Assembly (NCBI GenBank): GCA_963662665.2
Contig: CAXXJS010000010.1
Location: 128,001-192,000 of the forward strand
DNA from: Candidatus Latescibacterota bacterium
GTDB taxonomy: Bacteria; Latescibacterota; UBA2968; GCA-2709665
Direction: 5' to 3'
Length of the DNA stretch: 64,000 nt
In this document: positions 1 through 64,000 of the stretch, piece by piece
Numbering within the stretch: position 1 is the stretch's first letter
Layout: each line of letters opens with the position of its first letter
Made by a program: the position numbers and the translations under genes
Notes under the pieces: generated by a model
What the model was told of the DNA's origin: nothing
Databases searched by the model: none
Seen by the model: the letters and a program-made list of their open reading frames with translations, nothing else

Positions 1-42
1 GGCTCCCTCTTGACGTCTATATGAAAAAGGTCCGGCCCCGGA

Positions 43-750
43 ATGAACCCCTTGCCCCGGAAATCCCTGCTCCTGCTCTCCGGCGGCATGGATTCCACGA
101 CCCTGCTGTGGTGGATGCGAGACCGTGGTATTTCCGAGATCCACACTGTCTCGATCGACTACGGCCAGCGCCACGCCATCGAACTCGAATCCAGCGCAAC
201 GCTGTCCCGGATGGCGGGCGCAACGTCCCACCGCTGCCTTAAAATCGACCTGCGGCAGATCGGCGGAAATCCGCTCACGGACGTCGGGCGTCCTGTTCCC
301 GCCGCTCACGAGGATCGGCAGGCGCTAACCGTTGTCCCTTTCCGCAACATGCTCTTCGTCACGCTGGCTGCCGCATGGGCAGAGGTGAAGGGATGCAAGG
401 ATCTCTATCTCTCGCCCGTACGCGACGACTTTGACATCTACCGGGACTGCCGTCGCGAATTTTACGATATGCTGGAGAGGGCCCTGCGCCTGGGCGCCAC
501 ACGGCAGGCCGACTACCGTATCGTTACCCCATTTGTGGAGAAGTGGAAGGACGAAGTTGTAAGCACGGGTCTGAACCTGGGCGTACCCTACGCCGACACC
601 CATACGTGCTACGAAGGCAAACGCCCCGCCTGCGGCCGTTGCGACGCCTGCGTGGAACGCATCGCCGCCTTTCGCGCCAATCGCACCGTCGATCCGCTGG
701 CCTACCAAATCGAAGTCGAATGGGACATATCAACCGCGCCACGTCCATAG
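43..750 (+). CDS. queC: 7-cyano-7-deazaguanine synthase
   Basis: LSGGMDS PP-loop, VPFRN, YRDCR, and C-terminal CYEG..CGRCDAC Zn motif. Confidence 0.93.
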   Translation: MNPLPRKSLLLLSGGMDSTTLLWWMRDRGISEIHTVSIDYGQRHAIELESSATLSRMAGATSHRCLKIDLRQIGGNPLTDVGRPVPAAHEDRQALTVVPFRNMLFVTLAAAWAEVKGCKDLYLSPVRDDFDIYRDCRREFYDMLERALRLGATRQADYRIVTPFVEKWKDEVVSTGLNLGVPYADTHTCYEGKRPACGRCDACVERIAAFRANRTVDPLAYQIEVEWDISTAPRP

Positions 751-801
751 ATAATTCCGCGCGACGTTTCATGGGACCCAACCACTGTCCCGGCCCGGAA
801 A

Positions 802-1836
802 TCAGGCGTTTTTCAATGCTGTCACGGCGTCGATCAGACGCCGGTCCGCATTGGACCGCAGTTGGAGAATCTCAACGAGTTTTTCCGGACTGACGTCCCC
901 GGCCGTTAATCGGTGGACATCGATTCTATCCGCCAGCGCGTTCATTACCATGTCGAGCAGGATGAGGTCCGAGGCCTCGTCCTCGACCATACACTCATCC
1001 GCAAGCACACGACGAACGACCTTCAGGCGGTCCCGCAACGCCTCCTCGTCTATCTCCTCGACCTTTTCCCGACTGACAAGCGGGGTGGAAAGCGTCGCCA
1101 GAAATCCTTCGCTCAGATATTTGCGGGCTTTCTCTTCGGTCCAGTTGTCCGTCAGAATTTCCACTACGGACTGCGGGACCCGCTCAGCCCGCTCGCGGCT
1201 TTCAGCGGTACCGCCGCCTTCATTCTGCCGGCGCGACGGCCGGCGCCTTCTTGTTCGGCGATGTTCCTGCGAGGCGCCCCGCGTGGGGGACTCCTGCGTC
1301 GTTTCCGCAGGGGTCTCCACGGGAGCGGCCGCTACAACATCCGGGGGTGGCGTCGCCGCAGCCTCAGCGGTCTCCGATGAAGGCTCTGCAGCGGACTCCC
1401 CGGTATTCGCCGGTTCAGGGGGTGCCGCTTCCGCCGTTCCCGCGGTGGGCTCAGCCTCTTTCTCGGATTGGTTCTCCTTCTTGTCCGCCGCCTTCCCGCG
1501 TGTCGTGCGCTTCGTGGACTTCGTCGAACCCCGCACCCGTTTCGCCGGCCGCCGCGATATCACGCGCTTCTCCGGAACTTCCGCCGCTTTCTGGGCAGAC
1601 TGACCTGCATCTTCCGGGGTGTCTGTTTCGGTCTTCTCCCCCTTCTCCTCGTCCGGCGCGGTTCGGGTGCGAGTTGTCCTCTTCGGCTTTTTGCTGACGC
1701 TTCGGGTACGCTTGGCCGGCCGCCGAGACACCACCCGCCTTTCAGAATCCTTGGCGTCATCCTTCTTCTCCCCGTCCTGGGCTTCCGACGGGGATTGATC
1801 ATTCTTCCCGGCTGGGGAATCCAAAATATCGTCCAT
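802..1836 (-). CDS. Hypothetical protein with a long charged, disordered N-terminus (duplicated RV[VI]SRRPAKR motif) and a helical C-terminal domain
   Basis: ATG at 1836 preceded by GGAGGT RBS; ~344 aa open frame. Confidence 0.75.
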   Translation of the reverse strand: MDDILDSPAGKNDQSPSEAQDGEKKDDAKDSERRVVSRRPAKRTRSVSKKPKRTTRTRTAPDEEKGEKTETDTPEDAGQSAQKAAEVPEKRVISRRPAKRVRGSTKSTKRTTRGKAADKKENQSEKEAEPTAGTAEAAPPEPANTGESAAEPSSETAEAAATPPPDVVAAAPVETPAETTQESPTRGASQEHRRTRRRRPSRRQNEGGGTAESRERAERVPQSVVEILTDNWTEEKARKYLSEGFLATLSTPLVSREKVEEIDEEALRDRLKVVRRVLADECMVEDEASDLILLDMVMNALADRIDVHRLTAGDVSPEKLVEILQLRSNADRRLIDAVTALKNA

Positions 1837-1967
1837 ATACCTCCCTTCGAGCTGTAGACGACACACAACAGTCCATTTCGTCTCCAACCCTCTACAATGT
1901 TGAACATGTTCGAAGACATCAACCCGTCGTACCAATATAAGCAAATATTATCGTCGTTCACCAGACG

Positions 1968-1995
1968 AAAAAAGGCCGGCCAATATCGGCCGACC
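1968..1995 (-). terminator. Rho-independent terminator after groEL
   Basis: Minus strand GGTCGGCCGA-TA-TTGGCCGGCC followed by T6. Confidence 0.75.
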
Positions 1996-2023
1996 CTTGA
2001 ACGCTTCACGTATATTGCAGACA

Positions 2024-3655
2024 CTAATAGTGATCGTGACCGTGGCCGTGGCCAGGCGGCTCCTTTTCCTCTTCCGGAACTTCCGTTATCAGCGTTTCCG
2101 TTGTCAACAGGAGGCCGGCAATACTGGCCGCATTCTCAACCGCGGAACGCACAACCTTGGTGGGATCCGCCACGCCGGATTCGATCAGGTCTTCGTAGGT
2201 TTCGGTAAGCGCGTTGAATCCGAAGGCACCGTCTCCCTCCTTCACACGCTGCACAACCAGGCTGCCCTCGTGGCCAGCATTGTCGGCAATCTTTCTCAGG
2301 GGCGCTTCCAGCGCCTTGCTTAAAAGATCCACACCCGTCTTCTGGTCCCCACGAACCCGGCTGCGCACCGTGTCCAGCGACGAAATACATCTCACGAGCG
2401 CTACGCCTCCGCCGGGCACGATTCCTTCCTCTACAGCCGCCCTGGTCGCGTGCAGGGCATCTTCCACCCTTGCCTTCTTTTCTTTCATTTCGGTTTCGGT
2501 CGCGGCGCCGACGTTCACCACTGCCACACCGCCGGCGAGCTTTGCGAGCCGCTCCTGGAGTTTCTCCCGGTCGTAGTCCGATGTGGTTTCCTCGATCTGC
2601 ATGCGAATCTGGCTGACGCGTCCCTGGATGTCGTCGGTTGCCCCGGCCCCTTCCACGATTGTCGTATTGTCCTTGTCTATAACGATCCGCTTGGCCTGTC
2701 CCAGATCGTCGAGCTGGATATTCTCCAGTTTAATGCCCAGATCTTCGGAAATGACTCGACCACCGGTGAGAATGGAAATGTCTTCAAGCATCTCCTTCCG
2801 ACGGTCGCCGTAACCGGGTGCCTTGACCGCCGCCGCTTTAATGGTCCCACGGACTTTGTTCACGACAAACGTCGCCAGCGCTTCACCCTCAACGTCTTCG
2901 GCAATCACCAGAAGCGGCTTGCCCGTCTGTGCCGTTTTCTCCAGCAAAGGAAGAAGATCTTTCATATTGGACAGCTTTTTCTCGTGGATCAGCAGATAGG
3001 CATCCTCCAGAACCGCTTCCATGTCGTCCTGGTCGGTCACAAAATACGGGGAAATATAACCCCGGTCGAACTGCATGCCCTCCACTACGTCCAGCGTCGT
3101 TTCGATCGACTTTGCTTCCTCTACCGTTATTGTGCCGTCTTTGCCCACCTTCTCCATGGAATCGGCGATTATTTCTCCGATGCTGTTGTCGTTATTGGCG
3201 GAGACCGTGGCCACTTGCGCAATTTCCTTTCGGCCTTTTACATCCTGGGACTGTGCTTTCAAGGCATCGGTCACGGCCCCGACGCCCTCGTCGATGCCCC
3301 GCTTGATATCCATCGGGTTGGCGCCGGCCGTCACATTCTTGAGCCCCTCGCGATAGACGGCTTCAGCAAGGACTGTGGCGGTGGTGGTGCCGTCACCTGC
3401 GACGTCGGATGTCTTGGAAGCCACTTCCTTCACCATCTGGGCGCCCATATTTTCGTATGGATCGGGCAGTTCGATTTCTTTGGCTACCGTAACGCCGTCT
3501 TTGGTTACCGTAGGCGAACCCCACTTCTTTCCCAGAACGATGTTCCGTCCGCGTGGTCCCAGTGTTGCCTTTACGGCTTTGCTCAGGATGTCCACGCCGT
3601 CCAGAACCTTCGACCGGGCGTCTATCCCGTAGCTTAATTGTTTGGCTGGCATCAT
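2024..3655 (-). CDS. groL: Chaperonin GroEL (His-rich C-terminal tail)
   Basis: [39 protein letters not shown] motifs. Confidence 0.99.
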
Positions 3656-3795
3656 GACCCTCCTGTTTTCTCGGTATGTTCGAAACCGGTAACGAATCGG
3701 AACCGGAAAACCTGCTACCGGTCTCCTTTCAAACTTTCCGCCATCGCCCGGCGCGACTCGGAACCTGCCTGAATGCAGTTTCCGTTATGGTCGGG

Positions 3796-4086
3796 TTATT
3801 CCAGGATGCCCAGAATATCGTCTTCCGACGCGATTACAAGCTCCTCTCCACCCACCTCCACCTCGGTACCGGCATACTGGCCAATGAGGACGCGGTTGCC
3901 AATTCCCACCGAAACCGGCACCGGATCGCCGGTTTTATCGTTGACTTTCCCCGGACCGACCGCGACAACCTCGGCTTCGAGTGGTTTTTCTTTTGCCGTA
4001 TCCGGTATAATGATACCGCCCTTCACCTGTTCATCGGCTTCAATCCGCCGGAGAAGTACCCGGTCGGCCATTGGCTTCACCGTCAT
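3796..4086 (-). CDS. groS: Co-chaperonin GroES
   Basis: KPMADRV..GGIIIPDTAKEKP..VVAVGPG; AGGAGG RBS. Confidence 0.98.
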   Translation of the reverse strand: MTVKPMADRVLLRRIEADEQVKGGIIIPDTAKEKPLEAEVVAVGPGKVNDKTGDPVPVSVGIGNRVLIGQYAGTEVEVGGEELVIASEDDILGILE

Positions 4087-4152
4087 CAGCTCCTCCTTCG
4101 AAAGAATAACGTTTATGTTAACTCATTTAATTACAACTATTTTCTGAAATTA

Positions 4153-4179
4153 TTAGCACTCAATAAGCTCGAGTGCTAA
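4153..4179. promoter_or_regulatory. CIRCE element (HrcA operator)
   Basis: Perfect TTAGCACTC-N9-GAGTGCTAA upstream of groES. Confidence 0.97.
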
Positions 4180-4186
4180 TAGAACA

Positions 4187-4215
4187 AATATACAAGCTTT
4201 GATTTCGTGACGCAA
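4187..4215 (-). promoter_or_regulatory. Sigma70-type promoter of groESL
   Basis: TTGCGT-N17-TATATT on the minus strand just upstream of CIRCE. Confidence 0.7.
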
Positions 4216-4236
4216 GGACAAATTCCCTGACAAAAC

Positions 4237-4267
4237 AAAAAAGCGCATTACCGCATGTAATGCGCTT
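4237..4267 (-). terminator. Rho-independent terminator after secA-rhodanese
   Basis: Minus strand AAGCGCATTAC-ATGCG-GTAATGCGCTTTTTT. Confidence 0.8.
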
Positions 4268-4314
4268 CGACCGAATTCCGCCGGCTCGTCCCATGTCATT
4301 CCGTGATAGTCCGC

Positions 4315-4791
4315 TTAATTGGTCGAACTCCTCAGCAGCTCCTTCTTCCGCGCAATCCGTTTCTCGAGGTGTTCTATTTCAGCGGCCAACAACTCTGGGC
4401 GATCCGAATCGTCGCCTTCTTCGGGCGGCGGCGGCTGTTCCGCCGGAAGGGCGGCATCGGCCCAGTCTTCGTACCCGCCCGACATCGAAATCACACGTTC
4501 ATAACCCAGTTCCTTCAAAGACTCCGCGGCCAGCAGGGATCGTACACCGCCAGCGCAATACACCACCACTTCCCGGGACTTGTCCGGAATAGTGGATTCC
4601 GCCTCCGCTTCCAGCCGCCCGCGAGGAATGTGAACGGCCCCCCGCAAGTGTCCAGACTCCCACTCTTCCAGGGCGCGCACATCCAACAGGACCGGGCTCT
4701 CGCCGCTTTCCAGATGGCTGTGCACTTCCTGTACGCTCATCTCCGGAATCACCCTGCGGGCTTCACTTAACAACTCATCTCGGGATTTCAT
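4315..4791 (-). CDS. Rhodanese-domain sulfurtransferase-like protein
   Basis: LLDVR..EW..GHL.GAVHIP, active-site loop YCAGGVRS, SGG..DW; AGGAG RBS before ATG 4791. Confidence 0.88.
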   Translation of the reverse strand: MKSRDELLSEARRVIPEMSVQEVHSHLESGESPVLLDVRALEEWESGHLRGAVHIPRGRLEAEAESTIPDKSREVVVYCAGGVRSLLAAESLKELGYERVISMSGGYEDWADAALPAEQPPPPEEGDDSDRPELLAAEIEHLEKRIARKKELLRSSTN

Positions 4792-4864
4792 TGCCTCGGA
4801 GCTCCTATCGTCCTGTCCCAATAATATCCGACCATTCCGCCGCCTGTCACGCTGCGTTGGTTCT

Positions 4865-7800
4865 TCATGCAGGCACCCGGCCCGCCTGACCATGGCATTT
4901 CTTGTATTTTTTACCGCTTCCACAGGGACACGGGTCGTTTCTGCCCACCTTCTGCACCCGTACCGGACGCTGCCTGGGCGGACCGCCTTCGGAAGCACTG
5001 GTGGCTGTATCCGACGTCGGCGACGCCTCGGCTCCAGGGGCAAATCCCATTCCCGTTGCATCCTGATGCATGAGGGAGACCTGTTGAGGCTGGCGGCGTC
5101 CGGGCCTTGTCAGCTCCTCTTCAACGGGGATGCGAAACAGTGTTTTCAGTGTTTCACGGTTGATCTCGTCCAGGAGATCGACGAACATCTGAAACCCTTC
5201 ACGTTTGTATTCGATCAGAGGGTCCTTTTGTCCGTATCCGCGCAGACCGATGCCCTCCTTGAGGTCGTCCATCTCCCGGAGGTGGTCCTTCCACTTTTCG
5301 TCGGTTACCCCCAGATAGACCATCCGCTCGATGTCCCGCATCCTTCCAGCGCCAATAAGACTTTCCCGGCGCCTGTAGGTTGCCCTGATCCCATCGAACA
5401 GTTTTTCGCGGAATCCATCTTCTTTAAGCTCGGGCAACGCCTCCGGAGGCACTTCCGGGACCTGAAGGAATATCTGGCGCAGATCGCGATAGAGTCGGTC
5501 CAGGTCCCACTCTTGCTGGGTGCCTTCATCCGGAAGATGGTTCCCGAACGAAGCGTTTACTACCTCCTCCATCTCTTCCTCGATCTGTTCGTAGATATTG
5601 TGTTGCTCCAGCGCGTGGCGGCGCCGGTCGTATACGACCTCCCGCTGCTGGTTCATCACATCGTCGTACTCAAGCAGATGTTTGCGCACCTCGAAGTTCC
5701 GGCCTTCCACGCGTTTCTGCGCCCGCTCGATAGATCGGGTCACCATCCGGTGTTCAATCACTTCACCCTCTTCGGCTCCCAGCCGGTCCATAATGCGGGC
5801 AATCCTTTCGGATCCGAAGAGCCGCATCAGATCGTCTTCCAACGAGATGAAAAATCGGGAATTTCCGGGATCGCCCTGTCGGCCGGCGCGTCCCCGGAGC
5901 TGCCGGTCTATCCGCCTCGCCTCGTGTCGTTCGGTGCCGATTATATGCAATCCGCAGGGCAACTCCTCCCGGCACCGGTACTCTTCCAGATGGGGACACA
6001 ACGGTTGACTGCCATTGGCGCCGGGTATCAATGCGCATTGATGGCCACCCGGTGCTTTGACCACGCCCTCACCCAGCTTGATATCCGTGCCGCGCCCCGC
6101 CATATTCGTGGCAATGGTCACGGCTGCCGGCTGTCCTGCTCTGGCAACGATCTGGGCTTCCTGCTGGTTGTGGCGGGCGTTGAGCACCGAATGTTTTATT
6201 CCCTTCCGCTTTAACATGCGTGATAACAGCTCCGACACTTCGACGCTGATCGTACCGACGAGTACCGGCAGGTTCTTGTGGTTCAATCGCTCAATATCAT
6301 CCACGATGGCGTTATATTTCTCCCGTTTGGTTCTGAAGATCAGATCCTCCGAATCAACCCGCCGCACCGGCTCGTTCGTAGGCATCACCACGACATCCAG
6401 CTTGTAGATCTGAAGCAGTTCGGCCGCTTCAGTTTCGGCGGTTCCCGTCATGCCCGCCAGTTTGTGGTATAACCGGAAGTAGTTCTGCAAGGTAATCGTG
6501 GCGATCGTCTGTGTATCGCGTTCCACCTTGACCCGTTCTTTCGCCTCGAGAGCCTGGTGCAGCCCGTCGGCAAATCGCCGACCCGGCTGGGGGCGCCCGG
6601 TGAACTCGTCTACAATAATCACCTGGCCGCCATCCACAATATACCTTACATCCTTTTCATATAGCGTAAAGGCTACCAGAAGTTGCTGCACACTGTGAAT
6701 CGCCTCGCTCTTTCTGGCGTAGTCCTGGTAGGCGTCGTCCTGCGATCTGGCTTTCTCGTCCGGCGCCAGTGAATCATCCGCTTCGATTCCGTGCAGCACT
6801 TCATCCAGGTCCGGCAGCACAAAGTCGTCCGGCTTTCTGCTGATCTCTACGCGCCCCTTGTCAGTCAGGTCAATAACATGACCCTTCTCGTCCACGCTGA
6901 AGTAGAGGTCTTCGTCGATCTCGCCCATTCGCTTGTCGCGCATGTAGTCCGCCTCGACACGGCCAATAAGGCGTTTGATTCCCTCCTCCTGTACCAACTT
7001 CATGAACCGACGGTTTTTGGGCATGCCCCGCTGGACCTGAAGCAGTCGGATCCCCGCCTCGTATTCCTCATTGTCGAGAAGTTCCTCCGCTTCGTTCAAG
7101 GTCCCGGTCACCACCCGCGTCTGCGTTCTGACCAACCGCTCCACCAGTGGCCGCATCTCATCGTACCGCTGGTTATCGGCCTCGGCCACCGCGCCGGAAA
7201 TGATCAGCGGCGTCCTGGCTTCGTCTATCAGTATGCTGTCCGCCTCGTCGATAATTGCGAAATAGTGTTCGCGCTGCATCAGATCATCCGGTCGAACCGT
7301 CATATTGTCGTATAGATAGTCGAATCCGAACTGGTCCTTCGTGCCATAGATAATATCGGCCCGATAGGCCTCCTGATGTTCGCACTCCCGCAGGAGGTAT
7401 CCGCCCCGGCCATCCTCCTCCATGCGATACGCCTCCGCCTCCATGGACCGGTCCTGGATAATGCCAACGCTCATCCCGAGAGAGATATACACGGGCCCGA
7501 GCCACATGGCGTCTCGCTTTGCCAGGTAGGAGTTCACCGTCACCAGGTGTACGCCCCGTCCCGTCAATCCGTTCAGATAGAGCGGCATTCCAGCCACCAG
7601 CGTCTTGCCTTCGCCAGTGGCCATCTCGGCTATTTTTCCCTGGTGCAGCACAATGCCGCCGAGCAGCTGCACATCGTAAGGCACCATATCCCAGACAATG
7701 GATTCTCCTGCGCGCTCCCACTGCTTTCCCTCGGCCTTGAAACGGCGGCAAGTCTCCTTGTAAACCGCATATGCCTCCGGTAGTATCCCCTCCAAAGCCT

Positions 7801-8095
7801 CCGTCTCAAGTTGCCTGGCCTCGCCCTCCAATTCCGAGATTTCGTCCAGCAGCGAGGAACGATCCACTTCGTCCTCACTCTTCAGCTCCAACCGCAACCG
7901 ATCCACCTGTTCCGTACATTCCTCCGTCACGTCGCGAAGTCTTTGCCTGAACTCTGCTGTCTTCTCGCGCAAACCCGCGTCGGATAGTCCGGAGAACGAC
8001 TCGCAAAGCCCATTGATTCTGTCGACCGTCGGCCAGAGTTTCTTCAGATCCCGATCGTATTTGGTCCCGAAGACTTTTTTTATTACATCAATCAT
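4865..8095 (-). CDS. secA: Preprotein translocase subunit SecA
   Basis: [40 protein letters not shown], and C-terminal [14 protein letters not shown]. Confidence 0.99.
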
Positions 8096-8112
8096 AAGCG
8101 GTTATCCATTGT

Positions 8113-8547
8113 CTAACGACAATCCATGGGTTCTGCGATGACTCCCTGCTTCCTGGCCAGCGCATCCAGAATTCCGTTTATAAACATTGGCGCCTTCTCA
8201 ACGCTGTACCGCTTCGCGAGTTCAATGGCTTCATTCATCGAGACCCTGACCGGGATATTGTCGAATGCCAGCATTTCGGTAAGCGCCATCCACAGGAGGA
8301 TCCGATCGACTCTCGAGATGCGTTCCAATGCCCAGTTTCTGGAAATCCCCTCAACCATACGGTTAAGTTCGTCTCTCCGCGTCCAGGTTTCCCGACCCAA
8401 CGCCTGTGCGAATTCGGCCGCATCTTCGGAAAGCTCTGCACGAAGCGCCATGGACTGGAGCGTCTGATGCACGGGGTCCCCCGAACTCTCGCTCCAATAC
8501 AACGCCTGCAGTGTAACTTCACGGGCTTTTCGACGCGAATCCGTCAT
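8113..8547 (-). CDS. nusB: Transcription antitermination factor NusB
   Basis: [28 protein letters not shown]; ATGA overlap with ribH. Confidence 0.95.
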
Positions 8548-9023
8548 GCCTCGTGTTCTTTCCAGGACGCCAGAAGATTCGCCATCTCGACGGCGCCCAG
8601 GGCAACTTCCCATCCTTTGTTGCCGGCCTTGGTTCCCGCCCTTTCGATTGCCTGTTCGATAGTATCGGTTGTCAGCACGCCGAACAGGCACGGAATACCT
8701 GTTTCCAGCCCTACCGACGCAATGCCCTTGGAGACCTCGTTGGCCACGTAATCGAAATGGGGTGTACTCCCGCGAATCACGGCGCCCAGACAGATCACCG
8801 CGTCGTAACTCCCGCTGCACGCCATTCTCCGAGCCATCAGCGGGATCTCGAACGAACCCGGAACCCAGGCCACGTCCACGTTCTCCGGTTCGCTTCCATG
8901 CCGCTTCAGACAATCCTCGGCGCCTTCCAGCAACTGCTTGCTAACCAGCGCGTTGAATCGACTTACCACTATACCGAAGCGTTTGCCGTTCGCATACAAT
9001 CCACCTTCAAACACTCTGGCCAT
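8544..9023 (-). CDS. ribH: 6,7-dimethyl-8-ribityllumazine synthase
   Basis: [32 protein letters not shown]. Confidence 0.98.
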
Positions 9024-10281
9024 ACGTTCCCTCCGGGGCGCCATCGACCAACTTCAAATCTTCTTCGTCAAACAAATGTCCCATCTTCTTCTGTTTGGTG
9101 CGCAAATACCGGATATTCCATGGCGTTGGAACAATCTTGACAGGAACCCGTTCGACGATCTCGATTCCATATGCCTCCAGCCCTACACGCTTTGCCGGGT
9201 TGTTGGTGATCAGTCGCGCCCTTCTGATACCCAGGTCCAAAAGAATCTGCGCACCGATACCGTAATCCCGCTCGTCCATCTTGAATCCAAGCTTCAAATT
9301 TGCCTCGACCGTATCGTATCCCTTTTCCTGAAGCTGGTAGGCGTGTATCTTTTCACGAAGGCCGATACCGCGCCCCTCCTGCCGCATGTATACAATCGCG
9401 CCTCGCCCCTCCCGTTCAATCATCTCGATCGCTGAATGGAGGTTCGTGCTGCAGTCGCACCTGAGCGACCCAAAGGTGTCGCCGGTCAGACACTCGGAGT
9501 GCATCCGGACCAGCACGGGATGACCCGTAGAGAGTTCTCCCTTGGTCAGTGCCACGTGTTCCCGCTGGTCGACTTCGCTATCATACAGGTGCAGCTTGAA
9601 CTCCCCGAACCGGGTGGGGAGGCGCACGGTTTCAACGCATCCTACCAGCTTTTCCGATCGACGGCGATATGAAATCAGATCGCGAATTGTAATAATCTTC
9701 AGGTTGAACTGTCGCGCCATTTCCATCAGCTGGGGCAGCCGGGCCATTGTCCCGTCCGGATTCAAAATTTCGCAAAGGACACCCGCCGGATAGAGTCCCG
9801 CGAGGCGCGCCAGGTCCACCGTTGCCTCCGTGTGCCCCGCCCTTCGCAATACACCTCCCGGTCGGGCACACAGTGGAAAGACGTGTCCGGGTCTGGCAAA
9901 ATCGGGCGGCCGGGCGGCCGGATCCACGAATTGCCGTATAGTCACCGCCCGATCCTGCGCCGAAATCCCGGTGGTAGTGCCCTCTACCGCGTCGATGCTG
10001 ACCGTGAACGGTGTTCCGTGCAACGCTGTGTTTCTGCCCACCATCATCTCCAGTTCCAACTCCTGCAGTCGCTCCTCCGTTGCCGGCAGGCATACCAGCC
10101 CCCGCCCGTGAAGGGCCATGAAATTGATAATTTCAGGCGTGACTTTTTCCGCCGCTGTGATCAGGTCCCCTTCGTTTTCCCGGTCCTCATCGTCCACGAC
10201 GATAACCAATTTGCCCGCCCGGATGTCATCCAGCGCCTCTTCGATGGAGGCACCGCTGAACCCGTTGTCGATTTCAGACAT
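9007..10281 (-). CDS. ribBA: Bifunctional DHBP synthase / GTP cyclohydrolase II
   Basis: [43 protein letters not shown]. Confidence 0.98.
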
Positions 10282-10325
10282 GAAATGTCGCTCCCGGCAA
10301 AGTGACGTTGAGATACGCGCAAATC

Positions 10326-11003
10326 TCAACCCGTTCGAATCTCATTGAAGCCCCTGTCTTTCATACCCGTACTTGATGTCCCTCGCCGCCGGTTATTCCC
10401 ATCCCCGTTCGCCGGATAGCGGCCTGCCAACCTGTCCAGATACCGCGCCACCATGTCCACCTCCAGATTCACAGAGTCGCCCACCCGGCGTTCACCGATC
10501 GTCGTCGCTTCAATCGTATGCGGAATCACCGTCACCGTAAAGTCGCGCATCCCTGCTGACACAACCGTCAGGCTGATCCCGTCGACGGCTATCGATCCCT
10601 TATCAGCCACGAACGGGGCGAGTTCGGCCGGCATTCCTATCCGGAACACGACGTTGTCCGTCCATCGCCGCCGCTCGAGTACCCGGCCCATCCCGTCCAC
10701 GTGCCCGGCGACCAGATGGCCGCCCAGGCGATCCGACAGCCTGAGAGATCGTTCCAGATTCACCCTGTCACCCGTTTTCAACTTTCCCAGAGTCGTCCGC
10801 TCCAGGGTCTCCGATACGGACTCGAACGAAAACTCCTGCCGCCCCACGTCGACAACGGTGTGGCAGGCGCCATCGATTGAGATGCTATCGCCAATCGCGA
10901 CGTCCGTGAGTACGAGCTTCGCTTCCAGTGTCGTTCGCTGATAACCCGTCCGCCGGTGAACCGTACGCACCAGTCCTACGTCCTCGACAATTCCGGTAAA
11001 CAT
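10326..11003 (-). CDS. ribE: Riboflavin synthase alpha chain
   Basis: MFTGIVE start, [22 protein letters not shown]. Confidence 0.97.
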
Positions 11004-11079
11004 CAGGCCCATCCTTTCGCGGGCAACGGCGCTCACAAAGTCAGAGACACACGGGACAACGGGTCCGGATTTGCCATTC

Positions 11080-12180
11080 TTATGGCGTCCGTGCCGGACT
11101 TGGATTGTCGTTTACACGCGCCGTATAGAATAAATCGGGACCTGTCCATTCCACGTCGACCTCATCAAGACGAACCGCATCGGCCATCCTTTTAATCCCC
11201 AGATCGTCCACAGAGGCTATCCCTTTACCCAGAATCGAGGGGGCGATGAACACCATCAGACGGTCGATCAACCGGTCCCGAATCGCCGAGGCCGCCAGGG
11301 CGCCCCCACCTTCGATCAACACATGGGTGATTCCTTCGTTCCCCGCGCGGGAAAGCACGTCTCGAAGCAATGGCCTTCCATCAAACTGCGAACAGACCCA
11401 AACGCGAGCGCCACACTTTTCCATCGCTTCGACTTTTTTTTTTGAGACACCCTCCGCCGCGGCAAGAATCAGAGGCGCCCCGCCGAAAACCCTCGCTCTA
11501 CTTGAAATCACAAGGCGACTGTCCAGCACGATTTTTACCGGATCGACACCCTCCAGATGCCGGACCGAAAGCGCCGGATCGTCCGCTTCGACCGTCCCCC
11601 GCCCAACCATAACCGCCGTCGCTTCGGCGCGCAGCCGATGCGCCCGTGTTCGGGACACATCCGAGGAAATCCATTTCGATTCACCCGAAGCGGTCGCAAT
11701 CCGGCCGTCAAGGGTCTGGGCCAGCTTCAGGGTGACAAAAGGGAAACCCGTCGTCCTGTGTTTTATAAAGGCCTCGTTGAGTCGCCGCACCTCTTTTGCG
11801 AGTACACCGATCTCCACCCGAATGCCCGCTTCGCGCAACCGGTCGATACCCCGGCCCGAAACCCGTTTATCCGGATCCACCATTCCGCACACGACCCGCG
11901 CAACCCCTCTTTTTATAATTAAATCGACACACGGCGGGGTCCGGCCGGTATGGACACACGGTTCTAGCGTCACGTAGAGCGTGACGTCCGGCGTTCCGTC
12001 CGCCACGCCGTCGAGCGCATAGACCTCGGCGTGTGGCTTTCCGGATTCAGGATAATAACCCTTTCCGACAATTTGTCCGTTCCGGACCGCCACCGCGCCC
12101 ACCAGCGCACCGTCCCGTACCCGGCCGCGTCCTTTTTCAGCCAAAGACAACGCCAGCCGCATATTGTCCACGTCCGTCAT
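11080..12180 (-). CDS. ribD: Bifunctional diaminohydroxyphosphoribosylaminopyrimidine deaminase / reductase
   Basis: HAE..TLEPC-x8-C Zn motif, KLAQTLDG, IEGGG; rib operon context. Confidence 0.95.
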   Translation of the reverse strand: MTDVDNMRLALSLAEKGRGRVRDGALVGAVAVRNGQIVGKGYYPESGKPHAEVYALDGVADGTPDVTLYVTLEPCVHTGRTPPCVDLIIKRGVARVVCGMVDPDKRVSGRGIDRLREAGIRVEIGVLAKEVRRLNEAFIKHRTTGFPFVTLKLAQTLDGRIATASGESKWISSDVSRTRAHRLRAEATAVMVGRGTVEADDPALSVRHLEGVDPVKIVLDSRLVISSRARVFGGAPLILAAAEGVSKKKVEAMEKCGARVWVCSQFDGRPLLRDVLSRAGNEGITHVLIEGGGALAASAIRDRLIDRLMVFIAPSILGKGIASVDDLGIKRMADAVRLDEVDVEWTGPDLFYTARVNDNPSPARTP

Positions 12181-12229
12181 ATACCACCCGGTGTCGCCGG
12201 GACCGGAAATCCCGAAATGCGGAAGGTCT

Positions 12230-14314
12230 CTACTCCACGTCCACAGAAGCCTTGCCAACCCCCACGTTACCCAGTGCATCGGTCGTGCGGACGACCACCG
12301 TGTATTCTCCCGCAGTGAGATCTGGGATCTCAAAACGCAAGGTCTCGGTCCTGGAATCGAATATCTGATCTACAGGAAAAACCACCTTCCAGTCTCCGGA
12401 ATTTACCGCATAGTCCGCCTTCCATAGCGGGCTCGCAGCGTCGTTCAGCGATCCCTCGACGACGATGGACCCGCCCGAAGCCGCCCGTATCTGAAGTGCC
12501 ACGGAGGGTGGCGTGTGGTCAAGATCGAACGGCTCGCTTACCTTTTCGCCAACCAGCGCGAGTTCCTCGGGATTGGCGAGCCGGTCCGACGCCACCACCC
12601 TGACAAGCATCGTACCTTCAGGGGCAGACTCGGTTTGCCAGTCGTAGGAAGTGGCAAGCAGGTTCTCCTCCAGGAGTTTCCACTCTTTCTCGGAGCGACC
12701 CCGATAATACAACGCGTATAGGAGTCGGTCGTCGTTAGCGTCTGCGGCATTCCAGGAGATTCTCCAGACGCCCCTCGCGTTACCGGGTGCCTGCCTTCCC
12801 TTTCCGGCGTCCTGAGGCGCAGTTCCGTTACCCTGGGCATCAAGGGGCGAGACGACGAGTGCAAGCACCTGCGGACCCATGTTTTCCTGGAGGCCCACCA
12901 GACTCACTACTCGAATCATCGGTGTGGCCGCGCCCGTTACCGAACTCAACTCCGCCCTATACTGCAGGAAACGGGCAGGCGGACTGGAGATCTGGCCACC
13001 CTGAGCAACTGACGACCATTCGCTCCAGGTATTGTCCGGTTTTTCGCTGTTTCCCGACCGCGTCCGGAATTGGATCGACGCATCCCGGGCGGATTCAGAA
13101 TCCCACCTGATCTTACCCCACCTGGAGACCTGGAAGAAATCTTTCACCCTGGATTCCAACCTGCCTTCACGCGTGTAAGCCTTTCCCAACCGGTACACTT
13201 TGCCAGCACCCGCGGTTCCAATCCAGATCTCTCCGGAACCGGACCTGCAGAATGCCCACGGTTGCACGTCTTTCAGACGAGTCAACAGGGTTGCCCGACC
13301 ATTCAGGTCAACGCGATAGATGCTTCCACTGTCTCCCGTCAGCGCGGTAATTTCCCGATCGTCGACGTCCAATGCCAGAAGCATCGGCTCATCCACCTGC
13401 CAGAGACGAACCGTCGCACCCGATGGCCGTATGGCATACAACACGGAAGCATGTTGCGATGACGAGGACCCCTGACCCTTGGCGGCCGGCTGTGATCCGC
13501 CCTTTCCACTCCCCTTGGAACGCTTGGACATCGCACCCGCGAACAGAACTCCTCGGGGGCCCATCGCAAGCGCATGAATTTCAGCTTCCGCCGCATCGTA
13601 CAGCACTTCAACTCGTCCCGTTGCATTGACCCGGTAGACGAGACCGCTCTGATCCGTACCAGCGTACACCTGGCCGTCGGCGTCCCGAATCATCGAAACC
13701 ACGTTGTGGTCTTCGCTCTTATAGACCTCGTCGACCCTTCCGGCCGCGGAAATACGCAGGATGCGTCCGTGTCTGCCGCCGGTGGCCGCGTACAGGCCTC
13801 CCTGTCCATCCAACTCCAATGCCCAGACGTGTTCGTCTCCTGTTCGACAAAACGTCTCGGGATCTTTCCCCGGAACAACTCTGTATACAATCCCGTCCGG
13901 GGAGGAGCCGGCATAGAGCGTCCCGGCCGGTCCAACGGCGAGACTGAAGATGGACAACTCGGGGGTATCGAAGAGAAGCTCCGGTTCGCCAGCGCCGTCA
14001 TACGCGAAGATCTTTCCGCTGTTGCCCGTAGCAATATACAATCGGCCACCGCGCCCCTCAGCGAGCGCCCACACGAATTCTTCGCCCGTATCCGCTGCGG
14101 CTTGCAGCTCCGGCGCCAGCAACACCATGCCCTCTCTGGTGATCGAGACGCCGTCGGCTTCACCCCTGGCAAACGCTTTCTGGGAATGGTCGCGCCAAAC
14201 GATCGGCTGGACGCCGTCTGACGAACCCGGCAGGCAGTTCAGAACGAAACAAAGGCCGAAAAACAAAACGCGATGCGCCGCATGTCCGTTTTCGTTATCC
14301 AACAGCCTCATCAC
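12230..14314 (-). CDS. Secreted beta-propeller repeat protein with C-terminal Ig/FN3-like domains
   Basis: Signal-like N-terminus; repeated 'VWAL..G.LY.ATG..G.I' blades; beta-rich C-terminus. Confidence 0.75.
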   Translation of the reverse strand: MMRLLDNENGHAAHRVLFFGLCFVLNCLPGSSDGVQPIVWRDHSQKAFARGEADGVSITREGMVLLAPELQAAADTGEEFVWALAEGRGGRLYIATGNSGKIFAYDGAGEPELLFDTPELSIFSLAVGPAGTLYAGSSPDGIVYRVVPGKDPETFCRTGDEHVWALELDGQGGLYAATGGRHGRILRISAAGRVDEVYKSEDHNVVSMIRDADGQVYAGTDQSGLVYRVNATGRVEVLYDAAEAEIHALAMGPRGVLFAGAMSKRSKGSGKGGSQPAAKGQGSSSSQHASVLYAIRPSGATVRLWQVDEPMLLALDVDDREITALTGDSGSIYRVDLNGRATLLTRLKDVQPWAFCRSGSGEIWIGTAGAGKVYRLGKAYTREGRLESRVKDFFQVSRWGKIRWDSESARDASIQFRTRSGNSEKPDNTWSEWSSVAQGGQISSPPARFLQYRAELSSVTGAATPMIRVVSLVGLQENMGPQVLALVVSPLDAQGNGTAPQDAGKGRQAPGNARGVWRISWNAADANDDRLLYALYYRGRSEKEWKLLEENLLATSYDWQTESAPEGTMLVRVVASDRLANPEELALVGEKVSEPFDLDHTPPSVALQIRAASGGSIVVEGSLNDAASPLWKADYAVNSGDWKVVFPVDQIFDSRTETLRFEIPDLTAGEYTVVVRTTDALGNVGVGKASVDVE

Positions 14315-14446
14315 CCATCCTTAAATGTATCGTCGTTTCTTTTTCGGTTTCCCACGCCAGGCAGCGTGCGGTCCAACGGTTGCGGGCGCGCCAATGGGGT
14401 GCGCGACGCCTTCGTTACGGGATACGTCTGGCGATCACGGGGTTCG

Positions 14447-16252
14447 CTATTTCCCTTTACCGCCAGCGCTTCCACCCTCCGCAAAGATGACGCCGTTCCG
14501 TTTCCTGTTGACGTTCAGTACGACGACCTGACTCCCGGAAAGCACATAGTCCGTGAGAATTCGAGCCCGTTGCACGACCGTCTGCCGAACCTGTTTTACC
14601 GCGTCCGACGAACGGGAAAACTGAAGTACGGAAAGCACCGAGGACGGCAGCCTTGACACCTCCCGTCCCTCAATCGTCACTCCACGGGCGCCGGACAGCA
14701 GCTCAACGACCATCTCATTGTTCCGGCCCTCCCGTCCCAACAGGCGGATAAGATGGTCCAGGTCTCTGGCGTCGTATTCACCCGGCGCTCGCTTGGCCTC
14801 CTGTTTACCGTGCGCGGATGCGCTTGAAACCCTGAGAATCAGCCTGCCGCCCGGTGTCTTATTCGGAATGACCAGCGCTTCCTGCACGTCCTCCAGCCCG
14901 CCCCAATAGGGCCTTAAAGAAACTGTGACGCGAACCGTATCGCCAGGCTGGAAGGATGTCTTCTGCAAACCAATTGACTTGATGTGGGCGGTGTGCGCGC
15001 GCTCGGCTTCAACATCCAGGTCGAAGGTCACCCGTTTGATCTGAATCGGCTCAAATGGATTCCGGATCAGCCTTGCAAGCGGCGTGGTGACCCCCAGCAC
15101 GGCATTACCCAGCCCCAGCGGGCCGGCATAGACGTTATCGATCTCCACCGTTGGACGTCCGTTCAGGTCAATTTGCACACGGGACTTCACCGTTACCTCT
15201 CCCGACAGCTTCTCGGACGATATCATCGCGCTGAATACAGCCATTCTCAACAGAGTGGGGCTGAGATCGCGGTTTCGCAGGACCTCCATCCGGAACTGTG
15301 CCTGTTTGCCCGGAGAACGCAAATTGATCTTCGCAGGCATCATGTCCACGTCGAGGCCGATGGCACCGGCTATCCCGGGCGCGCGGTCCTGAACGATGGC
15401 GCCCATGGTTTTCCCGGCCACACCCAGCTTGAACGACGCAAATTGACTGGGCAGCACTTCGTGAATATAGGCTGCCGTCATCGGCAACGCCGTGGCGCCG
15501 CCGAAAATCATTGAATGCCCGAAACCGACAACGCGGGCTCCGTCGCGGTGGGTCAGCGTCCCGATTCCGGTAACGCTGAGATCACCACGTACCAGTTGCA
15601 CACCCAGGGCGGCCCCCGGTTCGAACGCACCCGAAGGCAGACCAGGATCCATTACACCACCGCCCTGAACCGGCGTCCATCCCATCCTTGAAAATTCCTG
15701 CCGGAATTCAGCCACGGCCTGTCGTGCGAATCCGGAGATCACGACAGGCAGGCTGACCGGCGTCAACTCAGCCGCATTCATCCCCGTCAGATCGCCCAGA
15801 CGACGCACGCCGGCTTCCGTCAGTCGGGCCGCCGAGCTGACGCCCTGAGGTGCGGACGGCCGGTTGAACAGGTCGACCATTGCCGCAATTGGCGTTATCC
15901 CCGCGATGGGCTCTTTGGCAAAGGCGCCGACTCGATACGATACCGCACCTACCAGCCTGCCATCGATATAAACCGGGCTGCCGCTCATCCCCAGAATCAC
16001 CCCTGTATTCGACAGGGGACCGCCGGACAGCCGTGCGAGTATCAGGTCGCTGTGCGGCCCGATCGCGTTGTGGAGCACACCCAGGATTTCGACCTGAAAC
16101 GTGTCGATCCGCGTGCCCTGGAAGACCGTCCGGCCGATACCGCGCATGCCTCTCCTGAGCTCTTCGACGGGCATGGTCGGCACCGTCCCCCACGAACTTC
16201 CGGCGATTGTGACCCACAGGAAAGCGGGGAGCGTTATTTTCAGCAGGCGCAT
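14447..16252 (-). CDS. SpoIVB-like peptidase S55 domain protein (secreted)
   Basis: G.GRTVFQG..F.VEILGV, GVILGMSGSPVY, GFGH, QDR motifs; signal-like N-terminus. Confidence 0.85.
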   Translation of the reverse strand: MRLLKITLPAFLWVTIAGSSWGTVPTMPVEELRRGMRGIGRTVFQGTRIDTFQVEILGVLHNAIGPHSDLILARLSGGPLSNTGVILGMSGSPVYIDGRLVGAVSYRVGAFAKEPIAGITPIAAMVDLFNRPSAPQGVSSAARLTEAGVRRLGDLTGMNAAELTPVSLPVVISGFARQAVAEFRQEFSRMGWTPVQGGGVMDPGLPSGAFEPGAALGVQLVRGDLSVTGIGTLTHRDGARVVGFGHSMIFGGATALPMTAAYIHEVLPSQFASFKLGVAGKTMGAIVQDRAPGIAGAIGLDVDMMPAKINLRSPGKQAQFRMEVLRNRDLSPTLLRMAVFSAMISSEKLSGEVTVKSRVQIDLNGRPTVEIDNVYAGPLGLGNAVLGVTTPLARLIRNPFEPIQIKRVTFDLDVEAERAHTAHIKSIGLQKTSFQPGDTVRVTVSLRPYWGGLEDVQEALVIPNKTPGGRLILRVSSASAHGKQEAKRAPGEYDARDLDHLIRLLGREGRNNEMVVELLSGARGVTIEGREVSRLPSSVLSVLQFSRSSDAVKQVRQTVVQRARILTDYVLSGSQVVVLNVNRKRNGVIFAEGGSAGGKGK

Positions 16253-16458
16253 CACGACACAGACCCTTTCTCGCAAGACGGTATCGGAGCCACGAAATCT
16301 ACGGCGCACCCACAAAAAAGTCAAGCATAGCAACTTTCTAATGTTTTGTCCCGGAAATAGATTGCCGAAATCCGGTTGTTGACGCAGATAAAATACCCGT
16401 TTTGAGAGCGCGGAACAAGCCCCTTGTGTAAATCCGGTCTTATCCTTATCATAATCCC

Positions 16459-16929
16459 ATGCAGATCACGTTGCTGGCGGTTGGCAAATGCCGCAAACCT
16501 TACCTGCGAGAAGGCGTGTCGGACTATATCAATCGCATCCGGAGATACGCAAGCCTGGAGCACGTCGAACTGAAAGAGGAGCGAGCTTCGAGGACTGGCG
16601 CCACCCCTGGCGGCCTTGGCAGAGAAGGCGAACGCATCCTCCGCCGCCTGCCGGAAAACGCTTACCTTGTCGTCCTGGATCCGGCCGGAAATGAATGCAG
16701 TTCCGACGCCCTCGCCCAACGTATCCGCAGAATCGGAATTGAGGGCACCAGCCGAATCGCGTTTGCAATCGGCGGCCCCTCCGGCCTATCCTCCGATGTA
16801 ATCCGGCGTGCCGATTGGCGCCTTTCGCTTTCCTCCTTCACCTTTCCGCACGAGATTGCACGTCTGGTACTCCTTGAACAGATTTACAGGGCATTTAAGA
16901 TCAGCCGCGGCGAACCGTATCACAGATAG
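16459..16929 (+). CDS. rlmH: 23S rRNA pseudouridine-1915 N3-methyltransferase
   Basis: I.LLAVGK, FAIGGPSG, LSLSSFTFPHE.ARLVLLEQIYRA..I..GEPYH. Confidence 0.97.
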   Translation: MQITLLAVGKCRKPYLREGVSDYINRIRRYASLEHVELKEERASRTGATPGGLGREGERILRRLPENAYLVVLDPAGNECSSDALAQRIRRIGIEGTSRIAFAIGGPSGLSSDVIRRADWRLSLSSFTFPHEIARLVLLEQIYRAFKISRGEPYHR

Positions 16930-17000
16930 TCGCCACCACCAACGGATCCGTAACGACGCGCAAGGAATTCAGACCCGAAATTTGCCGCGGTATGAAGAGC

Positions 17001-17240
17001 AAAAAAGCCCGGAAAACAGGTTCATCCGACAGCCGTGGAGAGGTGATTCCGCCACTGGAATCCGGCTGCCGCGAACGTCTCCTGTTTCCGGGCTTTTTAA
17101 ACGGACCGAAACGCCTGAATATACAGTTTCGGGGGGACGGAAGGAATCCGGATCCGACAAACTCGGACAACGGCCGCTGGGGTATCGGCCCGAGAGAAGC
17201 CGGAAGAAGGGTTGTCTCAAACGAATGCCTGCTGAAAGCA
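17001..17240 (-). ncRNA. Candidate orphan structured small RNA (~240 nt)
   Basis: TTGACT-N17-TATCTT promoter upstream, several hairpins, terminal long stem followed by T6; no credible ORF. Confidence 0.45.
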
Positions 17241-17245
17241 ATTGA

Positions 17246-17274
17246 AAGATAAGCCATTGTCTTTTTTTAGTCAA
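17246..17274 (-). promoter_or_regulatory. Sigma70-type promoter pointing toward the rlmH 3' end
   Basis: TTGACT (17274-17269)-N17-TATCTT (17251-17246). Confidence 0.6.
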
Positions 17275-17633
17275 GGGTAAGTTTGTCCTAATATACTGTT
17301 TTACATTATCTTGTGGTCTTTCGGTTGAGTTATACCTTATATAGATTCGCAGTTGGCAAACCCTCGAAAAACGCAATATCGCGGCGCTCGCCGCGAAGGG
17401 ATTCCCGGTATCGAGAGACCCCTCCCCCCAAAACCCATATTACCATGATCTCGTAAGAATGACCATGTTGAATATCGCCATGCGCAGCGGAGAAGGCGGA
17501 CGTTCCAACCTCCTGCGTCGGTGGAAATTTCTGGACAGGTTTCCGATTCAGAGCTATCTTCGACGTTCGGCGAAAGGAATCGGGTCCGTCTGAGTATAAC
17601 TTACCCGCTTTTCAATCTATATGCAATTTACCC

Positions 17634-18986
17634 ATGCCGCATACCCTTACCATAACGCAGGCCGCAGCGGAAATCAGGGCGGGCCGTCTTTCTCCCCTGG
17701 AGCTTCTGCACGCCTGTTTTTCGCAGATCGACGCCCTCGACAACCGCCTGCGCGCCTGGGTCAACGTCGACCGGGAGGGGGCCGAGCATCGCGCACGGCG
17801 TCTTCAGGAGGAACTCGCCCGCGGCCGGTACCGCGGTCTCCTGCACGGAATTCCGGTGGGGATTAAGGACATCATCAACACGAAGGGCTTGCCCACCGCC
17901 GCCGGAGCAAGACACCTTTACAACGTGGCGCCGAAGGAAGACGCAACCGTGGTTGCCCGTTTGCGCCGCTCCGGGGCGGTCATCCCCGGCAAAACGGTTA
18001 CCACGCCCTTTGCATGTTTCGATCCGGCGGAAACCAGGAACCCATGGAACCCCGATCATACCCCCGGCGGCTCCAGCAGCGGTTCCGCCGCCGCTGTCGC
18101 GGCCCGTATGTGTCCCGCAGCCCTGGGTTCCCAGACCGGCGGATCCATCAGTCGTCCCGCCGCGTACTGCGGCCTCGTGGGTCTCAAACCCACCTTTGGC
18201 CGGATCAGTCTTTACGGGATCCTGCCCGTCAGCTATGAACTGGATCATCCGGGGCCGTTCACACGCTCAGTCGCCGATGCAGCCGTCATTCTGGAGTGCC
18301 TGGCCGGCAAAGATCCATTGGATCCACTCTGCGCCGACGTTCCTGCCGGTGAATTCCGCATCGACCCGTTGACGCGTCCGCCCCGAATCGGCATTATCCG
18401 TACATACTTTCCTGAATACACCGACGAAATTATGCGTGCGGCGACGGACGACGCCGTAGGGCGCCTGGCCTCCGCGGGCGCTGAATTCACCCAAGTGCAA
18501 ATGCCCGGATCCTTTGAGGATTTGCACGAGAATCACGCGCTGCTGCTCGCCGTTGGCGCGGCAAGCGTCCACGGGGAGCGATACGACGCCCACCGGGACG
18601 CCTTCCCGCCCGGCCTTTGCGAAATCATGGAAAGGGGACGCGCCGCAAGCGCAGTCGACTACGCCAGGGCGAGACGCCACCAGATTGCGTTCAAGTCGGA
18701 GATCCTCGCTACGTTCGAAGGCGTGGACCTGCTCCTCACCCCTGCTACGCCAACGCCGGCGCCTTCGGGTCTGACATCCACTGGCAACCCTGCCTTCAAC
18801 AGCCCCTGGAGCTACGCCGGCCTTCCCACGACCGTCCTGCCGGCCTTCTGTACGCTCGACGGGCTGCCCGCCGGCATCCAACTCGTCGCTCGCCCCTTCG
18901 CCGAAGTCCGCCTGCTCTCTATCTCCGCCTGGTGCGAATCCCATCTTGAGTGGACCCGCACCCCATCGATTCTCTCCGGCGATTAA
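17634..18986 (+). CDS. Amidase signature family protein
   Basis: GIPVGIKD, TPGGSSSGS, GSQTGGSISRPA (Ser-cisSer-Lys triad). Confidence 0.93.
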   Translation: MPHTLTITQAAAEIRAGRLSPLELLHACFSQIDALDNRLRAWVNVDREGAEHRARRLQEELARGRYRGLLHGIPVGIKDIINTKGLPTAAGARHLYNVAPKEDATVVARLRRSGAVIPGKTVTTPFACFDPAETRNPWNPDHTPGGSSSGSAAAVAARMCPAALGSQTGGSISRPAAYCGLVGLKPTFGRISLYGILPVSYELDHPGPFTRSVADAAVILECLAGKDPLDPLCADVPAGEFRIDPLTRPPRIGIIRTYFPEYTDEIMRAATDDAVGRLASAGAEFTQVQMPGSFEDLHENHALLLAVGAASVHGERYDAHRDAFPPGLCEIMERGRAASAVDYARARRHQIAFKSEILATFEGVDLLLTPATPTPAPSGLTSTGNPAFNSPWSYAGLPTTVLPAFCTLDGLPAGIQLVARPFAEVRLLSISAWCESHLEWTRTPSILSGD

Positions 18987-18990
18987 CGCC

Positions 18991-20208
18991 ATGTTTCCGC
19001 GCCTGATCCTTATAATTCTGACATGGACAATGCTCTTTCCCGGTCTTTACGGCATCGTCCACGCTTCCCGCGTGCATACCCCCAGGCAGAATGCCGTCCG
19101 CAAGGGTATCGACTATATGCTCGACGAACGCTATGCCCTCTCCCACGCCATATTCGATTCACTCATCTCCGTGGAGCCTGAACGCCCCGAGGGCTATCTG
19201 GGCAAGGCACTTTCGTACTGGAACGAAAGCATGCTTCTGGCAAACGGCGAACGGTTTGTCGATTCCGTCGACCATCTGACCGGACGCGCCATCAAACTCT
19301 CCGAACGTGCTCTCAAGAATGACAACAACGATGCGGAGATGGTCTTCCTTCTTGGAAAGGCCTATGGCCTGCGCGCGGGCCTGGCGCTCATCCACGGCAG
19401 TCCCATAGACGGCGTACTCCACGGCCTGAAATCCCGGGACTTCCTCAAGGAAACCATCCGTTTGAATCCAAACCTCGCTGACGCCCATTTCGGACTGGGC
19501 CTCGCAGAGTACGTGGCCGCCCGCCAGCCCCGTTTCCTAAGGATGGTAAGCCGGCTCCTTTCGTTGCCCGACGGCGACCGGAAACGCGGGCTCGAACGCC
19601 TGGAGCGGGTTGCCCGTGAGGGCATCTACACCCAGCGGCATGCCGTATCCAGCCGTGCCTACATCGCCCTCTATTACGAGAAGGACTATGGAGACGCCCG
19701 GTGTCGTTTTGCAGATCTGCACCTGCGCTACCCCCACAGCCTGGACTACCGTATCCGTTACCTGGACGCGCTCTTCGGGCTCACTGTCCAGGGCAGGCAG
19801 GATCACCGCCGGGCTCTGATCGATTCCGCGCGATCGATCCGTCTCCTGGCTGAAGAGCGAGACTGGAACCTGAACCGCTGGTCGCGTACCAAACTGGACT
19901 TTATCGAAGGCTTTGGTCACTATCTCACCGGCAACGCGGACACGGCAATCGAACGTCTGGAAATCTATACCGCGGATGCCACAAGAAAGAGCTGGCTGCT
20001 TGGCCCCGCACATCTCATTCTGGGCAAACTGGCCGACCTGCGTAACGACCGGGAAAACGCAGTCCGCCATTACCGCCGCGTGCGAAAATATGAAAACGTA
20101 TGGGGCGTGCACGACGAAGCCGACTCCTATCTTCGACACCCGTTCAACGGAGATGAACCCGTCAGGCGTCCTCTGGACACGGTAAGGCGTTATCCTGAAA
20201 AACCTTGA
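18991..20208 (+). CDS. Exported TPR-repeat protein
   Basis: Hydrophobic signal MFPRLILIILTW; TPR-like 'LNPNLADAHFGLG' repeats. Confidence 0.75.
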   Translation: MFPRLILIILTWTMLFPGLYGIVHASRVHTPRQNAVRKGIDYMLDERYALSHAIFDSLISVEPERPEGYLGKALSYWNESMLLANGERFVDSVDHLTGRAIKLSERALKNDNNDAEMVFLLGKAYGLRAGLALIHGSPIDGVLHGLKSRDFLKETIRLNPNLADAHFGLGLAEYVAARQPRFLRMVSRLLSLPDGDRKRGLERLERVAREGIYTQRHAVSSRAYIALYYEKDYGDARCRFADLHLRYPHSLDYRIRYLDALFGLTVQGRQDHRRALIDSARSIRLLAEERDWNLNRWSRTKLDFIEGFGHYLTGNADTAIERLEIYTADATRKSWLLGPAHLILGKLADLRNDRENAVRHYRRVRKYENVWGVHDEADSYLRHPFNGDEPVRRPLDTVRRYPEKP

Positions 20209-20364
20209 AGCGAGTCGCAGGCGTCGATGAGTTAAAATCGCCGCAGTTTAATGATCGCTTGCCACCGTCCGCTGTCCGGCCGGTAAAGCCGGTTGCGGGA
20301 TCACGATCAAGTCCGTATATTTCGTCATGCGCGATCAACGGCGCGCTTGTTCGCGAAGCCAACG

Positions 20365-20491
20365 CTAACAGCCCGTTGAAAAAGTCCATCCGGGCTGCCT
20401 GCCTGTGTGTACGCACGCGGACAGGCGTCTGGCCCTTGTGGCCGAATGACTCGGCCTCGCCTGCAGAGCGACTTTATCAACGGACTGCTAA
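20365..20491. mobile_element. MITE family A, full copy
   Basis: Ends CAGCCCGTTGAAAAAGTC / GACTTTATCAACGGACTG are inverted repeats, flanked by a CTAA direct repeat. Confidence 0.75.
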
Positions 20492-20513
20492 CCGTTCGTT
20501 CGAGTGCGGAATA

Positions 20514-20786
20514 ATGGCCGAATCGACAGATCCTCAATCTGCTCCTGCCCCGGACAACACCCATTGGGGAGTCGCCTATCTGCGCGAAGATCTGCAGGAC
20601 CTGCGCCTCCAGCTGCGTGAAGACGTCAAAGACCTCCGCCAGCAGATCGCCGAGAACAATAAGCGCATTGACGAAACCAATAAGCGCATTGACCGGACAA
20701 ATGAACTCATTGGATCCCGTTTCACCTGGCTTATTACGACGATGGTGGCGCTGGCGGGCATTCTCGCCGCTCTGATCAAGCTGTGA
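20514..20786 (+). CDS. Small coiled-coil protein with C-terminal membrane anchor (DUF1640/CCDC90-like architecture)
   Basis: Heptad-like LREDLQDLR..NKRIDETNKRID then hydrophobic WLITTMVALAGILAALIKL; 90 aa. Confidence 0.65.
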   Translation: MAESTDPQSAPAPDNTHWGVAYLREDLQDLRLQLREDVKDLRQQIAENNKRIDETNKRIDRTNELIGSRFTWLITTMVALAGILAALIKL

Positions 20787-21101
20787 GACCCGCCCATACC
20801 GGGCGCCTGCATGCTCGCCGGGCACCCCTCTAAACCGACGGTCCTGAAGATTTCATTGCCCGCGTCTCCATGCCGGTTACTTCCGACCTGTCTGGCTGGA
20901 GCGACAATTGTCAGGTGGGATTCCCACCGACTGAAAATCCGCGCCTTTTACGGCTCACTGAAATATTCAGACCAATGCACAAGTGTGATATTTCTCATAC
21001 GGGGCGGACCGAGGAAGCACGGCCAATCGCGGGAAAGAAAGAATATCCCGGTCGTATTCCGTACACGCATACGCCGGGATTTATTCTCTTGAGAAATCGG
21101 T

Positions 21102-21908
21102 ATGGCGTTCGCGTCCTTCAACTCCCTGCGCCGTCAAAGGCTCGGGTTTTTCCAGGAGCGTATTCACTACCCCCCTCCGTTGTCACCCCCGTGGATCGCC
21201 CCGTTCACTGTGCGCACCAAGAGTCCCGATGTTGACCTCAAGCGCCGCTATCCAAAGACCTTTGGCGTTTCGGTTGTCCTCTCCTCAATTCTCCTCGCCG
21301 TTCTGTGCCTCGTCTTTCCGAAATATGAATTTCGCAGCAAGTCATCCTACACGGCGCCTGTTATCATTACATTGGAAGACATCCCCGAGACCTCTCAGGC
21401 CCCAAAACCCGAAGCCGAAGAAGTGATCCTGGGCGCAGGTGACCCGGACGGCGTGGCCGTCGTTGACACCGTGGAAGACGAGAAGTCGGACATTGACTTT
21501 CTCGCCAACCTTCAAGTCGATGATACGCTGGGCGATCCGGACCGGAAGCTGGACGAGGAAGCTGTAGATTTCTGGGCCGTCTCGAAAGAACCCGTACTGG
21601 TGCGCGAGGTCCTGCCCATCTACCCCGGAAACGCCCACGAGGCCGGACTCGAAGGGGTTGTGTTTGTCAAATTCGCCGTTGGTACGGACGGACGGGTCAA
21701 AGAGGCCTCGATCTTGAAAGGCCCCCGGATATTTCACGCGTCCGCGCTGGAAGCCGTCTACCGGTTTGTCTTCAGACCTGCCCTTCAGAACGACAAGCCC
21801 GTCGCGGTCTGGATGACGCGCCCCATACGCTTTCGCATTGTGGACAACTTGCTTGAAGCGCGGCCCGCCCAACAAGCCCAGACGCCGCCGGCCCCCCTCG
21901 CACGATAG
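21102..21908 (+). CDS. TonB family protein (orphan paralog)
   Basis: TM anchor; C-terminal YP..A..AGLEG.VFVKF.V..DG.V and FRPA.QND.PV TonB_C motif. Confidence 0.85.
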   Translation: MAFASFNSLRRQRLGFFQERIHYPPPLSPPWIAPFTVRTKSPDVDLKRRYPKTFGVSVVLSSILLAVLCLVFPKYEFRSKSSYTAPVIITLEDIPETSQAPKPEAEEVILGAGDPDGVAVVDTVEDEKSDIDFLANLQVDDTLGDPDRKLDEEAVDFWAVSKEPVLVREVLPIYPGNAHEAGLEGVVFVKFAVGTDGRVKEASILKGPRIFHASALEAVYRFVFRPALQNDKPVAVWMTRPIRFRIVDNLLEARPAQQAQTPPAPLAR

Positions 21909-21921
21909 GGACAGCTTTTCC

Positions 21922-22926
21922 TCAATTTTCCCGATCGCGACCAACGGCTCCTCCGGAATAAATCACTTCCATTAAGCGATCCTGTTCGTCCAGCCGGACC
22001 CGCAGGGTAAATGCTCTCCTTTCCAGAAACGCCGGATTGTGATCCAGCGCCATCCGCAAGGCAAGCGATCCCAGCCAGCCCAGGCCGTCGGCCCGAATCC
22101 CGAACCGCAAATCGTGAATCAAAAACGTGCGGCCGTTCTCACCGGACGCCGACACCGCCGGGAAACGCGCGAACCAGCGATAAATCTGCCCGTCCCGCCG
22201 GTCCCACAAGCGCTCCAGACGAGGCTCGTCAAGCGCCGAACGAAACGTCTCCGGCGTCCCGGTTACCCCTGAAAACAGTGACACGGGCACCTCGTGCCAT
22301 TCTCCCTCTCCGAATGCGATTCCTCGCCGGTGCAGCGGTGAAAAAGGCACTGGAACGGCGGCTATGGCCGTCAAGCCCCTTTCGGTTGCCCAGCGGTCCA
22401 TGTAAAGGAAGGCGGTAGCCGAAATGGCGATATTGATCGCCATATAGGCGGCAAGCGCCGCCGTGCCCAGGCGGTACCCCCGTTCTCCCCATCCCTTCCA
22501 GCCGAGAACCAGGCCGGCGATCAGAATCAGATCCAGGTACGGGTCGATAATGAACAGTACGTCAAACAGCGCCCGATACCTGGAAAATGGCATGAAGATC
22601 ATTGTCCCGTAGGAGGTGACCAGATCGAACAGAATATGCAGCGACAGGCCGGAAAGTGCGACGGCGTAGAGCTTGAGAAACGGTACATCCTTGAGTATGA
22701 ATCGCCGGACAACCCACGCCACGGCGAGGGCGCCGATTGCAGCACCGAAAAACGAATGTGTCATCCCCCGGTGCGTCTGCAGGCTGTCGAGGGCGCTGCC
22801 GGACAGGAACACGTCCACGTCGGGCAATACACTGGTGACGGTAACCAGATTCACAAGGCCCCGGTCCTTCGGCCATACGGATCGTGCAACCAGACGGCCA
22901 ACCAGGCCGTGCGTTGGAGTGTCCAT
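21922..22926 (-). CDS. Membrane-bound metal-dependent hydrolase (YdjM/YfhP-like)
   Basis: MDTPTH, LPDVD, HRGMTHS, HILFD..TSYGT, FIIDP motifs. Confidence 0.88.
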   Translation of the reverse strand: MDTPTHGLVGRLVARSVWPKDRGLVNLVTVTSVLPDVDVFLSGSALDSLQTHRGMTHSFFGAAIGALAVAWVVRRFILKDVPFLKLYAVALSGLSLHILFDLVTSYGTMIFMPFSRYRALFDVLFIIDPYLDLILIAGLVLGWKGWGERGYRLGTAALAAYMAINIAISATAFLYMDRWATERGLTAIAAVPVPFSPLHRRGIAFGEGEWHEVPVSLFSGVTGTPETFRSALDEPRLERLWDRRDGQIYRWFARFPAVSASGENGRTFLIHDLRFGIRADGLGWLGSLALRMALDHNPAFLERRAFTLRVRLDEQDRLMEVIYSGGAVGRDREN

Positions 22927-22941
22927 CCTGTTTGCCTCTGC

Positions 22942-22958
22942 TTAGCAGCCCGTTGAAA
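22942..22958. repeat. MITE family A, single end
   Basis: TTAG-CAGCCCGTTGAAA; core identical to the left end of the 20365 copy. Confidence 0.5.
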
Positions 22959-23227
22959 CGAGTGAAACGGCGATCGGAGGCGGCGTTCATTCAACCAAAG
23001 ACCCACCTGCCGGACGCCACTGCAGTTGGTCGTTACACGCCGGGATTGCGCGTCGGTCTTTGATTCGACGTCACACAGAATATACCCAATGCCCCGGCTG
23101 AATCAACCCGCTACAGACGCCACTTGACAGCCCGCGTGCCGCCAATGTAACATATGAGCGTATTTCCGGGACAGGACGCCAATTTTTCCTTCCTCACAGG
23201 TGAAGGGTTGCTGGGAGACTGAATGCA

Positions 23228-23959
23228 ATGACAAGACTCCAGGGTAAGGTCGCGCTGGTAACCGGCGGAAACCAGGGCATCGGAAAGGGCATCGCGCGGG
23301 CGCTGGCGAAAGAAGGCGCGGATCTTGTGATGACCGCCAGAACAATCGATAAGCTCGAATCTGCGGCGGAAGAGATCAGATCGGAGGGCGTGGAGGCGCT
23401 GGTCGCACCCGCCGACGTCACCGACGAATCGCAGGTGGAGGCCGTGTTTACCCAAACGATGGAACGGTTCGGGAGGGTGGATATTCTGGTCAACAACGCG
23501 GCGGCATTCGACGGGGGACCTATCGACGAACTTTCAGCATCCGCCTGGGATTGGGCAATGGCCGTAAATCTGCGCGGTCCCTTTTTGTGCACGCGGGCGG
23601 CGTTTCGCATTATGAAAAAACAGGGCGGTGGTCGGATCATCAATATAGGCAGCATTTCCGCTCAGCGGGTTCGTCCAGGTTCCGCTCCGTACAGCACGAG
23701 CAAATTCGGCATCACGGGCCTGACCCATGCCACGGCGCTGGACGGCCGGAACCACGGGATCGTCTGCTCCTGCCTGCACCCCGGCAATACCCTGGTGGAA
23801 CGTCGTGACGAATCCGACGCGCCAACGGACGATGAACCCATGATGACGGTGGATGAGCTGGCCCAGGCTGCGGTGACAATGGCCACGCTGCCGCTCCACG
23901 TCAACATGCTTGAGGCAATCGTTTTGCCCGTGGGGCAGTTGTACGTTGGGAGAGGGTGA
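23228..23959 (+). CDS. Short-chain dehydrogenase/reductase
   Basis: TGGNQGIG, NNAA, YSTSK (YxxxK). Confidence 0.95.
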   Translation: MTRLQGKVALVTGGNQGIGKGIARALAKEGADLVMTARTIDKLESAAEEIRSEGVEALVAPADVTDESQVEAVFTQTMERFGRVDILVNNAAAFDGGPIDELSASAWDWAMAVNLRGPFLCTRAAFRIMKKQGGGRIINIGSISAQRVRPGSAPYSTSKFGITGLTHATALDGRNHGIVCSCLHPGNTLVERRDESDAPTDDEPMMTVDELAQAAVTMATLPLHVNMLEAIVLPVGQLYVGRG

Positions 23960-24124
23960 ACGGATACCGGTTTATTTTCGGCCATACCCGGATCCGGGAC
24001 CGGGTTCAGGCCAAAGACGTCCACGGGAATGAAAGGCGGCTTTACAGGGGCGGAAGATACGATCGCAAGGCCCGCATCGCAGATACTCAGGATTGACGGG
24101 TTTCTTTCTGCTTTCCGGATCTTA

Positions 24125-24287
24125 GAAGCTGTCTTAAAACCCCCAATGGTCTTCGCGCGGCTGCAAAAGCGCCGGTCGGCGTTGGTCAAATCCACCCTTA
24201 TCTTTAAGATAGGGGCGGATTTTCCCGCCTTGACCACCACTTTTTCGCTCGCGCTCGGGAACTCACCGGTAGTTTCAAAACAGCTTC
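24125..24287. mobile_element. MITE-like element family C (163 bp)
   Basis: Terminal IR GAAGCTGTCTTAAAAC / GTTTCAAAACAGCTTC (14/16), with internal hairpin 24188-24222. Confidence 0.55.
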
Positions 24288-24344
24288 CTATCCTGCCCAT
24301 CCTGTTCATCCAGGTGTTTGAATTAATTCAGATTTGGAATTTTC

Positions 24345-24373
24345 TTGACACCCGCGATATGATTGTTTAATGT
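24345..24373 (+). promoter_or_regulatory. Sigma70-type promoter of the aromatic supercluster
   Basis: TTGACA-N17-TAATGT. Confidence 0.7.
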
Positions 24374-24456
24374 TAAACGGTTCCTATTGCCGTTCGGCGT
24401 AAAGAGGCGTCTAAACGAAAACGGCTGGAACCTGGATCATGAGAGGAACGGAAGCG

Positions 24457-24561
24457 ATGGATCTCGGTCGGAACAGGTTTTCCCGGCGTGGATATTTTTA
24501 TCGCTCCTACCGGTGGTATTACCGGGAGGCTGCGGAACGTCATGTCTGCCCACGCGAGTAA
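24457..24561 (+). CDS. Aromatic-amino-acid leader peptide MDLGRNRFSRRGYFYRSYRWYYREAAERHVCPRE
   Basis: Translated by hand; purine-rich GAGAGGAACGGAAG upstream (alternative in-frame ATG 24439); YFYRSYRWYY control run; lies between promoter and terminator. Confidence 0.8.
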   Translation: MDLGRNRFSRRGYFYRSYRWYYREAAERHVCPRE

Positions 24562-24586
24562 ACCGTTGACAGAATCGGGAAATGCG

Positions 24587-24615
24587 CCGTGGGCATCTGC
24601 TCACGGTTTTTTTTT
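24587..24615 (+). terminator. Attenuator terminator upstream of trpE
   Basis: CCGTGGGC-ATCT-GCTCACGG followed by T9; its 5' arm can alternatively pair with TGCCCACG at 24547-24554. Confidence 0.88.
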
Positions 24616-24629
24616 ATCCATTCGAAACC

Positions 24630-24740
24630 TTAACAGTCCGTTGATATAGTCGCTCTGCAGGCGAGGTGAGGTGTCCCGTCCCGGAAATATGTCACCATTC
24701 ATCCGCCGATTCATCCCGGATGGACGTTCTCAACGGACTG
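24630..24740. mobile_element. MITE family A copy (reverse orientation, different interior)
   Basis: CAGTCCGTTGATATAGTCGCTCTGCAGGCGAGG...CCGGATGGACGTTCTCAACGGACTG closely matches the reverse complement of the 20365 copy ends. Confidence 0.75.
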
Positions 24741-24856
24741 TTTGACCGTGATGCGATAGGGCGCCGGTCCTGGCCGGCTGGCTAGCAACCGCTCGTCCGG
24801 CGCAATGGAAAGCCGATTTCTGTTTGACGACTCCTGAAAATATCTTTGGCAGCCAG

Positions 24857-26347
24857 ATGAAACGCTTGAACACCCCCGATTTTAAAACTTTGAAACCGCT
24901 GGCCGAAGGCCGAGGCCTGGTCCCGATTTCCAGGGAAATCCTGGGAGATACGGAAACCCCGGTATCGGCCTACCTTAAACTCCGGCAGAGGAGTCCCTAC
25001 AGCTTTTTGTTTGAGAGCGTGGAGGGCGGAGAGAATATCGGGCGTTATTCTTTCCTGGGAGTGGAACCGTTTCTTGCGTTCAGGTCGTGGAAATCCAGGA
25101 TAGAGGTGGAGGATCTGAATCTGGGCGAGGTTCGTGTATATGAAGGGTCGCCAATTGCCGAACTCAGGCGTCTGCTGAAAAAATACCGATCAGCGCAATT
25201 GGAGGGACTTCCCAGATTTACCGGAGGGGCTGTGGGCTACGTGGGCTACGACGCAATCCGGCTGGTTGAGAATATTCCGGACAGCACGCGGGATGACCGC
25301 GGGCTACCTGACGTCGTATTGCTTTTCTACGATACGCTTCTTGGCTTCGACAACGTCCGGCAAAAGATCCATCTGATTTCAAACGTGCATACATCCGGGG
25401 ATATTGAAGAGAATTACCGGGAAGCGGAGGCGCGAATCGATGTTCTGGAACGGAACCTGCGCGGGCCGATTCCCGCGAACGGCGTTACTGAACGTGCGCC
25501 CCCACGAGGCGCGCGCGCGATCCGGTCGAACACGGAGCGGTCCGAATTCCTGGAAAAGGTGCGGCGATGCAAGGAATATATCGTGGCGGGCGATATCTTT
25601 CAGGTCGTACTTTCCCAGCGTTTCGAGACCGATATAACCGTAGGGTCACTGGACATCTACCGCGCGCTTCGCACGGTGAATCCGTCTCCATACATGTTCC
25701 ATCTGAACCTGAAAGAACTCCAGCTTATCGGCGCGTCGCCGGAACTACTGGTCAGGGTCGAGAATGGCGTCGTACAAGTGCGGCCAATTGCGGGCACCCG
25801 GTGGCGGGGGGCTACGGACGCGGAGGATTCCGCACTCGAGGCGGATTTGCTGGCAGACGAAAAAGAACGTGCCGAACACATTATGCTTCTAGACCTGGGC
25901 CGGAACGACGTGGGGCGGGTATCCCGTTACGATACGGTCCGGGTAACGGAACAGATGACGATCGAGCGTTATTCTCATGTGATGCATATTGTGTCCAATG
26001 TTCAAGGGTATCTTAAAGACGGCGTGGATGCCCTGGATGCGCTTTACGCCTGTTATCCGGCAGGTACGGTTTCCGGCGCGCCAAAAATCCGCGCCATGGA
26101 AATTATCGACGAACTTGAACCCACACGCCGTGGACCGTACTCGGGTGCGGTTGGCTATATCGACTTTTCGGGCAATATGGACACCTGCATTGCCATTCGT
26201 ACGATGGTATTGCAAGGCAGCAAAGCCTACGTCCAGGCCGGTGGAGGAATTGTATTCGATTCCGTGCCGGAGAACGAGCACCAGGAAACTGTGAATAAAG
26301 CAAGGGCGTTGTTTAAAGCCGTGGAATTGGCGGAAGGTGCTCTCTAG
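24857..26347 (+). CDS. trpE: Anthranilate synthase component I
   Basis: FLFESVEG..GRYSF, GDIFQVVLSQR, NPSPYMF, KERAEH.ML.DLGRND, PAGTVSGAPK. Confidence 0.97.
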   Translation: MKRLNTPDFKTLKPLAEGRGLVPISREILGDTETPVSAYLKLRQRSPYSFLFESVEGGENIGRYSFLGVEPFLAFRSWKSRIEVEDLNLGEVRVYEGSPIAELRRLLKKYRSAQLEGLPRFTGGAVGYVGYDAIRLVENIPDSTRDDRGLPDVVLLFYDTLLGFDNVRQKIHLISNVHTSGDIEENYREAEARIDVLERNLRGPIPANGVTERAPPRGARAIRSNTERSEFLEKVRRCKEYIVAGDIFQVVLSQRFETDITVGSLDIYRALRTVNPSPYMFHLNLKELQLIGASPELLVRVENGVVQVRPIAGTRWRGATDAEDSALEADLLADEKERAEHIMLLDLGRNDVGRVSRYDTVRVTEQMTIERYSHVMHIVSNVQGYLKDGVDALDALYACYPAGTVSGAPKIRAMEIIDELEPTRRGPYSGAVGYIDFSGNMDTCIAIRTMVLQGSKAYVQAGGGIVFDSVPENEHQETVNKARALFKAVELAEGAL

Positions 26348-26435
26348 TGTCCTGTCCCAGAACGCTAGTTGCCAGATGAAAATGCCCATTCGGGCATTAT
26401 GATGCCATCCTTCAACGATCACGTTCAATTGACCT

Positions 26436-26999
26436 ATGATTCTGGTAATCGACAATTACGATTCGTTCACTTACAATCTGGTTCAGTACCTGGGCGAGTT
26501 GGGTGCTCGGATGGACGTGTTTCGAAACGATCAGATCGAATTGGACAGGGTCGACGCGTCGGAACCGGATAAGGTGGTAATTTCGCCTGGGCCGTGTACG
26601 CCGAACGAAGCAGGAATCTCCGTGGAATTGATCCGGAGGTTTACCGGGCAGATTCCAATGCTGGGTGTCTGTCTGGGGCATCAGTGCATCGGACAGGCCT
26701 TCGGCGGCGCCATCGTAAGGGCTCCGGCCATACTCCATGGGAAGGTATCCGAGATCTATCACGACGGACGTACGATTTTCAGTGATTTGCCACAGCCCTT
26801 CGTTGCGACGCGATACCATTCCCTGATGGTCGAACGCGAGAGCCTGCCGGACTGTCTCGAGGTGTCCGCGCAGACAGATGACGGCATTATCATGGGACTG
26901 CGGCATCGGAAATATCCGGTTGAGGGGGTGCAGTTTCATCCGGAGTCGATCCTGACGGCAGCGGGCAAATTGCTATTGAGGAACTTTCTGGAGGGATAA
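26436..26999 (+). CDS. trpG: Anthranilate synthase component II (glutamine amidotransferase)
   Basis: [28 protein letters not shown]. Confidence 0.96.
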
Positions 27000-27054
27000 A
27001 TCCGGGAAGAGGAAAGCTGGCCCGGTTCTCTGTTTGAAAGTTGGGGAGACGGCT

Positions 27055-28074
27055 ATGGCGATACAGGATACGATTGGAAGGCTGATTGAGGGTCGGGATC
27101 TGCCGCGTCACGAGATGACAGCAGTGATGAACCAGATCATGTCGGGTGATGCGACGGACGCGCAGATCGGCGCGTTTCTGGTGGCTCTGCGTGTCAAGGG
27201 GGAAACCGTTGAGGAGATCGCGGGCGCCGCCGGGGTGATGCGTGAGAAGGCGACCCGGGTCGTAACGCGACATGCCACGGTGGTTGATACCTGCGGCACG
27301 GGAGGCGATGGGTCCGGAACGTTCAATATATCGACGGCGGCGGCCTTTGTGGCGGCTGGCGCGGGGCTGTGCGTGGCCAAACATGGGAACCGTGCGGCGT
27401 CCAGCCTGTGTGGCAGTGCGGATGTTTTGAAGGAACTGGGAGTAAATATCGAAGCATCGCCCGAGACGGTGGTGCGGTGCCTGGATGAGTTGGGCATCGG
27501 GTTTCTGTTTGCTCCGGCTTTGCACGGCGCTATGAAATATGCGATCGGACCGAGACGCGAGGTCGGCGTGCGCACGGTTTTCAACGCTCTGGGGCCGCTG
27601 ACCAATCCTGCAGGCGCAACCCGGCACCTGATAGGGGTATATGGTCAATCGCTGACCGACACGCTGGCCGAGGTGTTGCGTACATTGGAATCGGAGCGGG
27701 CGTTTGTGGTACACGGGCTGGACGGACTGGACGAGATCACCACAACCGGACCAACGCGGGTGAGCGAGTTGAAAGACGGAACCGTGTCCACGTATCAAGT
27801 TACGCCCGAAGACATGGGCATCGCGAGGGCTTCGGCCGGCGATCTGGCAGGAGGCAACGCGGAGACCAACGCCGCGATCCTGCGCAGGGTGCTGCATGGT
27901 GAGCCCGGTCCGCGGCTGGACATTGTCCTGTTGAACGCTGCGGCCGCCATTGTAGCGGGAGGCGCCGCAAACGATCTGACGTCCGGTATGGAACTGGCCA
28001 GGGAGACCGTGGATTCGGGGCGTGCCATGGACAAACTGGAAAAATTGAAACTCGTCTCGGGAGAGGGCGATTGA
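27055..28074 (+). CDS. trpD: Anthranilate phosphoribosyltransferase
   Basis: DTCGTGGD..TFNIST, KHGNR, GLDE. Confidence 0.98.
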   Translation: MAIQDTIGRLIEGRDLPRHEMTAVMNQIMSGDATDAQIGAFLVALRVKGETVEEIAGAAGVMREKATRVVTRHATVVDTCGTGGDGSGTFNISTAAAFVAAGAGLCVAKHGNRAASSLCGSADVLKELGVNIEASPETVVRCLDELGIGFLFAPALHGAMKYAIGPRREVGVRTVFNALGPLTNPAGATRHLIGVYGQSLTDTLAEVLRTLESERAFVVHGLDGLDEITTTGPTRVSELKDGTVSTYQVTPEDMGIARASAGDLAGGNAETNAAILRRVLHGEPGPRLDIVLLNAAAAIVAGGAANDLTSGMELARETVDSGRAMDKLEKLKLVSGEGD

Positions 28075-28161
28075 TATCGGGCGATTTCGCCGGTCACGCC
28101 CTGAACGTACCCCTTGAACGAGATGGCCGGAGTTCTTCCGGCGTTAACAAAGACGAGAAGC

Positions 28162-28953
28162 ATGGCTACGATTCTGGATGAGATTATAGCATATAAACGG
28201 CGTGTCGTGGCCGAGGCAAAAAAAAAGATCTCACCCGAGGAGTTACAGACGCGGTCGGACCTGGCCCGTGACCCGGACTCGTTTCTGGACAGCCTGACAG
28301 CCGCGGAGGATATCGCGCTCATAGCCGAAATCAAAAAGGCATCTCCGTCAAAAGGAGTGATCAGAGATGATTTCGATCCCGTGGAAATCGGCCGGGCTTA
28401 CGAGGTGAACGGCGCGTCGGCGATTTCGGTGCTGACGGACGTGAAGTATTTCCAGGGCTCCAATGCCAGTCTGAAGGCAGTAAGCGAAGCCGTGGAATTG
28501 CCGCTGCTCCGAAAGGATTTCGTGGTTGATCCTTATCAGATTCATGAAGCCAGATCAATCGGAGCGTCTGCCGTACTGCTCATTGTATCGGCGCTCTCGC
28601 ACCGTAAACTGGCAGGGCTGCTCGCCGATTGCAGGGAGTCGAAATTGGGCGCACTCGTGGAAGTGCATACCAGAGACGAAGCGAAGATGGCGCTTGACGC
28701 GGGAGCGGAACTTGTGGGGGTGAATAACCGCGACTTGAGGACCTTTACAACAGACCTGCAGACCACTTTCGACCTGATCGAACACCTGCCGGAAGACCTG
28801 GTAATTGTAAGCGAGAGTGGTATCGAGACCAGAGACCACGTGGTCCGATTGAGGGATGCCGGCGTGGATGCGGTACTGGTCGGGGAACATCTGATGCGAC
28901 ACCCCGACGTCGGCCGGAAGCTTCGAATGCTGTTGGGAAAGGAAGGCGGCTGA
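28162..28953 (+). CDS. trpC: Indole-3-glycerol phosphate synthase
   Basis: IAEIKKASPSKG, LRKDF, GVNNRDL, SESGI. Confidence 0.98.
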   Translation: MATILDEIIAYKRRVVAEAKKKISPEELQTRSDLARDPDSFLDSLTAAEDIALIAEIKKASPSKGVIRDDFDPVEIGRAYEVNGASAISVLTDVKYFQGSNASLKAVSEAVELPLLRKDFVVDPYQIHEARSIGASAVLLIVSALSHRKLAGLLADCRESKLGALVEVHTRDEAKMALDAGAELVGVNNRDLRTFTTDLQTTFDLIEHLPEDLVIVSESGIETRDHVVRLRDAGVDAVLVGEHLMRHPDVGRKLRMLLGKEGG

Positions 28954-28961
28954 TTCAACCC

Positions 28962-29582
28962 ATGGTTCGGGTGAAGATCTGTGGCATCACGAATCCGGAG
29001 GATGCGCTCTTTGCGGCAGCACAGGGCGCGGACGCCCTGGGGTTCATATTTTATGAGCCCAGCCCGCGTTACGTGCATCCGGACCGTGTGGGCGAAATTG
29101 TGTCGGAGTTGCCGCCGTTCGTGATGCCCGTAGGGGTTTTCGTGAACGAGGCCAGGGAAGAAATCCTGAGTATCGTGCGGTCGACGGGAATCCGGGCGGT
29201 CCAGTTGCACGGCGACGAGACGCCGGCCGATTGTCTGGGATATCCGTTTCCGGTTATCCGGGCATTGCGGGTCGGCGACGGATTCGACCCTGCGTCCCTG
29301 AGTCACTATGCGGTAAACGCGTTTCTGCTGGATACGGCCAAAAAGGGATTGTACGGCGGCACCGGAGAGACATTTGACTGGCGGGTCGCCAGGGCGGCCT
29401 CGGCCCACGGTCGGATCATTCTGTCTGGAGGGATCGATCCGAAAAACGTGGCGGAAGCGGTCCGAATGGTGAATCCGTATGCCGTGGACTGCGGCAGCGG
29501 CGTTGAGGCCGCGCCTGGCAGGAAGGACCACAACAGAATCGCTGAATTCTTCGGGGCACTCTGCTTTGCAAACGTGAGATAG
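28962..29582 (+). CDS. trpF: Phosphoribosylanthranilate isomerase
   Basis: VKICGIT, QLHGDE, GGTGETFDW. Confidence 0.97.
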   Translation: MVRVKICGITNPEDALFAAAQGADALGFIFYEPSPRYVHPDRVGEIVSELPPFVMPVGVFVNEAREEILSIVRSTGIRAVQLHGDETPADCLGYPFPVIRALRVGDGFDPASLSHYAVNAFLLDTAKKGLYGGTGETFDWRVARAASAHGRIILSGGIDPKNVAEAVRMVNPYAVDCGSGVEAAPGRKDHNRIAEFFGALCFANVR

Positions 29583-29650
29583 ATTGCAGAAATCTGCGGC
29601 AATCAGCGAATTTTCGCTACATCAATCGAATCGATCCGGAGCCAAACATA

Positions 29651-30913
29651 GTGGACATATTGAAAGATCTGAACTTCCAGGGATATGTTTTTCAGGTAAC
29701 GGACGCCAACGGACTCAAGGCGTTGCTCGCCCGTGGACCGGTTTCGCTCTATTCCGGATTCGACCCCACGGCGGACAGCCTTCACGTCGGCAACCTGATA
29801 CCCATTCTGGGACTGCGGCGGTTTCAGTTGGCCGGACACCATGCAATCGGCCTCATCGGGGGAGGAACCGGCCTGATTGGCGATCCGAGCGGCAGCAAGG
29901 AGGAACGCAGTCTGAATCCACCCGACGTGATCGCGGCATATACGGAGAAACTGACTGAACAGCTGACAAGGTTCCTGGATTTCGAAACGGCAACCAATCC
30001 CGCGCAGGTAGTCAGCAATATGGGCTGGCTTTCCGAACTCAAGGCGATCGACTTCCTGAGGGACACGGGCAAGCATTTCTCAATGGGCTATATGCTGGCG
30101 AAAGAGTCCGTGGCTTCCCGGCTGGATTCCGGAATATCGTTCACCGAATTCAGCTATATGGTCATTCAGGCATACGATTTTATGGAGTTGTTTCGGACGC
30201 GCGGATGCAAGCTGCAAATTGGCGGGAGCGATCAATGGGGTAATATCACGGCGGGAATCGAGCTGATCCGTCGTCGACTGGGCGGGCAGGCTTACGGGCT
30301 GACGTTTCCACTGTTGGAGAAAGCCGACGGGTCCAAGTTCGGCAAGACGGCATCCGGTACCGTCTGGCTGGACGCGAGACGAACAACGCCCTATCAGTTC
30401 TATCAGCACTGGATTAATTCGGATGACCGGGACGTCGTGAAGTTTCTGAAGCTGTTTACGTTTCTCCCGGAGGGTGCGATTCGAAATCTGGAAATGGAGG
30501 TGGAACAACATCCGGAGAGGCGCGAAGCGCAGCGGGTGTTGGCCGAGGAGGTGACCACGTTCGTACACGACAGGTCCGCCACCGGCAGGGCGCGGCGGAT
30601 TTCCGAGGCCCTGTTTTATGGGGACCTGCGAAATCTGAGTGCGCAAGAGATAGAGGAAGGGTTCAGCGACGTGCCATCTCATTCGCTCAACGGCATTCCG
30701 GGAGTGGGCCTGGTGAATCTACTGGTAGACGTCCGCATTTCAACTTCCATGCGCCAGGCGCGGGAAGACATCAGATCCGGCGCGATTCATGTCAATGGCC
30801 GGCGTTGCACCGATATGGGCCGGATCCTTGAACCCTCAGACAGACTCGCCGGAAAATACCTGATCGTTCGCCGGGGCAAACGCCGCTACTTTCTGGTGCA
30901 CTGGAACAGTTGA
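29651..30913 (+). CDS. tyrS: Tyrosine--tRNA ligase
   Basis: GFDPTADSLHVGN, QIGGSDQWGNI, KFGKT, C-terminal S4 domain RRGKR. Confidence 0.98.
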   Translation: MDILKDLNFQGYVFQVTDANGLKALLARGPVSLYSGFDPTADSLHVGNLIPILGLRRFQLAGHHAIGLIGGGTGLIGDPSGSKEERSLNPPDVIAAYTEKLTEQLTRFLDFETATNPAQVVSNMGWLSELKAIDFLRDTGKHFSMGYMLAKESVASRLDSGISFTEFSYMVIQAYDFMELFRTRGCKLQIGGSDQWGNITAGIELIRRRLGGQAYGLTFPLLEKADGSKFGKTASGTVWLDARRTTPYQFYQHWINSDDRDVVKFLKLFTFLPEGAIRNLEMEVEQHPERREAQRVLAEEVTTFVHDRSATGRARRISEALFYGDLRNLSAQEIEEGFSDVPSHSLNGIPGVGLVNLLVDVRISTSMRQAREDIRSGAIHVNGRRCTDMGRILEPSDRLAGKYLIVRRGKRRYFLVHWNS

Positions 30914-31003
30914 CGGGCGGGTGTGCGGCCGCTTACGGGTATCGGAATGCAAATCAGGACACGCGGGACTCAGCTGGAAAACCAAGAGAGAGGATTCCTT
31001 ATC

Positions 31004-31981
31004 ATGAAAGCACCCTGGATTACGTATCGGCCGGAACTCAAGGTACTGGACTGTACAATTCGAGACGGCGGATTGATGAATGACCATCATTTCGCAGATG
31101 ATTTCGTGAAGGCCGTTTACGAAACCTGCGTTGAAGCAGGGGTCGACTATATGGAAATCGGGTACCGAAACTCCAAGAAATTGTTTCCCACGGGGAAATT
31201 CGGGGCCTTCCGACACAGCGACGAAGAAGATATCCGCAAGATAACGGGCGATCACGACCCTGAAACCACCGGCCTGAAGCTCGCGATTATGGCCGATGCC
31301 GGCAAGAGCGATTGGGCAGAAGACATCCTGCCGGCCAGCGAGAGCGTGGTTAGCATGGTACGCGTAGCCTGCTATGTCGAGCAGATCCCTGAAACCGTTG
31401 AAATGCTCTGCGACGCCCATGAGAAAGGCTATGAAACCAGTTGTAACATTATGGCCATATCGACGGTGCAGGAGGTTGAAATCGATCAGGCGCTCGACGT
31501 CCTGATACAGACGCCGGTTGGAACAATATGCGTTGTAGACAGTTTCGGCGCGCTGTACCGTGAACAGGTGGATATGCTCATTCGGAAATATATGGAAGCC
31601 GTCAGTGGAACGGGCAAGGAAGTGGGCATTCACGCGCACAACAACCAGCAACTGGCGTTCGCCAATACCCTGGAAGCGCTCATTCTGGGCGCCAACCGCG
31701 TTGATGCCACGGTGGACGGACTTGGACGGGGCGCGGGTAATTGCCCGCTTGAACTGCTGCTCGGTTTTCTGCGCAATCCCAAGTTCAAGATTCGACCCGT
31801 CTACAAGCTGCTGGAAGACCATTTTGTCAAATTGCGCGGTGAATTGACGTGGGGGGCCCTCGTTCCTTACAACATTACGGGCCAGCACAACCAGCATCCC
31901 CGCTCGGCAATGGCGCTCCTGGACGGTGACGACCGCAATCGCTATCTGGCGTTCTACGATCAGGTTATGCGGGATATCTAG
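31004..31981 (+). CDS. DRE-TIM metallolyase, 4-hydroxy-2-oxovalerate aldolase-like
   Basis: [32 protein letters not shown]. Confidence 0.85.
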
Positions 31982-32014
31982 CAGACCGGATGGACTTTTT
32001 CAACGGACTGCTAG
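31978..32014. repeat. MITE family A minimal copy
   Basis: CTAG-CAGACCGGATGGACTTTTTCAACGGACTG-CTAG; the left CTAG contains the aldolase stop codon. Confidence 0.7.
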
Positions 32015-32055
32015 CTCGATACGCCTGGCCACCACATCTGAACGGAATGGAAACG

Positions 32056-33267
32056 ATGGCACGTCTCAAGGCAGATGGATCCAACCCGACCTGGCCCGAC
32101 TCCGCGGGGCATTTCGGACCCTACGGCGGGCGATATGTCCCGGAAACGCTGATGCCCTTGTTGGAGGACCTGGAGGCGGCCTACCGCAACGCGAAGGACC
32201 GCCGGGATTTTCGGGAGGAACTGGACCGTTATCTCAGTGAATTTGTGGGAAGGCCCACGCCACTCTATTTTGCACAGCGACTGACCGCCGAACTGGGCGG
32301 CGCCAGAATCTACCTGAAGCGGGAGGATCTCGCGCACACCGGCGCGCACAAAATCAACAATACGATGGGCCAGGTTCTGCTTGCCCGGCGGATGGGCAAG
32401 ACGCGCATCATTGCGGAAACGGGTGCAGGTCAGCACGGCGTCGCGACGGCAACCGTGGCGGCAATGTTCGGTATGGACTGCGAGGTTTATATGGGCACCG
32501 AAGACATGGACCGGCAGGCGTTGAACGTGTTTCGGATGCGGCTCCTGGGGGCAAAAGTGACGGGCGTGGATTCGGGAAGCAGGACTCTGAAAGATGCGAT
32601 CAATGAGGCCATCCGGGATTGGGTGACGAATGTAGAGGACACCTTTTATATTTTCGGATCCGTCCTGGGACCTCATCCTTATCCGATGATCGTGCGCGAT
32701 TTTCAGCGGGTAATCGGGGTGGAAACGCGCGAACAGATCCTTCAGGCCGAAGGCCGGCTACCGGACTGTCTGATTGCATGCGTAGGCGGCGGCAGCAATT
32801 CGATCGGGTTGTTTCACGCCTTTTTGGAGGACTCGAAGGTTCGGATGATTGGCGTCGAAGCCGGAGGCCATGGAATCGCCTCCGGCGACCATGCGGCGCG
32901 ATTCCAGGGCGGGGATCTGGGGGTGCTGCACGGAGCAAGGATTTACCTCCTGCAGGACGACGACGGGCAGATCGCGCTGACCCACTCGGTTTCCGCGGGC
33001 CTGGATTATTCGGGTGTCGGCCCCGAGCACTGTCTACTGCGGGATGCCGGCCGGATCGAGTATGTGTACGCAACGGACGACGAGGCTCTTAAGGCCTTTC
33101 AGTTGTTGAGTCGCACGGAGGGTATCATTCCCGCACTGGAAAGCGCGCACGCGATCGCTCATGTGTCCCGAACAGCGCCCGGAATGGGCAAGAATGCCGT
33201 AATCGTTGTGAATCTGTCCGGTCGCGGCGACAAAGACGTACAGCAGGCGGCTAAGTACCTGGACTAG
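32056..33267 (+). CDS. trpB: Tryptophan synthase beta chain
   Basis: [38 protein letters not shown]. Confidence 0.99.
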
Positions 33268-33314
33268 CGGCCCGTCTGGTTCACCGGATCGGATCGAAGC
33301 ACGGAGTTGACCTG

Positions 33315-34127
33315 ATGACAAGGATCGGGAAACGGTTCGAAGCGTTGAGGAAAGCCCGAAAGACCGGATTCGTCGCCTATATTACGGCGGGCGATCCGGA
33401 CCTGGCAACCACCCGGAAACTTGTGCCGGAACTGGAAAGGCGCGGGGTGGACATTCTGGAGTTGGGCGTGCCGTTCTCCGATCCACTGGCGGACGGGCCG
33501 GAGATCCAGCGGGCATCGCAACGGGCCCTGCGGCACCGGGTGTCCATCAGCGATGTACTGGATCTGGTGGCCGACCTGCGTCAGGAGACCGAGATACCGA
33601 TTGTGCTGTTTACGTATTTCAATCCGATGCACCGCTATGGTCTGAAGCGGTTGGTCGACCGGGCGGCCGAAGCGGGGGTGGACGGCATTCTGGCGCTGGA
33701 TCTTCCGCCCGAGGAAGCGGCAGACTACAAGGATCTGATGTCGGAACGGGGAATGGATACGATTTTTCTGATCGCGCCTACGAGCGGTGAGGAACGCATT
33801 CGACGGATCGCGTCTCACACCAGCGGATTTGTGTATTACGTGTCGCGCACGGGCGTAACCGGGGAACGGGACAGTCTGGAGGAAACGCTTGGAGACAGGG
33901 TGGCGGCCATCCGGCGACATACCTCTCAACCCGTAGCGGTGGGATTCGGAATTTCGACGCCCGAACAGTCCCGAGAGGTTGCAGGTTATGCGGATGCGGT
34001 CGTCGTTGGCAGCGCAATCGTGCGGCGTATTGCGGAGCGGCACGGAGATCCGGACCTCGTTTCGCACATCGGGGCATTTGTCGAAGAACTGGCGCAACCG
34101 CTTAAGGGAGCATCCGATGGATCTTGA
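33315..34127 (+). CDS. trpA: Tryptophan synthase alpha chain
   Basis: ELGVPFSDPLADGPEIQ, SRTGVTG, VGFGIS. Confidence 0.98.
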   Translation: MTRIGKRFEALRKARKTGFVAYITAGDPDLATTRKLVPELERRGVDILELGVPFSDPLADGPEIQRASQRALRHRVSISDVLDLVADLRQETEIPIVLFTYFNPMHRYGLKRLVDRAAEAGVDGILALDLPPEEAADYKDLMSERGMDTIFLIAPTSGEERIRRIASHTSGFVYYVSRTGVTGERDSLEETLGDRVAAIRRHTSQPVAVGFGISTPEQSREVAGYADAVVVGSAIVRRIAERHGDPDLVSHIGAFVEELAQPLKGASDGS

Positions 34128-34386
34128 CGACTGGAGGAAAGAAATCGACCTGCTGGACCAGAAACTTTTGGAGCTTCTGAATCGACGTGCCGGATGCGCC
34201 ATTGAAATTGGCAGGATTAAACGGGCAATTGAACAACCGATCTTCGTGCCGGAACGGGAGATGTCGATCCTGAACCGGATCCTTGAACTGAATATGGGGC
34301 CCATGGACGACGAGGCGGCGCGACGGATCTTTCAGCAGATTATCGATGAATCCAGGCGCCTCGCACAGGAAAACCACGAAAAATAA
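34117..34386 (+). CDS. Chorismate mutase (AroQ type, standalone)
   Basis: LDDWRKEID.LD..LLELLNRRA..IGRIK..PERE; AGGGAG RBS. Confidence 0.9.
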   Translation: MDLDDWRKEIDLLDQKLLELLNRRAGCAIEIGRIKRAIEQPIFVPEREMSILNRILELNMGPMDDEAARRIFQQIIDESRRLAQENHEK

Positions 34387-34479
34387 GCGGGGCGCGAAAC
34401 CTTATTGAATGCGTTCGTGAGCCCGGCTGAAACCGTTAACCGGATTGGCGGCCGCCCGAAAAACCGGAGGTGATGAACA

Positions 34480-35508
34480 ATGGCCTTTAATAAAAACGCA
34501 AGGCTGCCCACGCCGGAAACCGTACTGGAAAAGATGTCGCTGCCGAAAAGGCTGAAGAGGATAAAGGAGGAACGCGACGCCGAGATCAGGGAAATCTTCG
34601 AGCGGAGGAGCGATAAGTTCCTGCTGGTGATCGGCCCGTGTTCGGCGCACGATGAAGATGCCGTGTGCGAGTTCGTGTCCAGGTTGGCGAAACTCCAGGA
34701 GGCTGTCCGGGAAAGGCTGGTTCTGGTTCCCCGCATCTATACCAACAAACCGCGAACGACCGGCGAGGGGTACAAAGGCATGGGACATCAGCCGGACCCG
34801 CGGAAGGCGCCGGACATTTCCGAAGGCATCTATGCGGTCCGTCAGATGCACATCCGGGCGGTCGGGGAGTCCCACCTGACGGCTGCCGACGAAATGCTCT
34901 ACCCCGAAAACCTGCCGTACGTCGAGGATCTGCTGAGCTACATCGCCGTCGGCGCACGGTCCGTGGAGAATCAGCAACACCGATTGACCTGTAGCGGCGT
35001 TGACGTCCCCGTTGGGATGAAGAATCCGACGGGAGGAGATCTCTCGGTGATGTTGAACGCGATTCACGCCTCGCAGATACAACACGTCTTCATCTATAAC
35101 GGATGGGAGGTCAGCACCGGCGGCAATCCAATGACACACGCCGTGCTTCGCGGGGCCGTGGACGTTAACGGGCGAAGTATGCCGAACTATCATTTCGAGG
35201 ACCTTATGTACGCGGCGGCACTCTACGGTCAACGGCAGCTTGCCAATGCCACAGTCGTTGTGGATACGAATCACAACAATTCCGGCAAACAGTTCAGTGA
35301 ACAGCCCAGGATCGGGTTGGAGGTGATCCGCAGCCGGCGGAGTTCAGCGATATTGAACGACATGATCCGAGGGTTGATGGTAGAGAGTTATCTCGTTGAG
35401 GGTGCTCAGAACGTTAATGAAGGCGTGTTCGGCAAATCCATTACAGATCCTTGTCTGGGGTGGAAGGAGTCCGAGGCGTTTGTCAAAGAACTGGCTGATG
35501 GAATTTGA
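34480..35508 (+). CDS. aroG: DAHP synthase class I-alpha
   Basis: IGPCSAH, KPRT..GYKG, GARS, GMKN, HxN, G.SITDPC. Confidence 0.93.
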   Translation: MAFNKNARLPTPETVLEKMSLPKRLKRIKEERDAEIREIFERRSDKFLLVIGPCSAHDEDAVCEFVSRLAKLQEAVRERLVLVPRIYTNKPRTTGEGYKGMGHQPDPRKAPDISEGIYAVRQMHIRAVGESHLTAADEMLYPENLPYVEDLLSYIAVGARSVENQQHRLTCSGVDVPVGMKNPTGGDLSVMLNAIHASQIQHVFIYNGWEVSTGGNPMTHAVLRGAVDVNGRSMPNYHFEDLMYAAALYGQRQLANATVVVDTNHNNSGKQFSEQPRIGLEVIRSRRSSAILNDMIRGLMVESYLVEGAQNVNEGVFGKSITDPCLGWKESEAFVKELADGI

Positions 35509-35585
35509 AGTTGTTCGGGTCAGGAATCCTGCGGCGTCCGGAATGTCATTTAAACGCTTTTGCCAGCTCTTCCGAGGATGACGGT

Positions 35586-36698
35586 ATGGCCAATGATCCT
35601 CCGTTTTCGGGTGAGACGATTGCCATTGTAGGTGTCGGTTTGATCGGCGGATCTCTTGGCGTGGCGCTCAAGGGACTGGGCATCGGGCGAAGTATCGTCG
35701 GCATCAGCAGGCAGGAGACGCTGGATGCGGCCGAGGGGTTGAATGTAATCGACACGGGCTACCGCTATGACGACCTCGAAAGGGGGATTGCCGAGGCGGC
35801 GCTGGTTTTCCTGTGTACTCCCATCGTACGTATTCTGGACCTGCTGCCAGGGGTGCTGGGGGCGGCGCGAAAAGGTGCGGTTGTGACCGACGTGGGCAGC
35901 ACAAAACACGCGATCGTTTCCACGGCGTCGGCCCACAAACGGGATGGCGTGTACTTTGTAGGCGGGCACCCGATGGCCGGGTCCGAACACCGCGGTGTGA
36001 GCGCGGCGGATCCGTTTCTGTTTCAGAACGCGATCTACGTATTGACGCCGTCGCCGGACACACCCGATTTCGTGGTCGAAAAGCTCGCAAACCTTGCAAA
36101 GGCGCTTGGAGCGAGACCCATGAGGATGGCGCCTGGGGAACACGACAGGGCGGCTGCGGCGGTGAGTCACCTGCCGCAGATGATGGCTACAAGCCTGGTT
36201 TCCATGATCGGGCGCATGACCGAGGCCGAAGGGTTGCCTATAAGGATGGCGGCGGGCGGGTTTCGGGATCTGACGCGCATTGCATCCAGCCCGTTTGAAA
36301 TGTGGCGGGATATCTGCCATACGAACGCGGATCCGATCCGTGAGATGATCGATCTGTATATCGAATCGCTCACAGCGATGCGCGGTGCAGTGGACCACGA
36401 CCGTCTCGAGCAGGCATTTGCCTATGCGAATCGCGTTCGCGGGCAGATTCCGACGGATTCCAAGGGGTTTCTGCACCCTTTGTTCGAAATTCTCCTGGTG
36501 GCGGAAGACAGGCCGGGCGTGATTGCCGACGTCGCCCTGACCCTGGCCGGGGATAACATAAACATCAACGATATCGAGGTGTTGAACGTTCGGGAGGGCG
36601 AAGGCGGCACCATCCGGATGGGGTTCGATTCACGGCCTTGCGCGGAACAGGCCGTCGACGTCCTGGAGAAGGCAGGATACAGCGTCAGGCTGAGATAG
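35586..36698 (+). CDS. tyrA: Prephenate/arogenate dehydrogenase with C-terminal ACT domain
   Basis: GVGLIGGS, DVGSTK, GGHPMAGSE, SHLPQ, GFRDLTRIA; ACT-like EDRPGVIA. Confidence 0.95.
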   Translation: MANDPPFSGETIAIVGVGLIGGSLGVALKGLGIGRSIVGISRQETLDAAEGLNVIDTGYRYDDLERGIAEAALVFLCTPIVRILDLLPGVLGAARKGAVVTDVGSTKHAIVSTASAHKRDGVYFVGGHPMAGSEHRGVSAADPFLFQNAIYVLTPSPDTPDFVVEKLANLAKALGARPMRMAPGEHDRAAAAVSHLPQMMATSLVSMIGRMTEAEGLPIRMAAGGFRDLTRIASSPFEMWRDICHTNADPIREMIDLYIESLTAMRGAVDHDRLEQAFAYANRVRGQIPTDSKGFLHPLFEILLVAEDRPGVIADVALTLAGDNININDIEVLNVREGEGGTIRMGFDSRPCAEQAVDVLEKAGYSVRLR

Positions 36699-36770
36699 TC
36701 GGAAGGATCAGGAACCGAAAAGAGATCGCCGTCCGTCCTTTTGCAGCTCAATTTTGAAGAAGGCGTGGCT

Positions 36771-38078
36771 TTGAAATTCGCTGCTTCCGAAATTTCCCGG
36801 AGCACGAACAGTCCTTCACCGGGGCTTGTGGGGGCGTGCGACCTCCCCGGCGATGCCAGCATATCCATTATGGCTCTTGTACTGTCGTCCGCCGCCGACG
36901 GCATCTCACGGATTCACAGATGTTCCCGGAGACGCGAAGTCGAGCGGACCGGAGAGTTGCTGGCGGATCTCGGTATTCCGGTGGCGTGGGTCGGCGAGAC
37001 CGCAACGGTTACCGGCGGCCACTTCACGGCGACGGACGACAGACTCCACGTGGGCGGGTCCCTTGTTCTGTTTTCCTGTCTCGCGGGATTGCTGTCGAAT
37101 GCGCCTTTTGTGACCAGACTCTCAGGGGTCCGAACGGATGCCCGCATCGACGGGCTTTTCAACGCACTCACCGCGTTGGGCGCACCCCTGGACATTCCGC
37201 CTGAAGAACGGACGTCGGCATGTTTCGGAGGCGGAAAGTTAACGCCCGGATCCTTCCGTGTGGGACTTCCGGATATTGCGGTGAAGTGTGGAATACTTTT
37301 GGCCGGGCTGGGTGTGGACGGGCCGGTTGAACTGCTGCAGGACACTGGTGGGGACGACAACCTGGAAGTGCTGCTGCAGGCAGCAGGATGCGAGCTGAAA
37401 AAGAGCCGGATGAAGGGCGCCCCGGGTCATCGATTGTTACTGGAAGGACCGGTACGGCTCCGTGGCGTTGCGCATGAATTGCCGGGCTGCCCGGACGCGG
37501 GGCTGTTTCTGGCTCTGGCTGCGGCCATGTTGAAACGGTCTGAGTTGACAGTAACCCATTTTGGAATGGATTCGAGAAGCCGCAGGATCGTTGACATATT
37601 ACGCCGTATGAACGTCTCAATGGAAATAGAGCAATGCAGGACGGAATCCGGTTTCCCCGTTCGACGGGCTCGGATCAGGGGGTCCGAACTGCGTGGCATA
37701 AAAGTTGCGGGCGCGCATGCCAGACGCCTCCTGGACGTGCTCCCACTCCTGGCGGTCGCGGGTGCGGTTTCGAGGGGCGAAACGATCATACGGGATGCCG
37801 GGGCGTTGAGAGACGGACCGGTAGACTGCATTTCTGTACTGGTGAAAAACCTCAGGAAAATGCAGATTCAGGTCGGGGAGATACAGGATGGGCTGGTTGT
37901 GAAAGGCGGGCAATTGCAAGGCGCCGAACTGGATGCAGCCGGCGACGTCCGTGTGTCTATGGCACTCTCGCTGGCGGCGCTGTCGAGCGAAGGAGAAACC
38001 GTTATAATGAACCCGGGGGCCGTGGACCGGATTTTTCCGGGTATCACAAATCGACTCGCTGCGTTATTGGAGTCGTAA
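36771..38078 (+). CDS. EPSP synthase (AroA)-fold protein lacking most catalytic residues
   Basis: Full-length AroA-like layout (PGDASIS, VKC.ILLAGL, GET.I.DAG.LR, GD.R..MA, FPG) but key residues substituted. Confidence 0.8.
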   Translation: MKFAASEISRSTNSPSPGLVGACDLPGDASISIMALVLSSAADGISRIHRCSRRREVERTGELLADLGIPVAWVGETATVTGGHFTATDDRLHVGGSLVLFSCLAGLLSNAPFVTRLSGVRTDARIDGLFNALTALGAPLDIPPEERTSACFGGGKLTPGSFRVGLPDIAVKCGILLAGLGVDGPVELLQDTGGDDNLEVLLQAAGCELKKSRMKGAPGHRLLLEGPVRLRGVAHELPGCPDAGLFLALAAAMLKRSELTVTHFGMDSRSRRIVDILRRMNVSMEIEQCRTESGFPVRRARIRGSELRGIKVAGAHARRLLDVLPLLAVAGAVSRGETIIRDAGALRDGPVDCISVLVKNLRKMQIQVGEIQDGLVVKGGQLQGAELDAAGDVRVSMALSLAALSSEGETVIMNPGAVDRIFPGITNRLAALLES

Positions 38079-38164
38079 ATCGATTGGATGATTCTGTTGC
38101 CCGCCGCGTAAGGCAGCGGCCGCCTGAGACAGTGCGGGTCAATCATCGGAACGAGGAGAGTCTT

Positions 38165-38305
38165 ATGAGACTGGTTGTCAGGTTGTTCCTTCTGGCGTTG
38201 CTCGTGTTCTTCGGAGGCGTGATTTTCATTCGGTATACCTACAATTGTTCCTGGAAGGAGAGTTTTGCAATTGCCGACCAGTTTGTGTCGGATCTGACCC
38301 GTTAA
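38165..38305 (+). CDS. Small membrane protein (46 aa)
   Basis: GAGGAG RBS; single TM MRLVVRLFLLALLVFFGGVIFI. Confidence 0.6.
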   Translation: MRLVVRLFLLALLVFFGGVIFIRYTYNCSWKESFAIADQFVSDLTR

Positions 38306-38338
38306 CAGTCCTTTGATAAAGTCGCTCTGCAGGCGAGG
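38302..38338. repeat. MITE family A, single end
   Basis: TTAA-CAGTCCTTTGATAAAGTCGCTCTGCAGGCGAGG; overlaps the small-ORF stop codon. Confidence 0.7.
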
Positions 38339-38364
38339 CGCTGAACAGGTTATGGGAGTCTGTT

Positions 38365-39231
38365 TTGGGAATCGTCTCAACCACGCAACTGCTTGGGGTA
38401 ATAGGCGATCCGATCGCCCATTCGTTTTCGCCGGACATGCACAATGCGGCCATAAACGTCCTTGACATAGACTACTGCTATGTAGCCTTTCACGTTTTGC
38501 CGCATAGGGTTGAATCGGCAATTCAGGGCATGCGCGCCCTGCAGATCCGGGGCTTGAACGTAACCCTTCCTCACAAGACCGCGGTAATGGCGCACCTGGA
38601 CCGGATTTCCGAAGCGGCGCTGGCCGTGGGCGCGGTGAATACGATTTCGTTCGAGGATGGTGAACTCGTCGGCCACAATACGGACATATACGGGTTGGCC
38701 ACCGCGCTGGAGCGGACGGCGGGACTCGCCGTGCTGCCGGAGCATTGCGTGATTCTCGGTGCAGGCGGCGTGGCGCGGGCGGCCGTCTATGCGCTGGCCG
38801 CGCAAAACGAGGTACGGAGGATAAGCATTCTCAATCGAACCGTTGCCCGGGCGGAGGCGCTTGCTCGAGAAATGGAGCGGATCACGGGCAAGGCTATCGA
38901 CGCAGGGGATCTGTCGATAGACACACAGACGAGGCGGTTCGCGGATGCCGGCCTGGTCGTGAACGGTACTTCGCTGGGGATGTATCCGGACCTGGAGGGC
39001 ACGCCCCTTGCGGATTCAGACGCGATACACTCACACCTGGTACTCTACGATACGGTGTTCAACCCGCTGGATACGCTGCTGATGCGGCAGTTTCGATCCG
39101 CGGGTGCGCCGGCATATGGAGGACTGGATATGCTTGTTCACCAGGGTGCGCGTTCGTTTGCCATCTGGACGGGTATCGAGCCGCCCGTCCACGTTATGAA
39201 GCAGGCGGTAATCGGCCGGTTTCGAGCGTAA
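38365..39231 (+). CDS. aroE: Shikimate dehydrogenase
   Basis: GDPIAHSFSP.MHN, NVTLPHK, GAVNT, NTD, GAGG, NRT. Confidence 0.96.
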   Translation: MGIVSTTQLLGVIGDPIAHSFSPDMHNAAINVLDIDYCYVAFHVLPHRVESAIQGMRALQIRGLNVTLPHKTAVMAHLDRISEAALAVGAVNTISFEDGELVGHNTDIYGLATALERTAGLAVLPEHCVILGAGGVARAAVYALAAQNEVRRISILNRTVARAEALAREMERITGKAIDAGDLSIDTQTRRFADAGLVVNGTSLGMYPDLEGTPLADSDAIHSHLVLYDTVFNPLDTLLMRQFRSAGAPAYGGLDMLVHQGARSFAIWTGIEPPVHVMKQAVIGRFRA

Positions 39232-39232
39232 C

Positions 39233-39952
39233 GTGGCGGAGACCGATCTACAGGAACGCTGTGCCCGGCGAACCTTTGTGCGCCAGATGTTCGACGGCAT
39301 TGCCGGTACGTACGATCTGTTAAACCACCTGTTGAGCGCCGGCGTGGATATTCTCTGGCGGCGGTGGACAATCGACGCACTGGAATTACAGGCCGGCTGG
39401 TGGATTCTTGACCTTGCAACGGGAACCGGCGACCTCGGCCTGGAGGCGACCGCGCGTGATCCGGGGGTGCGGGTTGTGGGTGCGGACCTGTCCCTGCCGA
39501 TGCTTCGGCTTGGAAACAAAAAACTGAAAAAAAGATCCGGCCAACTGTCTCTCCTATGTGGAGACGCAGAACGGCTGCCGTTTACCGACGGGCGGTTTCA
39601 CGCTGTAACTATTGGTTTCGGCGTACGCAATTTTTCGGACCTGTCGGATGGCCTGCAGGAGATACAACGGGTTTTGCGTCCAGGGGGCCGGTTGGCAATT
39701 CTGGAGTTTTCCCGGCCCAGGTCGTTCCTGTTGCGCAGGGTCTACTTCCTTTATTTCAGATTTGTCCTGCCCGGTATCGGTCGGCTTGTTTCCCGGAATC
39801 CTCTGGCGTACCGGTATCTGTATGAATCCGTGATGCGTTTTCCGGAGGGCGAAGCATTCCAGAGGAGTCTGAGGCAAGCCGGTTTCGTCGAGACGGAAGA
39901 ACGCCGGCTGACATTCGGAATCGCCACGCTCTACCTGGCTTCAAAACCGTAG
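39233..39952 (+). CDS. menG: Demethylmenaquinone methyltransferase (UbiE/MenG)
   Basis: MFD.IA..YD.LN..LS.G, LDLATGTGD, FGVRN, LEFS. Confidence 0.92.
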   Translation: MAETDLQERCARRTFVRQMFDGIAGTYDLLNHLLSAGVDILWRRWTIDALELQAGWWILDLATGTGDLGLEATARDPGVRVVGADLSLPMLRLGNKKLKKRSGQLSLLCGDAERLPFTDGRFHAVTIGFGVRNFSDLSDGLQEIQRVLRPGGRLAILEFSRPRSFLLRRVYFLYFRFVLPGIGRLVSRNPLAYRYLYESVMRFPEGEAFQRSLRQAGFVETEERRLTFGIATLYLASKP

Positions 39953-40081
39953 AAACGACAAAAGAAGCGCGCCGCTCGGCGCGGGCCGGGAGGGGGGTAC
40001 GATGTGGTCCTCTACGCCTCTCCGATTCAAGCTGACAGCTGATGGCTTTGTCTGAGGGATACGGGGGAGAGATCGTCCTTT

Positions 40082-41785
40082 ATGGTTAATTCCTTTACCG
40101 AAGAAATCGTATCGCAGGTGACACAAGCGACCGGCATGCACCCCGATGAGGTAAGGGCGCTTATCGAGGTACCTCCAAAACCCACGCTGGGGGACTACAC
40201 CCTTCCGTGCTTCAGACTTGCAAAATCGCTGAGAAAGCCGCCGAATCAGATCGCCGCGGATCTTGGCGAACGGGTAAGGACGGGTGGACGCATCGCCCGT
40301 GTCAGGGCCGAGGGCCCATATCTGAATTTCTTCGTTGACCAGACCGAATATGTGCGGGAGACACTTTCGGAAATTCTCGACGGGGGCGAGCAATTCGGCC
40401 GGAGCGACGAAGGCGCGGGGAAGACGGTCGTGATCGATTTTTCGTCACCTGACATCTCCAAACCATTCACCGTAGGTCACATCCGTTCCACGGCAATCGG
40501 AAATTCGCTCTGCAGGATTTACAGGACCCTTGGTTGGAACGTGCGTGGGATTAACCACCTTGGCGACTGGGGCGCCAAGCAGGGAATGAATATCGCGGCG
40601 TACAAACGCTGGGGAGATGAAAACGCAGTTCGCAGGAATCCTCCCTATGAGCTTTTTAACCTGTACGTCAGATTCAATGCCGAGTTGGAACGGGATCCGT
40701 CTCTCAGAGACGACGTGAAGGACTGGACCAGGAAGCTGGAGGCGGGCGATCCCGACGCAATCCGCCTGTGGAGCTGGTTCCGTGAGGAGACCTTGAAGGA
40801 CTTCAAGCGAATTTATGAACTGTTGGACGTGGAATTCAGCGAATACGCGGGTGAGAGCTTCTTTCACGATAAGGTGGCGCCGGTTATCGATGAACTTAAG
40901 GCGAAGCGGCTGGCCGTGGAGAGTGAGGGCGCCCTCGTGGTGATGCTGGACGATGAAGATATGCCTCCCGCCATTATTCAGACCGGCCATGATACCAGCG
41001 TTTATCTCACACGTGATCTGGCCGCGGCGATTTACCGCAAGGATACCTACGACTTCGATCGGTTGATCTACACGACCGACGCGGGACAGTCCCTGCATTT
41101 TCGCCAGCTATTCAAGGTGCTGGAACGGATGGGTTATGCCTGGGCGAAAGACTGTGTTCACGTCCCGTTCGGTATTATTGCCTTCAAAGATGGAAGGATG
41201 TCTTCGCGCAGGGGCAACGTGATTTTCCTCGAGGATGTGTTGAACCGCGCGATCGAGCTGACACGGGATATCATAGAGGATAAGAATCCGGATCTCCCCA
41301 ACAAAGAAGGGATCGCAAGGGACGTGGGCATCGGTGCGGTGGTCTACGCGGATCTCGATTCCCGCCGGATGCGGGACGTGGTGTTCGACTGGGATGAAAT
41401 CCTGAATTTCAACGGAGAAACCGGCCCCTACGTTCAATACACCCATGCCCGCTATTGCAGTGTATTGCGCAGATATGAAGGCGCCCTGCCGCCGTCCGAG
41501 GCAGACCTTTCTCTGTTAAGGGAACCGGAATCCGTGGCAGTGGTGAGGTGCCTGGAACGGTACCCGGCGCGAATCCGGAGCGCGGCCGAGGCCTGCGAGC
41601 CGTCTCTGATTGCCGGATTTCTGATCGAACTCTGTACAGAGGCGAACCGGTTTTACAACGCCCATCGTGTTATATCGGACGACCTGACCCTGACGCGGGC
41701 GCGTGTCGCTCTGGTCTATTCCATCACGGTCGTTCTTGCTGCCGGCCTTCATCTGCTGGGGTTGCGGGCGCCGGAGGAAATGTGA
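40082..41785 (+). CDS. argS: Arginine--tRNA ligase
   Basis: DFSSPD..KP..VGHIRS, NHLGDWG, MSSRRG, GPYVQY.HAR, C-terminal PEEM. Confidence 0.97.
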   Translation: MVNSFTEEIVSQVTQATGMHPDEVRALIEVPPKPTLGDYTLPCFRLAKSLRKPPNQIAADLGERVRTGGRIARVRAEGPYLNFFVDQTEYVRETLSEILDGGEQFGRSDEGAGKTVVIDFSSPDISKPFTVGHIRSTAIGNSLCRIYRTLGWNVRGINHLGDWGAKQGMNIAAYKRWGDENAVRRNPPYELFNLYVRFNAELERDPSLRDDVKDWTRKLEAGDPDAIRLWSWFREETLKDFKRIYELLDVEFSEYAGESFFHDKVAPVIDELKAKRLAVESEGALVVMLDDEDMPPAIIQTGHDTSVYLTRDLAAAIYRKDTYDFDRLIYTTDAGQSLHFRQLFKVLERMGYAWAKDCVHVPFGIIAFKDGRMSSRRGNVIFLEDVLNRAIELTRDIIEDKNPDLPNKEGIARDVGIGAVVYADLDSRRMRDVVFDWDEILNFNGETGPYVQYTHARYCSVLRRYEGALPPSEADLSLLREPESVAVVRCLERYPARIRSAAEACEPSLIAGFLIELCTEANRFYNAHRVISDDLTLTRARVALVYSITVVLAAGLHLLGLRAPEEM

Positions 41786-42339
41786 GTCAGACCGCGCATT
41801 CTTCTCCGTTGCGGGGCAGGCAGATATTTCTGACCGGGTTCATGGCGACCGGCAAGAGCAAGATCGGGCCAATTCTGGCTGTCCGCCTGGGTCGGATATT
41901 CGTCGATACGGATGCGTTGATCGAGAACGCGGCCGGAAAGTCGATACCCCGGATCTTCGCTGAAGACGGAGAACCCGCCTTCCGTCGTATCGAGCACAGT
42001 TGCGTGGTGCGGGCGGCCGGGATGCGGGAGGCCGTGATTGCTCTGGGCGGCGGCGCGGTCACGCACGAGATGAACTGGGATACGATTCGCGCATCCGGTG
42101 TGTGCCTGTGCCTGAGGGCTTCGCCGGCGACCATCTTCGCGCGCCTGCGCAGGACAGAGGGCGAACGGCCGCTGATGGCCGGATTGAACGACGAAGACCG
42201 GATGGAAAAGATCCGGTCGATGCTGGCCGCCCGGGCCCCGTTTTACGACCGAGCGGATGCATTCGTGGAGTCGACGGAGCGCCGCACGCCGGAAGAGACC
42301 GTTGAACTGGCAGTATCGGCATTGAAATCCTTGAACTGA
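41782..42339 (+). CDS. aroK: Shikimate kinase
   Basis: GFMATGKS, DTD, GE.AFR, GGG, RPL; GTG start overlaps argS stop. Confidence 0.95.
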   Translation: MSQTAHSSPLRGRQIFLTGFMATGKSKIGPILAVRLGRIFVDTDALIENAAGKSIPRIFAEDGEPAFRRIEHSCVVRAAGMREAVIALGGGAVTHEMNWDTIRASGVCLCLRASPATIFARLRRTEGERPLMAGLNDEDRMEKIRSMLAARAPFYDRADAFVESTERRTPEETVELAVSALKSLN

Positions 42340-42365
42340 AATAGCGGTTTGGAAGGCAAATTCGT

Positions 42366-43502
42366 ATGGCATCTGGGGTCGTACAGAACGGTATGCGGAC
42401 CGTGCGGGTCGACTTGGGGAATCGCAGTTATCCGATCCTGATCGGTCACGGGATTCTGTCCGGATTCGGCGAGGCGTACGCGGCGGCCGGATTGGGATCG
42501 ACCGCGGCGATAATTACCAACCCGACGGTGGCGCCGCTCTACCTGGATCCCTTAAGGGCCGGTCTCGTGGCACAGGGTGTTGCCGTGACGGTGATGGAGA
42601 TTCCGGATGGTGAGGAATTCAAGACCCTGGAGACGGTAGAGAGCATATATGGCAAACTGATTGGTGCCGGCCTGGATCGGCGCAGTTGTATCGTAACGCT
42701 GGGGGGCGGTGTTGTGGGAGACACGGCCGGGTTCGCGGCGGCGACGTATCTGCGCGGAATCGATTTCGTGCAAGTCCCCACCACCCTGGAGGCGCAGGTC
42801 GATGCCAGCGTGGGGGGAAAGACCGGGGTAGATCACCCGCTGGGAAAGAATATGATCGGGGCGTTTCATCAGCCAAAGCTGGTCTATGTCGACACGGAAA
42901 CACTGATGACCCTGCCGAGGCGGGAGGTGGTTGCCGGGTTGGCTGAGGTGATCAAGCACGGACTGATCCGCGACGCGGGACTCTTCGAAGTCCTGGAGAA
43001 AACGATCGAGAATGTGGTGGATCTCGTGATGGAACCGGAACAGCTGGTCAGATTAATCGCACGAAACTGCCGCATCAAGGCGGACGTCGTGGCGGCGGAT
43101 GAGACCGAGGCCGGATTGAGGGAAATCCTCAACTATGGTCACACGGTTGGCCACGCCATAGAGGCGGCGACGAATTACACGGTTTACAAACACGGAGAGG
43201 CCGTCTTGCTGGGCATGATCGCCGCCGGTAGAATCGGGGTTATCAAGGGGTTCTGGAAATCCGCGGAATTTGAACGGCAGAATGCGCTAATAGGAAGACT
43301 CGGAATTCCGTCCGGCGTTGGCCGCCTCGAAGCCGACGAACTGCTGGGGCGAATGGCGAGCGACAAGAAAGCGCGGGACGGGGTTATCCGGTTTGTCCTG
43401 CCGGAGACGATCGGCCGTGTGGTGTCGTGCGACACCGTGAATAAACAGGAAATCGAGGCCGGGATTCGCTATATGCAGGAACGCTCTCCCGAACCGGTCT
43501 GA
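42366..43502 (+). CDS. aroB: 3-dehydroquinate synthase
   Basis: GGGVVGD..GF.AA..LRG, VDASVGGKTG, KNMIGAF, LNYGHT.GHA. Confidence 0.98.
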   Translation: MASGVVQNGMRTVRVDLGNRSYPILIGHGILSGFGEAYAAAGLGSTAAIITNPTVAPLYLDPLRAGLVAQGVAVTVMEIPDGEEFKTLETVESIYGKLIGAGLDRRSCIVTLGGGVVGDTAGFAAATYLRGIDFVQVPTTLEAQVDASVGGKTGVDHPLGKNMIGAFHQPKLVYVDTETLMTLPRREVVAGLAEVIKHGLIRDAGLFEVLEKTIENVVDLVMEPEQLVRLIARNCRIKADVVAADETEAGLREILNYGHTVGHAIEAATNYTVYKHGEAVLLGMIAAGRIGVIKGFWKSAEFERQNALIGRLGIPSGVGRLEADELLGRMASDKKARDGVIRFVLPETIGRVVSCDTVNKQEIEAGIRYMQERSPEPV

Positions 43503-43531
43503 AATTCGCCGCGGCCTGACGGTCATCGGCT

Positions 43532-44035
43532 TCAACGGGTCAATCGTTCGATGATGGAATGGTGTTCGGGAAAACTCCCTGTCAGGTCTGCACGATTCGC
43601 CAGCACAAAGTCCTCGAATTCGAAACCTGGAGCAACCGTCCCGCCCACGAGCGCATACGAATCGGGCTCGTTCAGCGTAGCGCCGTACCAGCAGCCCGCG
43701 TTGATGACCGCCGCGAACGATTCATCGTTTTCGAGGTTGTTACCGAGCAGAATTCGGTTGTATTTTCCGCATTGGCCAATGGTGTGGATGGTGATGGACG
43801 ATCCCTCATAGAAGTGCCAGATTTCGTCGGATTGAATGCGGTGGAGGGCGGAAAAGTCGTCACCCTCAAGCAGGAAGTAGATCGCGGTTGAAAACGGCCG
43901 GGGACCATTGAACCGCTCCGGGAGGGCGTGGGCCCCAATGGTCTCGTCCGAACGGTAAATCTCCCGGTAATAGCCACCCTCGGGATGCTTCTTAAGATTC
44001 AGCTTTGAAATCCAGTAGTCGGCGTTCCGGCTCAT
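43532..44035 (-). CDS. Cupin domain protein (Cupin_5/YML079W-like)
   Basis: HPEGGYY, TAIYFLL, HRI.SDE.WHFY.G, VAPGF.FEDF. Confidence 0.9.
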   Translation of the reverse strand: MSRNADYWISKLNLKKHPEGGYYREIYRSDETIGAHALPERFNGPRPFSTAIYFLLEGDDFSALHRIQSDEIWHFYEGSSITIHTIGQCGKYNRILLGNNLENDESFAAVINAGCWYGATLNEPDSYALVGGTVAPGFEFEDFVLANRADLTGSFPEHHSIIERLTR

Positions 44036-44059
44036 TGCAATTGGAAAAACGTCTGGTTC

Positions 44060-44090
44060 AGGGGCGAGGCGACCTCGCCCCTTTTTCTTT
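44060..44090 (+). terminator. Hairpin/terminator between cupin and mnmA
   Basis: AGGGGCGAGG-CGA-CCTCGCCCCT followed by TTTTCTTT on the plus strand. Confidence 0.6.
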
Positions 44091-44153
44091 ATGGAAAACG
44101 ATCGGTTGACGATATCAGTACCGAGGATGGAAACAAGGCGTGTGGATAGGTGC

Positions 44154-45206
44154 TTATGCGATCGCGCCACGCCCCAGACAAATGTCATCATCGTAAAAGA
44201 CGGCCGATTGTCCGGCGGCCACACCCTGGTCCTTTTCCGACATGCGAACGTTCAGCCGGTTTTCGCCGGCGGGTGTGATGAGACAAGGGACAGTCCGTGG
44301 GCCGTGTCGGATTTTGACGTGAACGTCGCGACGATCGGGGGCGCCGGAGATCCAGTTCAGATTTGAAACCGTGAAACGACTCGACGCCCTGTTCGCCAGG
44401 TTTGTCTTGTGGGACACGTAGACAACGTTGCCTTCCGTCTCTTTCCCGACCACGTACCAGGGGCCCGCGGCAAGGCCCAGGCCTTCGCGCTGACCGATGG
44501 TGTAAAACCAGTAACCCCGATGACGGCCGAGCCGGACGCCCGACTCCTGTTCAACGATATCACCGGGCGTTTCTCCCAGATGCGCCCTGACAAAGTCGGT
44601 ATAGCTGATTTTTCCCAGAAAGCAGATGCCCTGGCTGTCTTTGCGGTTGTGATTGGGCAGAGCGATGCTCCGTGCGTGTTCGCGGACCTGCGGTTTGGTG
44701 AGGTGTCCGATGGGGAAACAAGCGCGTTTGAGCTGCGCCTGGCAGAGCGCGGAAAGAAAATAGGTCTGGTCCTTGACGGGATCCGGCGCACGTTTCAGAT
44801 AGCACGTACCGTCTATTTCATCGATTCGCGCATAGTGCCCCGATGCGACTTTGTGATAACTGCGATCGATTCGGGCAGCGAACTCGCCGAATTTGATACG
44901 CCGATTGCAGACGATGTCCGGACTGGGGGTCCGCCCTGCTCTGAGTTCGGACACGGCGTGCGTGACCACCCGGTCCAGGTATTCGGCCTGAAGAGGGACA
45001 ATCCGGAGCGGCACGCCGGCCTGTTCGCAGACAGCGCGCGCGTACTTGAGGTCTTCCTCCCAGGGACAGTCGCCCAGGAAGGCAAGTTCTTCCTCCAGCC
45101 AGACCTTGAGATAGAAGGCGGTGACGTCGTGGCGCCCTTCGCTGCACAACAGATTAAGGGCTACTGAGCTGTCAACGCCGCCGGAGAGCAGAAGGGCGAT
45201 TTTCAT
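44154..45206 (-). CDS. mnmA: tRNA 2-thiouridine(34) synthase
   Basis: LSGGVDSS, TPSPD..CN..IKFG, GHYA, KDQTYFL, KDSQGICF, TIGQR.G. Confidence 0.97.
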   Translation of the reverse strand: MKIALLLSGGVDSSVALNLLCSEGRHDVTAFYLKVWLEEELAFLGDCPWEEDLKYARAVCEQAGVPLRIVPLQAEYLDRVVTHAVSELRAGRTPSPDIVCNRRIKFGEFAARIDRSYHKVASGHYARIDEIDGTCYLKRAPDPVKDQTYFLSALCQAQLKRACFPIGHLTKPQVREHARSIALPNHNRKDSQGICFLGKISYTDFVRAHLGETPGDIVEQESGVRLGRHRGYWFYTIGQREGLGLAAGPWYVVGKETEGNVVYVSHKTNLANRASSRFTVSNLNWISGAPDRRDVHVKIRHGPRTVPCLITPAGENRLNVRMSEKDQGVAAGQSAVFYDDDICLGRGAIA

Positions 45207-45486
45207 GGCTCTAATCGGCACTCGGCCAGTGGTTCGATTGTTTTCAAATCTGCACGACCCGACACGATCCCAACCAGATGCTCCGTATGGAATCTGTCCG
45301 CGACACGATCAACGGGACGATGTTCTTCGATGATGAGGTCGTCAAGGGTGATGCCGTTGTCCGGATCCCCCGGGGCGGGTAGGGGTCCCGTCCCGTTTGT
45401 CCATCCGGACGGCATAAGGAAGATCGCCGTATCCGGCGTGCGCGATAAAACGGGTTGAAGGATGTAAGAGATCCGGTCTTCCTGCT

Positions 45487-46401
45487 TTATTCCATGAGAA
45501 TCTGTTTCTCAATGTCCAGTCCCACCCGGTTGCTCCAGGCAGCTATCATATCTCTGTAAAGCGGGCCGGGCTTACCGCTTCCAACGGGTACGTTGTTGAA
45601 TATTGTGCAGGGGGCGATGCAATATGGCGTGGTGGTCAGCCATGCTTCATCGGCGTTGGCAACGTCGTATGGCTGGAGGTCCTTTTCAATCCAGTGCAGA
45701 CCGAGGTCGGCTGCCAGTTCCTTGACCGTGAGGAGGCTGACGCCCTGAAGAATGTTCCGCGTGGTAGGGGAGTAGATTGTGCGGTCCACAACGATGACAA
45801 AGTTGGATCCGGCGCACTCCGTGACGTTTCCGTCCAGGTCCAGTAGTAGCGTTATCGCTTCCGGGTCTACCGCGTGGGTCTGCTGGTCGGCCAGCCACCA
45901 GTGCAGGCGGGACCGGTTCTTGGACTTTGGGTCCAGGCATTGGGGCGGAACGTGACGCACGGACGGAGTGACAACGTGGGCGCCAGCTTCGAAGAGATGA
46001 CGCCAGACGCGGAAGGGCAGCGGAAAGGAGTGGATACAGACGGTTGGCGTTAGGCGCACGCTCCCCGCGGCGCTTCCCGCATAGATTTCGTTCTCACCCG
46101 CCGTGATGAAATGTACAATCCCGAGGTCGGCTTCAGGTCCGATCAATTCACGATTGGTTTCAATGAGTTCGAGGGTTTTCTCCCGCATGTCGTTCCGCGT
46201 CAGCTGTGGTTGAATGCCGGTGTATTTGCACGATCGGAAGAGCCGGTCCAGGTGATCGTCCAGGCGAAACGGCGCGTGGGCGAAGGTGCGGGTCATTTCG
46301 GTGAGCGTGGCGCCCAGAATGATGCCCAGGTCGTAGATCTTGATTGCGGCCCGGGAGGCGGGCACGAAATCTCCGTTGAGGTAGACGATGGGTTCCTTCA
46401 T
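45487..46401 (-). CDS. PLP-dependent aminotransferase class IV (BCAT/ADC-lyase family)
   Basis: YLNG.FVP, HLDRL, E..GSN, ILQG.S, ADEAWLT. Confidence 0.88.
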   Translation of the reverse strand: MKEPIVYLNGDFVPASRAAIKIYDLGIILGATLTEMTRTFAHAPFRLDDHLDRLFRSCKYTGIQPQLTRNDMREKTLELIETNRELIGPEADLGIVHFITAGENEIYAGSAAGSVRLTPTVCIHSFPLPFRVWRHLFEAGAHVVTPSVRHVPPQCLDPKSKNRSRLHWWLADQQTHAVDPEAITLLLDLDGNVTECAGSNFVIVVDRTIYSPTTRNILQGVSLLTVKELAADLGLHWIEKDLQPYDVANADEAWLTTTPYCIAPCTIFNNVPVGSGKPGPLYRDMIAAWSNRVGLDIEKQILME

Positions 46402-46954
46402 TTTCTCGCTCTGGATGCAAGATGACAACTATCGTCACCATGGGTGTTCATCCTGCCGTTTCCTCCGTGATATCGGCACCGGAGTCTGATTTGGATTTTA
46501 ACGGGAAACGGAAGGTGAGGAGTTGGGAAATACGGACGCCCAACATCTTTCAATTAATATACCGGATGGGTGACGTCAAGACAAACGGAAAGGGATTTTT
46601 CGGGGTCAGAAGGAGGAAGGCATGCTTCACGGCCCTGGGCATTTGTTGCCCACGATGCAGAGAAAGACGCCACCGGATTTACAGATGATGCCTCAGCCGC
46701 TTAAGGTGTTCAGGGCGTGAGGCGTCGGGGGCAAATCAATCAGCTTGGTCATTCGTGACGGATAGAACCCGGACGAACGGCATTGAGTCCTTCTCGTCAC
46801 TTTTGAGGCGCGGTTACTACGGGAATGTACTACGAGATGAACATCCAGAACCTTGTTTGTTATATCTATGAATCATGCGGACGGTACAACGTCCGTTGTG
46901 TCGATACAGCCGTACATGGGAGTCTTGTAATCTCTGGCATAGTTGGCAAGAAAA

Positions 46955-47248
46955 TCAGGTGCCACGCTTCGGCGACTTGAAATTGCGAATGAGTTTGAGT
47001 CTTTGGAGATCTGATTCAGTCCATCTGGCTTGATCTATCAACAGTCTTTCCAAGAAACCTACGTTATAGGTTTTTTTGGGATGATAGTGAATGGTTATAT
47101 ACTTCCTGTGTTCGTACTCCAATTTGCTGAATGCTCGTGCGCCTCCTCTCTTTAATTCTTCTTGCCATCCATCCCTTTTGAGCGCTTGGATAATTTGTCT
47201 TGCCGTAACGTTTCTCAATTGGCTGCGAGTAGCTCTTGAGTAGGCCAT
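46955..47248 (-). CDS. hicA: HicA-family toxin
   Basis: R.IIQALKRDGW...ITIHYHP basic dsRBD-like pattern; adjacent to hicB-like gene. Confidence 0.7.
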   Translation of the reverse strand: MAYSRATRSQLRNVTARQIIQALKRDGWQEELKRGGARAFSKLEYEHRKYITIHYHPKKTYNVGFLERLLIDQARWTESDLQRLKLIRNFKSPKRGT

Positions 47249-47601
47249 GGCATCGTTGTCCAATCACTCGAACCTGAATATGGTTCAGGATTGCCAAATC
47301 TCGAAAATCCCATATTCGCATTGCGATGCAACTCAATTGTCAAATCTGGTCCAACTGGAAGAGGGTCACCATTTTTGGCAAGTGCCATCAGGTAGACAAG
47401 AATGCCATTTTCGACGCGACTCTTGACCTGTTTTATTGTATCTCCGTCGATAATTAATCCTGGAAGTGCCGGTGCCGTGGCAAAGTATTTATCGTCGTCT
47501 TTTTCCATAACGATTCTAACGGAGATCTTGTAACCAATATCGTCAATATGCTCTCCCCCTGCGCGTTTCCGACGCCGCTTCGGGAATCTCAGGATCGACA
47601 T
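47215..47601 (-). CDS. hicB: HicB-family antitoxin
   Basis: EKDDDKYFATAPALPG..DGDT...G..LP partial RNase H fold pattern. Confidence 0.78.
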   Translation of the reverse strand: MSILRFPKRRRKRAGGEHIDDIGYKISVRIVMEKDDDKYFATAPALPGLIIDGDTIKQVKSRVENGILVYLMALAKNGDPLPVGPDLTIELHRNANMGFSRFGNPEPYSGSSDWTTMPWPTQELLAAN

Positions 47602-47679
47602 GACAGTTACCCCTTGTGCTTGATCAATTCCAGCCAAGAAAAATGTTTTTCACACACTCTTTCTTAGATACAGCTTACA

Positions 47680-47708
47680 ATAGTAACAAGAGTTGCAATT
47701 CCAGTCAA
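47680..47708 (-). promoter_or_regulatory. Promoter of hicBA
   Basis: TTGACT-N17-TACTAT on the minus strand. Confidence 0.6.
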
Positions 47709-47857
47709 GTCTACACAACATGAACGTCATATTAGTTCGCTTCTTGCGTGTATGTCAAGAACAATAACGTGTACCGTTGCAAATGTATCCCCTTCCTTTC
47801 CGCAAGAATATCAATAGCTGCCTTCGCGCGGGCATCTCCTCGGCGGTCGCCCGTACG

Positions 47858-49393
47858 TTACATCCAGAGATTCCGGTCCAGACTGCGGTACTGAATGGCC
47901 TCCCCGACGTGCTGAGGTTTGATTTCAGATTCCTCCTCCAGGTCCGCAATGGTGCGGCTGACTTTCAGGATGCGGTCATAGGCGCGTGCGGACAGGCCGA
48001 GTTTTGTAATTGCCATTTTCAGGAGTTCCTTGCCTTTGCCGTCGACTCTGCAATATTGTCGAATCTCCGCGGACCCCATGTGCGCATTGCAGAACAGGTG
48101 TTTTTTCTCCTGGAAGCGATGAAGTTGTACCTGGCGCGCCGCGTTCACCACTTCACGAATGGCGTGGGATGATTCTCCGCCGGGTTCATCGGCGAGTTCA
48201 GTGTAGTCAACTCCCGGTACTTCAATGTGAATGTCGATGCGGTCAAGGAGTGGACCGGAAATCCGGGCCATATACCGCTGTATGATCGGCGGGGAACACG
48301 TGCATTCGTTCTTGGGATCGCCGAAGTATCCGCAGGGACACGGGTTCAGGGCGCATGCGAGCATGAATTGGGCCGGGTAGGTCAGAGAGACCATGGCGCG
48401 GGCAATGGTGACGAATCCGTCCTCGATAGGTTGCCGGAGAACCTCGAGGACATGCTTCTTGAACTCGGGAAGCTCGTCCAGGAAGAGAACCCCGTGGTGT
48501 GCAAGGGAGACTTCGCCAGGTCGCGGGTGAGGTCCGCCGCCGATCAGGCCGGCGTCAGAGATAGTGTGGTGAGGCGAACGGAACGGCCGGATGGCCACCA
48601 GTGTGGTATCCGGAGGCAGCAATCCGGCCACGGAGTGTATTTTGGTGGCTTCGAGGGCTTCATCCAGCGTCAGGTCCGGCAGGATGGTGGGGAGGCGGCG
48701 GGTGAGCATGGTCTTGCCGGAACCGGGCGGACCGATCATAATAATGTTATGGCCGCCGCTGGCCGCTACCTCCAGGGCGCGCTTGGCATGCACCTGGCCC
48801 CTGACGTCGCGGAAATCGATGCGGTAGTCCAGAGCCTGGCTGAAGATCTGGTCGATATCCACCTGGAGTGGCGGAACGGCCCTATAGCCTTCGAGGAAGT
48901 CCAGTGTCTCCATCAGGTCGCCGACCGGATGGACGTCGATGCCGCCCGCAATGGCACCCTCGCGTGCATTTTCCCGAGGCAGGATCATGCCCTTCAGACC
49001 TGCCTGGCGGGTCTCGACCGCCATCGGCAGAGCGCCCCGGATCGGTCGGACGGCCCCGTCAAGAGCAAGTTCTCCGAGAATCGCGTATTGGGATAGGATT
49101 TCAGGCGAGATGTCCCCGGCAGCGGCGAGGATGCTTACGGCAATGGGCAAGTCGAAGGCCGAGCCTTCCTTACGGATATCCGCAGGAGCGAGATTGACGG
49201 TTACACGACGATTTGGAAACGACCGGCCGGTGTTCTTGATGGCGGCGGTCACACGATCCCGGCTTTCCTTGACGGCGTTGTCGGGCAGACCTACCACCGA
49301 GAATGCGGGTAACTGGTAGTCCAGATCAGTTTCAATGCGAACGATATAGGCGTCAATACCCAGAGTGGCGCAACTCAACACGCGGGACATCAT
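47858..49393 (-). CDS. comM: YifB/ComM Mg-chelatase-like AAA+ ATPase
   Basis: VGLPD..VKES..RV, NLAPAD..KEG..FDLPIA, GPPGSGKT, PFRSPHH, LFLDELPEF, NPCPCG. Confidence 0.95.
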   Translation of the reverse strand: MMSRVLSCATLGIDAYIVRIETDLDYQLPAFSVVGLPDNAVKESRDRVTAAIKNTGRSFPNRRVTVNLAPADIRKEGSAFDLPIAVSILAAAGDISPEILSQYAILGELALDGAVRPIRGALPMAVETRQAGLKGMILPRENAREGAIAGGIDVHPVGDLMETLDFLEGYRAVPPLQVDIDQIFSQALDYRIDFRDVRGQVHAKRALEVAASGGHNIIMIGPPGSGKTMLTRRLPTILPDLTLDEALEATKIHSVAGLLPPDTTLVAIRPFRSPHHTISDAGLIGGGPHPRPGEVSLAHHGVLFLDELPEFKKHVLEVLRQPIEDGFVTIARAMVSLTYPAQFMLACALNPCPCGYFGDPKNECTCSPPIIQRYMARISGPLLDRIDIHIEVPGVDYTELADEPGGESSHAIREVVNAARQVQLHRFQEKKHLFCNAHMGSAEIRQYCRVDGKGKELLKMAITKLGLSARAYDRILKVSRTIADLEEESEIKPQHVGEAIQYRSLDRNLWM

Positions 49394-49659
49394 ACGGACC
49401 TCCTCGGAGCCTGTGAGGAACGCATCTGAACTCCGTGGAAGCGTGTTGTTCTGCAAGGAGTCCGGTGGTGGTGAAGCGAATCCCCGACAAGCCATAATAA
49501 CGCAAAGGCCGTGCCAGAGAAGTCGGATACACCTAACTTGCTGTACGAAAAAGAGATGGGGATGACGACAGGAGCAATGGAGGGAACGTTGGGAAAGGGA
49601 TTTTCAACGATCGGCGATGGGTTTGAACAAAATGTCGTTCGACCGGACCTGCCGACACC

Positions 49660-50838
49660 CTAGAAAGACTGGTCTGGGTTTACGTCGGCAGCATAGTCAA
49701 CCGCAGGAAGTCCAAATCCGAAGAGCTTGAGGAATTCCTCGCGATAGCCCTGCAAATCCGATACCGTTTCCAGATTTTCGGTCGTGACGGATTCCCAGAG
49801 CGCTGAGATGCGCGACTGTACGTCGTCTCTGATCTCGAGGTCATCGATACGGATGCGCCCGCTCTCATCGGTCGGAACAGCTGGTTCGGCGCAAATCCGA
49901 TCTTTCAGAAGCCTGTACATCTGTTGTATACATCCTTCGTGGATGTTTTTGTCCTTCATGACTTTGTAAAGCAGGGAAATGTATAGGGGCACCACCGGAA
50001 TCGCAGCACTGGATTGGGTGACCACGGCCTTATTTACAGAGATGCAGGCGCTCCCGTTTCTCTTCTTCAGCCCGGCGCTCAATTTCCGAGCCGTGGCCTC
50101 AAGGTGAGTCTTCGCTCTTCCAATGGTGCCCTCTCCGTAGATCGGGCGGGTCAGTTCCGGTCCGAGATAGGTGAAGGCGACCGTGCGCACGCCCTCGGAA
50201 AGCACGTCTGCCGCGTCGAGGGCCCGAATCCACAACTCCCAATCCTCTCCGCCCATCACGGCAATGGTATCGTCGATCTCTTCGTCGGTGGCCGGTTCTA
50301 TGGTAATCTCCGAGACGGTTCCCGTGTGAATATCGACCGTTTTGCCCGTGTAGGACGCGCCCACGGGTTTCAATACGGAAGTGTATTGCGCTCCGGTCCG
50401 GGGATGGGTTCGACGCGGCGACGCCAGGCTGTAGACGACGAGGTCGACTCCTCCCAGGTCTTTCCTGATGGTAGATATAGTCTCTTCCTTAATATCATCG
50501 GAAAACGCGTCACCGTTGATGCTCCTTGCATAGTAGCCCGCGTCCCCTGCGGCTTTGTCGAATGCGACCGAATTGTACCACCCCGCCGAGGCCGTGCGAT
50601 TTCTGAGGGCCGGTCTTTCAAAGAAAACACCTACGGTCCCCGCCCCTGCGCCGAAGCAGGTTGCAATCCGGGAGGCCAGCCCGTAACCCGTCGACGCGCC
50701 AACAACCAGCACATTCCGGAATCCATTCAGGACCCGCTGTTTTCTGACCCAGTCGATCTGTTCGTGTACATTGTACGCGCACCCGATGGGGTGAGCGGTC
50801 GTACATATGAATCCTCGAATTCTGGGCTTGACAATCAT
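49660..50838 (-). CDS. fabV: Enoyl-ACP reductase FabV / trans-2-enoyl-CoA reductase
   Basis: RGFICTTAHP.GC, GASTGYGLASRI, NGDAFS, YSLASP, GTIG.AK, LFGF. Confidence 0.95.
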   Translation of the reverse strand: MIVKPRIRGFICTTAHPIGCAYNVHEQIDWVRKQRVLNGFRNVLVVGASTGYGLASRIATCFGAGAGTVGVFFERPALRNRTASAGWYNSVAFDKAAGDAGYYARSINGDAFSDDIKEETISTIRKDLGGVDLVVYSLASPRRTHPRTGAQYTSVLKPVGASYTGKTVDIHTGTVSEITIEPATDEEIDDTIAVMGGEDWELWIRALDAADVLSEGVRTVAFTYLGPELTRPIYGEGTIGRAKTHLEATARKLSAGLKKRNGSACISVNKAVVTQSSAAIPVVPLYISLLYKVMKDKNIHEGCIQQMYRLLKDRICAEPAVPTDESGRIRIDDLEIRDDVQSRISALWESVTTENLETVSDLQGYREEFLKLFGFGLPAVDYAADVNPDQSF

Positions 50839-50888
50839 TGCGCCGTCCTTTTCCAAAAATCAGGCCTATTCAGCTCGTTGAAGTGGAA

Positions 50889-52307
50889 TCACGTTTTTCC
50901 CCCGGGTTCTGCAGCGGGCTTTGTTTCACGCCATGGTGAAAGCGATTCAAAGGCGGCGGAGGCGCGCAACACTCCCGCGTCGTCGCGCCAGCGTCCAACA
51001 ATCTGCAAGCCCACCGGCAAGCCGTTGCATGCAAAGCCGGCCGGAACGGTTGCCGCCGGCTGGCCCGTGATGTTGAACGGATAGGTGAAAGCGGTCCAGC
51101 CGAGATAACTGGTCGGCTGTCCCGCGACGTCGGCCGGATGGTCGTGCCCGGCGGTAAAGGCCGTAACCGGAAGCGTCGGGCTGAGAAACAGGTCGTAGGC
51201 TTCCATAAATTCACGCCAGCCGTGGTAGTAGTCATTGCGCCTGGCGTAGGCGGTCGCCAGGTCGGCGCCTGAGATGCATTTCCCGCTATCGATCACGCCG
51301 ACAAGGCCGTTGTCCAGCAGGTCCCGCACGTCGTTCATATTGTCCTTGAACACGCCCGCGAACGACGCGGACCAGATCGTGTCGGCAATATCCCAGGGGT
51401 CGGGCAGTCCGGGATGGGCTTCTTCGACGAGACAACCGAGATCCTGGAACCGCGCCGCCGCCGCCGCCGCGATCGTTCGGACCTCGGGGTCGATCGGGGC
51501 GTACCCGAAATCGGGAGACCAGGCAATGCGCCAGCCGGTGATATCGCCGTCCATTGCGCTGAGATAGTTGGTGGAATCGGGCAGCGAGAGGCGGTCCATG
51601 GGGTGGGCGCCGGCCATGGCCGTGAGCATCATCGCGGCATCCTTCACCGTGCGGGTGACGGGACCGGAGTGAGAAAGCAATTCGACCACACTGGCAGGGT
51701 ACTGTGGAACCCGCCCCCAGGACGGTTTGAGTCCGTAGAGGCCGCAGAAACTGCACGGGATGCGGATGGAGCCGGCGCCGTCCGTTCCCTGGGCGATCGG
51801 TCCCATTCCCAGGGCGACGGCTGCCGCCGCGCCGCCGCTGGACCCGCCGGCGGTGCGGCCGTACATCCAGGGATTGTGTACCGGACCGTTGACGCGGTTT
51901 CCGGAGTCTCCCTTCCAGCCCAGTTCCGGCGTGGTGGTTTTGCCAAGAAGGACCATTCCGGCGTTGGAGAGGCGCTTTGCCAGCGGTGCGTCGTAATCCG
52001 GAACCCAGTTGTTGTAGAGCAGGGATCCCCTGGCGGTGCGGATGCCCTTTGTGGGCGTGAGATCCTTGAGCGAACCGGGGACACCCGCCAGAATCCCTGC
52101 ATCTCCCCTGAAATAGGCCCGTTCGGCGCAATTCGCCTGTTCAAGGGCGCGTTCGCAGGTGACCGTGACGTAGGGGTTGAACGCAGGGTTCAGCCGTTCA
52201 ATCCGGTGCAGCAGCGCGTTGGTGACTTCGACGGGCGAGAGTTCGCGCTTCTGATAAAGTTCGCGCAGTTCGAATGCTGAAAGATAGCAGAGGTCGGCTG
52301 AATTCAT
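50889..52307 (-). CDS. Amidase signature family protein
   Basis: KDL, GKTTTPE, GGSSGG, GTDGAGSIRIP. Confidence 0.93.
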   Translation of the reverse strand: MNSADLCYLSAFELRELYQKRELSPVEVTNALLHRIERLNPAFNPYVTVTCERALEQANCAERAYFRGDAGILAGVPGSLKDLTPTKGIRTARGSLLYNNWVPDYDAPLAKRLSNAGMVLLGKTTTPELGWKGDSGNRVNGPVHNPWMYGRTAGGSSGGAAAAVALGMGPIAQGTDGAGSIRIPCSFCGLYGLKPSWGRVPQYPASVVELLSHSGPVTRTVKDAAMMLTAMAGAHPMDRLSLPDSTNYLSAMDGDITGWRIAWSPDFGYAPIDPEVRTIAAAAAARFQDLGCLVEEAHPGLPDPWDIADTIWSASFAGVFKDNMNDVRDLLDNGLVGVIDSGKCISGADLATAYARRNDYYHGWREFMEAYDLFLSPTLPVTAFTAGHDHPADVAGQPTSYLGWTAFTYPFNITGQPAATVPAGFACNGLPVGLQIVGRWRDDAGVLRASAAFESLSPWRETKPAAEPGGKT

Positions 52308-52933
52308 CCTGCCGCTCCGGGTTGGAAACCACGCACGCCCGGGGTAGACGGCGTTGAACGGATGGGGTGTCCCGTAAGCGCAAGCAACTGTGCCACCAGG
52401 CGGTAGGAAATGCCCCAGAGGACACGCCGCCCGGGACCCGGCAGATCGATGGTGTTGAAGCGGCGGTCCTCTTTGTCAATGCGGAAATTGCGTTCACGAT
52501 GGCATCCGGTGTCGGCGAGTTCGCTCAACCGGACCCGGAAGGCATCCTTCACTTCGTCGTTTGGAAGAAGCCGGGCACAAGTTTTCACGTTGTAGACGAA
52601 ACCCGACACCAGGATGGGTAACGTGGCGCCGATGACGTCGTCCAGGCGGCCGAGGTACTCCGCGCACCGGAGATCCAGGCCGATTTCTTCCCGTGTCTCG
52701 CGCTCGGCAGCCATTCGCGAATTCCCGTCCCGGGGGTCGACCCTGCCGCCGGGAAACGCCACGTGACCCGACCACGGATCGTCATCACGCTGTGACCGCT
52801 CGATAAAAAGCAGTTGAACCCCTTCTTCCTGTTGATGCAGAACCAATGCAACCGCCGCGCGGGCCCTGTCTCCGGCGGCCAGACGCGGCTGATATCCATC
52901 CAGGACCCGGCGGATGTCTGCAATTGAGGTCAT
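52304..52933 (-). CDS. Nudix hydrolase, CoA pyrophosphatase-like
   Basis: AAVAL, DPWSGHVAFPGG..D....AERETREEIG, LWG. Confidence 0.9.
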   Translation of the reverse strand: MTSIADIRRVLDGYQPRLAAGDRARAAVALVLHQQEEGVQLLFIERSQRDDDPWSGHVAFPGGRVDPRDGNSRMAAERETREEIGLDLRCAEYLGRLDDVIGATLPILVSGFVYNVKTCARLLPNDEVKDAFRVRLSELADTGCHRERNFRIDKEDRRFNTIDLPGPGRRVLWGISYRLVAQLLALTGHPIRSTPSTPGVRGFQPGAAG

Positions 52934-53028
52934 AAAGGCATGGACGGGGGGCAATTCCCGTGCCGGCGACGATTGGGCCGCATTCCTGGGAAATCCGCTT
53001 AAGCGAGATACTATCTATGGGTTAATTG

Positions 53029-53466
53029 TTAGGTTGCCGGCTTGTACTTCCGATATTGGTTGAAGAGGAGAAATCCGAGGCCGAGTCCTCCAATAATCAA
53101 AACCGGAATGCGGTATATGCTGACCACTTCGTACCTGAACACGGCGCCCGAGGCGCCCGCGGAAACGATCAGAAACGACAGAATGATTAGGGGTTTACAG
53201 ATCACGGATGGTACAAACGCCGCGGCTACGATAAACAGAAGCGCCGAGTGGAAAATGAAGAACCCGGCGTAGCCGTTTCGGACGGCCATGGCGAACTGCC
53301 AATCGTACCGGCAGGCCCAGACCAGATAGACGTGGGCGACGGCAATGAGCGCAGCCAGGGCGACGGCCGTGCGGCTGCAGGTACCCCGGGTGACGAGTAC
53401 CAGATTCACCAAAAGGCCGAAATAACCCAGAAAAGCCAGAAGAAACGTGAAGGTTTCGAGCGTCAA
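53029..53466 (-). CDS. Hypothetical multi-pass membrane protein
   Basis: About five hydrophobic segments; start codon uncertain (TTG 53466). Confidence 0.6.
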   Translation of the reverse strand: MTLETFTFLLAFLGYFGLLVNLVLVTRGTCSRTAVALAALIAVAHVYLVWACRYDWQFAMAVRNGYAGFFIFHSALLFIVAAAFVPSVICKPLIILSFLIVSAGASGAVFRYEVVSIYRIPVLIIGGLGLGFLLFNQYRKYKPAT

Positions 53467-53902
53467 GACGAGGTCGCTATAGGCAACGTGAAGGCTTGCC
53501 GAGAATGCACGTACCGGTGGACGGCGTGCAGGAGAAGTGCGCAAAAACCGTGAATGGGACTCTGCCCGTGGAGGCATTCGGCCTACCTGTGGCAGAAGGC
53601 CGGGCGCCTTGCCCTGAGCCGACTATAGAGACGGGAAATAGAAACCTGAGGGAATGGGATAGAACCTGGACGCGCGCCGGCACTTGACCGGTGGCTGAAG
53701 AGCATTTCGAGGTGGATGTTTGTCCCGCAGCCGGCTTTTTTGGACCAGGTTCCGGCAGGAACGGTGCGGACATCAGGCTCTTCTGTGAACGCGGCCTAAG
53801 AGATTTCTGATTTCATCGAACTCAAGACGCGTTTATCCTGGATGGCGCCGCATCGAGCGGCATCAGCCGCCGTGGAACCGGTCACCCGGCTTTCCCGCCG
53901 TA

Positions 53903-55120
53903 CTATTCTTCTCCAGTATCCACCGGATTCTTGATCCGGTCGATCTTATCTTCGCAGTACTTCTTGAATTTGCGGTCTCGGAGTCCCTTCTGATAGTACC
54001 GTATCGCTTTTTCCTTCCAACCCTGCGGCCGCCAGGCGTCGTATACGTCGCCTATAATGACGTTCGCCGGAACCCCGAACCTGCGGTCCGAGACGGCTCT
54101 TCTGGCGAGGTTGAGGGCATTCTGGTATTGTTTGAGTTCGAAATAGGCGACCGACGCCCGGTACTGGGCTTCGCTGTCTCTGGAGTTCAGCGCGAGCGCC
54201 TGCTGGTACGCGGAGACCGCGCTTTTGTAGTTTTTCCCCAGTGCATGGGAGTGTCCCAGCGCCGTGTAGATCCTGACCTTGTCTCTCCTGGTGGGGGCCA
54301 CCGCAACGGCTTTTCTGAGCGTAGCAACCGCCTTCGAAAATTGTTTCGTTCGATTGTATACGACGGCCAGGCTGCGATAGGCGTTGATATTCTTTTTGTC
54401 TTTGCAATTCGGATCGCTATCGATCGCCCGGTTGTAACTCCGGATTGACCGGCTGTTTCTCTTTGTGATCCGATACAGGTCTCCCAGTTGTCGATGGGCC
54501 TTGGCGTATTTCGAGTTGAGCTCGACGGCCGTTGAAAACGCATTCTCCGCCTGTTTGTACTTTCGGGCTTGACTGGCGGCCAACCCCAGGTTGTAGTAGT
54601 TGGTGGCATCCGTCGGATCGAGTTGGGTTGCATTTTCGTACTCTTCGATCGCCTTCCTGTAGTTTTTGCGAAGCAGATAATCCCTGCCCTGCCTTGAATA
54701 GGCCGCTTTCAGGAGTTTCTTGGCGCCGCCGTCCTGAAAGTTGGCGTCCAGGTTCAGGGCCGCCTTGAACGACGCCTGTGCGTCCTTGTATTTTTTCAGG
54801 TTGTAATACATGTTGCCCAGTTCATAGTGGGCTTCTACGTAATCCGGTTTTACCGTTGTGGCCATCTTGAAATTGCCGATGGCCTTGTCATTATCTTTTA
54901 GCTTCTGGTAGGTCTTGGCGATGCCGCGATACGCCTGGGCGTTGTTACCGTCCAGTTTGACGGCCTCTTCGAACGCCTGAAGGGCTTGCTGATAGCGTCT
55001 TTTCTCGAAAAGGGCCTGACCGGCGTTGTACTTTTCCGCCGATTCGGGAGCCACTTGACCCCACGCGGGCTGGCAGAATAGGAGACACAAGAGCAGGGGT
55101 AAAAAATGTCGACAACGCAT
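53903..55120 (-). CDS. Exported TPR-repeat protein
   Basis: Signal peptide plus many TPRs (A.YNLG, A..LDP). Confidence 0.9.
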   Translation of the reverse strand: MRCRHFLPLLLCLLFCQPAWGQVAPESAEKYNAGQALFEKRRYQQALQAFEEAVKLDGNNAQAYRGIAKTYQKLKDNDKAIGNFKMATTVKPDYVEAHYELGNMYYNLKKYKDAQASFKAALNLDANFQDGGAKKLLKAAYSRQGRDYLLRKNYRKAIEEYENATQLDPTDATNYYNLGLAASQARKYKQAENAFSTAVELNSKYAKAHRQLGDLYRITKRNSRSIRSYNRAIDSDPNCKDKKNINAYRSLAVVYNRTKQFSKAVATLRKAVAVAPTRRDKVRIYTALGHSHALGKNYKSAVSAYQQALALNSRDSEAQYRASVAYFELKQYQNALNLARRAVSDRRFGVPANVIIGDVYDAWRPQGWKEKAIRYYQKGLRDRKFKKYCEDKIDRIKNPVDTGEE

Positions 55121-55279
55121 ATCAGGTGATCCTCTCGATGATACGGGTTAACTGGAACGCGATTTACAAACTGGGAATATTGCCAAATACAGGGATGATG
55201 TCAACCGCTTTGGACATGCGGAAAGGCCACCACCGGTTGTGTGATGGCCTCCGCGGAGCCGTAACTGTCCGGCTCGGGT

Positions 55280-55951
55280 TTAATCGTGCAGCTTGAAGGC
55301 GATGCGCTGGGTCATCCAGACATTCACGGGTTTGTCGTTCTGTATGGCCGGCTTGAATACGAATTGTCTGACCGCGTCAATAGCCGACTGCCTGAAAATC
55401 TCCTGTCCCTTCAACACCTGAACCCTGTCCGTCCGCCCGTCTCTGCGCACCATGAACTTGACGAATACATTGCCCTCCAGCCCTGCTTTGCGCGCAATTT
55501 CAGGAAATTTGGGGTTGACCCCCTTGATCAGTTCCGGTTTTTCCTCAACGCTCCAGAACTCCATCACTTCTTCTTCCATCGGTGCGTCGGTCGCGCCCGG
55601 CGGAGGGGGCGGAAGGTCTACCGGCGCCTGATCCAGATCGAGATCGGTCGTTTCGATGGTCACATCGTCGGGAACGTCGTCGCTCTCGGTTTCAACCGGC
55701 ATTGCCGGCCTCGGCGGAGGGGGCGGACGCTGAATCTGGCGTGTCTCCGGAATCTCCTCCATCTGGATGATGATCTGGTCTTTCTTTCCCGCCGAGGCCC
55801 GTATATCGAACGTGGGGAAAAGAATTGCCATAAAAAGGTGCAAGGCGCAGGAGATGCCGACGGACGACCAGAAGACTTTGGGATAACGGCTTCTGAGGTC
55901 GTGCTCAGGGTACTTTCCGCGGACGATATCCTTCCCTTTGATATAGGCCAT
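55280..55951 (-). CDS. tonB: Energy transducer TonB
   Basis: TM anchor, Pro-rich linker, C-terminal P.FPEIARKAGLEG.V.VKF. Confidence 0.9.
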   Translation of the reverse strand: MAYIKGKDIVRGKYPEHDLRSRYPKVFWSSVGISCALHLFMAILFPTFDIRASAGKKDQIIIQMEEIPETRQIQRPPPPPRPAMPVETESDDVPDDVTIETTDLDLDQAPVDLPPPPPGATDAPMEEEVMEFWSVEEKPELIKGVNPKFPEIARKAGLEGNVFVKFMVRRDGRTDRVQVLKGQEIFRQSAIDAVRQFVFKPAIQNDKPVNVWMTQRIAFKLHD

Positions 55952-55956
55952 ATGCG

Positions 55957-56367
55957 TTACCTCTCTCGATCGGTGGCAAAGTTGACGCGGAGGGCGTCGG
56001 CTTTGCGAAGTTCCTCGATCACTTCGGATACCAGCCCGTAGGGCGCCCGCGTATCGCACTTCAGAGAAACGATCAGGCGCGGGTTCTGTACCCGACGTTC
56101 GTAGAAGATTGGCGCAACCTGGTTGACCTGGGCGATTTTATCGTCTATGTAGACCTTCCTGTCTGCTGAAATCCAGACATAGGAAATGTGGCGCCGGGTC
56201 TTGATTTCCTCGACTTTTTCAGCCCTGGGCAGCACGATGCCGGTGACCCGATAGCGGACGAAAACCGTCGTAACCATGAAAAAGATCAGGAGGAGAAAGG
56301 CGATATCCGCCATCGAACCGGTCGGAATGGACGTATGTACCCCTGACTTTTTTGTAAAATCTGCCAT
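55957..56367 (-). CDS. exbD: ExbD/TolR family protein
   Basis: SMADIAFLLLIFFMVTT, LKCD..APY..V..V..EL. Confidence 0.92.
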   Translation of the reverse strand: MADFTKKSGVHTSIPTGSMADIAFLLLIFFMVTTVFVRYRVTGIVLPRAEKVEEIKTRRHISYVWISADRKVYIDDKIAQVNQVAPIFYERRVQNPRLIVSLKCDTRAPYGLVSEVIEELRKADALRVNFATDRER

Positions 56368-56395
56368 GCTGAGGGTCTCCTGTTGCCGGACGGGC

Positions 56396-56812
56396 CTACT
56401 TTTCCGGGGATGCTAGAGAGATCCGCGTTGCACCCGATAGCTTGATCTCATCCAGAACGTCTATGAATGCGTTGTAGGGCGTCTCCTCGTCCGCCTTGAG
56501 AGAAACGATCAGCTTGTCGTTTTCGCTCAGACGCCGCTCGATGTCGGCGCGGAGTTGCGCCAGTGGAATTTCCTGTTCCAGATTGATAAGAATATCACCG
56601 GCGGCATTCACCCAGATGTTGCAGATATTCTTCTTCTGGATCTTTTTGTTCTCTCCGGCGGGCGGAAGCTGCATACCAATGCCCTTGTCCTGATTCATTG
56701 TGGTGGTCACCAGGAAAAAGACAATCAGCAGAAAGGCGATATCCGCCATGGACGAAGTCGGGATTTCGGGGTTGGATTTGTTCCGCCTCCCCAACGCTGG
56801 CTTGTTGGCCAT
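56396..56812 (-). CDS. exbD: ExbD/TolR family protein
   Basis: SMADIAFLLIVFFLVTT, LKAD..TPY..F..VLDE. Confidence 0.92.
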   Translation of the reverse strand: MANKPALGRRNKSNPEIPTSSMADIAFLLIVFFLVTTTMNQDKGIGMQLPPAGENKKIQKKNICNIWVNAAGDILINLEQEIPLAQLRADIERRLSENDKLIVSLKADEETPYNAFIDVLDEIKLSGATRISLASPEK

Positions 56813-56815
56813 GGC

Positions 56816-57442
56816 TTATTCTCCCGCAGGCGTATCGTAGCCGGCCTGAATCAGTTCATCTACGAATTGAGAGGAACTTTCCTGCATATCGATGATGATC
56901 TTGTCTATTTTGGAAACGAAAAGGTTGTGAAATGCCTGAATTGGAATGGCGATCACCAGGCCGGAGGCCGTGGTAATAAGCGCTTCGGAAATACCCGCAG
57001 CGACAATACTCGGCTCGACGTCGCCGGCTTTGGCAATGGCGTCGAAGGCGCTGATCATACCGCTCACGGTCCCCAGGAATCCGAGCAGCGGCGCAATATT
57101 GGCCACCGTGGATAACCAGACCATGCCTTTTTCAAGGAACGCCATTTCGATGGCGCCGGATTCTTCGATGGCCTTTTCCACGTGTTCGATCCCTCGATCC
57201 AGACGGAGAAGGCCGGCATGGAGAACCGAGGCGACCGGGCCGCGGTGGCTTGCGCAGACTTCCGCGACGCCCTCCGGCCCTCGCTGCTTCAGTGCCTCCT
57301 GAACCGCAGTGAAAAACTCCCTGGTGTCGATTGACGACCGCCACAGCGACCAGAAACGTTCGATACTAACCGCAATTCCGAAAAGCAACATCAGCAGGAG
57401 CGGGTGCATAAAGGGCCCGCCGTTTACATAGAGTTCAACCAT
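56816..57442 (-). CDS. exbB: MotA/TolQ/ExbB proton channel protein
   Basis: APLLGFLGTV.GM..AF, GISEALITTA.GL.IAIP. Confidence 0.95.
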   Translation of the reverse strand: MVELYVNGGPFMHPLLLMLLFGIAVSIERFWSLWRSSIDTREFFTAVQEALKQRGPEGVAEVCASHRGPVASVLHAGLLRLDRGIEHVEKAIEESGAIEMAFLEKGMVWLSTVANIAPLLGFLGTVSGMISAFDAIAKAGDVEPSIVAAGISEALITTASGLVIAIPIQAFHNLFVSKIDKIIIDMQESSSQFVDELIQAGYDTPAGE

Positions 57443-57630
57443 GCTTCAATCCCCCAGATAATGTTGTGAACATTCGCTGCGGTGGAATATTGCGCGCAAG
57501 AAGCGCAGGCCGCCGACAATCGTCCACGGTTCAATTATGGGTCCCGGACGGTCCGCAAGCCTCGGAATTCGGGATGGTGTCGCGACGGAAGAACGGAGAA
57601 TCCGTCGCGTTGCCAAAGGCCGGGTATGCC

Positions 57631-58836
57631 TTATTTTTTGCCTTCGATATCTACCTCCTCCTCTTTCTTCTTTTTATTAAAGAATTCCTTTCTCTTTTTC
57701 TCCTCCTCGGACACGGGAGGGTTAATTTCATCGATCATCCGCCTGGCGTTTCCGGCCCAGAGAGGATCCTTCCCGGCTCTCTTGAACCATTTCAGCGCGT
57801 TGACGGAATCCCGGGCGGCATTGGTTTTCTTCCATTTTTTGTAGTGGAACTCTCCTCGCATGTAGTTGAATTTCCCGTTTCCCGGATCCAATCTGAGCCC
57901 TCTGTCGACCAGATTGATATCTCCGGTCAGATCGGCGAGTTGCTCCACAACGCTGAGGTTATCGGGCTGAAGCCTGATCAATTTTCTCAAGATGCCGATT
58001 TGAAACCGTCCGGATTTGTTCAGCTGTTTCCCGAGCGTAAGCAACTGGTCCAGAAAGAGAAATTCCTCCGGGTTGTGGGCGTGGAGTTTCTGATATGCCT
58101 CGAACGCCTTCTGTTCCATTCCCATGCGGAGGTACAACTTGGCGAGATTGTCCAGCGTGCCGTAATCTTCGGGGTTTATTTCCAGAAGCCGCTCCATCTC
58201 CTTGAGGGCTTCGTCTTCGTCTCCCATAAACAAGGTGAGCTTTGCGATCGCATCCTGGACGTCGGGATTGTCCGGTTCCAGTTCGGACCAGCGGCGCGTA
58301 TGCTTCAACGCCGAATCGTAGTCTTCCATTTCGATGTAGAGCGCAACCAACTGATGTAAATACTGGATCTTCTGTTCCGGTTTCTTGGCAATGGCGAGCA
58401 GCTTTTCGTATACCTCTATCGCCTCTTCCCACATTTCTTCCAATAGGTAAAGCTGGCCGAGGTAATATAGCGAATTTCGCGCATTGGGACCTGCCGGATT
58501 CAGTCCGATTGCTCTATTGAACCATTCAATGGCGTCGTCCGGTTTTTCGGTTTCATTGTACAACTTACCCAGATAGTAGGCGGTTTGGGCATTCCGGGGA
58601 TTGAAGTCCCAGGATTTCGTTAATTGCACGTGGGCGTCTTCGTATTGTTTGTTATCCAGATATCGCTTGCCGAAGTATACGTGTTTCCTTGACATCGCCC
58701 CCGAGTCTACGGGCGCCTCGCGTGGCTTGTGCTTGTCCTTTTTCGATTTTCTTCTGGCCTGGACCGGTGAAAGCAGGCCAAGGACAAGGAAGCCGCACAG
58801 AAAAAAGATGGCGACGTCCGAAAGCCTTAATTTCAT
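57631..58836 (-). CDS. Exported TPR-repeat protein
   Basis: Signal peptide; YYLG.LY TPR repeats. Confidence 0.85.
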   Translation of the reverse strand: MKLRLSDVAIFFLCGFLVLGLLSPVQARRKSKKDKHKPREAPVDSGAMSRKHVYFGKRYLDNKQYEDAHVQLTKSWDFNPRNAQTAYYLGKLYNETEKPDDAIEWFNRAIGLNPAGPNARNSLYYLGQLYLLEEMWEEAIEVYEKLLAIAKKPEQKIQYLHQLVALYIEMEDYDSALKHTRRWSELEPDNPDVQDAIAKLTLFMGDEDEALKEMERLLEINPEDYGTLDNLAKLYLRMGMEQKAFEAYQKLHAHNPEEFLFLDQLLTLGKQLNKSGRFQIGILRKLIRLQPDNLSVVEQLADLTGDINLVDRGLRLDPGNGKFNYMRGEFHYKKWKKTNAARDSVNALKWFKRAGKDPLWAGNARRMIDEINPPVSEEEKKRKEFFNKKKKEEEVDIEGKK

Positions 58837-58936
58837 GACAACCACTCCTCGGCGAGACAACCCCGCCGCACCGCCGATTCCACGTAAATCGCTGGTATCA
58901 AGACGCATAGACGTTTGAGCCTCTTAGAAACATAGA

Positions 58937-58965
58937 AATCTAACGAATAGGAAATTGGATGTCAA
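58937..58965 (-). promoter_or_regulatory. Promoter of the TPR-exbB-exbD-tonB operon
   Basis: TTGACA-N17-TAGATT. Confidence 0.65.
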
Positions 58966-59094
58966 GGCAAAATCCATACCTATCTATTACGAATCCTTTA
59001 CGAATTTGGGACGAGTTGCGGCAGACGGGTTGAATCCGGCCGGTACGACGGATGTGCCGAATGCTCCTTCAAGGAAATGCTCTGCTGATGCCGG

Positions 59095-59123
59095 TTGACA
59101 CAACCCGGCAGATCCGGTATATT
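59095..59123 (+). promoter_or_regulatory. Near-consensus promoter pointing toward guaB
   Basis: TTGACA-N17-TATATT. Confidence 0.7.
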
Positions 59124-59488
59124 GGAACACTTTAACCTTAAGATTCGCCATTTTTCGGGGACGTTAAATCGAACATATGCAAGTTAACAAAGGCGATTTG
59201 ACCTGGGATTTCCAGGTTGCCTATGGTCACTGGACGTGAACGGAAAAAATGTCCATTTAAACGACCTTTTCGGCCCGTTTCGGAAGGATTTGTCGCGGTG
59301 CCGCGTTGCTGTTTTGTCGAATGCAGGTTAATCCGGGAACAGGATGTACGACCATAGGAACCGCACCCGGGAGATGCGCATGCGCAATAGAATCTGGGCG
59401 CCCGGACTTGCCGTAAATGGCCGGTCTTCTCCGCCCTTGCTCACCTGCGCGCGGAGGAGGCGCCCGGCCATGTAACGGGAAACTATGC

Positions 59489-59518
59489 AAACCCCTTGAC
59501 ACGTGTGTCAAGGGGTTT
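59489..59518. promoter_or_regulatory. 30-bp inverted repeat with perfect 14-bp arms upstream of guaB (candidate operator or hairpin)
   Basis: AAACCCCTTGACAC-GT-GTGTCAAGGGGTTT. Confidence 0.55.
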
Positions 59519-59586
59519 CTTGTATCCGGATGCGCCGTGGCGGCAAAGTGTGAATGCGAAGCATTACTTTAACCAGGGAGACATTT

Positions 59587-61059
59587 ATGGACAGATCCTC
59601 GGAAAAAATCGGCAAAGAAGGACTGACTTACGACGATGTGTTGTTGATTCCGGGAAAATCCGAAGTATTGCCCAACCAGGTGGATCTGACCACGCAACTC
59701 ACCCGCAGGATCAGGCTGAATATCCCCCTGGTGAGCGCCGCCATGGATACGGTTACCGAAGCCCGGCTGGCCATTGCGCTTGCCCAGGAGGGCGGTATTG
59801 GAATTGTCCACAGGAATCTGTCCATCGAAGAACAGGCCGAAGAAGTGGCCAAGGTGAAGCGCTCGGAAAGCGGGATGATCGTCGATCCGTTGACGCTTTC
59901 ACCGGACAATTATATTCGAGAAGCGCTTGAGATGATGTCCAAGTATCGAATTTCCGGTGTGCCGATCGTAGATGGCGTCAATCGGCTGGTGGGCATCCTG
60001 ACGAACCGTGACCTCAGGTTCGAGAAAGACGTCCATCGGAAGGTGTCCGAGGTGATGACGCACAAGGGGCTGGTGACGGCGCGGTTGGGGATCTCACTGG
60101 AGGAAGCACAGGAGATTCTCCAGGAACATCGAATCGAGAAGCTGCCCGTTCTCGATGATAACGGTGTGTTAAAGGGCTTGATCACTGTAAAGGATATAGA
60201 GAAAAAAATCCAGTACCCGCACGCCTGCAAAGACAAACTCGGTAGGCTTCGCGTGGGCGCCGCGGTGGGGGTGGGGAACGATCTGGAAACCCGCGTCGGA
60301 ACACTGGTTGACAGGGACGTGGATGTCATTGTCGTGGATACGGCGCACGGACATTCCAGGGGCGTCCTCGAAGCCGTCGAACGCATCAAGAATGCCGTTC
60401 CCGGAACCGAAGTGATTTCCGGGAACATCGTAACCGCCGAAGCGGCCCGGGACCTGATTCTGGCTGGAACCGATGCCGTGAAGGTGGGTATGGGGCCTTC
60501 GGCAAGTTGCACCACCCGGGTGATCGCCGGAGCCGGAGTACCCCAGGTATCGGCCATTATGGACTGCGCTGAAGTTGCGGAGGAGGCCGGCGTCCCGGTG
60601 ATCGCGGACGGCGGAATCACGCAGTCGGGCGATATCACCAAAGCCGTCGCGGCCGGCGCCAATTCCGTGATGATCGGATTCCTGTTCGCCGGGACGGACG
60701 AGAGTCCCGGCGAGACGGTTATCTACCAGGGACGTACGTTCAAGGTCTATCGGGGTATGGGTTCGCTGGGGGCCATGCAGCGTGGAAGCAGGGACAGATA
60801 TTTCCAGGGAGACGTTGAAACCAACAAGCTGGTGCCCGAGGGAATTGAAGGCCAGGTCCCGTACAAAGGGTCGATTTCAGGGTTCATCTATCAGCTCATT
60901 GGCGGGCTGAGAGCAGGCATGGGTTATTGCGGCGCGAGAACCATTACGGAACTCCGCAGAAACGGCCGATTCGTGAGAGTGTCGTCTGCCGGCGTTCGTG
61001 AGAGCCACGCGCACGACGTGTCGGTTACGAAAGAAGCGCCAAACTACCGGCTGGAGTAA
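59587..61059 (+). CDS. guaB: IMP dehydrogenase
   Basis: [21 protein letters not shown] pair, DTAHGH, CTTR, IADGG, YRGMGS, EG.EG.V. Confidence 0.97.
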
Positions 61060-61144
61060 AACAGCGGCGGCGGAACGGCACACGGCAGATGGTACGTTAC
61101 ATCTGCCGTTTCATTTGGATATCCCTGGTACCCGGGAGGCGAGC

Positions 61145-62272
61145 GTGCATATCGACATCGAGGAAATTCGGGCCGGGTTCCCGGTAACGCGGAATTGGAT
61201 TTACATGAATCACGCTGGTATCGCACCCATCTCACAGTCCGTCTACCGGGCAATGGACGGCATGCTCCGGGACCTGACCCGCAACGGCATGGCAAACCTG
61301 CCCGAATGGGACGAGGTATGTTTGCAGACGCGGGAATCGGCCGCACGCCTGATCGGCGCAAACGCGGCGGAGATTGCCTTCGTCAAGAATACATCCGAAG
61401 GTATCCTGATGGTGGCCAACGGATTGGCGTGGCGGAAGGGCGACAACGTCGTAATCCCCGACAGGGGATTTCCAGCCAACGTCTACCCGTGGCTGAACCT
61501 GAGTTCGGAAGGCGTAGAGGTCCGGCGAGTTCCCGAGACAGACGGCCGGATTCCGCTGGAATGCCTGTTGAACGCCGTCGACGAACGGACGCGTGTGCTC
61601 TCCGTAAGTTCGGTGGAATTCGCAAGCGGATTCCGGCACAACCTGCGGGAAATCGGGAGATTTTGCCGAGCGCGGGGCGTTCTATTCTTTGTGGATGTTA
61701 TTCAAAGCCTGGGGGTGCTGCCCCTGGACGTGGCGGAAGCCGAGATCGATTTTCTTTCGGCCGACGCTCACAAATGGCTCCTGGGTCCAGAGGGGATCGG
61801 CGTCTTCTATTGCTCCCACCGCGCCCGGCCACACCTCCGCGTGGTGAACCTGGGCTGGGCGAACGTGGTGGAACCGAGGGATTTTCTGTCCTACGATACC
61901 ACGCTGTTGCCGGATGCGCAGCGGTTTGAATGCGGCACGTTGAATACGGTTGGCATCCATGGGCTGAAGGCCAGCCTTGAACTCCTTCGTTGCGTAGGGA
62001 TCGAGCGGATCGAAGGGATTGTGCTGTCTTTGACCGATCGACTCTGTGCCGGGCTGAACGAAAAAGGCTATCGGGTGGTCAGTTCGAGAGCCCCCGGCGA
62101 AGGGTCGGGCATCGTCGTCTTTCACCATTCCCGAATCGACACGGAGGCGATTTATCGGAAGCTGTGTGACGCACGGGTCGTCTGCGCGATTCGGGGGGGA
62201 CGTATCCGGCTGTCGCCGCATTTCTACAATACCGAAGAGGAAGTCGATCGCGTGCTGGGAATCATCCCTTAA
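61145..62272 (+). CDS. PLP-dependent aminotransferase class V
   Basis: YMNHAG, NTSEG, VD.IQ..G, AHKWLLGPEG, RLSPHFYN; lacks the SufS RxGHHCA motif. Confidence 0.88.
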   Translation: MHIDIEEIRAGFPVTRNWIYMNHAGIAPISQSVYRAMDGMLRDLTRNGMANLPEWDEVCLQTRESAARLIGANAAEIAFVKNTSEGILMVANGLAWRKGDNVVIPDRGFPANVYPWLNLSSEGVEVRRVPETDGRIPLECLLNAVDERTRVLSVSSVEFASGFRHNLREIGRFCRARGVLFFVDVIQSLGVLPLDVAEAEIDFLSADAHKWLLGPEGIGVFYCSHRARPHLRVVNLGWANVVEPRDFLSYDTTLLPDAQRFECGTLNTVGIHGLKASLELLRCVGIERIEGIVLSLTDRLCAGLNEKGYRVVSSRAPGEGSGIVVFHHSRIDTEAIYRKLCDARVVCAIRGGRIRLSPHFYNTEEEVDRVLGIIP

Positions 62273-62329
62273 TGTCAACGGCGAAAATCAGCAATCAGCA
62301 ATGAGCTCTCAGCCGTCGGCCAAAACCAG

Positions 62330-62369
62330 ACCTCTCCCCCCGGCCCCCTCTCCCAAGGGAGAGGGGGAG
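62330..62369. repeat. REP-like GC-rich hairpin
   Basis: CCCCCTCTCCC-AA-GGGAGAGGGGG; related CCTTCCT-TC-AGGAAGG near 62476. Confidence 0.5.
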
Positions 62370-62548
62370 CAAGGCGGGATGTCGCCATGTCGACTTTCCG
62401 AAAACTATCTGAATGATAGGAAATCGCCGTCCCGGCACGTGCGCAAGCCCTGTACATTGGCCCATCACCATTCCCCCTTCCTTCAGGAAGGCGGTTACGG
62501 GGCAGGTGTCACCTGATTCGACATTTCCGAACCGTGAAGGATTGTATC

Positions 62549-62965
62549 ATGACGGAACTTGCGACCGGCGAGGTCCAGGATCTTCTGGATGTTCTGAAAA
62601 GTGCTGTAATCGAGGGAAATTCCCACGCGTTGGGGCAGGTCCTCGCAAAGGACGTGTGCGCGTTTTTTTCGGGAGGAGACACACCGGTACGCGGCAGGGA
62701 GGCGGTGCTGGCAACATGGGATCGGCACTTCAAGCGCTGGACCGACGTTCGAATCGTGCGAAGGGATACCTTGGTGGGAACACAGGGGTGTGTGGCCTGG
62801 GGGCACTTTCTCTGGGACGGCGAAGGCACGATGGGCGAGCAACGCTACAGGTTGGAAGGCGAGCGGTGGACCGTGGTTCTTCAATTTAATAGCGGATCCT
62901 GGCGGTTCGTACAGATGCATTCGTCCATGCCATACAGGGATTGGGAATCCCATCGGGCGGAGTGA
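62549..62965 (+). CDS. SnoaL/NTF2-like domain protein
   Basis: GREAV...W, RWTVVL....GSWRFVQMHSS C-terminal pattern. Confidence 0.75.
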   Translation: MTELATGEVQDLLDVLKSAVIEGNSHALGQVLAKDVCAFFSGGDTPVRGREAVLATWDRHFKRWTDVRIVRRDTLVGTQGCVAWGHFLWDGEGTMGEQRYRLEGERWTVVLQFNSGSWRFVQMHSSMPYRDWESHRAE

Positions 62966-63013
62966 TTTTCCCGGAAATGCGTAGGCGACGACCGATTTCA
63001 GGAGGGGCATGCG

Positions 63014-64000
63014 GTGGAGGGATTGCCCGAGACGATTCTGCAATTTGGCGGTGGCAATTTTCTCCGGTCGTTCGCCGACGTGTTCGTTCACGAGGCGAAT
63101 GCCGGCGGTGATGCCGTGGGGCGCGTCGTGGTCGTACAGTCCACCGAGGGCAATCGTGCGGCGCTGCTGAACGCGCAGGGCGGGCGGTATCACGTGGTTT
63201 TCAGGGGTCTGGTGGATGGGCGGGAAATTGACAGAACGCTCGAAGTTCGGAGTGTCAGCCGGGCAGTACTCGCGAAATCCGAGTGGACGAAGGTGATGGA
63301 GGTCGCCCGGTCGCCGGCTTTGCGCCTGGTCATTTCCAATACGACCGAAGCGGGTTACAAGCTCGTTGACCAAGACATTCCCGAAACCCCCCGCTCCTTC
63401 CCCGCCCGACTGCTCTGCGTTCTTCGAGCACGCTACGAAGCCGGTCTGACGGGTCTTTCGGTGTTTCCCTGCGAGCTGGTAGAGCCGAATGGCGAGTTGC
63501 TGCGGGAACTGGTGCTTGCCCAGGCCGATGCCTGGCGTATGGAAGCGGGGTTTCATGACTGGATCCTCCGGGAGGTGGGTTGGGTGAACACGCTGGTGGA
63601 CCGGATCGTAAGCGGCAGAACGCAAGCGCATCCGCATCTGGCGTCGGACGAACTGCTGACGGTAGCGGAGCCGTTTGCACTCTGGGTGGTGGAGGGGGGA
63701 GCGGGGGATCTCTTCGCGCACCGTTGTGTCCGATTCGTTGACGACGTCCGACCGTATGCATTGCGGAAGGTGCGCATCCTGAACGGAGCGCATACGGCAC
63801 TGGTGTGCAAGGCGCTTCCATTGGGATTGGAGACGGTCCGGGAGGCGGTTGAGGATCCGGTGGTCGGACCGTGGCTGAGGCGCCTGGTTTTCCAGGAAAT
63901 CGTGCCCACGCTCGAGGATGTCGTGGAAGATGCCGGACGGTTCGCGGAACAGGCCCTGGAGCGATTTGCCAACCCCTTCCTGGATCACCGGCTTGAGGAT
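63014..64000 (+). CDS. uxaB: Altronate oxidoreductase / tagaturonate reductase (partial, runs off window)
   Basis: Translated by hand: LPETILQFGGGNFLR, SNTTEAG, PCEL, NTLVDRIV, RKVRILNGAHT, RFANPFLDH; AGGAGG RBS. Confidence 0.9.
   Translation, partial: MEGLPETILQFGGGNFLRSFADVFVHEANAGGDAVGRVVVVQSTEGNRAALLNAQGGRYHVVFRGLVDGREIDRTLEVRSVSRAVLAKSEWTKVMEVARSPALRLVISNTTEAGYKLVDQDIPETPRSFPARLLCVLRARYEAGLTGLSVFPCELVEPNGELLRELVLAQADAWRMEAGFHDWILREVGWVNTLVDRIVSGRTQAHPHLASDELLTVAEPFALWVVEGGAGDLFAHRCVRFVDDVRPYALRKVRILNGAHTALVCKALPLGLETVREAVEDPVVGPWLRRLVFQEIVPTLEDVVEDAGRFAEQALERFANPFLDHRLED

Follow-up and report, generated by a model that had tools for sequence, protein, structure and literature searches.

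The window, by which is meant the whole 64,000-nucleotide stretch of DNA that was analysed, harbors a series of 13 genes that begins with trpE. The genes are as follows.

24866..26347, + strand: trpE, the first structural gene (Pfam Chorismate_bind and Anth_synt_I_N); its TTG start codon is assigned by homology with relatives
26436..29582, + strand: trpG, trpD, trpC and trpF (Pfam)
29651..30913, + strand: tyrS (TIGR00234, 386 bits), the sole tyrS match in the genome
30923..34127, + strand: an HMGL-like aldolase-type gene, trpB and trpA (profile matches)
34117..38078, + strand: chorismate mutase (34117-34387), DAHP synthase, the prephenate dehydrogenase tyrA, and aroA (profile matches)

The operon joins the enzymes of tryptophan synthesis to tyrosyl-tRNA synthetase (TyrRS), to enzymes of the tyrosine branch and to enzymes of the common aromatic pathway. 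A pattern scan found no strong + strand terminator between 24615 and 38078, and the 13 genes are likely to be co-transcribed. The tyrS within the operon is the only tyrS found in each of the order genomes searched, with the exceptions of G034, where the gene is located elsewhere, and G041, where a search for tyrS found none.

Ahead of trpE lies a compact leader region, whose parts are given below in the order in which they begin.

24345..24373, + strand: promoter P1 (-35 box TTGACA at 24345-24350, 17-nt spacer, -10 box TAATGT at 24368-24373)
24380..24431, + strand: 5' stem-loop of the leader transcript (GUUCC...GGAAC; RNAalifold consensus of 15 genus leaders, columns 4-10/51-57)
24441..24448, + strand: Shine-Dalgarno-like GAGAGGAA, 8-9 nt 5' of the ATG
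24457..24561, + strand: leader ORF of 34 codons, MDLGRNRFSRRGYFYRSYRWYYREAAERHVCPRE, with ATG at 24457 and the stop codon TAA at 24559-24561
24476..24491, + strand: region 1 (GGUUUUCCCGGCGUGG), the partner of region 2 (RNAalifold 1:2 helix, columns 105-120 with 179-193)
24493..24522, + strand: control run YFYRSYRWYY, ten codons of which seven are aromatic (five for Tyr, one each for Phe and Trp)
24505..24528, + strand: inner hairpin CCUACCGGUG..UACCGGGAGG, nested in the control run (RNAalifold columns 135-158; retained by 13-15 of 15 sequences)
24547..24564, + strand: region 2, which spans the stop codon; its 5' part, UGCCCACG, forms the antiterminator with region 3, and its 3' part, CCACGCGAGUAAACC, pairs with region 1
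24586..24615, + strand: intrinsic terminator, composed of regions 3 and 4 (CCGUGGGC AUCU GCUCACGG, U9; sequence and pattern scan)
24634..24740, no strand assigned: dispersed repeat with 11-nt inverted ends, between terminator and trpE and outside the attenuator

The sequence-only reading of this DNA had described the promoter, the 34-codon ORF, the aromatic run, the terminator and the pairings, and all of these are present where it placed them. The stretch CTTGACA...TTTAATGTTA of P1 is common to all 15 genus sequences, and transcription from P1 would begin at about 24381. In the 5' stem-loop, two base pairs are maintained across the 15 genus leaders through changes on both sides (RNAalifold). 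The TTG start of trpE does not immediately adjoin the terminator but lies 250 nt 3' of it, and the intervening DNA contains, besides the dispersed repeat, a promoter-like site at 24622-24650. Many copies of the repeat, with 90-97% identity, are found in all genus genomes, and the window's own genome contains 85 full or partial matches to it.

The complementarities of a 1:2, 2:3 and 3:4 set are all present in the window leader. Within region 1, GCGTGG (24486-24491) is complementary to CCACGC (24550-24555) in region 2, and the 1:2 helix is also found in the unconstrained minimum-energy fold. The segment TGCCCACG (24547-24554) is fully complementary to CGTGGGCA (24588-24595), giving eight perfect 2:3 pairs. 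The terminator arms, CCGTGGGC/GCTCACGG, are followed by T9 (24587-24615 in all), and the pattern scan counts 9 pairs, 6 of them G-C. Folding predicts an energy of -21.2 kcal/mol for the 2:3 hairpin as against -15.5 for the 3:4 terminator. The leader as a whole folds no more stably than its shuffles (z = -0.84), so that global stability is no argument either way.

When the window leader is folded without a ribosome, the 1:2 and 3:4 helices form. Ribosome footprints were then modelled under equilibrium folding, and a ribosome anywhere from codon 27 to the stop codon gives the terminator. A ribosome at F8, Y13, W20, Y21 or Y22, that is, at five of the eight aromatic positions, gives the antiterminator in the same equilibrium model, while with a ribosome at F14, Y15 or Y18 the RNA left free has the terminator as its predicted minimum-energy fold.

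The pairing of an aromatic ORF with a terminator is exceptional in this genome. A genome-wide scan covered 159,338 stop-to-stop frames, which were scored for aromatic codons per 10 and for a strict terminator within 110 nt. Frames with at least 7 aromatic codons in 10 number seven in the whole genome; at least 6 in 10 are found in 110 frames, and a strict terminator lies no more than 110 nt downstream in just two of these, one being the trpE leader ORF. The combination is not due to chance. The other of the two frames, a candidate second aromatic leader on contig C8, was rejected, since it sits 3' of the end of one gene and 5' of a MazEF-like pair. A crude scan of the genome for amino acid runs followed by terminators gave five matches, among which the trpE and trpS leaders alone look real; its result is no argument that his, leu, thr or phe leaders are lacking.

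Comparison with known RNA families gave no match to Rfam at gathering thresholds across the whole 64-kb window. Between 23900 and 25100 there was none with E < 9, and two chance-level matches, LOOT and SorY, appeared at E of about 10. A T-box riboswitch was rejected, there being no covariance-model match in the 64-kb window and none up to E = 10 in 23900-25100. Assignment as a Trp-specific trp leader was likewise rejected: the window leader has a single Trp codon, the doublet WW occurs in 0 of 42 order leaders, and there is no match to Rfam, which includes a curated Trp leader family.

The sequence-only reading proposed a comparison of relatives for a conserved aromatic run upstream of trpE, and such a run is found in 15/15 genus genomes, in all 42 order genomes examined and in 19 of 20 sister-family genomes; the terminator and the 2:3 pairing are conserved along with it in the same 15/15, 42/42 and 19/20. 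Within the genus, leader DNA matches were found in all 14 other genomes, always right before trpE, with 15-250 nt separating terminator and gene. A further 27 genomes of the order, from 10 other genera, carry an aromatic-rich ORF of some 25-35 codons with a terminator upstream of trpE. The order sample comprises 42 of 53 genomes, leaving out G025, G027, G028, G031, G032, G033, G036, G039, G046, G049 and G051. In the sister families f3 and f4, an algorithmic search found an ORF and terminator on the same scaffold before trpE in 19/20 genomes; in the twentieth, L142, the ORF is present and the hairpin is followed by an interrupted T run. Overall, the algorithm places a terminator between leader ORF and trpE in 61 of 62 leaders. 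Upstream regions of trpE in other phyla gave 74 usable loci, with a Tyr/Phe-dominated leader in none and WWW-type leaders in six.

The pattern of change within the genus suggests a translated frame. The frame is 36 codons long, with zero indels, in all 15 genomes, and in 14 relatives its GTG start is preceded at 6-7 nt by GGAGGA. In the window, the GTG of the relatives reads GCG and the following ACG codon reads ATG, so that a start codon is retained one codon downstream. The variable columns of the leader divide among the codon positions as 14/15/19, and the N-terminal and C-proximal codons vary freely. Over the 15 genomes, the six core Tyr/Phe positions amount to 90 codons, in which only six synonymous and three Tyr-to-Phe changes are seen, the latter at three different codons in three genomes, with no non-aromatic replacement. 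These Tyr-to-Phe changes suggest that Phe is an acceptable control codon. The remaining aromatic positions are held less firmly. The Trp codon of the control run is replaced in 5/15 genus genomes, the two Trp positions of the leader are lost in 2 and 5 of 15, and the upstream Phe codon is lost in 6/15, and any Trp component of the response in the genus would appear to be weak. The aromatic run itself is retained in all of the order leaders examined.

Compensatory changes support the terminator across 56 leaders. Column pair 106/127 is T-A in 40 and C-G in 13, pair 103/130 is C-G in 44, T-A in 8 and T-G in 4, and pair 109/124 is G-C in 47 and A-T in 8. Region 3 and its partner also co-vary between lineages, as UGCCC:GGGCA in f1-f3 and UGCGUCC:GGACGCA in f4, and in most leaders the partner precedes the end of the stop codon by 4-10 nt. 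In genus g6 the pairing is GUUUGUCC:GGGCAAAC, with AAAC in the terminator loop. A 2:3 helix of at least 7 bp is found in 49 of 61 leaders, compared with 32% of shuffled windows. The core of this helix is invariant within the order and is therefore uninformative there. Sequence by sequence, the 2:3 duplex energy is mostly unremarkable against shuffles (z from -2.4 to +1.1), and swapping partners among genera separates only f1-f3 from f4; both are weak tests in sequence so rich in G+C, and the 2:3 pairing was judged by position-anchored comparison instead. The 1:2 helix of the genus type is not recovered alike in genus g6, for which RNAalifold gives another long-range helix.

The codon content of the leader goes with the kind of aminoacyl-tRNA synthetase gene that the operon carries. 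Residue counts were restricted to the final 30 codons of each leader ORF, because the start rule had placed some leader starts too far upstream. In families f1 and f2, which supply the order leaders, Y exceeds W in 42/42 leaders, with WW in 0 and YY in 38, and tyrS is in the operon in 10/10 representatives. Among the 16 leaders of family f4, 14 have more W than Y, 15 have WW and just one has YY, and the operon contains trpS in 8/8 representatives. Family f3 includes leaders of both kinds: genus g13, with tyrS in the operon, has a leader with YYY and one W, and genus g12, whose operon is without a synthetase gene, has a WW leader. The earlier suggestion that the weighting toward Tyr fits the presence of tyrS in the operon is thus supported, Tyr-rich leaders going with operon tyrS and Trp-rich leaders with operon trpS, although the link rests on few evolutionary events because the relatives are not independent. 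In G034 the leader is still of the YYY kind though the operon is reduced to trpE-trpG-trpD.

The synthetase genes that stand alone are preceded by leaders of their own. In the window genome, trpS has an upstream leader, MAARIDISGSWWWYDANRTGRLTAC (WWW), with a terminator, and WW or WWW leaders precede trpS in 7 of 9 fetched family genomes; in L189 and L191, both of the genus, a WW leader was not found in the 450 nt upstream of trpS. In f4, a leader ORF with at least two Tyr codons and a terminator precede the stand-alone tyrS in 14/23 genomes, with wordings such as AYYRYYR and AYRYYYY. Comparison of these upstream regions shows a lineage with what appear to be cognate-codon attenuators for its synthetase genes.

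Taken as a whole, the leader is probably a classical ribosome-mediated attenuator, built on the Trp-leader scaffold of related families, whose control codons, once for Trp, would now answer mainly to Tyr, with Phe probably contributing as well and the one or two Trp codons contributing weakly. P1 would start a leader transcript of about 235 nt. With a sufficient supply of charged Tyr-tRNA, probably of Phe-tRNA and, more weakly, of Trp-tRNA, the translating ribosome would reach the stop codon at 24559; as this lies within region 2, a ribosome there would mask region 2, the 3:4 terminator would form and transcription would end near 24610-24615. A ribosome stalled within 24493-24522 would cover region 1 or separate it from region 2, and the region 2 thus freed would pair with region 3, allowing RNA polymerase to read on into trpEGDCF-tyrS-(aldolase-like gene)-trpBA and probably also the genes for chorismate mutase, DAHP synthase, tyrA and aroA. 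Without translation, 1:2 and 3:4 would both form, leading to termination.

The same mechanism might operate with a narrower signal. The attenuator could be effectively Tyr-only and serve mainly to control the sole tyrS, with the Phe and Trp codons as relics of an ancestral Trp leader that no longer give a useful response. The Tyr codons are the most abundant and best conserved, and the losses at the two Trp positions and the upstream Phe noted above fall in with such a reading, as does the similar wording of leaders before the stand-alone tyrS of f4 and before trpE in genus g4 (AYYRYYR and WYYRYYR). The presence of a codon is also reported to have failed to predict the response in the aroR leader of Corynebacterium glutamicum. 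However, at least one Trp and at least one Phe codon are present in all 42 order leaders, every non-synonymous change at the core Tyr codons is to Phe (3/3), the run is kept in G034 where no tyrS follows the leader, and five trp genes open the operon, for which some Trp input is to be expected. We regard a purely Tyr response as unlikely.

Other readings would deny the leader its place as an attenuator of this kind. The unit from P1 to the terminator comes with a promoter and a strong terminator of its own, and might be mainly a separate gene for a trans-acting small RNA, a peptide or both, with trpE transcribed from a downstream promoter; trans functions are published for a trp attenuator RNA and peptide, and the unit would then resemble rnTrpL and peTrpL of Sinorhizobium. 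The 250 nt and the promoter-like site 3' of the terminator in the window would accommodate such an arrangement, and in eight genera a second promoter-like box (CTTGACAAAT...TATTAT) and a palindrome lie between terminator and trpE. From these features, together with the repeat, it follows that part of trpE transcription may bypass the attenuator. In two genus genomes, however, trpE begins 15 nt past the terminator, and in g6 about 25 nt past it, gaps in which no promoter fits; the leader is always attached to trpE, the peptide shows little conservation beyond the aromatic run and the VCP codons, which the RNA constrains, and a trans role would in any case supplement attenuation rather than substitute for it, making this reading very unlikely. 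The high conservation of the run's nucleotides in the genus, and the position of part of the run in the conserved inner hairpin, would be in keeping with an RNA-only or protein-dependent switch, in which a ligand, tRNA or protein binds the leader and the ORF is incidental. This is highly improbable, given that no Rfam family matches, T-box included, that the start codon has been rescued in the window, and that codons 14-16 are kept as Tyr/Phe although the consensus structure leaves them unpaired; moreover, from genus to genus the run changes in its nucleotides but not in frame, aromatic richness or the position of the stop codon relative to region 2. In an arrest of the TnaC type, the signal would be free aromatic amino acids and not codon supply, and the aromatic-rich nascent peptide would itself stall the ribosome. 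The Tyr-to-Phe changes do keep the chemistry of the peptide, and Arg alternates with aromatic residues in the run, but a peptide fitted to the exit tunnel would be expected to be conserved in sequence, whereas the wording varies widely by genus (YFYRSYRWYY, FFWRYFWYYRYY, YFWYFWRRFDGRYYYY). In a biosynthetic operon of such geometry, induction by an excess of amino acid would also be of the wrong sign, and we give this explanation scarcely any credence.

Leader-peptide attenuation is a textbook mechanism, and the well-studied aromatic cases sense a single amino acid, either Trp or Phe. The window leader shares with trpL of E. coli (summarised in PMC11802643) a promoter, a short ORF, mutually exclusive 1:2, 2:3 and 3:4 pairings, a stop codon adjoining region 2, and a position before trpE. 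It differs in that the place of the tandem Trp codons is taken by five codons for Tyr, two for Phe and a single one for Trp, in that the control run lies just 3' of region 1 and not inside it, in that the operon adds tyrS and genes of the tyrosine branch and common pathway, and in that there is no Rfam match. The f4 leaders (WWWRFW, with the Trp codons inside region 1) are of the E. coli trpL type and have a scaffold in common with the window leader. Multivalent attenuators are known from the enterobacteria in thrL (Thr and Ile) and ilvL (Leu, Val and Ile), which, as in the window, place codons for several operon-relevant amino acids in one leader. However, thrL and ilvL combine amino acids of one branched pathway and precede biosynthetic genes only, whereas in the window the mix is an aromatic one and a synthetase gene forms part of the operon.

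The sequence-only reading knew of no experimentally characterised tri-aromatic attenuator, and a literature search agrees, the nearest case being aroR of C. glutamicum. This leader (Phe-Tyr-Phe, before aroF; Neshat et al. 2014, as reviewed in PMC11802643) is reported to respond to Phe and not to Tyr, from which it follows that the presence of a codon is no proof of sensing. As described in the review, it resembles the window leader in its mixed aromatic codons before a gene of the aromatic pathway (aroF, for DAHP synthase) and in the use of ribosome stalling, and differs in having three control codons with no Trp codon, in preceding aroF, and in being unrelated in sequence and lineage. Assignment of the window leader to the aroR type was rejected, as it precedes trpE, with the DAHP synthase gene some 10 kb downstream at 34480, and the likeness is functional only. 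The only mixed aromatic leader that the search found was aroR, with its three control codons; the search did not find a Tyr-sensing leader peptide described, though earlier attenuation surveys may hold predicted Tyr or aromatic leaders.

Attenuators of synthetase genes are represented by pheM-pheST of E. coli and by the predicted trpS and leuS attenuators of Streptomyces (PMC11802643 and PMC1262725), and the WWW leader of trpS in the window genome and the Tyr leaders of tyrS in f4 are of this kind. In the trpE operon of the window, by contrast, the synthetase gene sits in the biosynthetic operon of another amino acid, and it is the shared leader that bears the codons cognate to the synthetase. 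The aromatic supraoperon of Bacillus subtilis offers a parallel in that its trp genes lie amid aro and tyr genes, and in Firmicutes tyrS answers to the charging of tRNA-Tyr. These systems, however, use a protein, TRAP, and direct tRNA binding by a T-box (PMC1262725), respectively, whereas the window leader has no T-box match.

The retuned attenuator favored here may have arisen as a composite. In this plausible but tentative scenario, tyrS displaced trpS in an ancestral trp operon, whose Trp leader acquired the Tyr-run wording of tyrS leaders, and trpS was left with its own WWW leader; the single attenuator would then work as an OR gate, responding when any one of the three aromatic aminoacyl-tRNAs is short. 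The wordings compared are AYYRYYR before the stand-alone tyrS and WYYRYYR, RWYYRE and RYYYYRR before trpE.

The leader stands out as one dominated by Tyr, with codons for all three aromatic amino acids, before 13 likely co-transcribed genes that encompass Trp synthesis, the only TyrRS, the tyrosine branch and the opening step of the shikimate pathway. It suggests that Tyr-sensing leader peptides exist, and raises the question of why a shortage of tyrosine should induce the synthesis of tryptophan. The Trp-rich and Tyr-rich leaders of relatives, together with the separate leaders of trpS and tyrS, provide a handle on the evolution of attenuator specificity. If the composite origin is true, a single attenuator would govern Trp synthesis, the sole gene for TyrRS, the tyrosine branch and entry into the shikimate pathway, and it would represent the first tri-aromatic attenuator, along with a natural series of codon-by-codon reprogramming of specificity.

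The region ahead of trpE has the layout of a classical ribosome-mediated attenuator, and reading the sequence of 24100-24900 bore out each element that the sequence-only reading had described there: promoter, leader ORF, aromatic control run, terminator and the two competing pairings.

Elements of the trpE leader (forward strand of the window)
24345-24373: promoter, -35 TTGACA (24345-24350), 17 nt, -10 TAATGT (24368-24373)
24380-24431: 5' stem-loop located where the leader transcript begins; it is conserved across the genus, where two pairs survive changes on both sides, and stands outside the 1-4 pairing scheme
24457-24561: leader ORF of 34 codons, ATG at 24457 to TAA at 24559-24561, product MDLGRNRFSRRGYFYRSYRWYYREAAERHVCPRE
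24486-24491: GCGTGG, complementary to CCACGC at 24550-24555 (1:2 pairing)
24493-24522: control run, 7 of 10 codons aromatic (5 Tyr, 1 Phe, 1 Trp)
24547-24554: TGCCCACG, exactly complementary to CGTGGGCA at 24588-24595 (2:3 pairing)
24587-24615: terminator, CCGTGGGC-ATCT-GCTCACGG followed by nine T

The combination of an aromatic run with a terminator is rare in the genome. In a scan of its 4.86 Mb, 7 of 159,338 stop-to-stop frames contained at least seven aromatic codons in ten and 110 contained at least six; a strict terminator follows two of these 110, the leader ORF being one. The other, positioned between the end of one gene and a MazEF-like pair, was set aside. By pattern scan, the leader terminator is by far the strongest plus-strand candidate within 23900-42000. 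Rfam returned no match at gathering thresholds across the whole 64-kb window, and only two chance-level matches within 23900-25100; the leader is excluded as a T-box because Rfam gave no family match in the window.

Among relatives, the aromatic ORF and terminator are retained across both the genus and the order, as the proposed attenuator predicts. The leader DNA matches at 74-85% in all 14 other genomes of the genus, in each case ahead of trpE. TrpE itself is present in 53/53 genomes of the order, of which 42 were surveyed for leaders (the 15 of the genus and 27 upstream regions from ten other genera). All 27 regions have a promoter, together with an aromatic-rich ORF some 25-35 codons long (for example VTFAAYNSFFWRYFWYYRYYRQAQERCMPTL and MNAFATYFWYFWRRFDGRYYYYRRPSKSVVCPAC) and a terminator whose arm reads CCG[T/C]GG[G/A]C; two genomes of genus g10 have an ORF that stops 21 nt sooner. 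An algorithmic search of two sister families of the class found the ORF and terminator in 19 of 20 upstream regions, the remaining one having an interrupted T run. Leaders such as ..FGWRRWYWRSQ.. were seen in four families from other classes of the phylum, and three further families gave none. Tyr/Phe-dominated leaders are absent from the 74 usable trpE loci of other phyla, six of which have leaders of the WWW type.

Within the genus, the frame of 36 codons is free of indels in all 15 genomes. In 14 it starts with GTG after GGAGGA; in the window this GTG is GCG and the next codon, ACG, is ATG, so that a start codon is kept one codon downstream. Variable columns at codon positions 1, 2 and 3 number 14, 15 and 19, which means that purifying selection on the peptide overall is not strong; residues at codons 3-10 and 26-30 vary freely. 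At the core codons, six in number (Y, F, Y, Y, Y, Y; 90 codons in total), six changes are synonymous (TAT/TAC) and three replace Tyr by Phe, each of the three in a different codon and genome, and none introduces any other residue. As Phe is one of six single-base sense replacements of TAT/TAC, the chance of all three Tyr replacements being Phe is about 0.005. Codons 14-16 are unpaired in the RNAalifold consensus, and so their conservation is not explained by base pairing. The two Trp positions, absent from 2/15 and 5/15 genomes with no genome lacking both, are less constrained than the core.

The RNAalifold consensus of the 15 genus leaders comprises a 5' hairpin, a long 1:2 helix, an inner hairpin and the terminator. 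The 1:2 helix (GGUUU..CC.GGCGUGG / CCACGC.GA.UAAAC) surrounds the control run and includes the stop codon. It was not recovered in the same form in genus g6, and in family f4, a sister family, the corresponding helix includes the Trp codons themselves. Across 56 leaders the terminator shows compensatory changes at column pairs 106/127 (T-A 40, C-G 13), 103/130 (C-G 44, T-A 8, T-G 4) and 109/124 (G-C 47, A-T 8). In most leaders the segment that pairs with region 3 ends 4-10 nt before the last base of the stop codon, and the two vary in step between lineages around a core of five or six pairs that is invariant throughout the order.

The 2:3 pairing by lineage
Genus of the window: UGCCCACG:CGUGGGCA
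Genus g3: UAUGCCCAC:GUGGGCAUA
Genus g6: GUUUGUCC:GGGCAAAC; its AAAC lies in the terminator loop and is therefore free of terminator constraint
Family f4: (GA/GG)UGCGUCC:GGACGCA(UC)/GGGCGCA(CC)

Of 61 leaders, 49 can form a 2:3 helix of at least seven pairs, compared with 32% of shuffled windows; single-sequence energy tests of this pairing were unremarkable. In the window leader the 2:3 hairpin has an energy of -21.2 kcal/mol against -15.5 for the terminator, and without a ribosome the minimum-energy fold combines 1:2 with 3:4. For the earlier proposal that a ribosome on the control run would free region 2, and one at the stop codon would cover it, the folds gave a mixed picture. A 30-nt footprint placed on the stop codon, or at any position from codon 27 onwards, gives the terminator. 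Folding of just the RNA 3' of a stalled ribosome gave the antiterminator for stalls at F8, Y13, W20, Y21 and Y22, and the terminator at F14, Y15 and Y18. Since this is equilibrium folding, it serves as a consistency check only.

The genes that follow were assigned by Pfam and NCBIfam.

Genes downstream of the leader
24866: trpE, start TTG (set by homology), followed by trpG, trpD, trpC and trpF
29651-30913: tyrS (TIGR00234, 386 bits)
30923-31981: HMGL-like aldolase-type gene, between tyrS and trpB, followed by trpB and trpA
34117-34387: chorismate mutase, 89 codons, overlapping the end of trpA by 11 nt, followed by DAHP synthase, prephenate dehydrogenase with an ACT domain (tyrA) and aroA
287 nt beyond aroA: aroE, ubiE and argS

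A single 13-gene transcript from trpE to aroA is plausible, because intergenic gaps are at most 93 nt and the plus-strand pattern scan of 23900-42000 found no strong terminator among these genes. The chorismate mutase gene occupies an apparent 353-nt gap ahead of the DAHP synthase gene. The HMGL-like gene resembles 4-hydroxy-2-oxovalerate aldolase below family cut-offs; it is found only in genera g1, g6 and g10, and is 81-89% identical between two families, compared with about 70% for TrpE.

In the window 250 nt separate the terminator from trpE; in two genomes of the genus trpE starts just 15 nt past it. The interval in the window contains a dispersed repeat at 24634-24740, about 85-107 nt long and bounded by 11-nt inverted ends (CAGTCCGTTGA / TCAACGGACTG). 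The window's genome has 85 full or partial matches to it, and each genome of the genus has numerous copies that are 90-97% identical. A promoter-like site at 24622-24650 overlaps the start of the repeat in the window. Between the attenuator and trpE, eight other genera (loci L021-L029, L035, L040, L043-L046) have a second promoter-like box (CTTGACAAAT, about 17 nt, TATTAT), of which the window has a degenerate version (about 24823-24850) and g6 none. The conserved palindromic stretch 3' of the box (..CTTATCTTGATAGAATTCTTACAGTTA..) is a possible repressor operator.

Twenty representatives were compared for gene order: ten of the order, eight of f4, and genera g12 and g13 of the other sister family, f3. 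All ten of the order have trpEGDCF-tyrS-...-trpBA-CM-DAHPS-tyrA-(aroA)-aroE-ubiE-argS, one g6 locus (L153) having no cluster genes past DAHP synthase in the stretch fetched. All eight of f4 have trpEGDC-trpS-CM-tyrA-aroA-aroE-argS, one without a chorismate mutase match above cut-off.

Leader residues by family, counted over the last 30 codons of the ORF (f1 and f2 are families of the order)
f1: 22 leaders, median Y/F/W 5/2/2, Y > W in 22, WW in 0, YY in 21
f2: 20 leaders, median Y/F/W 4/3/2, Y > W in 20, WW in 0, YY in 17
f4: 16 leaders, median Y/F/W 1/1/3, W > Y in 14, WW in 15, YY in 1

In f3, the g13 operon contains tyrS and its leader reads YYY with one W, and the g12 operon has no synthetase gene and its leader reads WW. 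Leader composition follows the synthetase gene of the operon, the contrasts among f1 to f4 representing few evolutionary events because relatives are not independent. The suggestion that Tyr weighting suits the cluster agrees with its content: the only tyrS, the Tyr branch, the common pathway and the trp genes. In each genome of the order that was searched a single tyrS was found, the operon copy, with two exceptions: a search of G041 found none, and in G034 (genus g6, locus L232) the operon is broken after trpE-trpG-trpD, with tyrS and the remaining genes elsewhere. The G034 leader still has YYY despite this. The tyrS slot holds two TyrRS types (loci L149, L151 and L159 compared with window 29651-30913), both TIGR00234 equivalogs with 28-33% mutual identity, which looks like in-place gene displacement among genera of one family.

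Stand-alone synthetase genes have leaders as well. A crude scan of the window's genome, looking for small ORFs that contain an amino-acid run and precede a terminator, found a classical Trp leader, MAARIDISGSWWWYDANRTGRLTAC, with its own promoter-like site and terminator, directly before a stand-alone trpS (TIGR00233, 309 bits); it lies outside the window, on contig C32 of that genome (G000) at 32791-32868 (locus L186, about 292-369). WW or WWW leaders precede trpS in 7/9 genomes fetched from f1 and 0/11 from f2. Upstream of the stand-alone tyrS of f4, 14 of 23 genomes (loci L207, L212-L221, L224, L226, L227) have a terminator and an ORF with two to six Tyr codons, as in MTTHRLRAYYRYYRSPGAFD, MTRTIAYRYYYYASGG and MPVITPAFAYYRYRYYRDTYRGALL, with motifs such as AYYRYYR, AYRYYYY and SYYYR; three more have one Tyr codon, and six lack such a pair. 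The lineage therefore has cognate-codon leaders for synthetase genes. Those of f4 tyrS form an apparent Tyr-sensing attenuator family, of which no description was found in the literature searched.

The comparative evidence supports the leader-peptide attenuator originally proposed. The reading with the best support is that of a classical ribosome-mediated attenuator in which the control codons would have shifted from Trp to mainly Tyr, Phe being accepted and one or two Trp codons retained. The Trp-only leaders of the lineage have tandem Trp codons; the trpE leader of the order has none. The order's leaders and the f4 Trp leaders share a scaffold (W-R codons TGGCG, region 2 and terminator arms), and the tyrS attenuators have a different terminator (GCCCCTG...). 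The likeness of the tyrS leaders (AYYRYYR) to the order's trpE leaders (WYYRYYR, RWYYRE, RYYYYRR) suggests a composite origin, although the motif is short.

The proposed mechanism is that of trpL, pheL and thrL, and multivalent leaders exist for thr and ilv. Among synthetase genes, pheST is known to have a leader of its own, and leaders are predicted for Streptomyces trpS and leuS (PMC11802643, PMC1262725). The closest aromatic precedent found, the aroR leader of C. glutamicum (Phe-Tyr-Phe, ahead of aroF), is reported to respond to Phe, not Tyr (PMC11802643). The available part of a genome-wide attenuator survey (PMC2965389) contains no Tyr-dominated or three-aromatic leader, nor did the wider literature searched, relevant subscription papers being outside its scope; within that scope, the results agree with the earlier statement that no experimentally characterised tri-aromatic attenuator is known. 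The trpE leader would thus be a known mechanism with a codon make-up new to the literature searched. Its added value is that its relatives record how the amino acid specificity of an attenuator moves with the genes of its operon.
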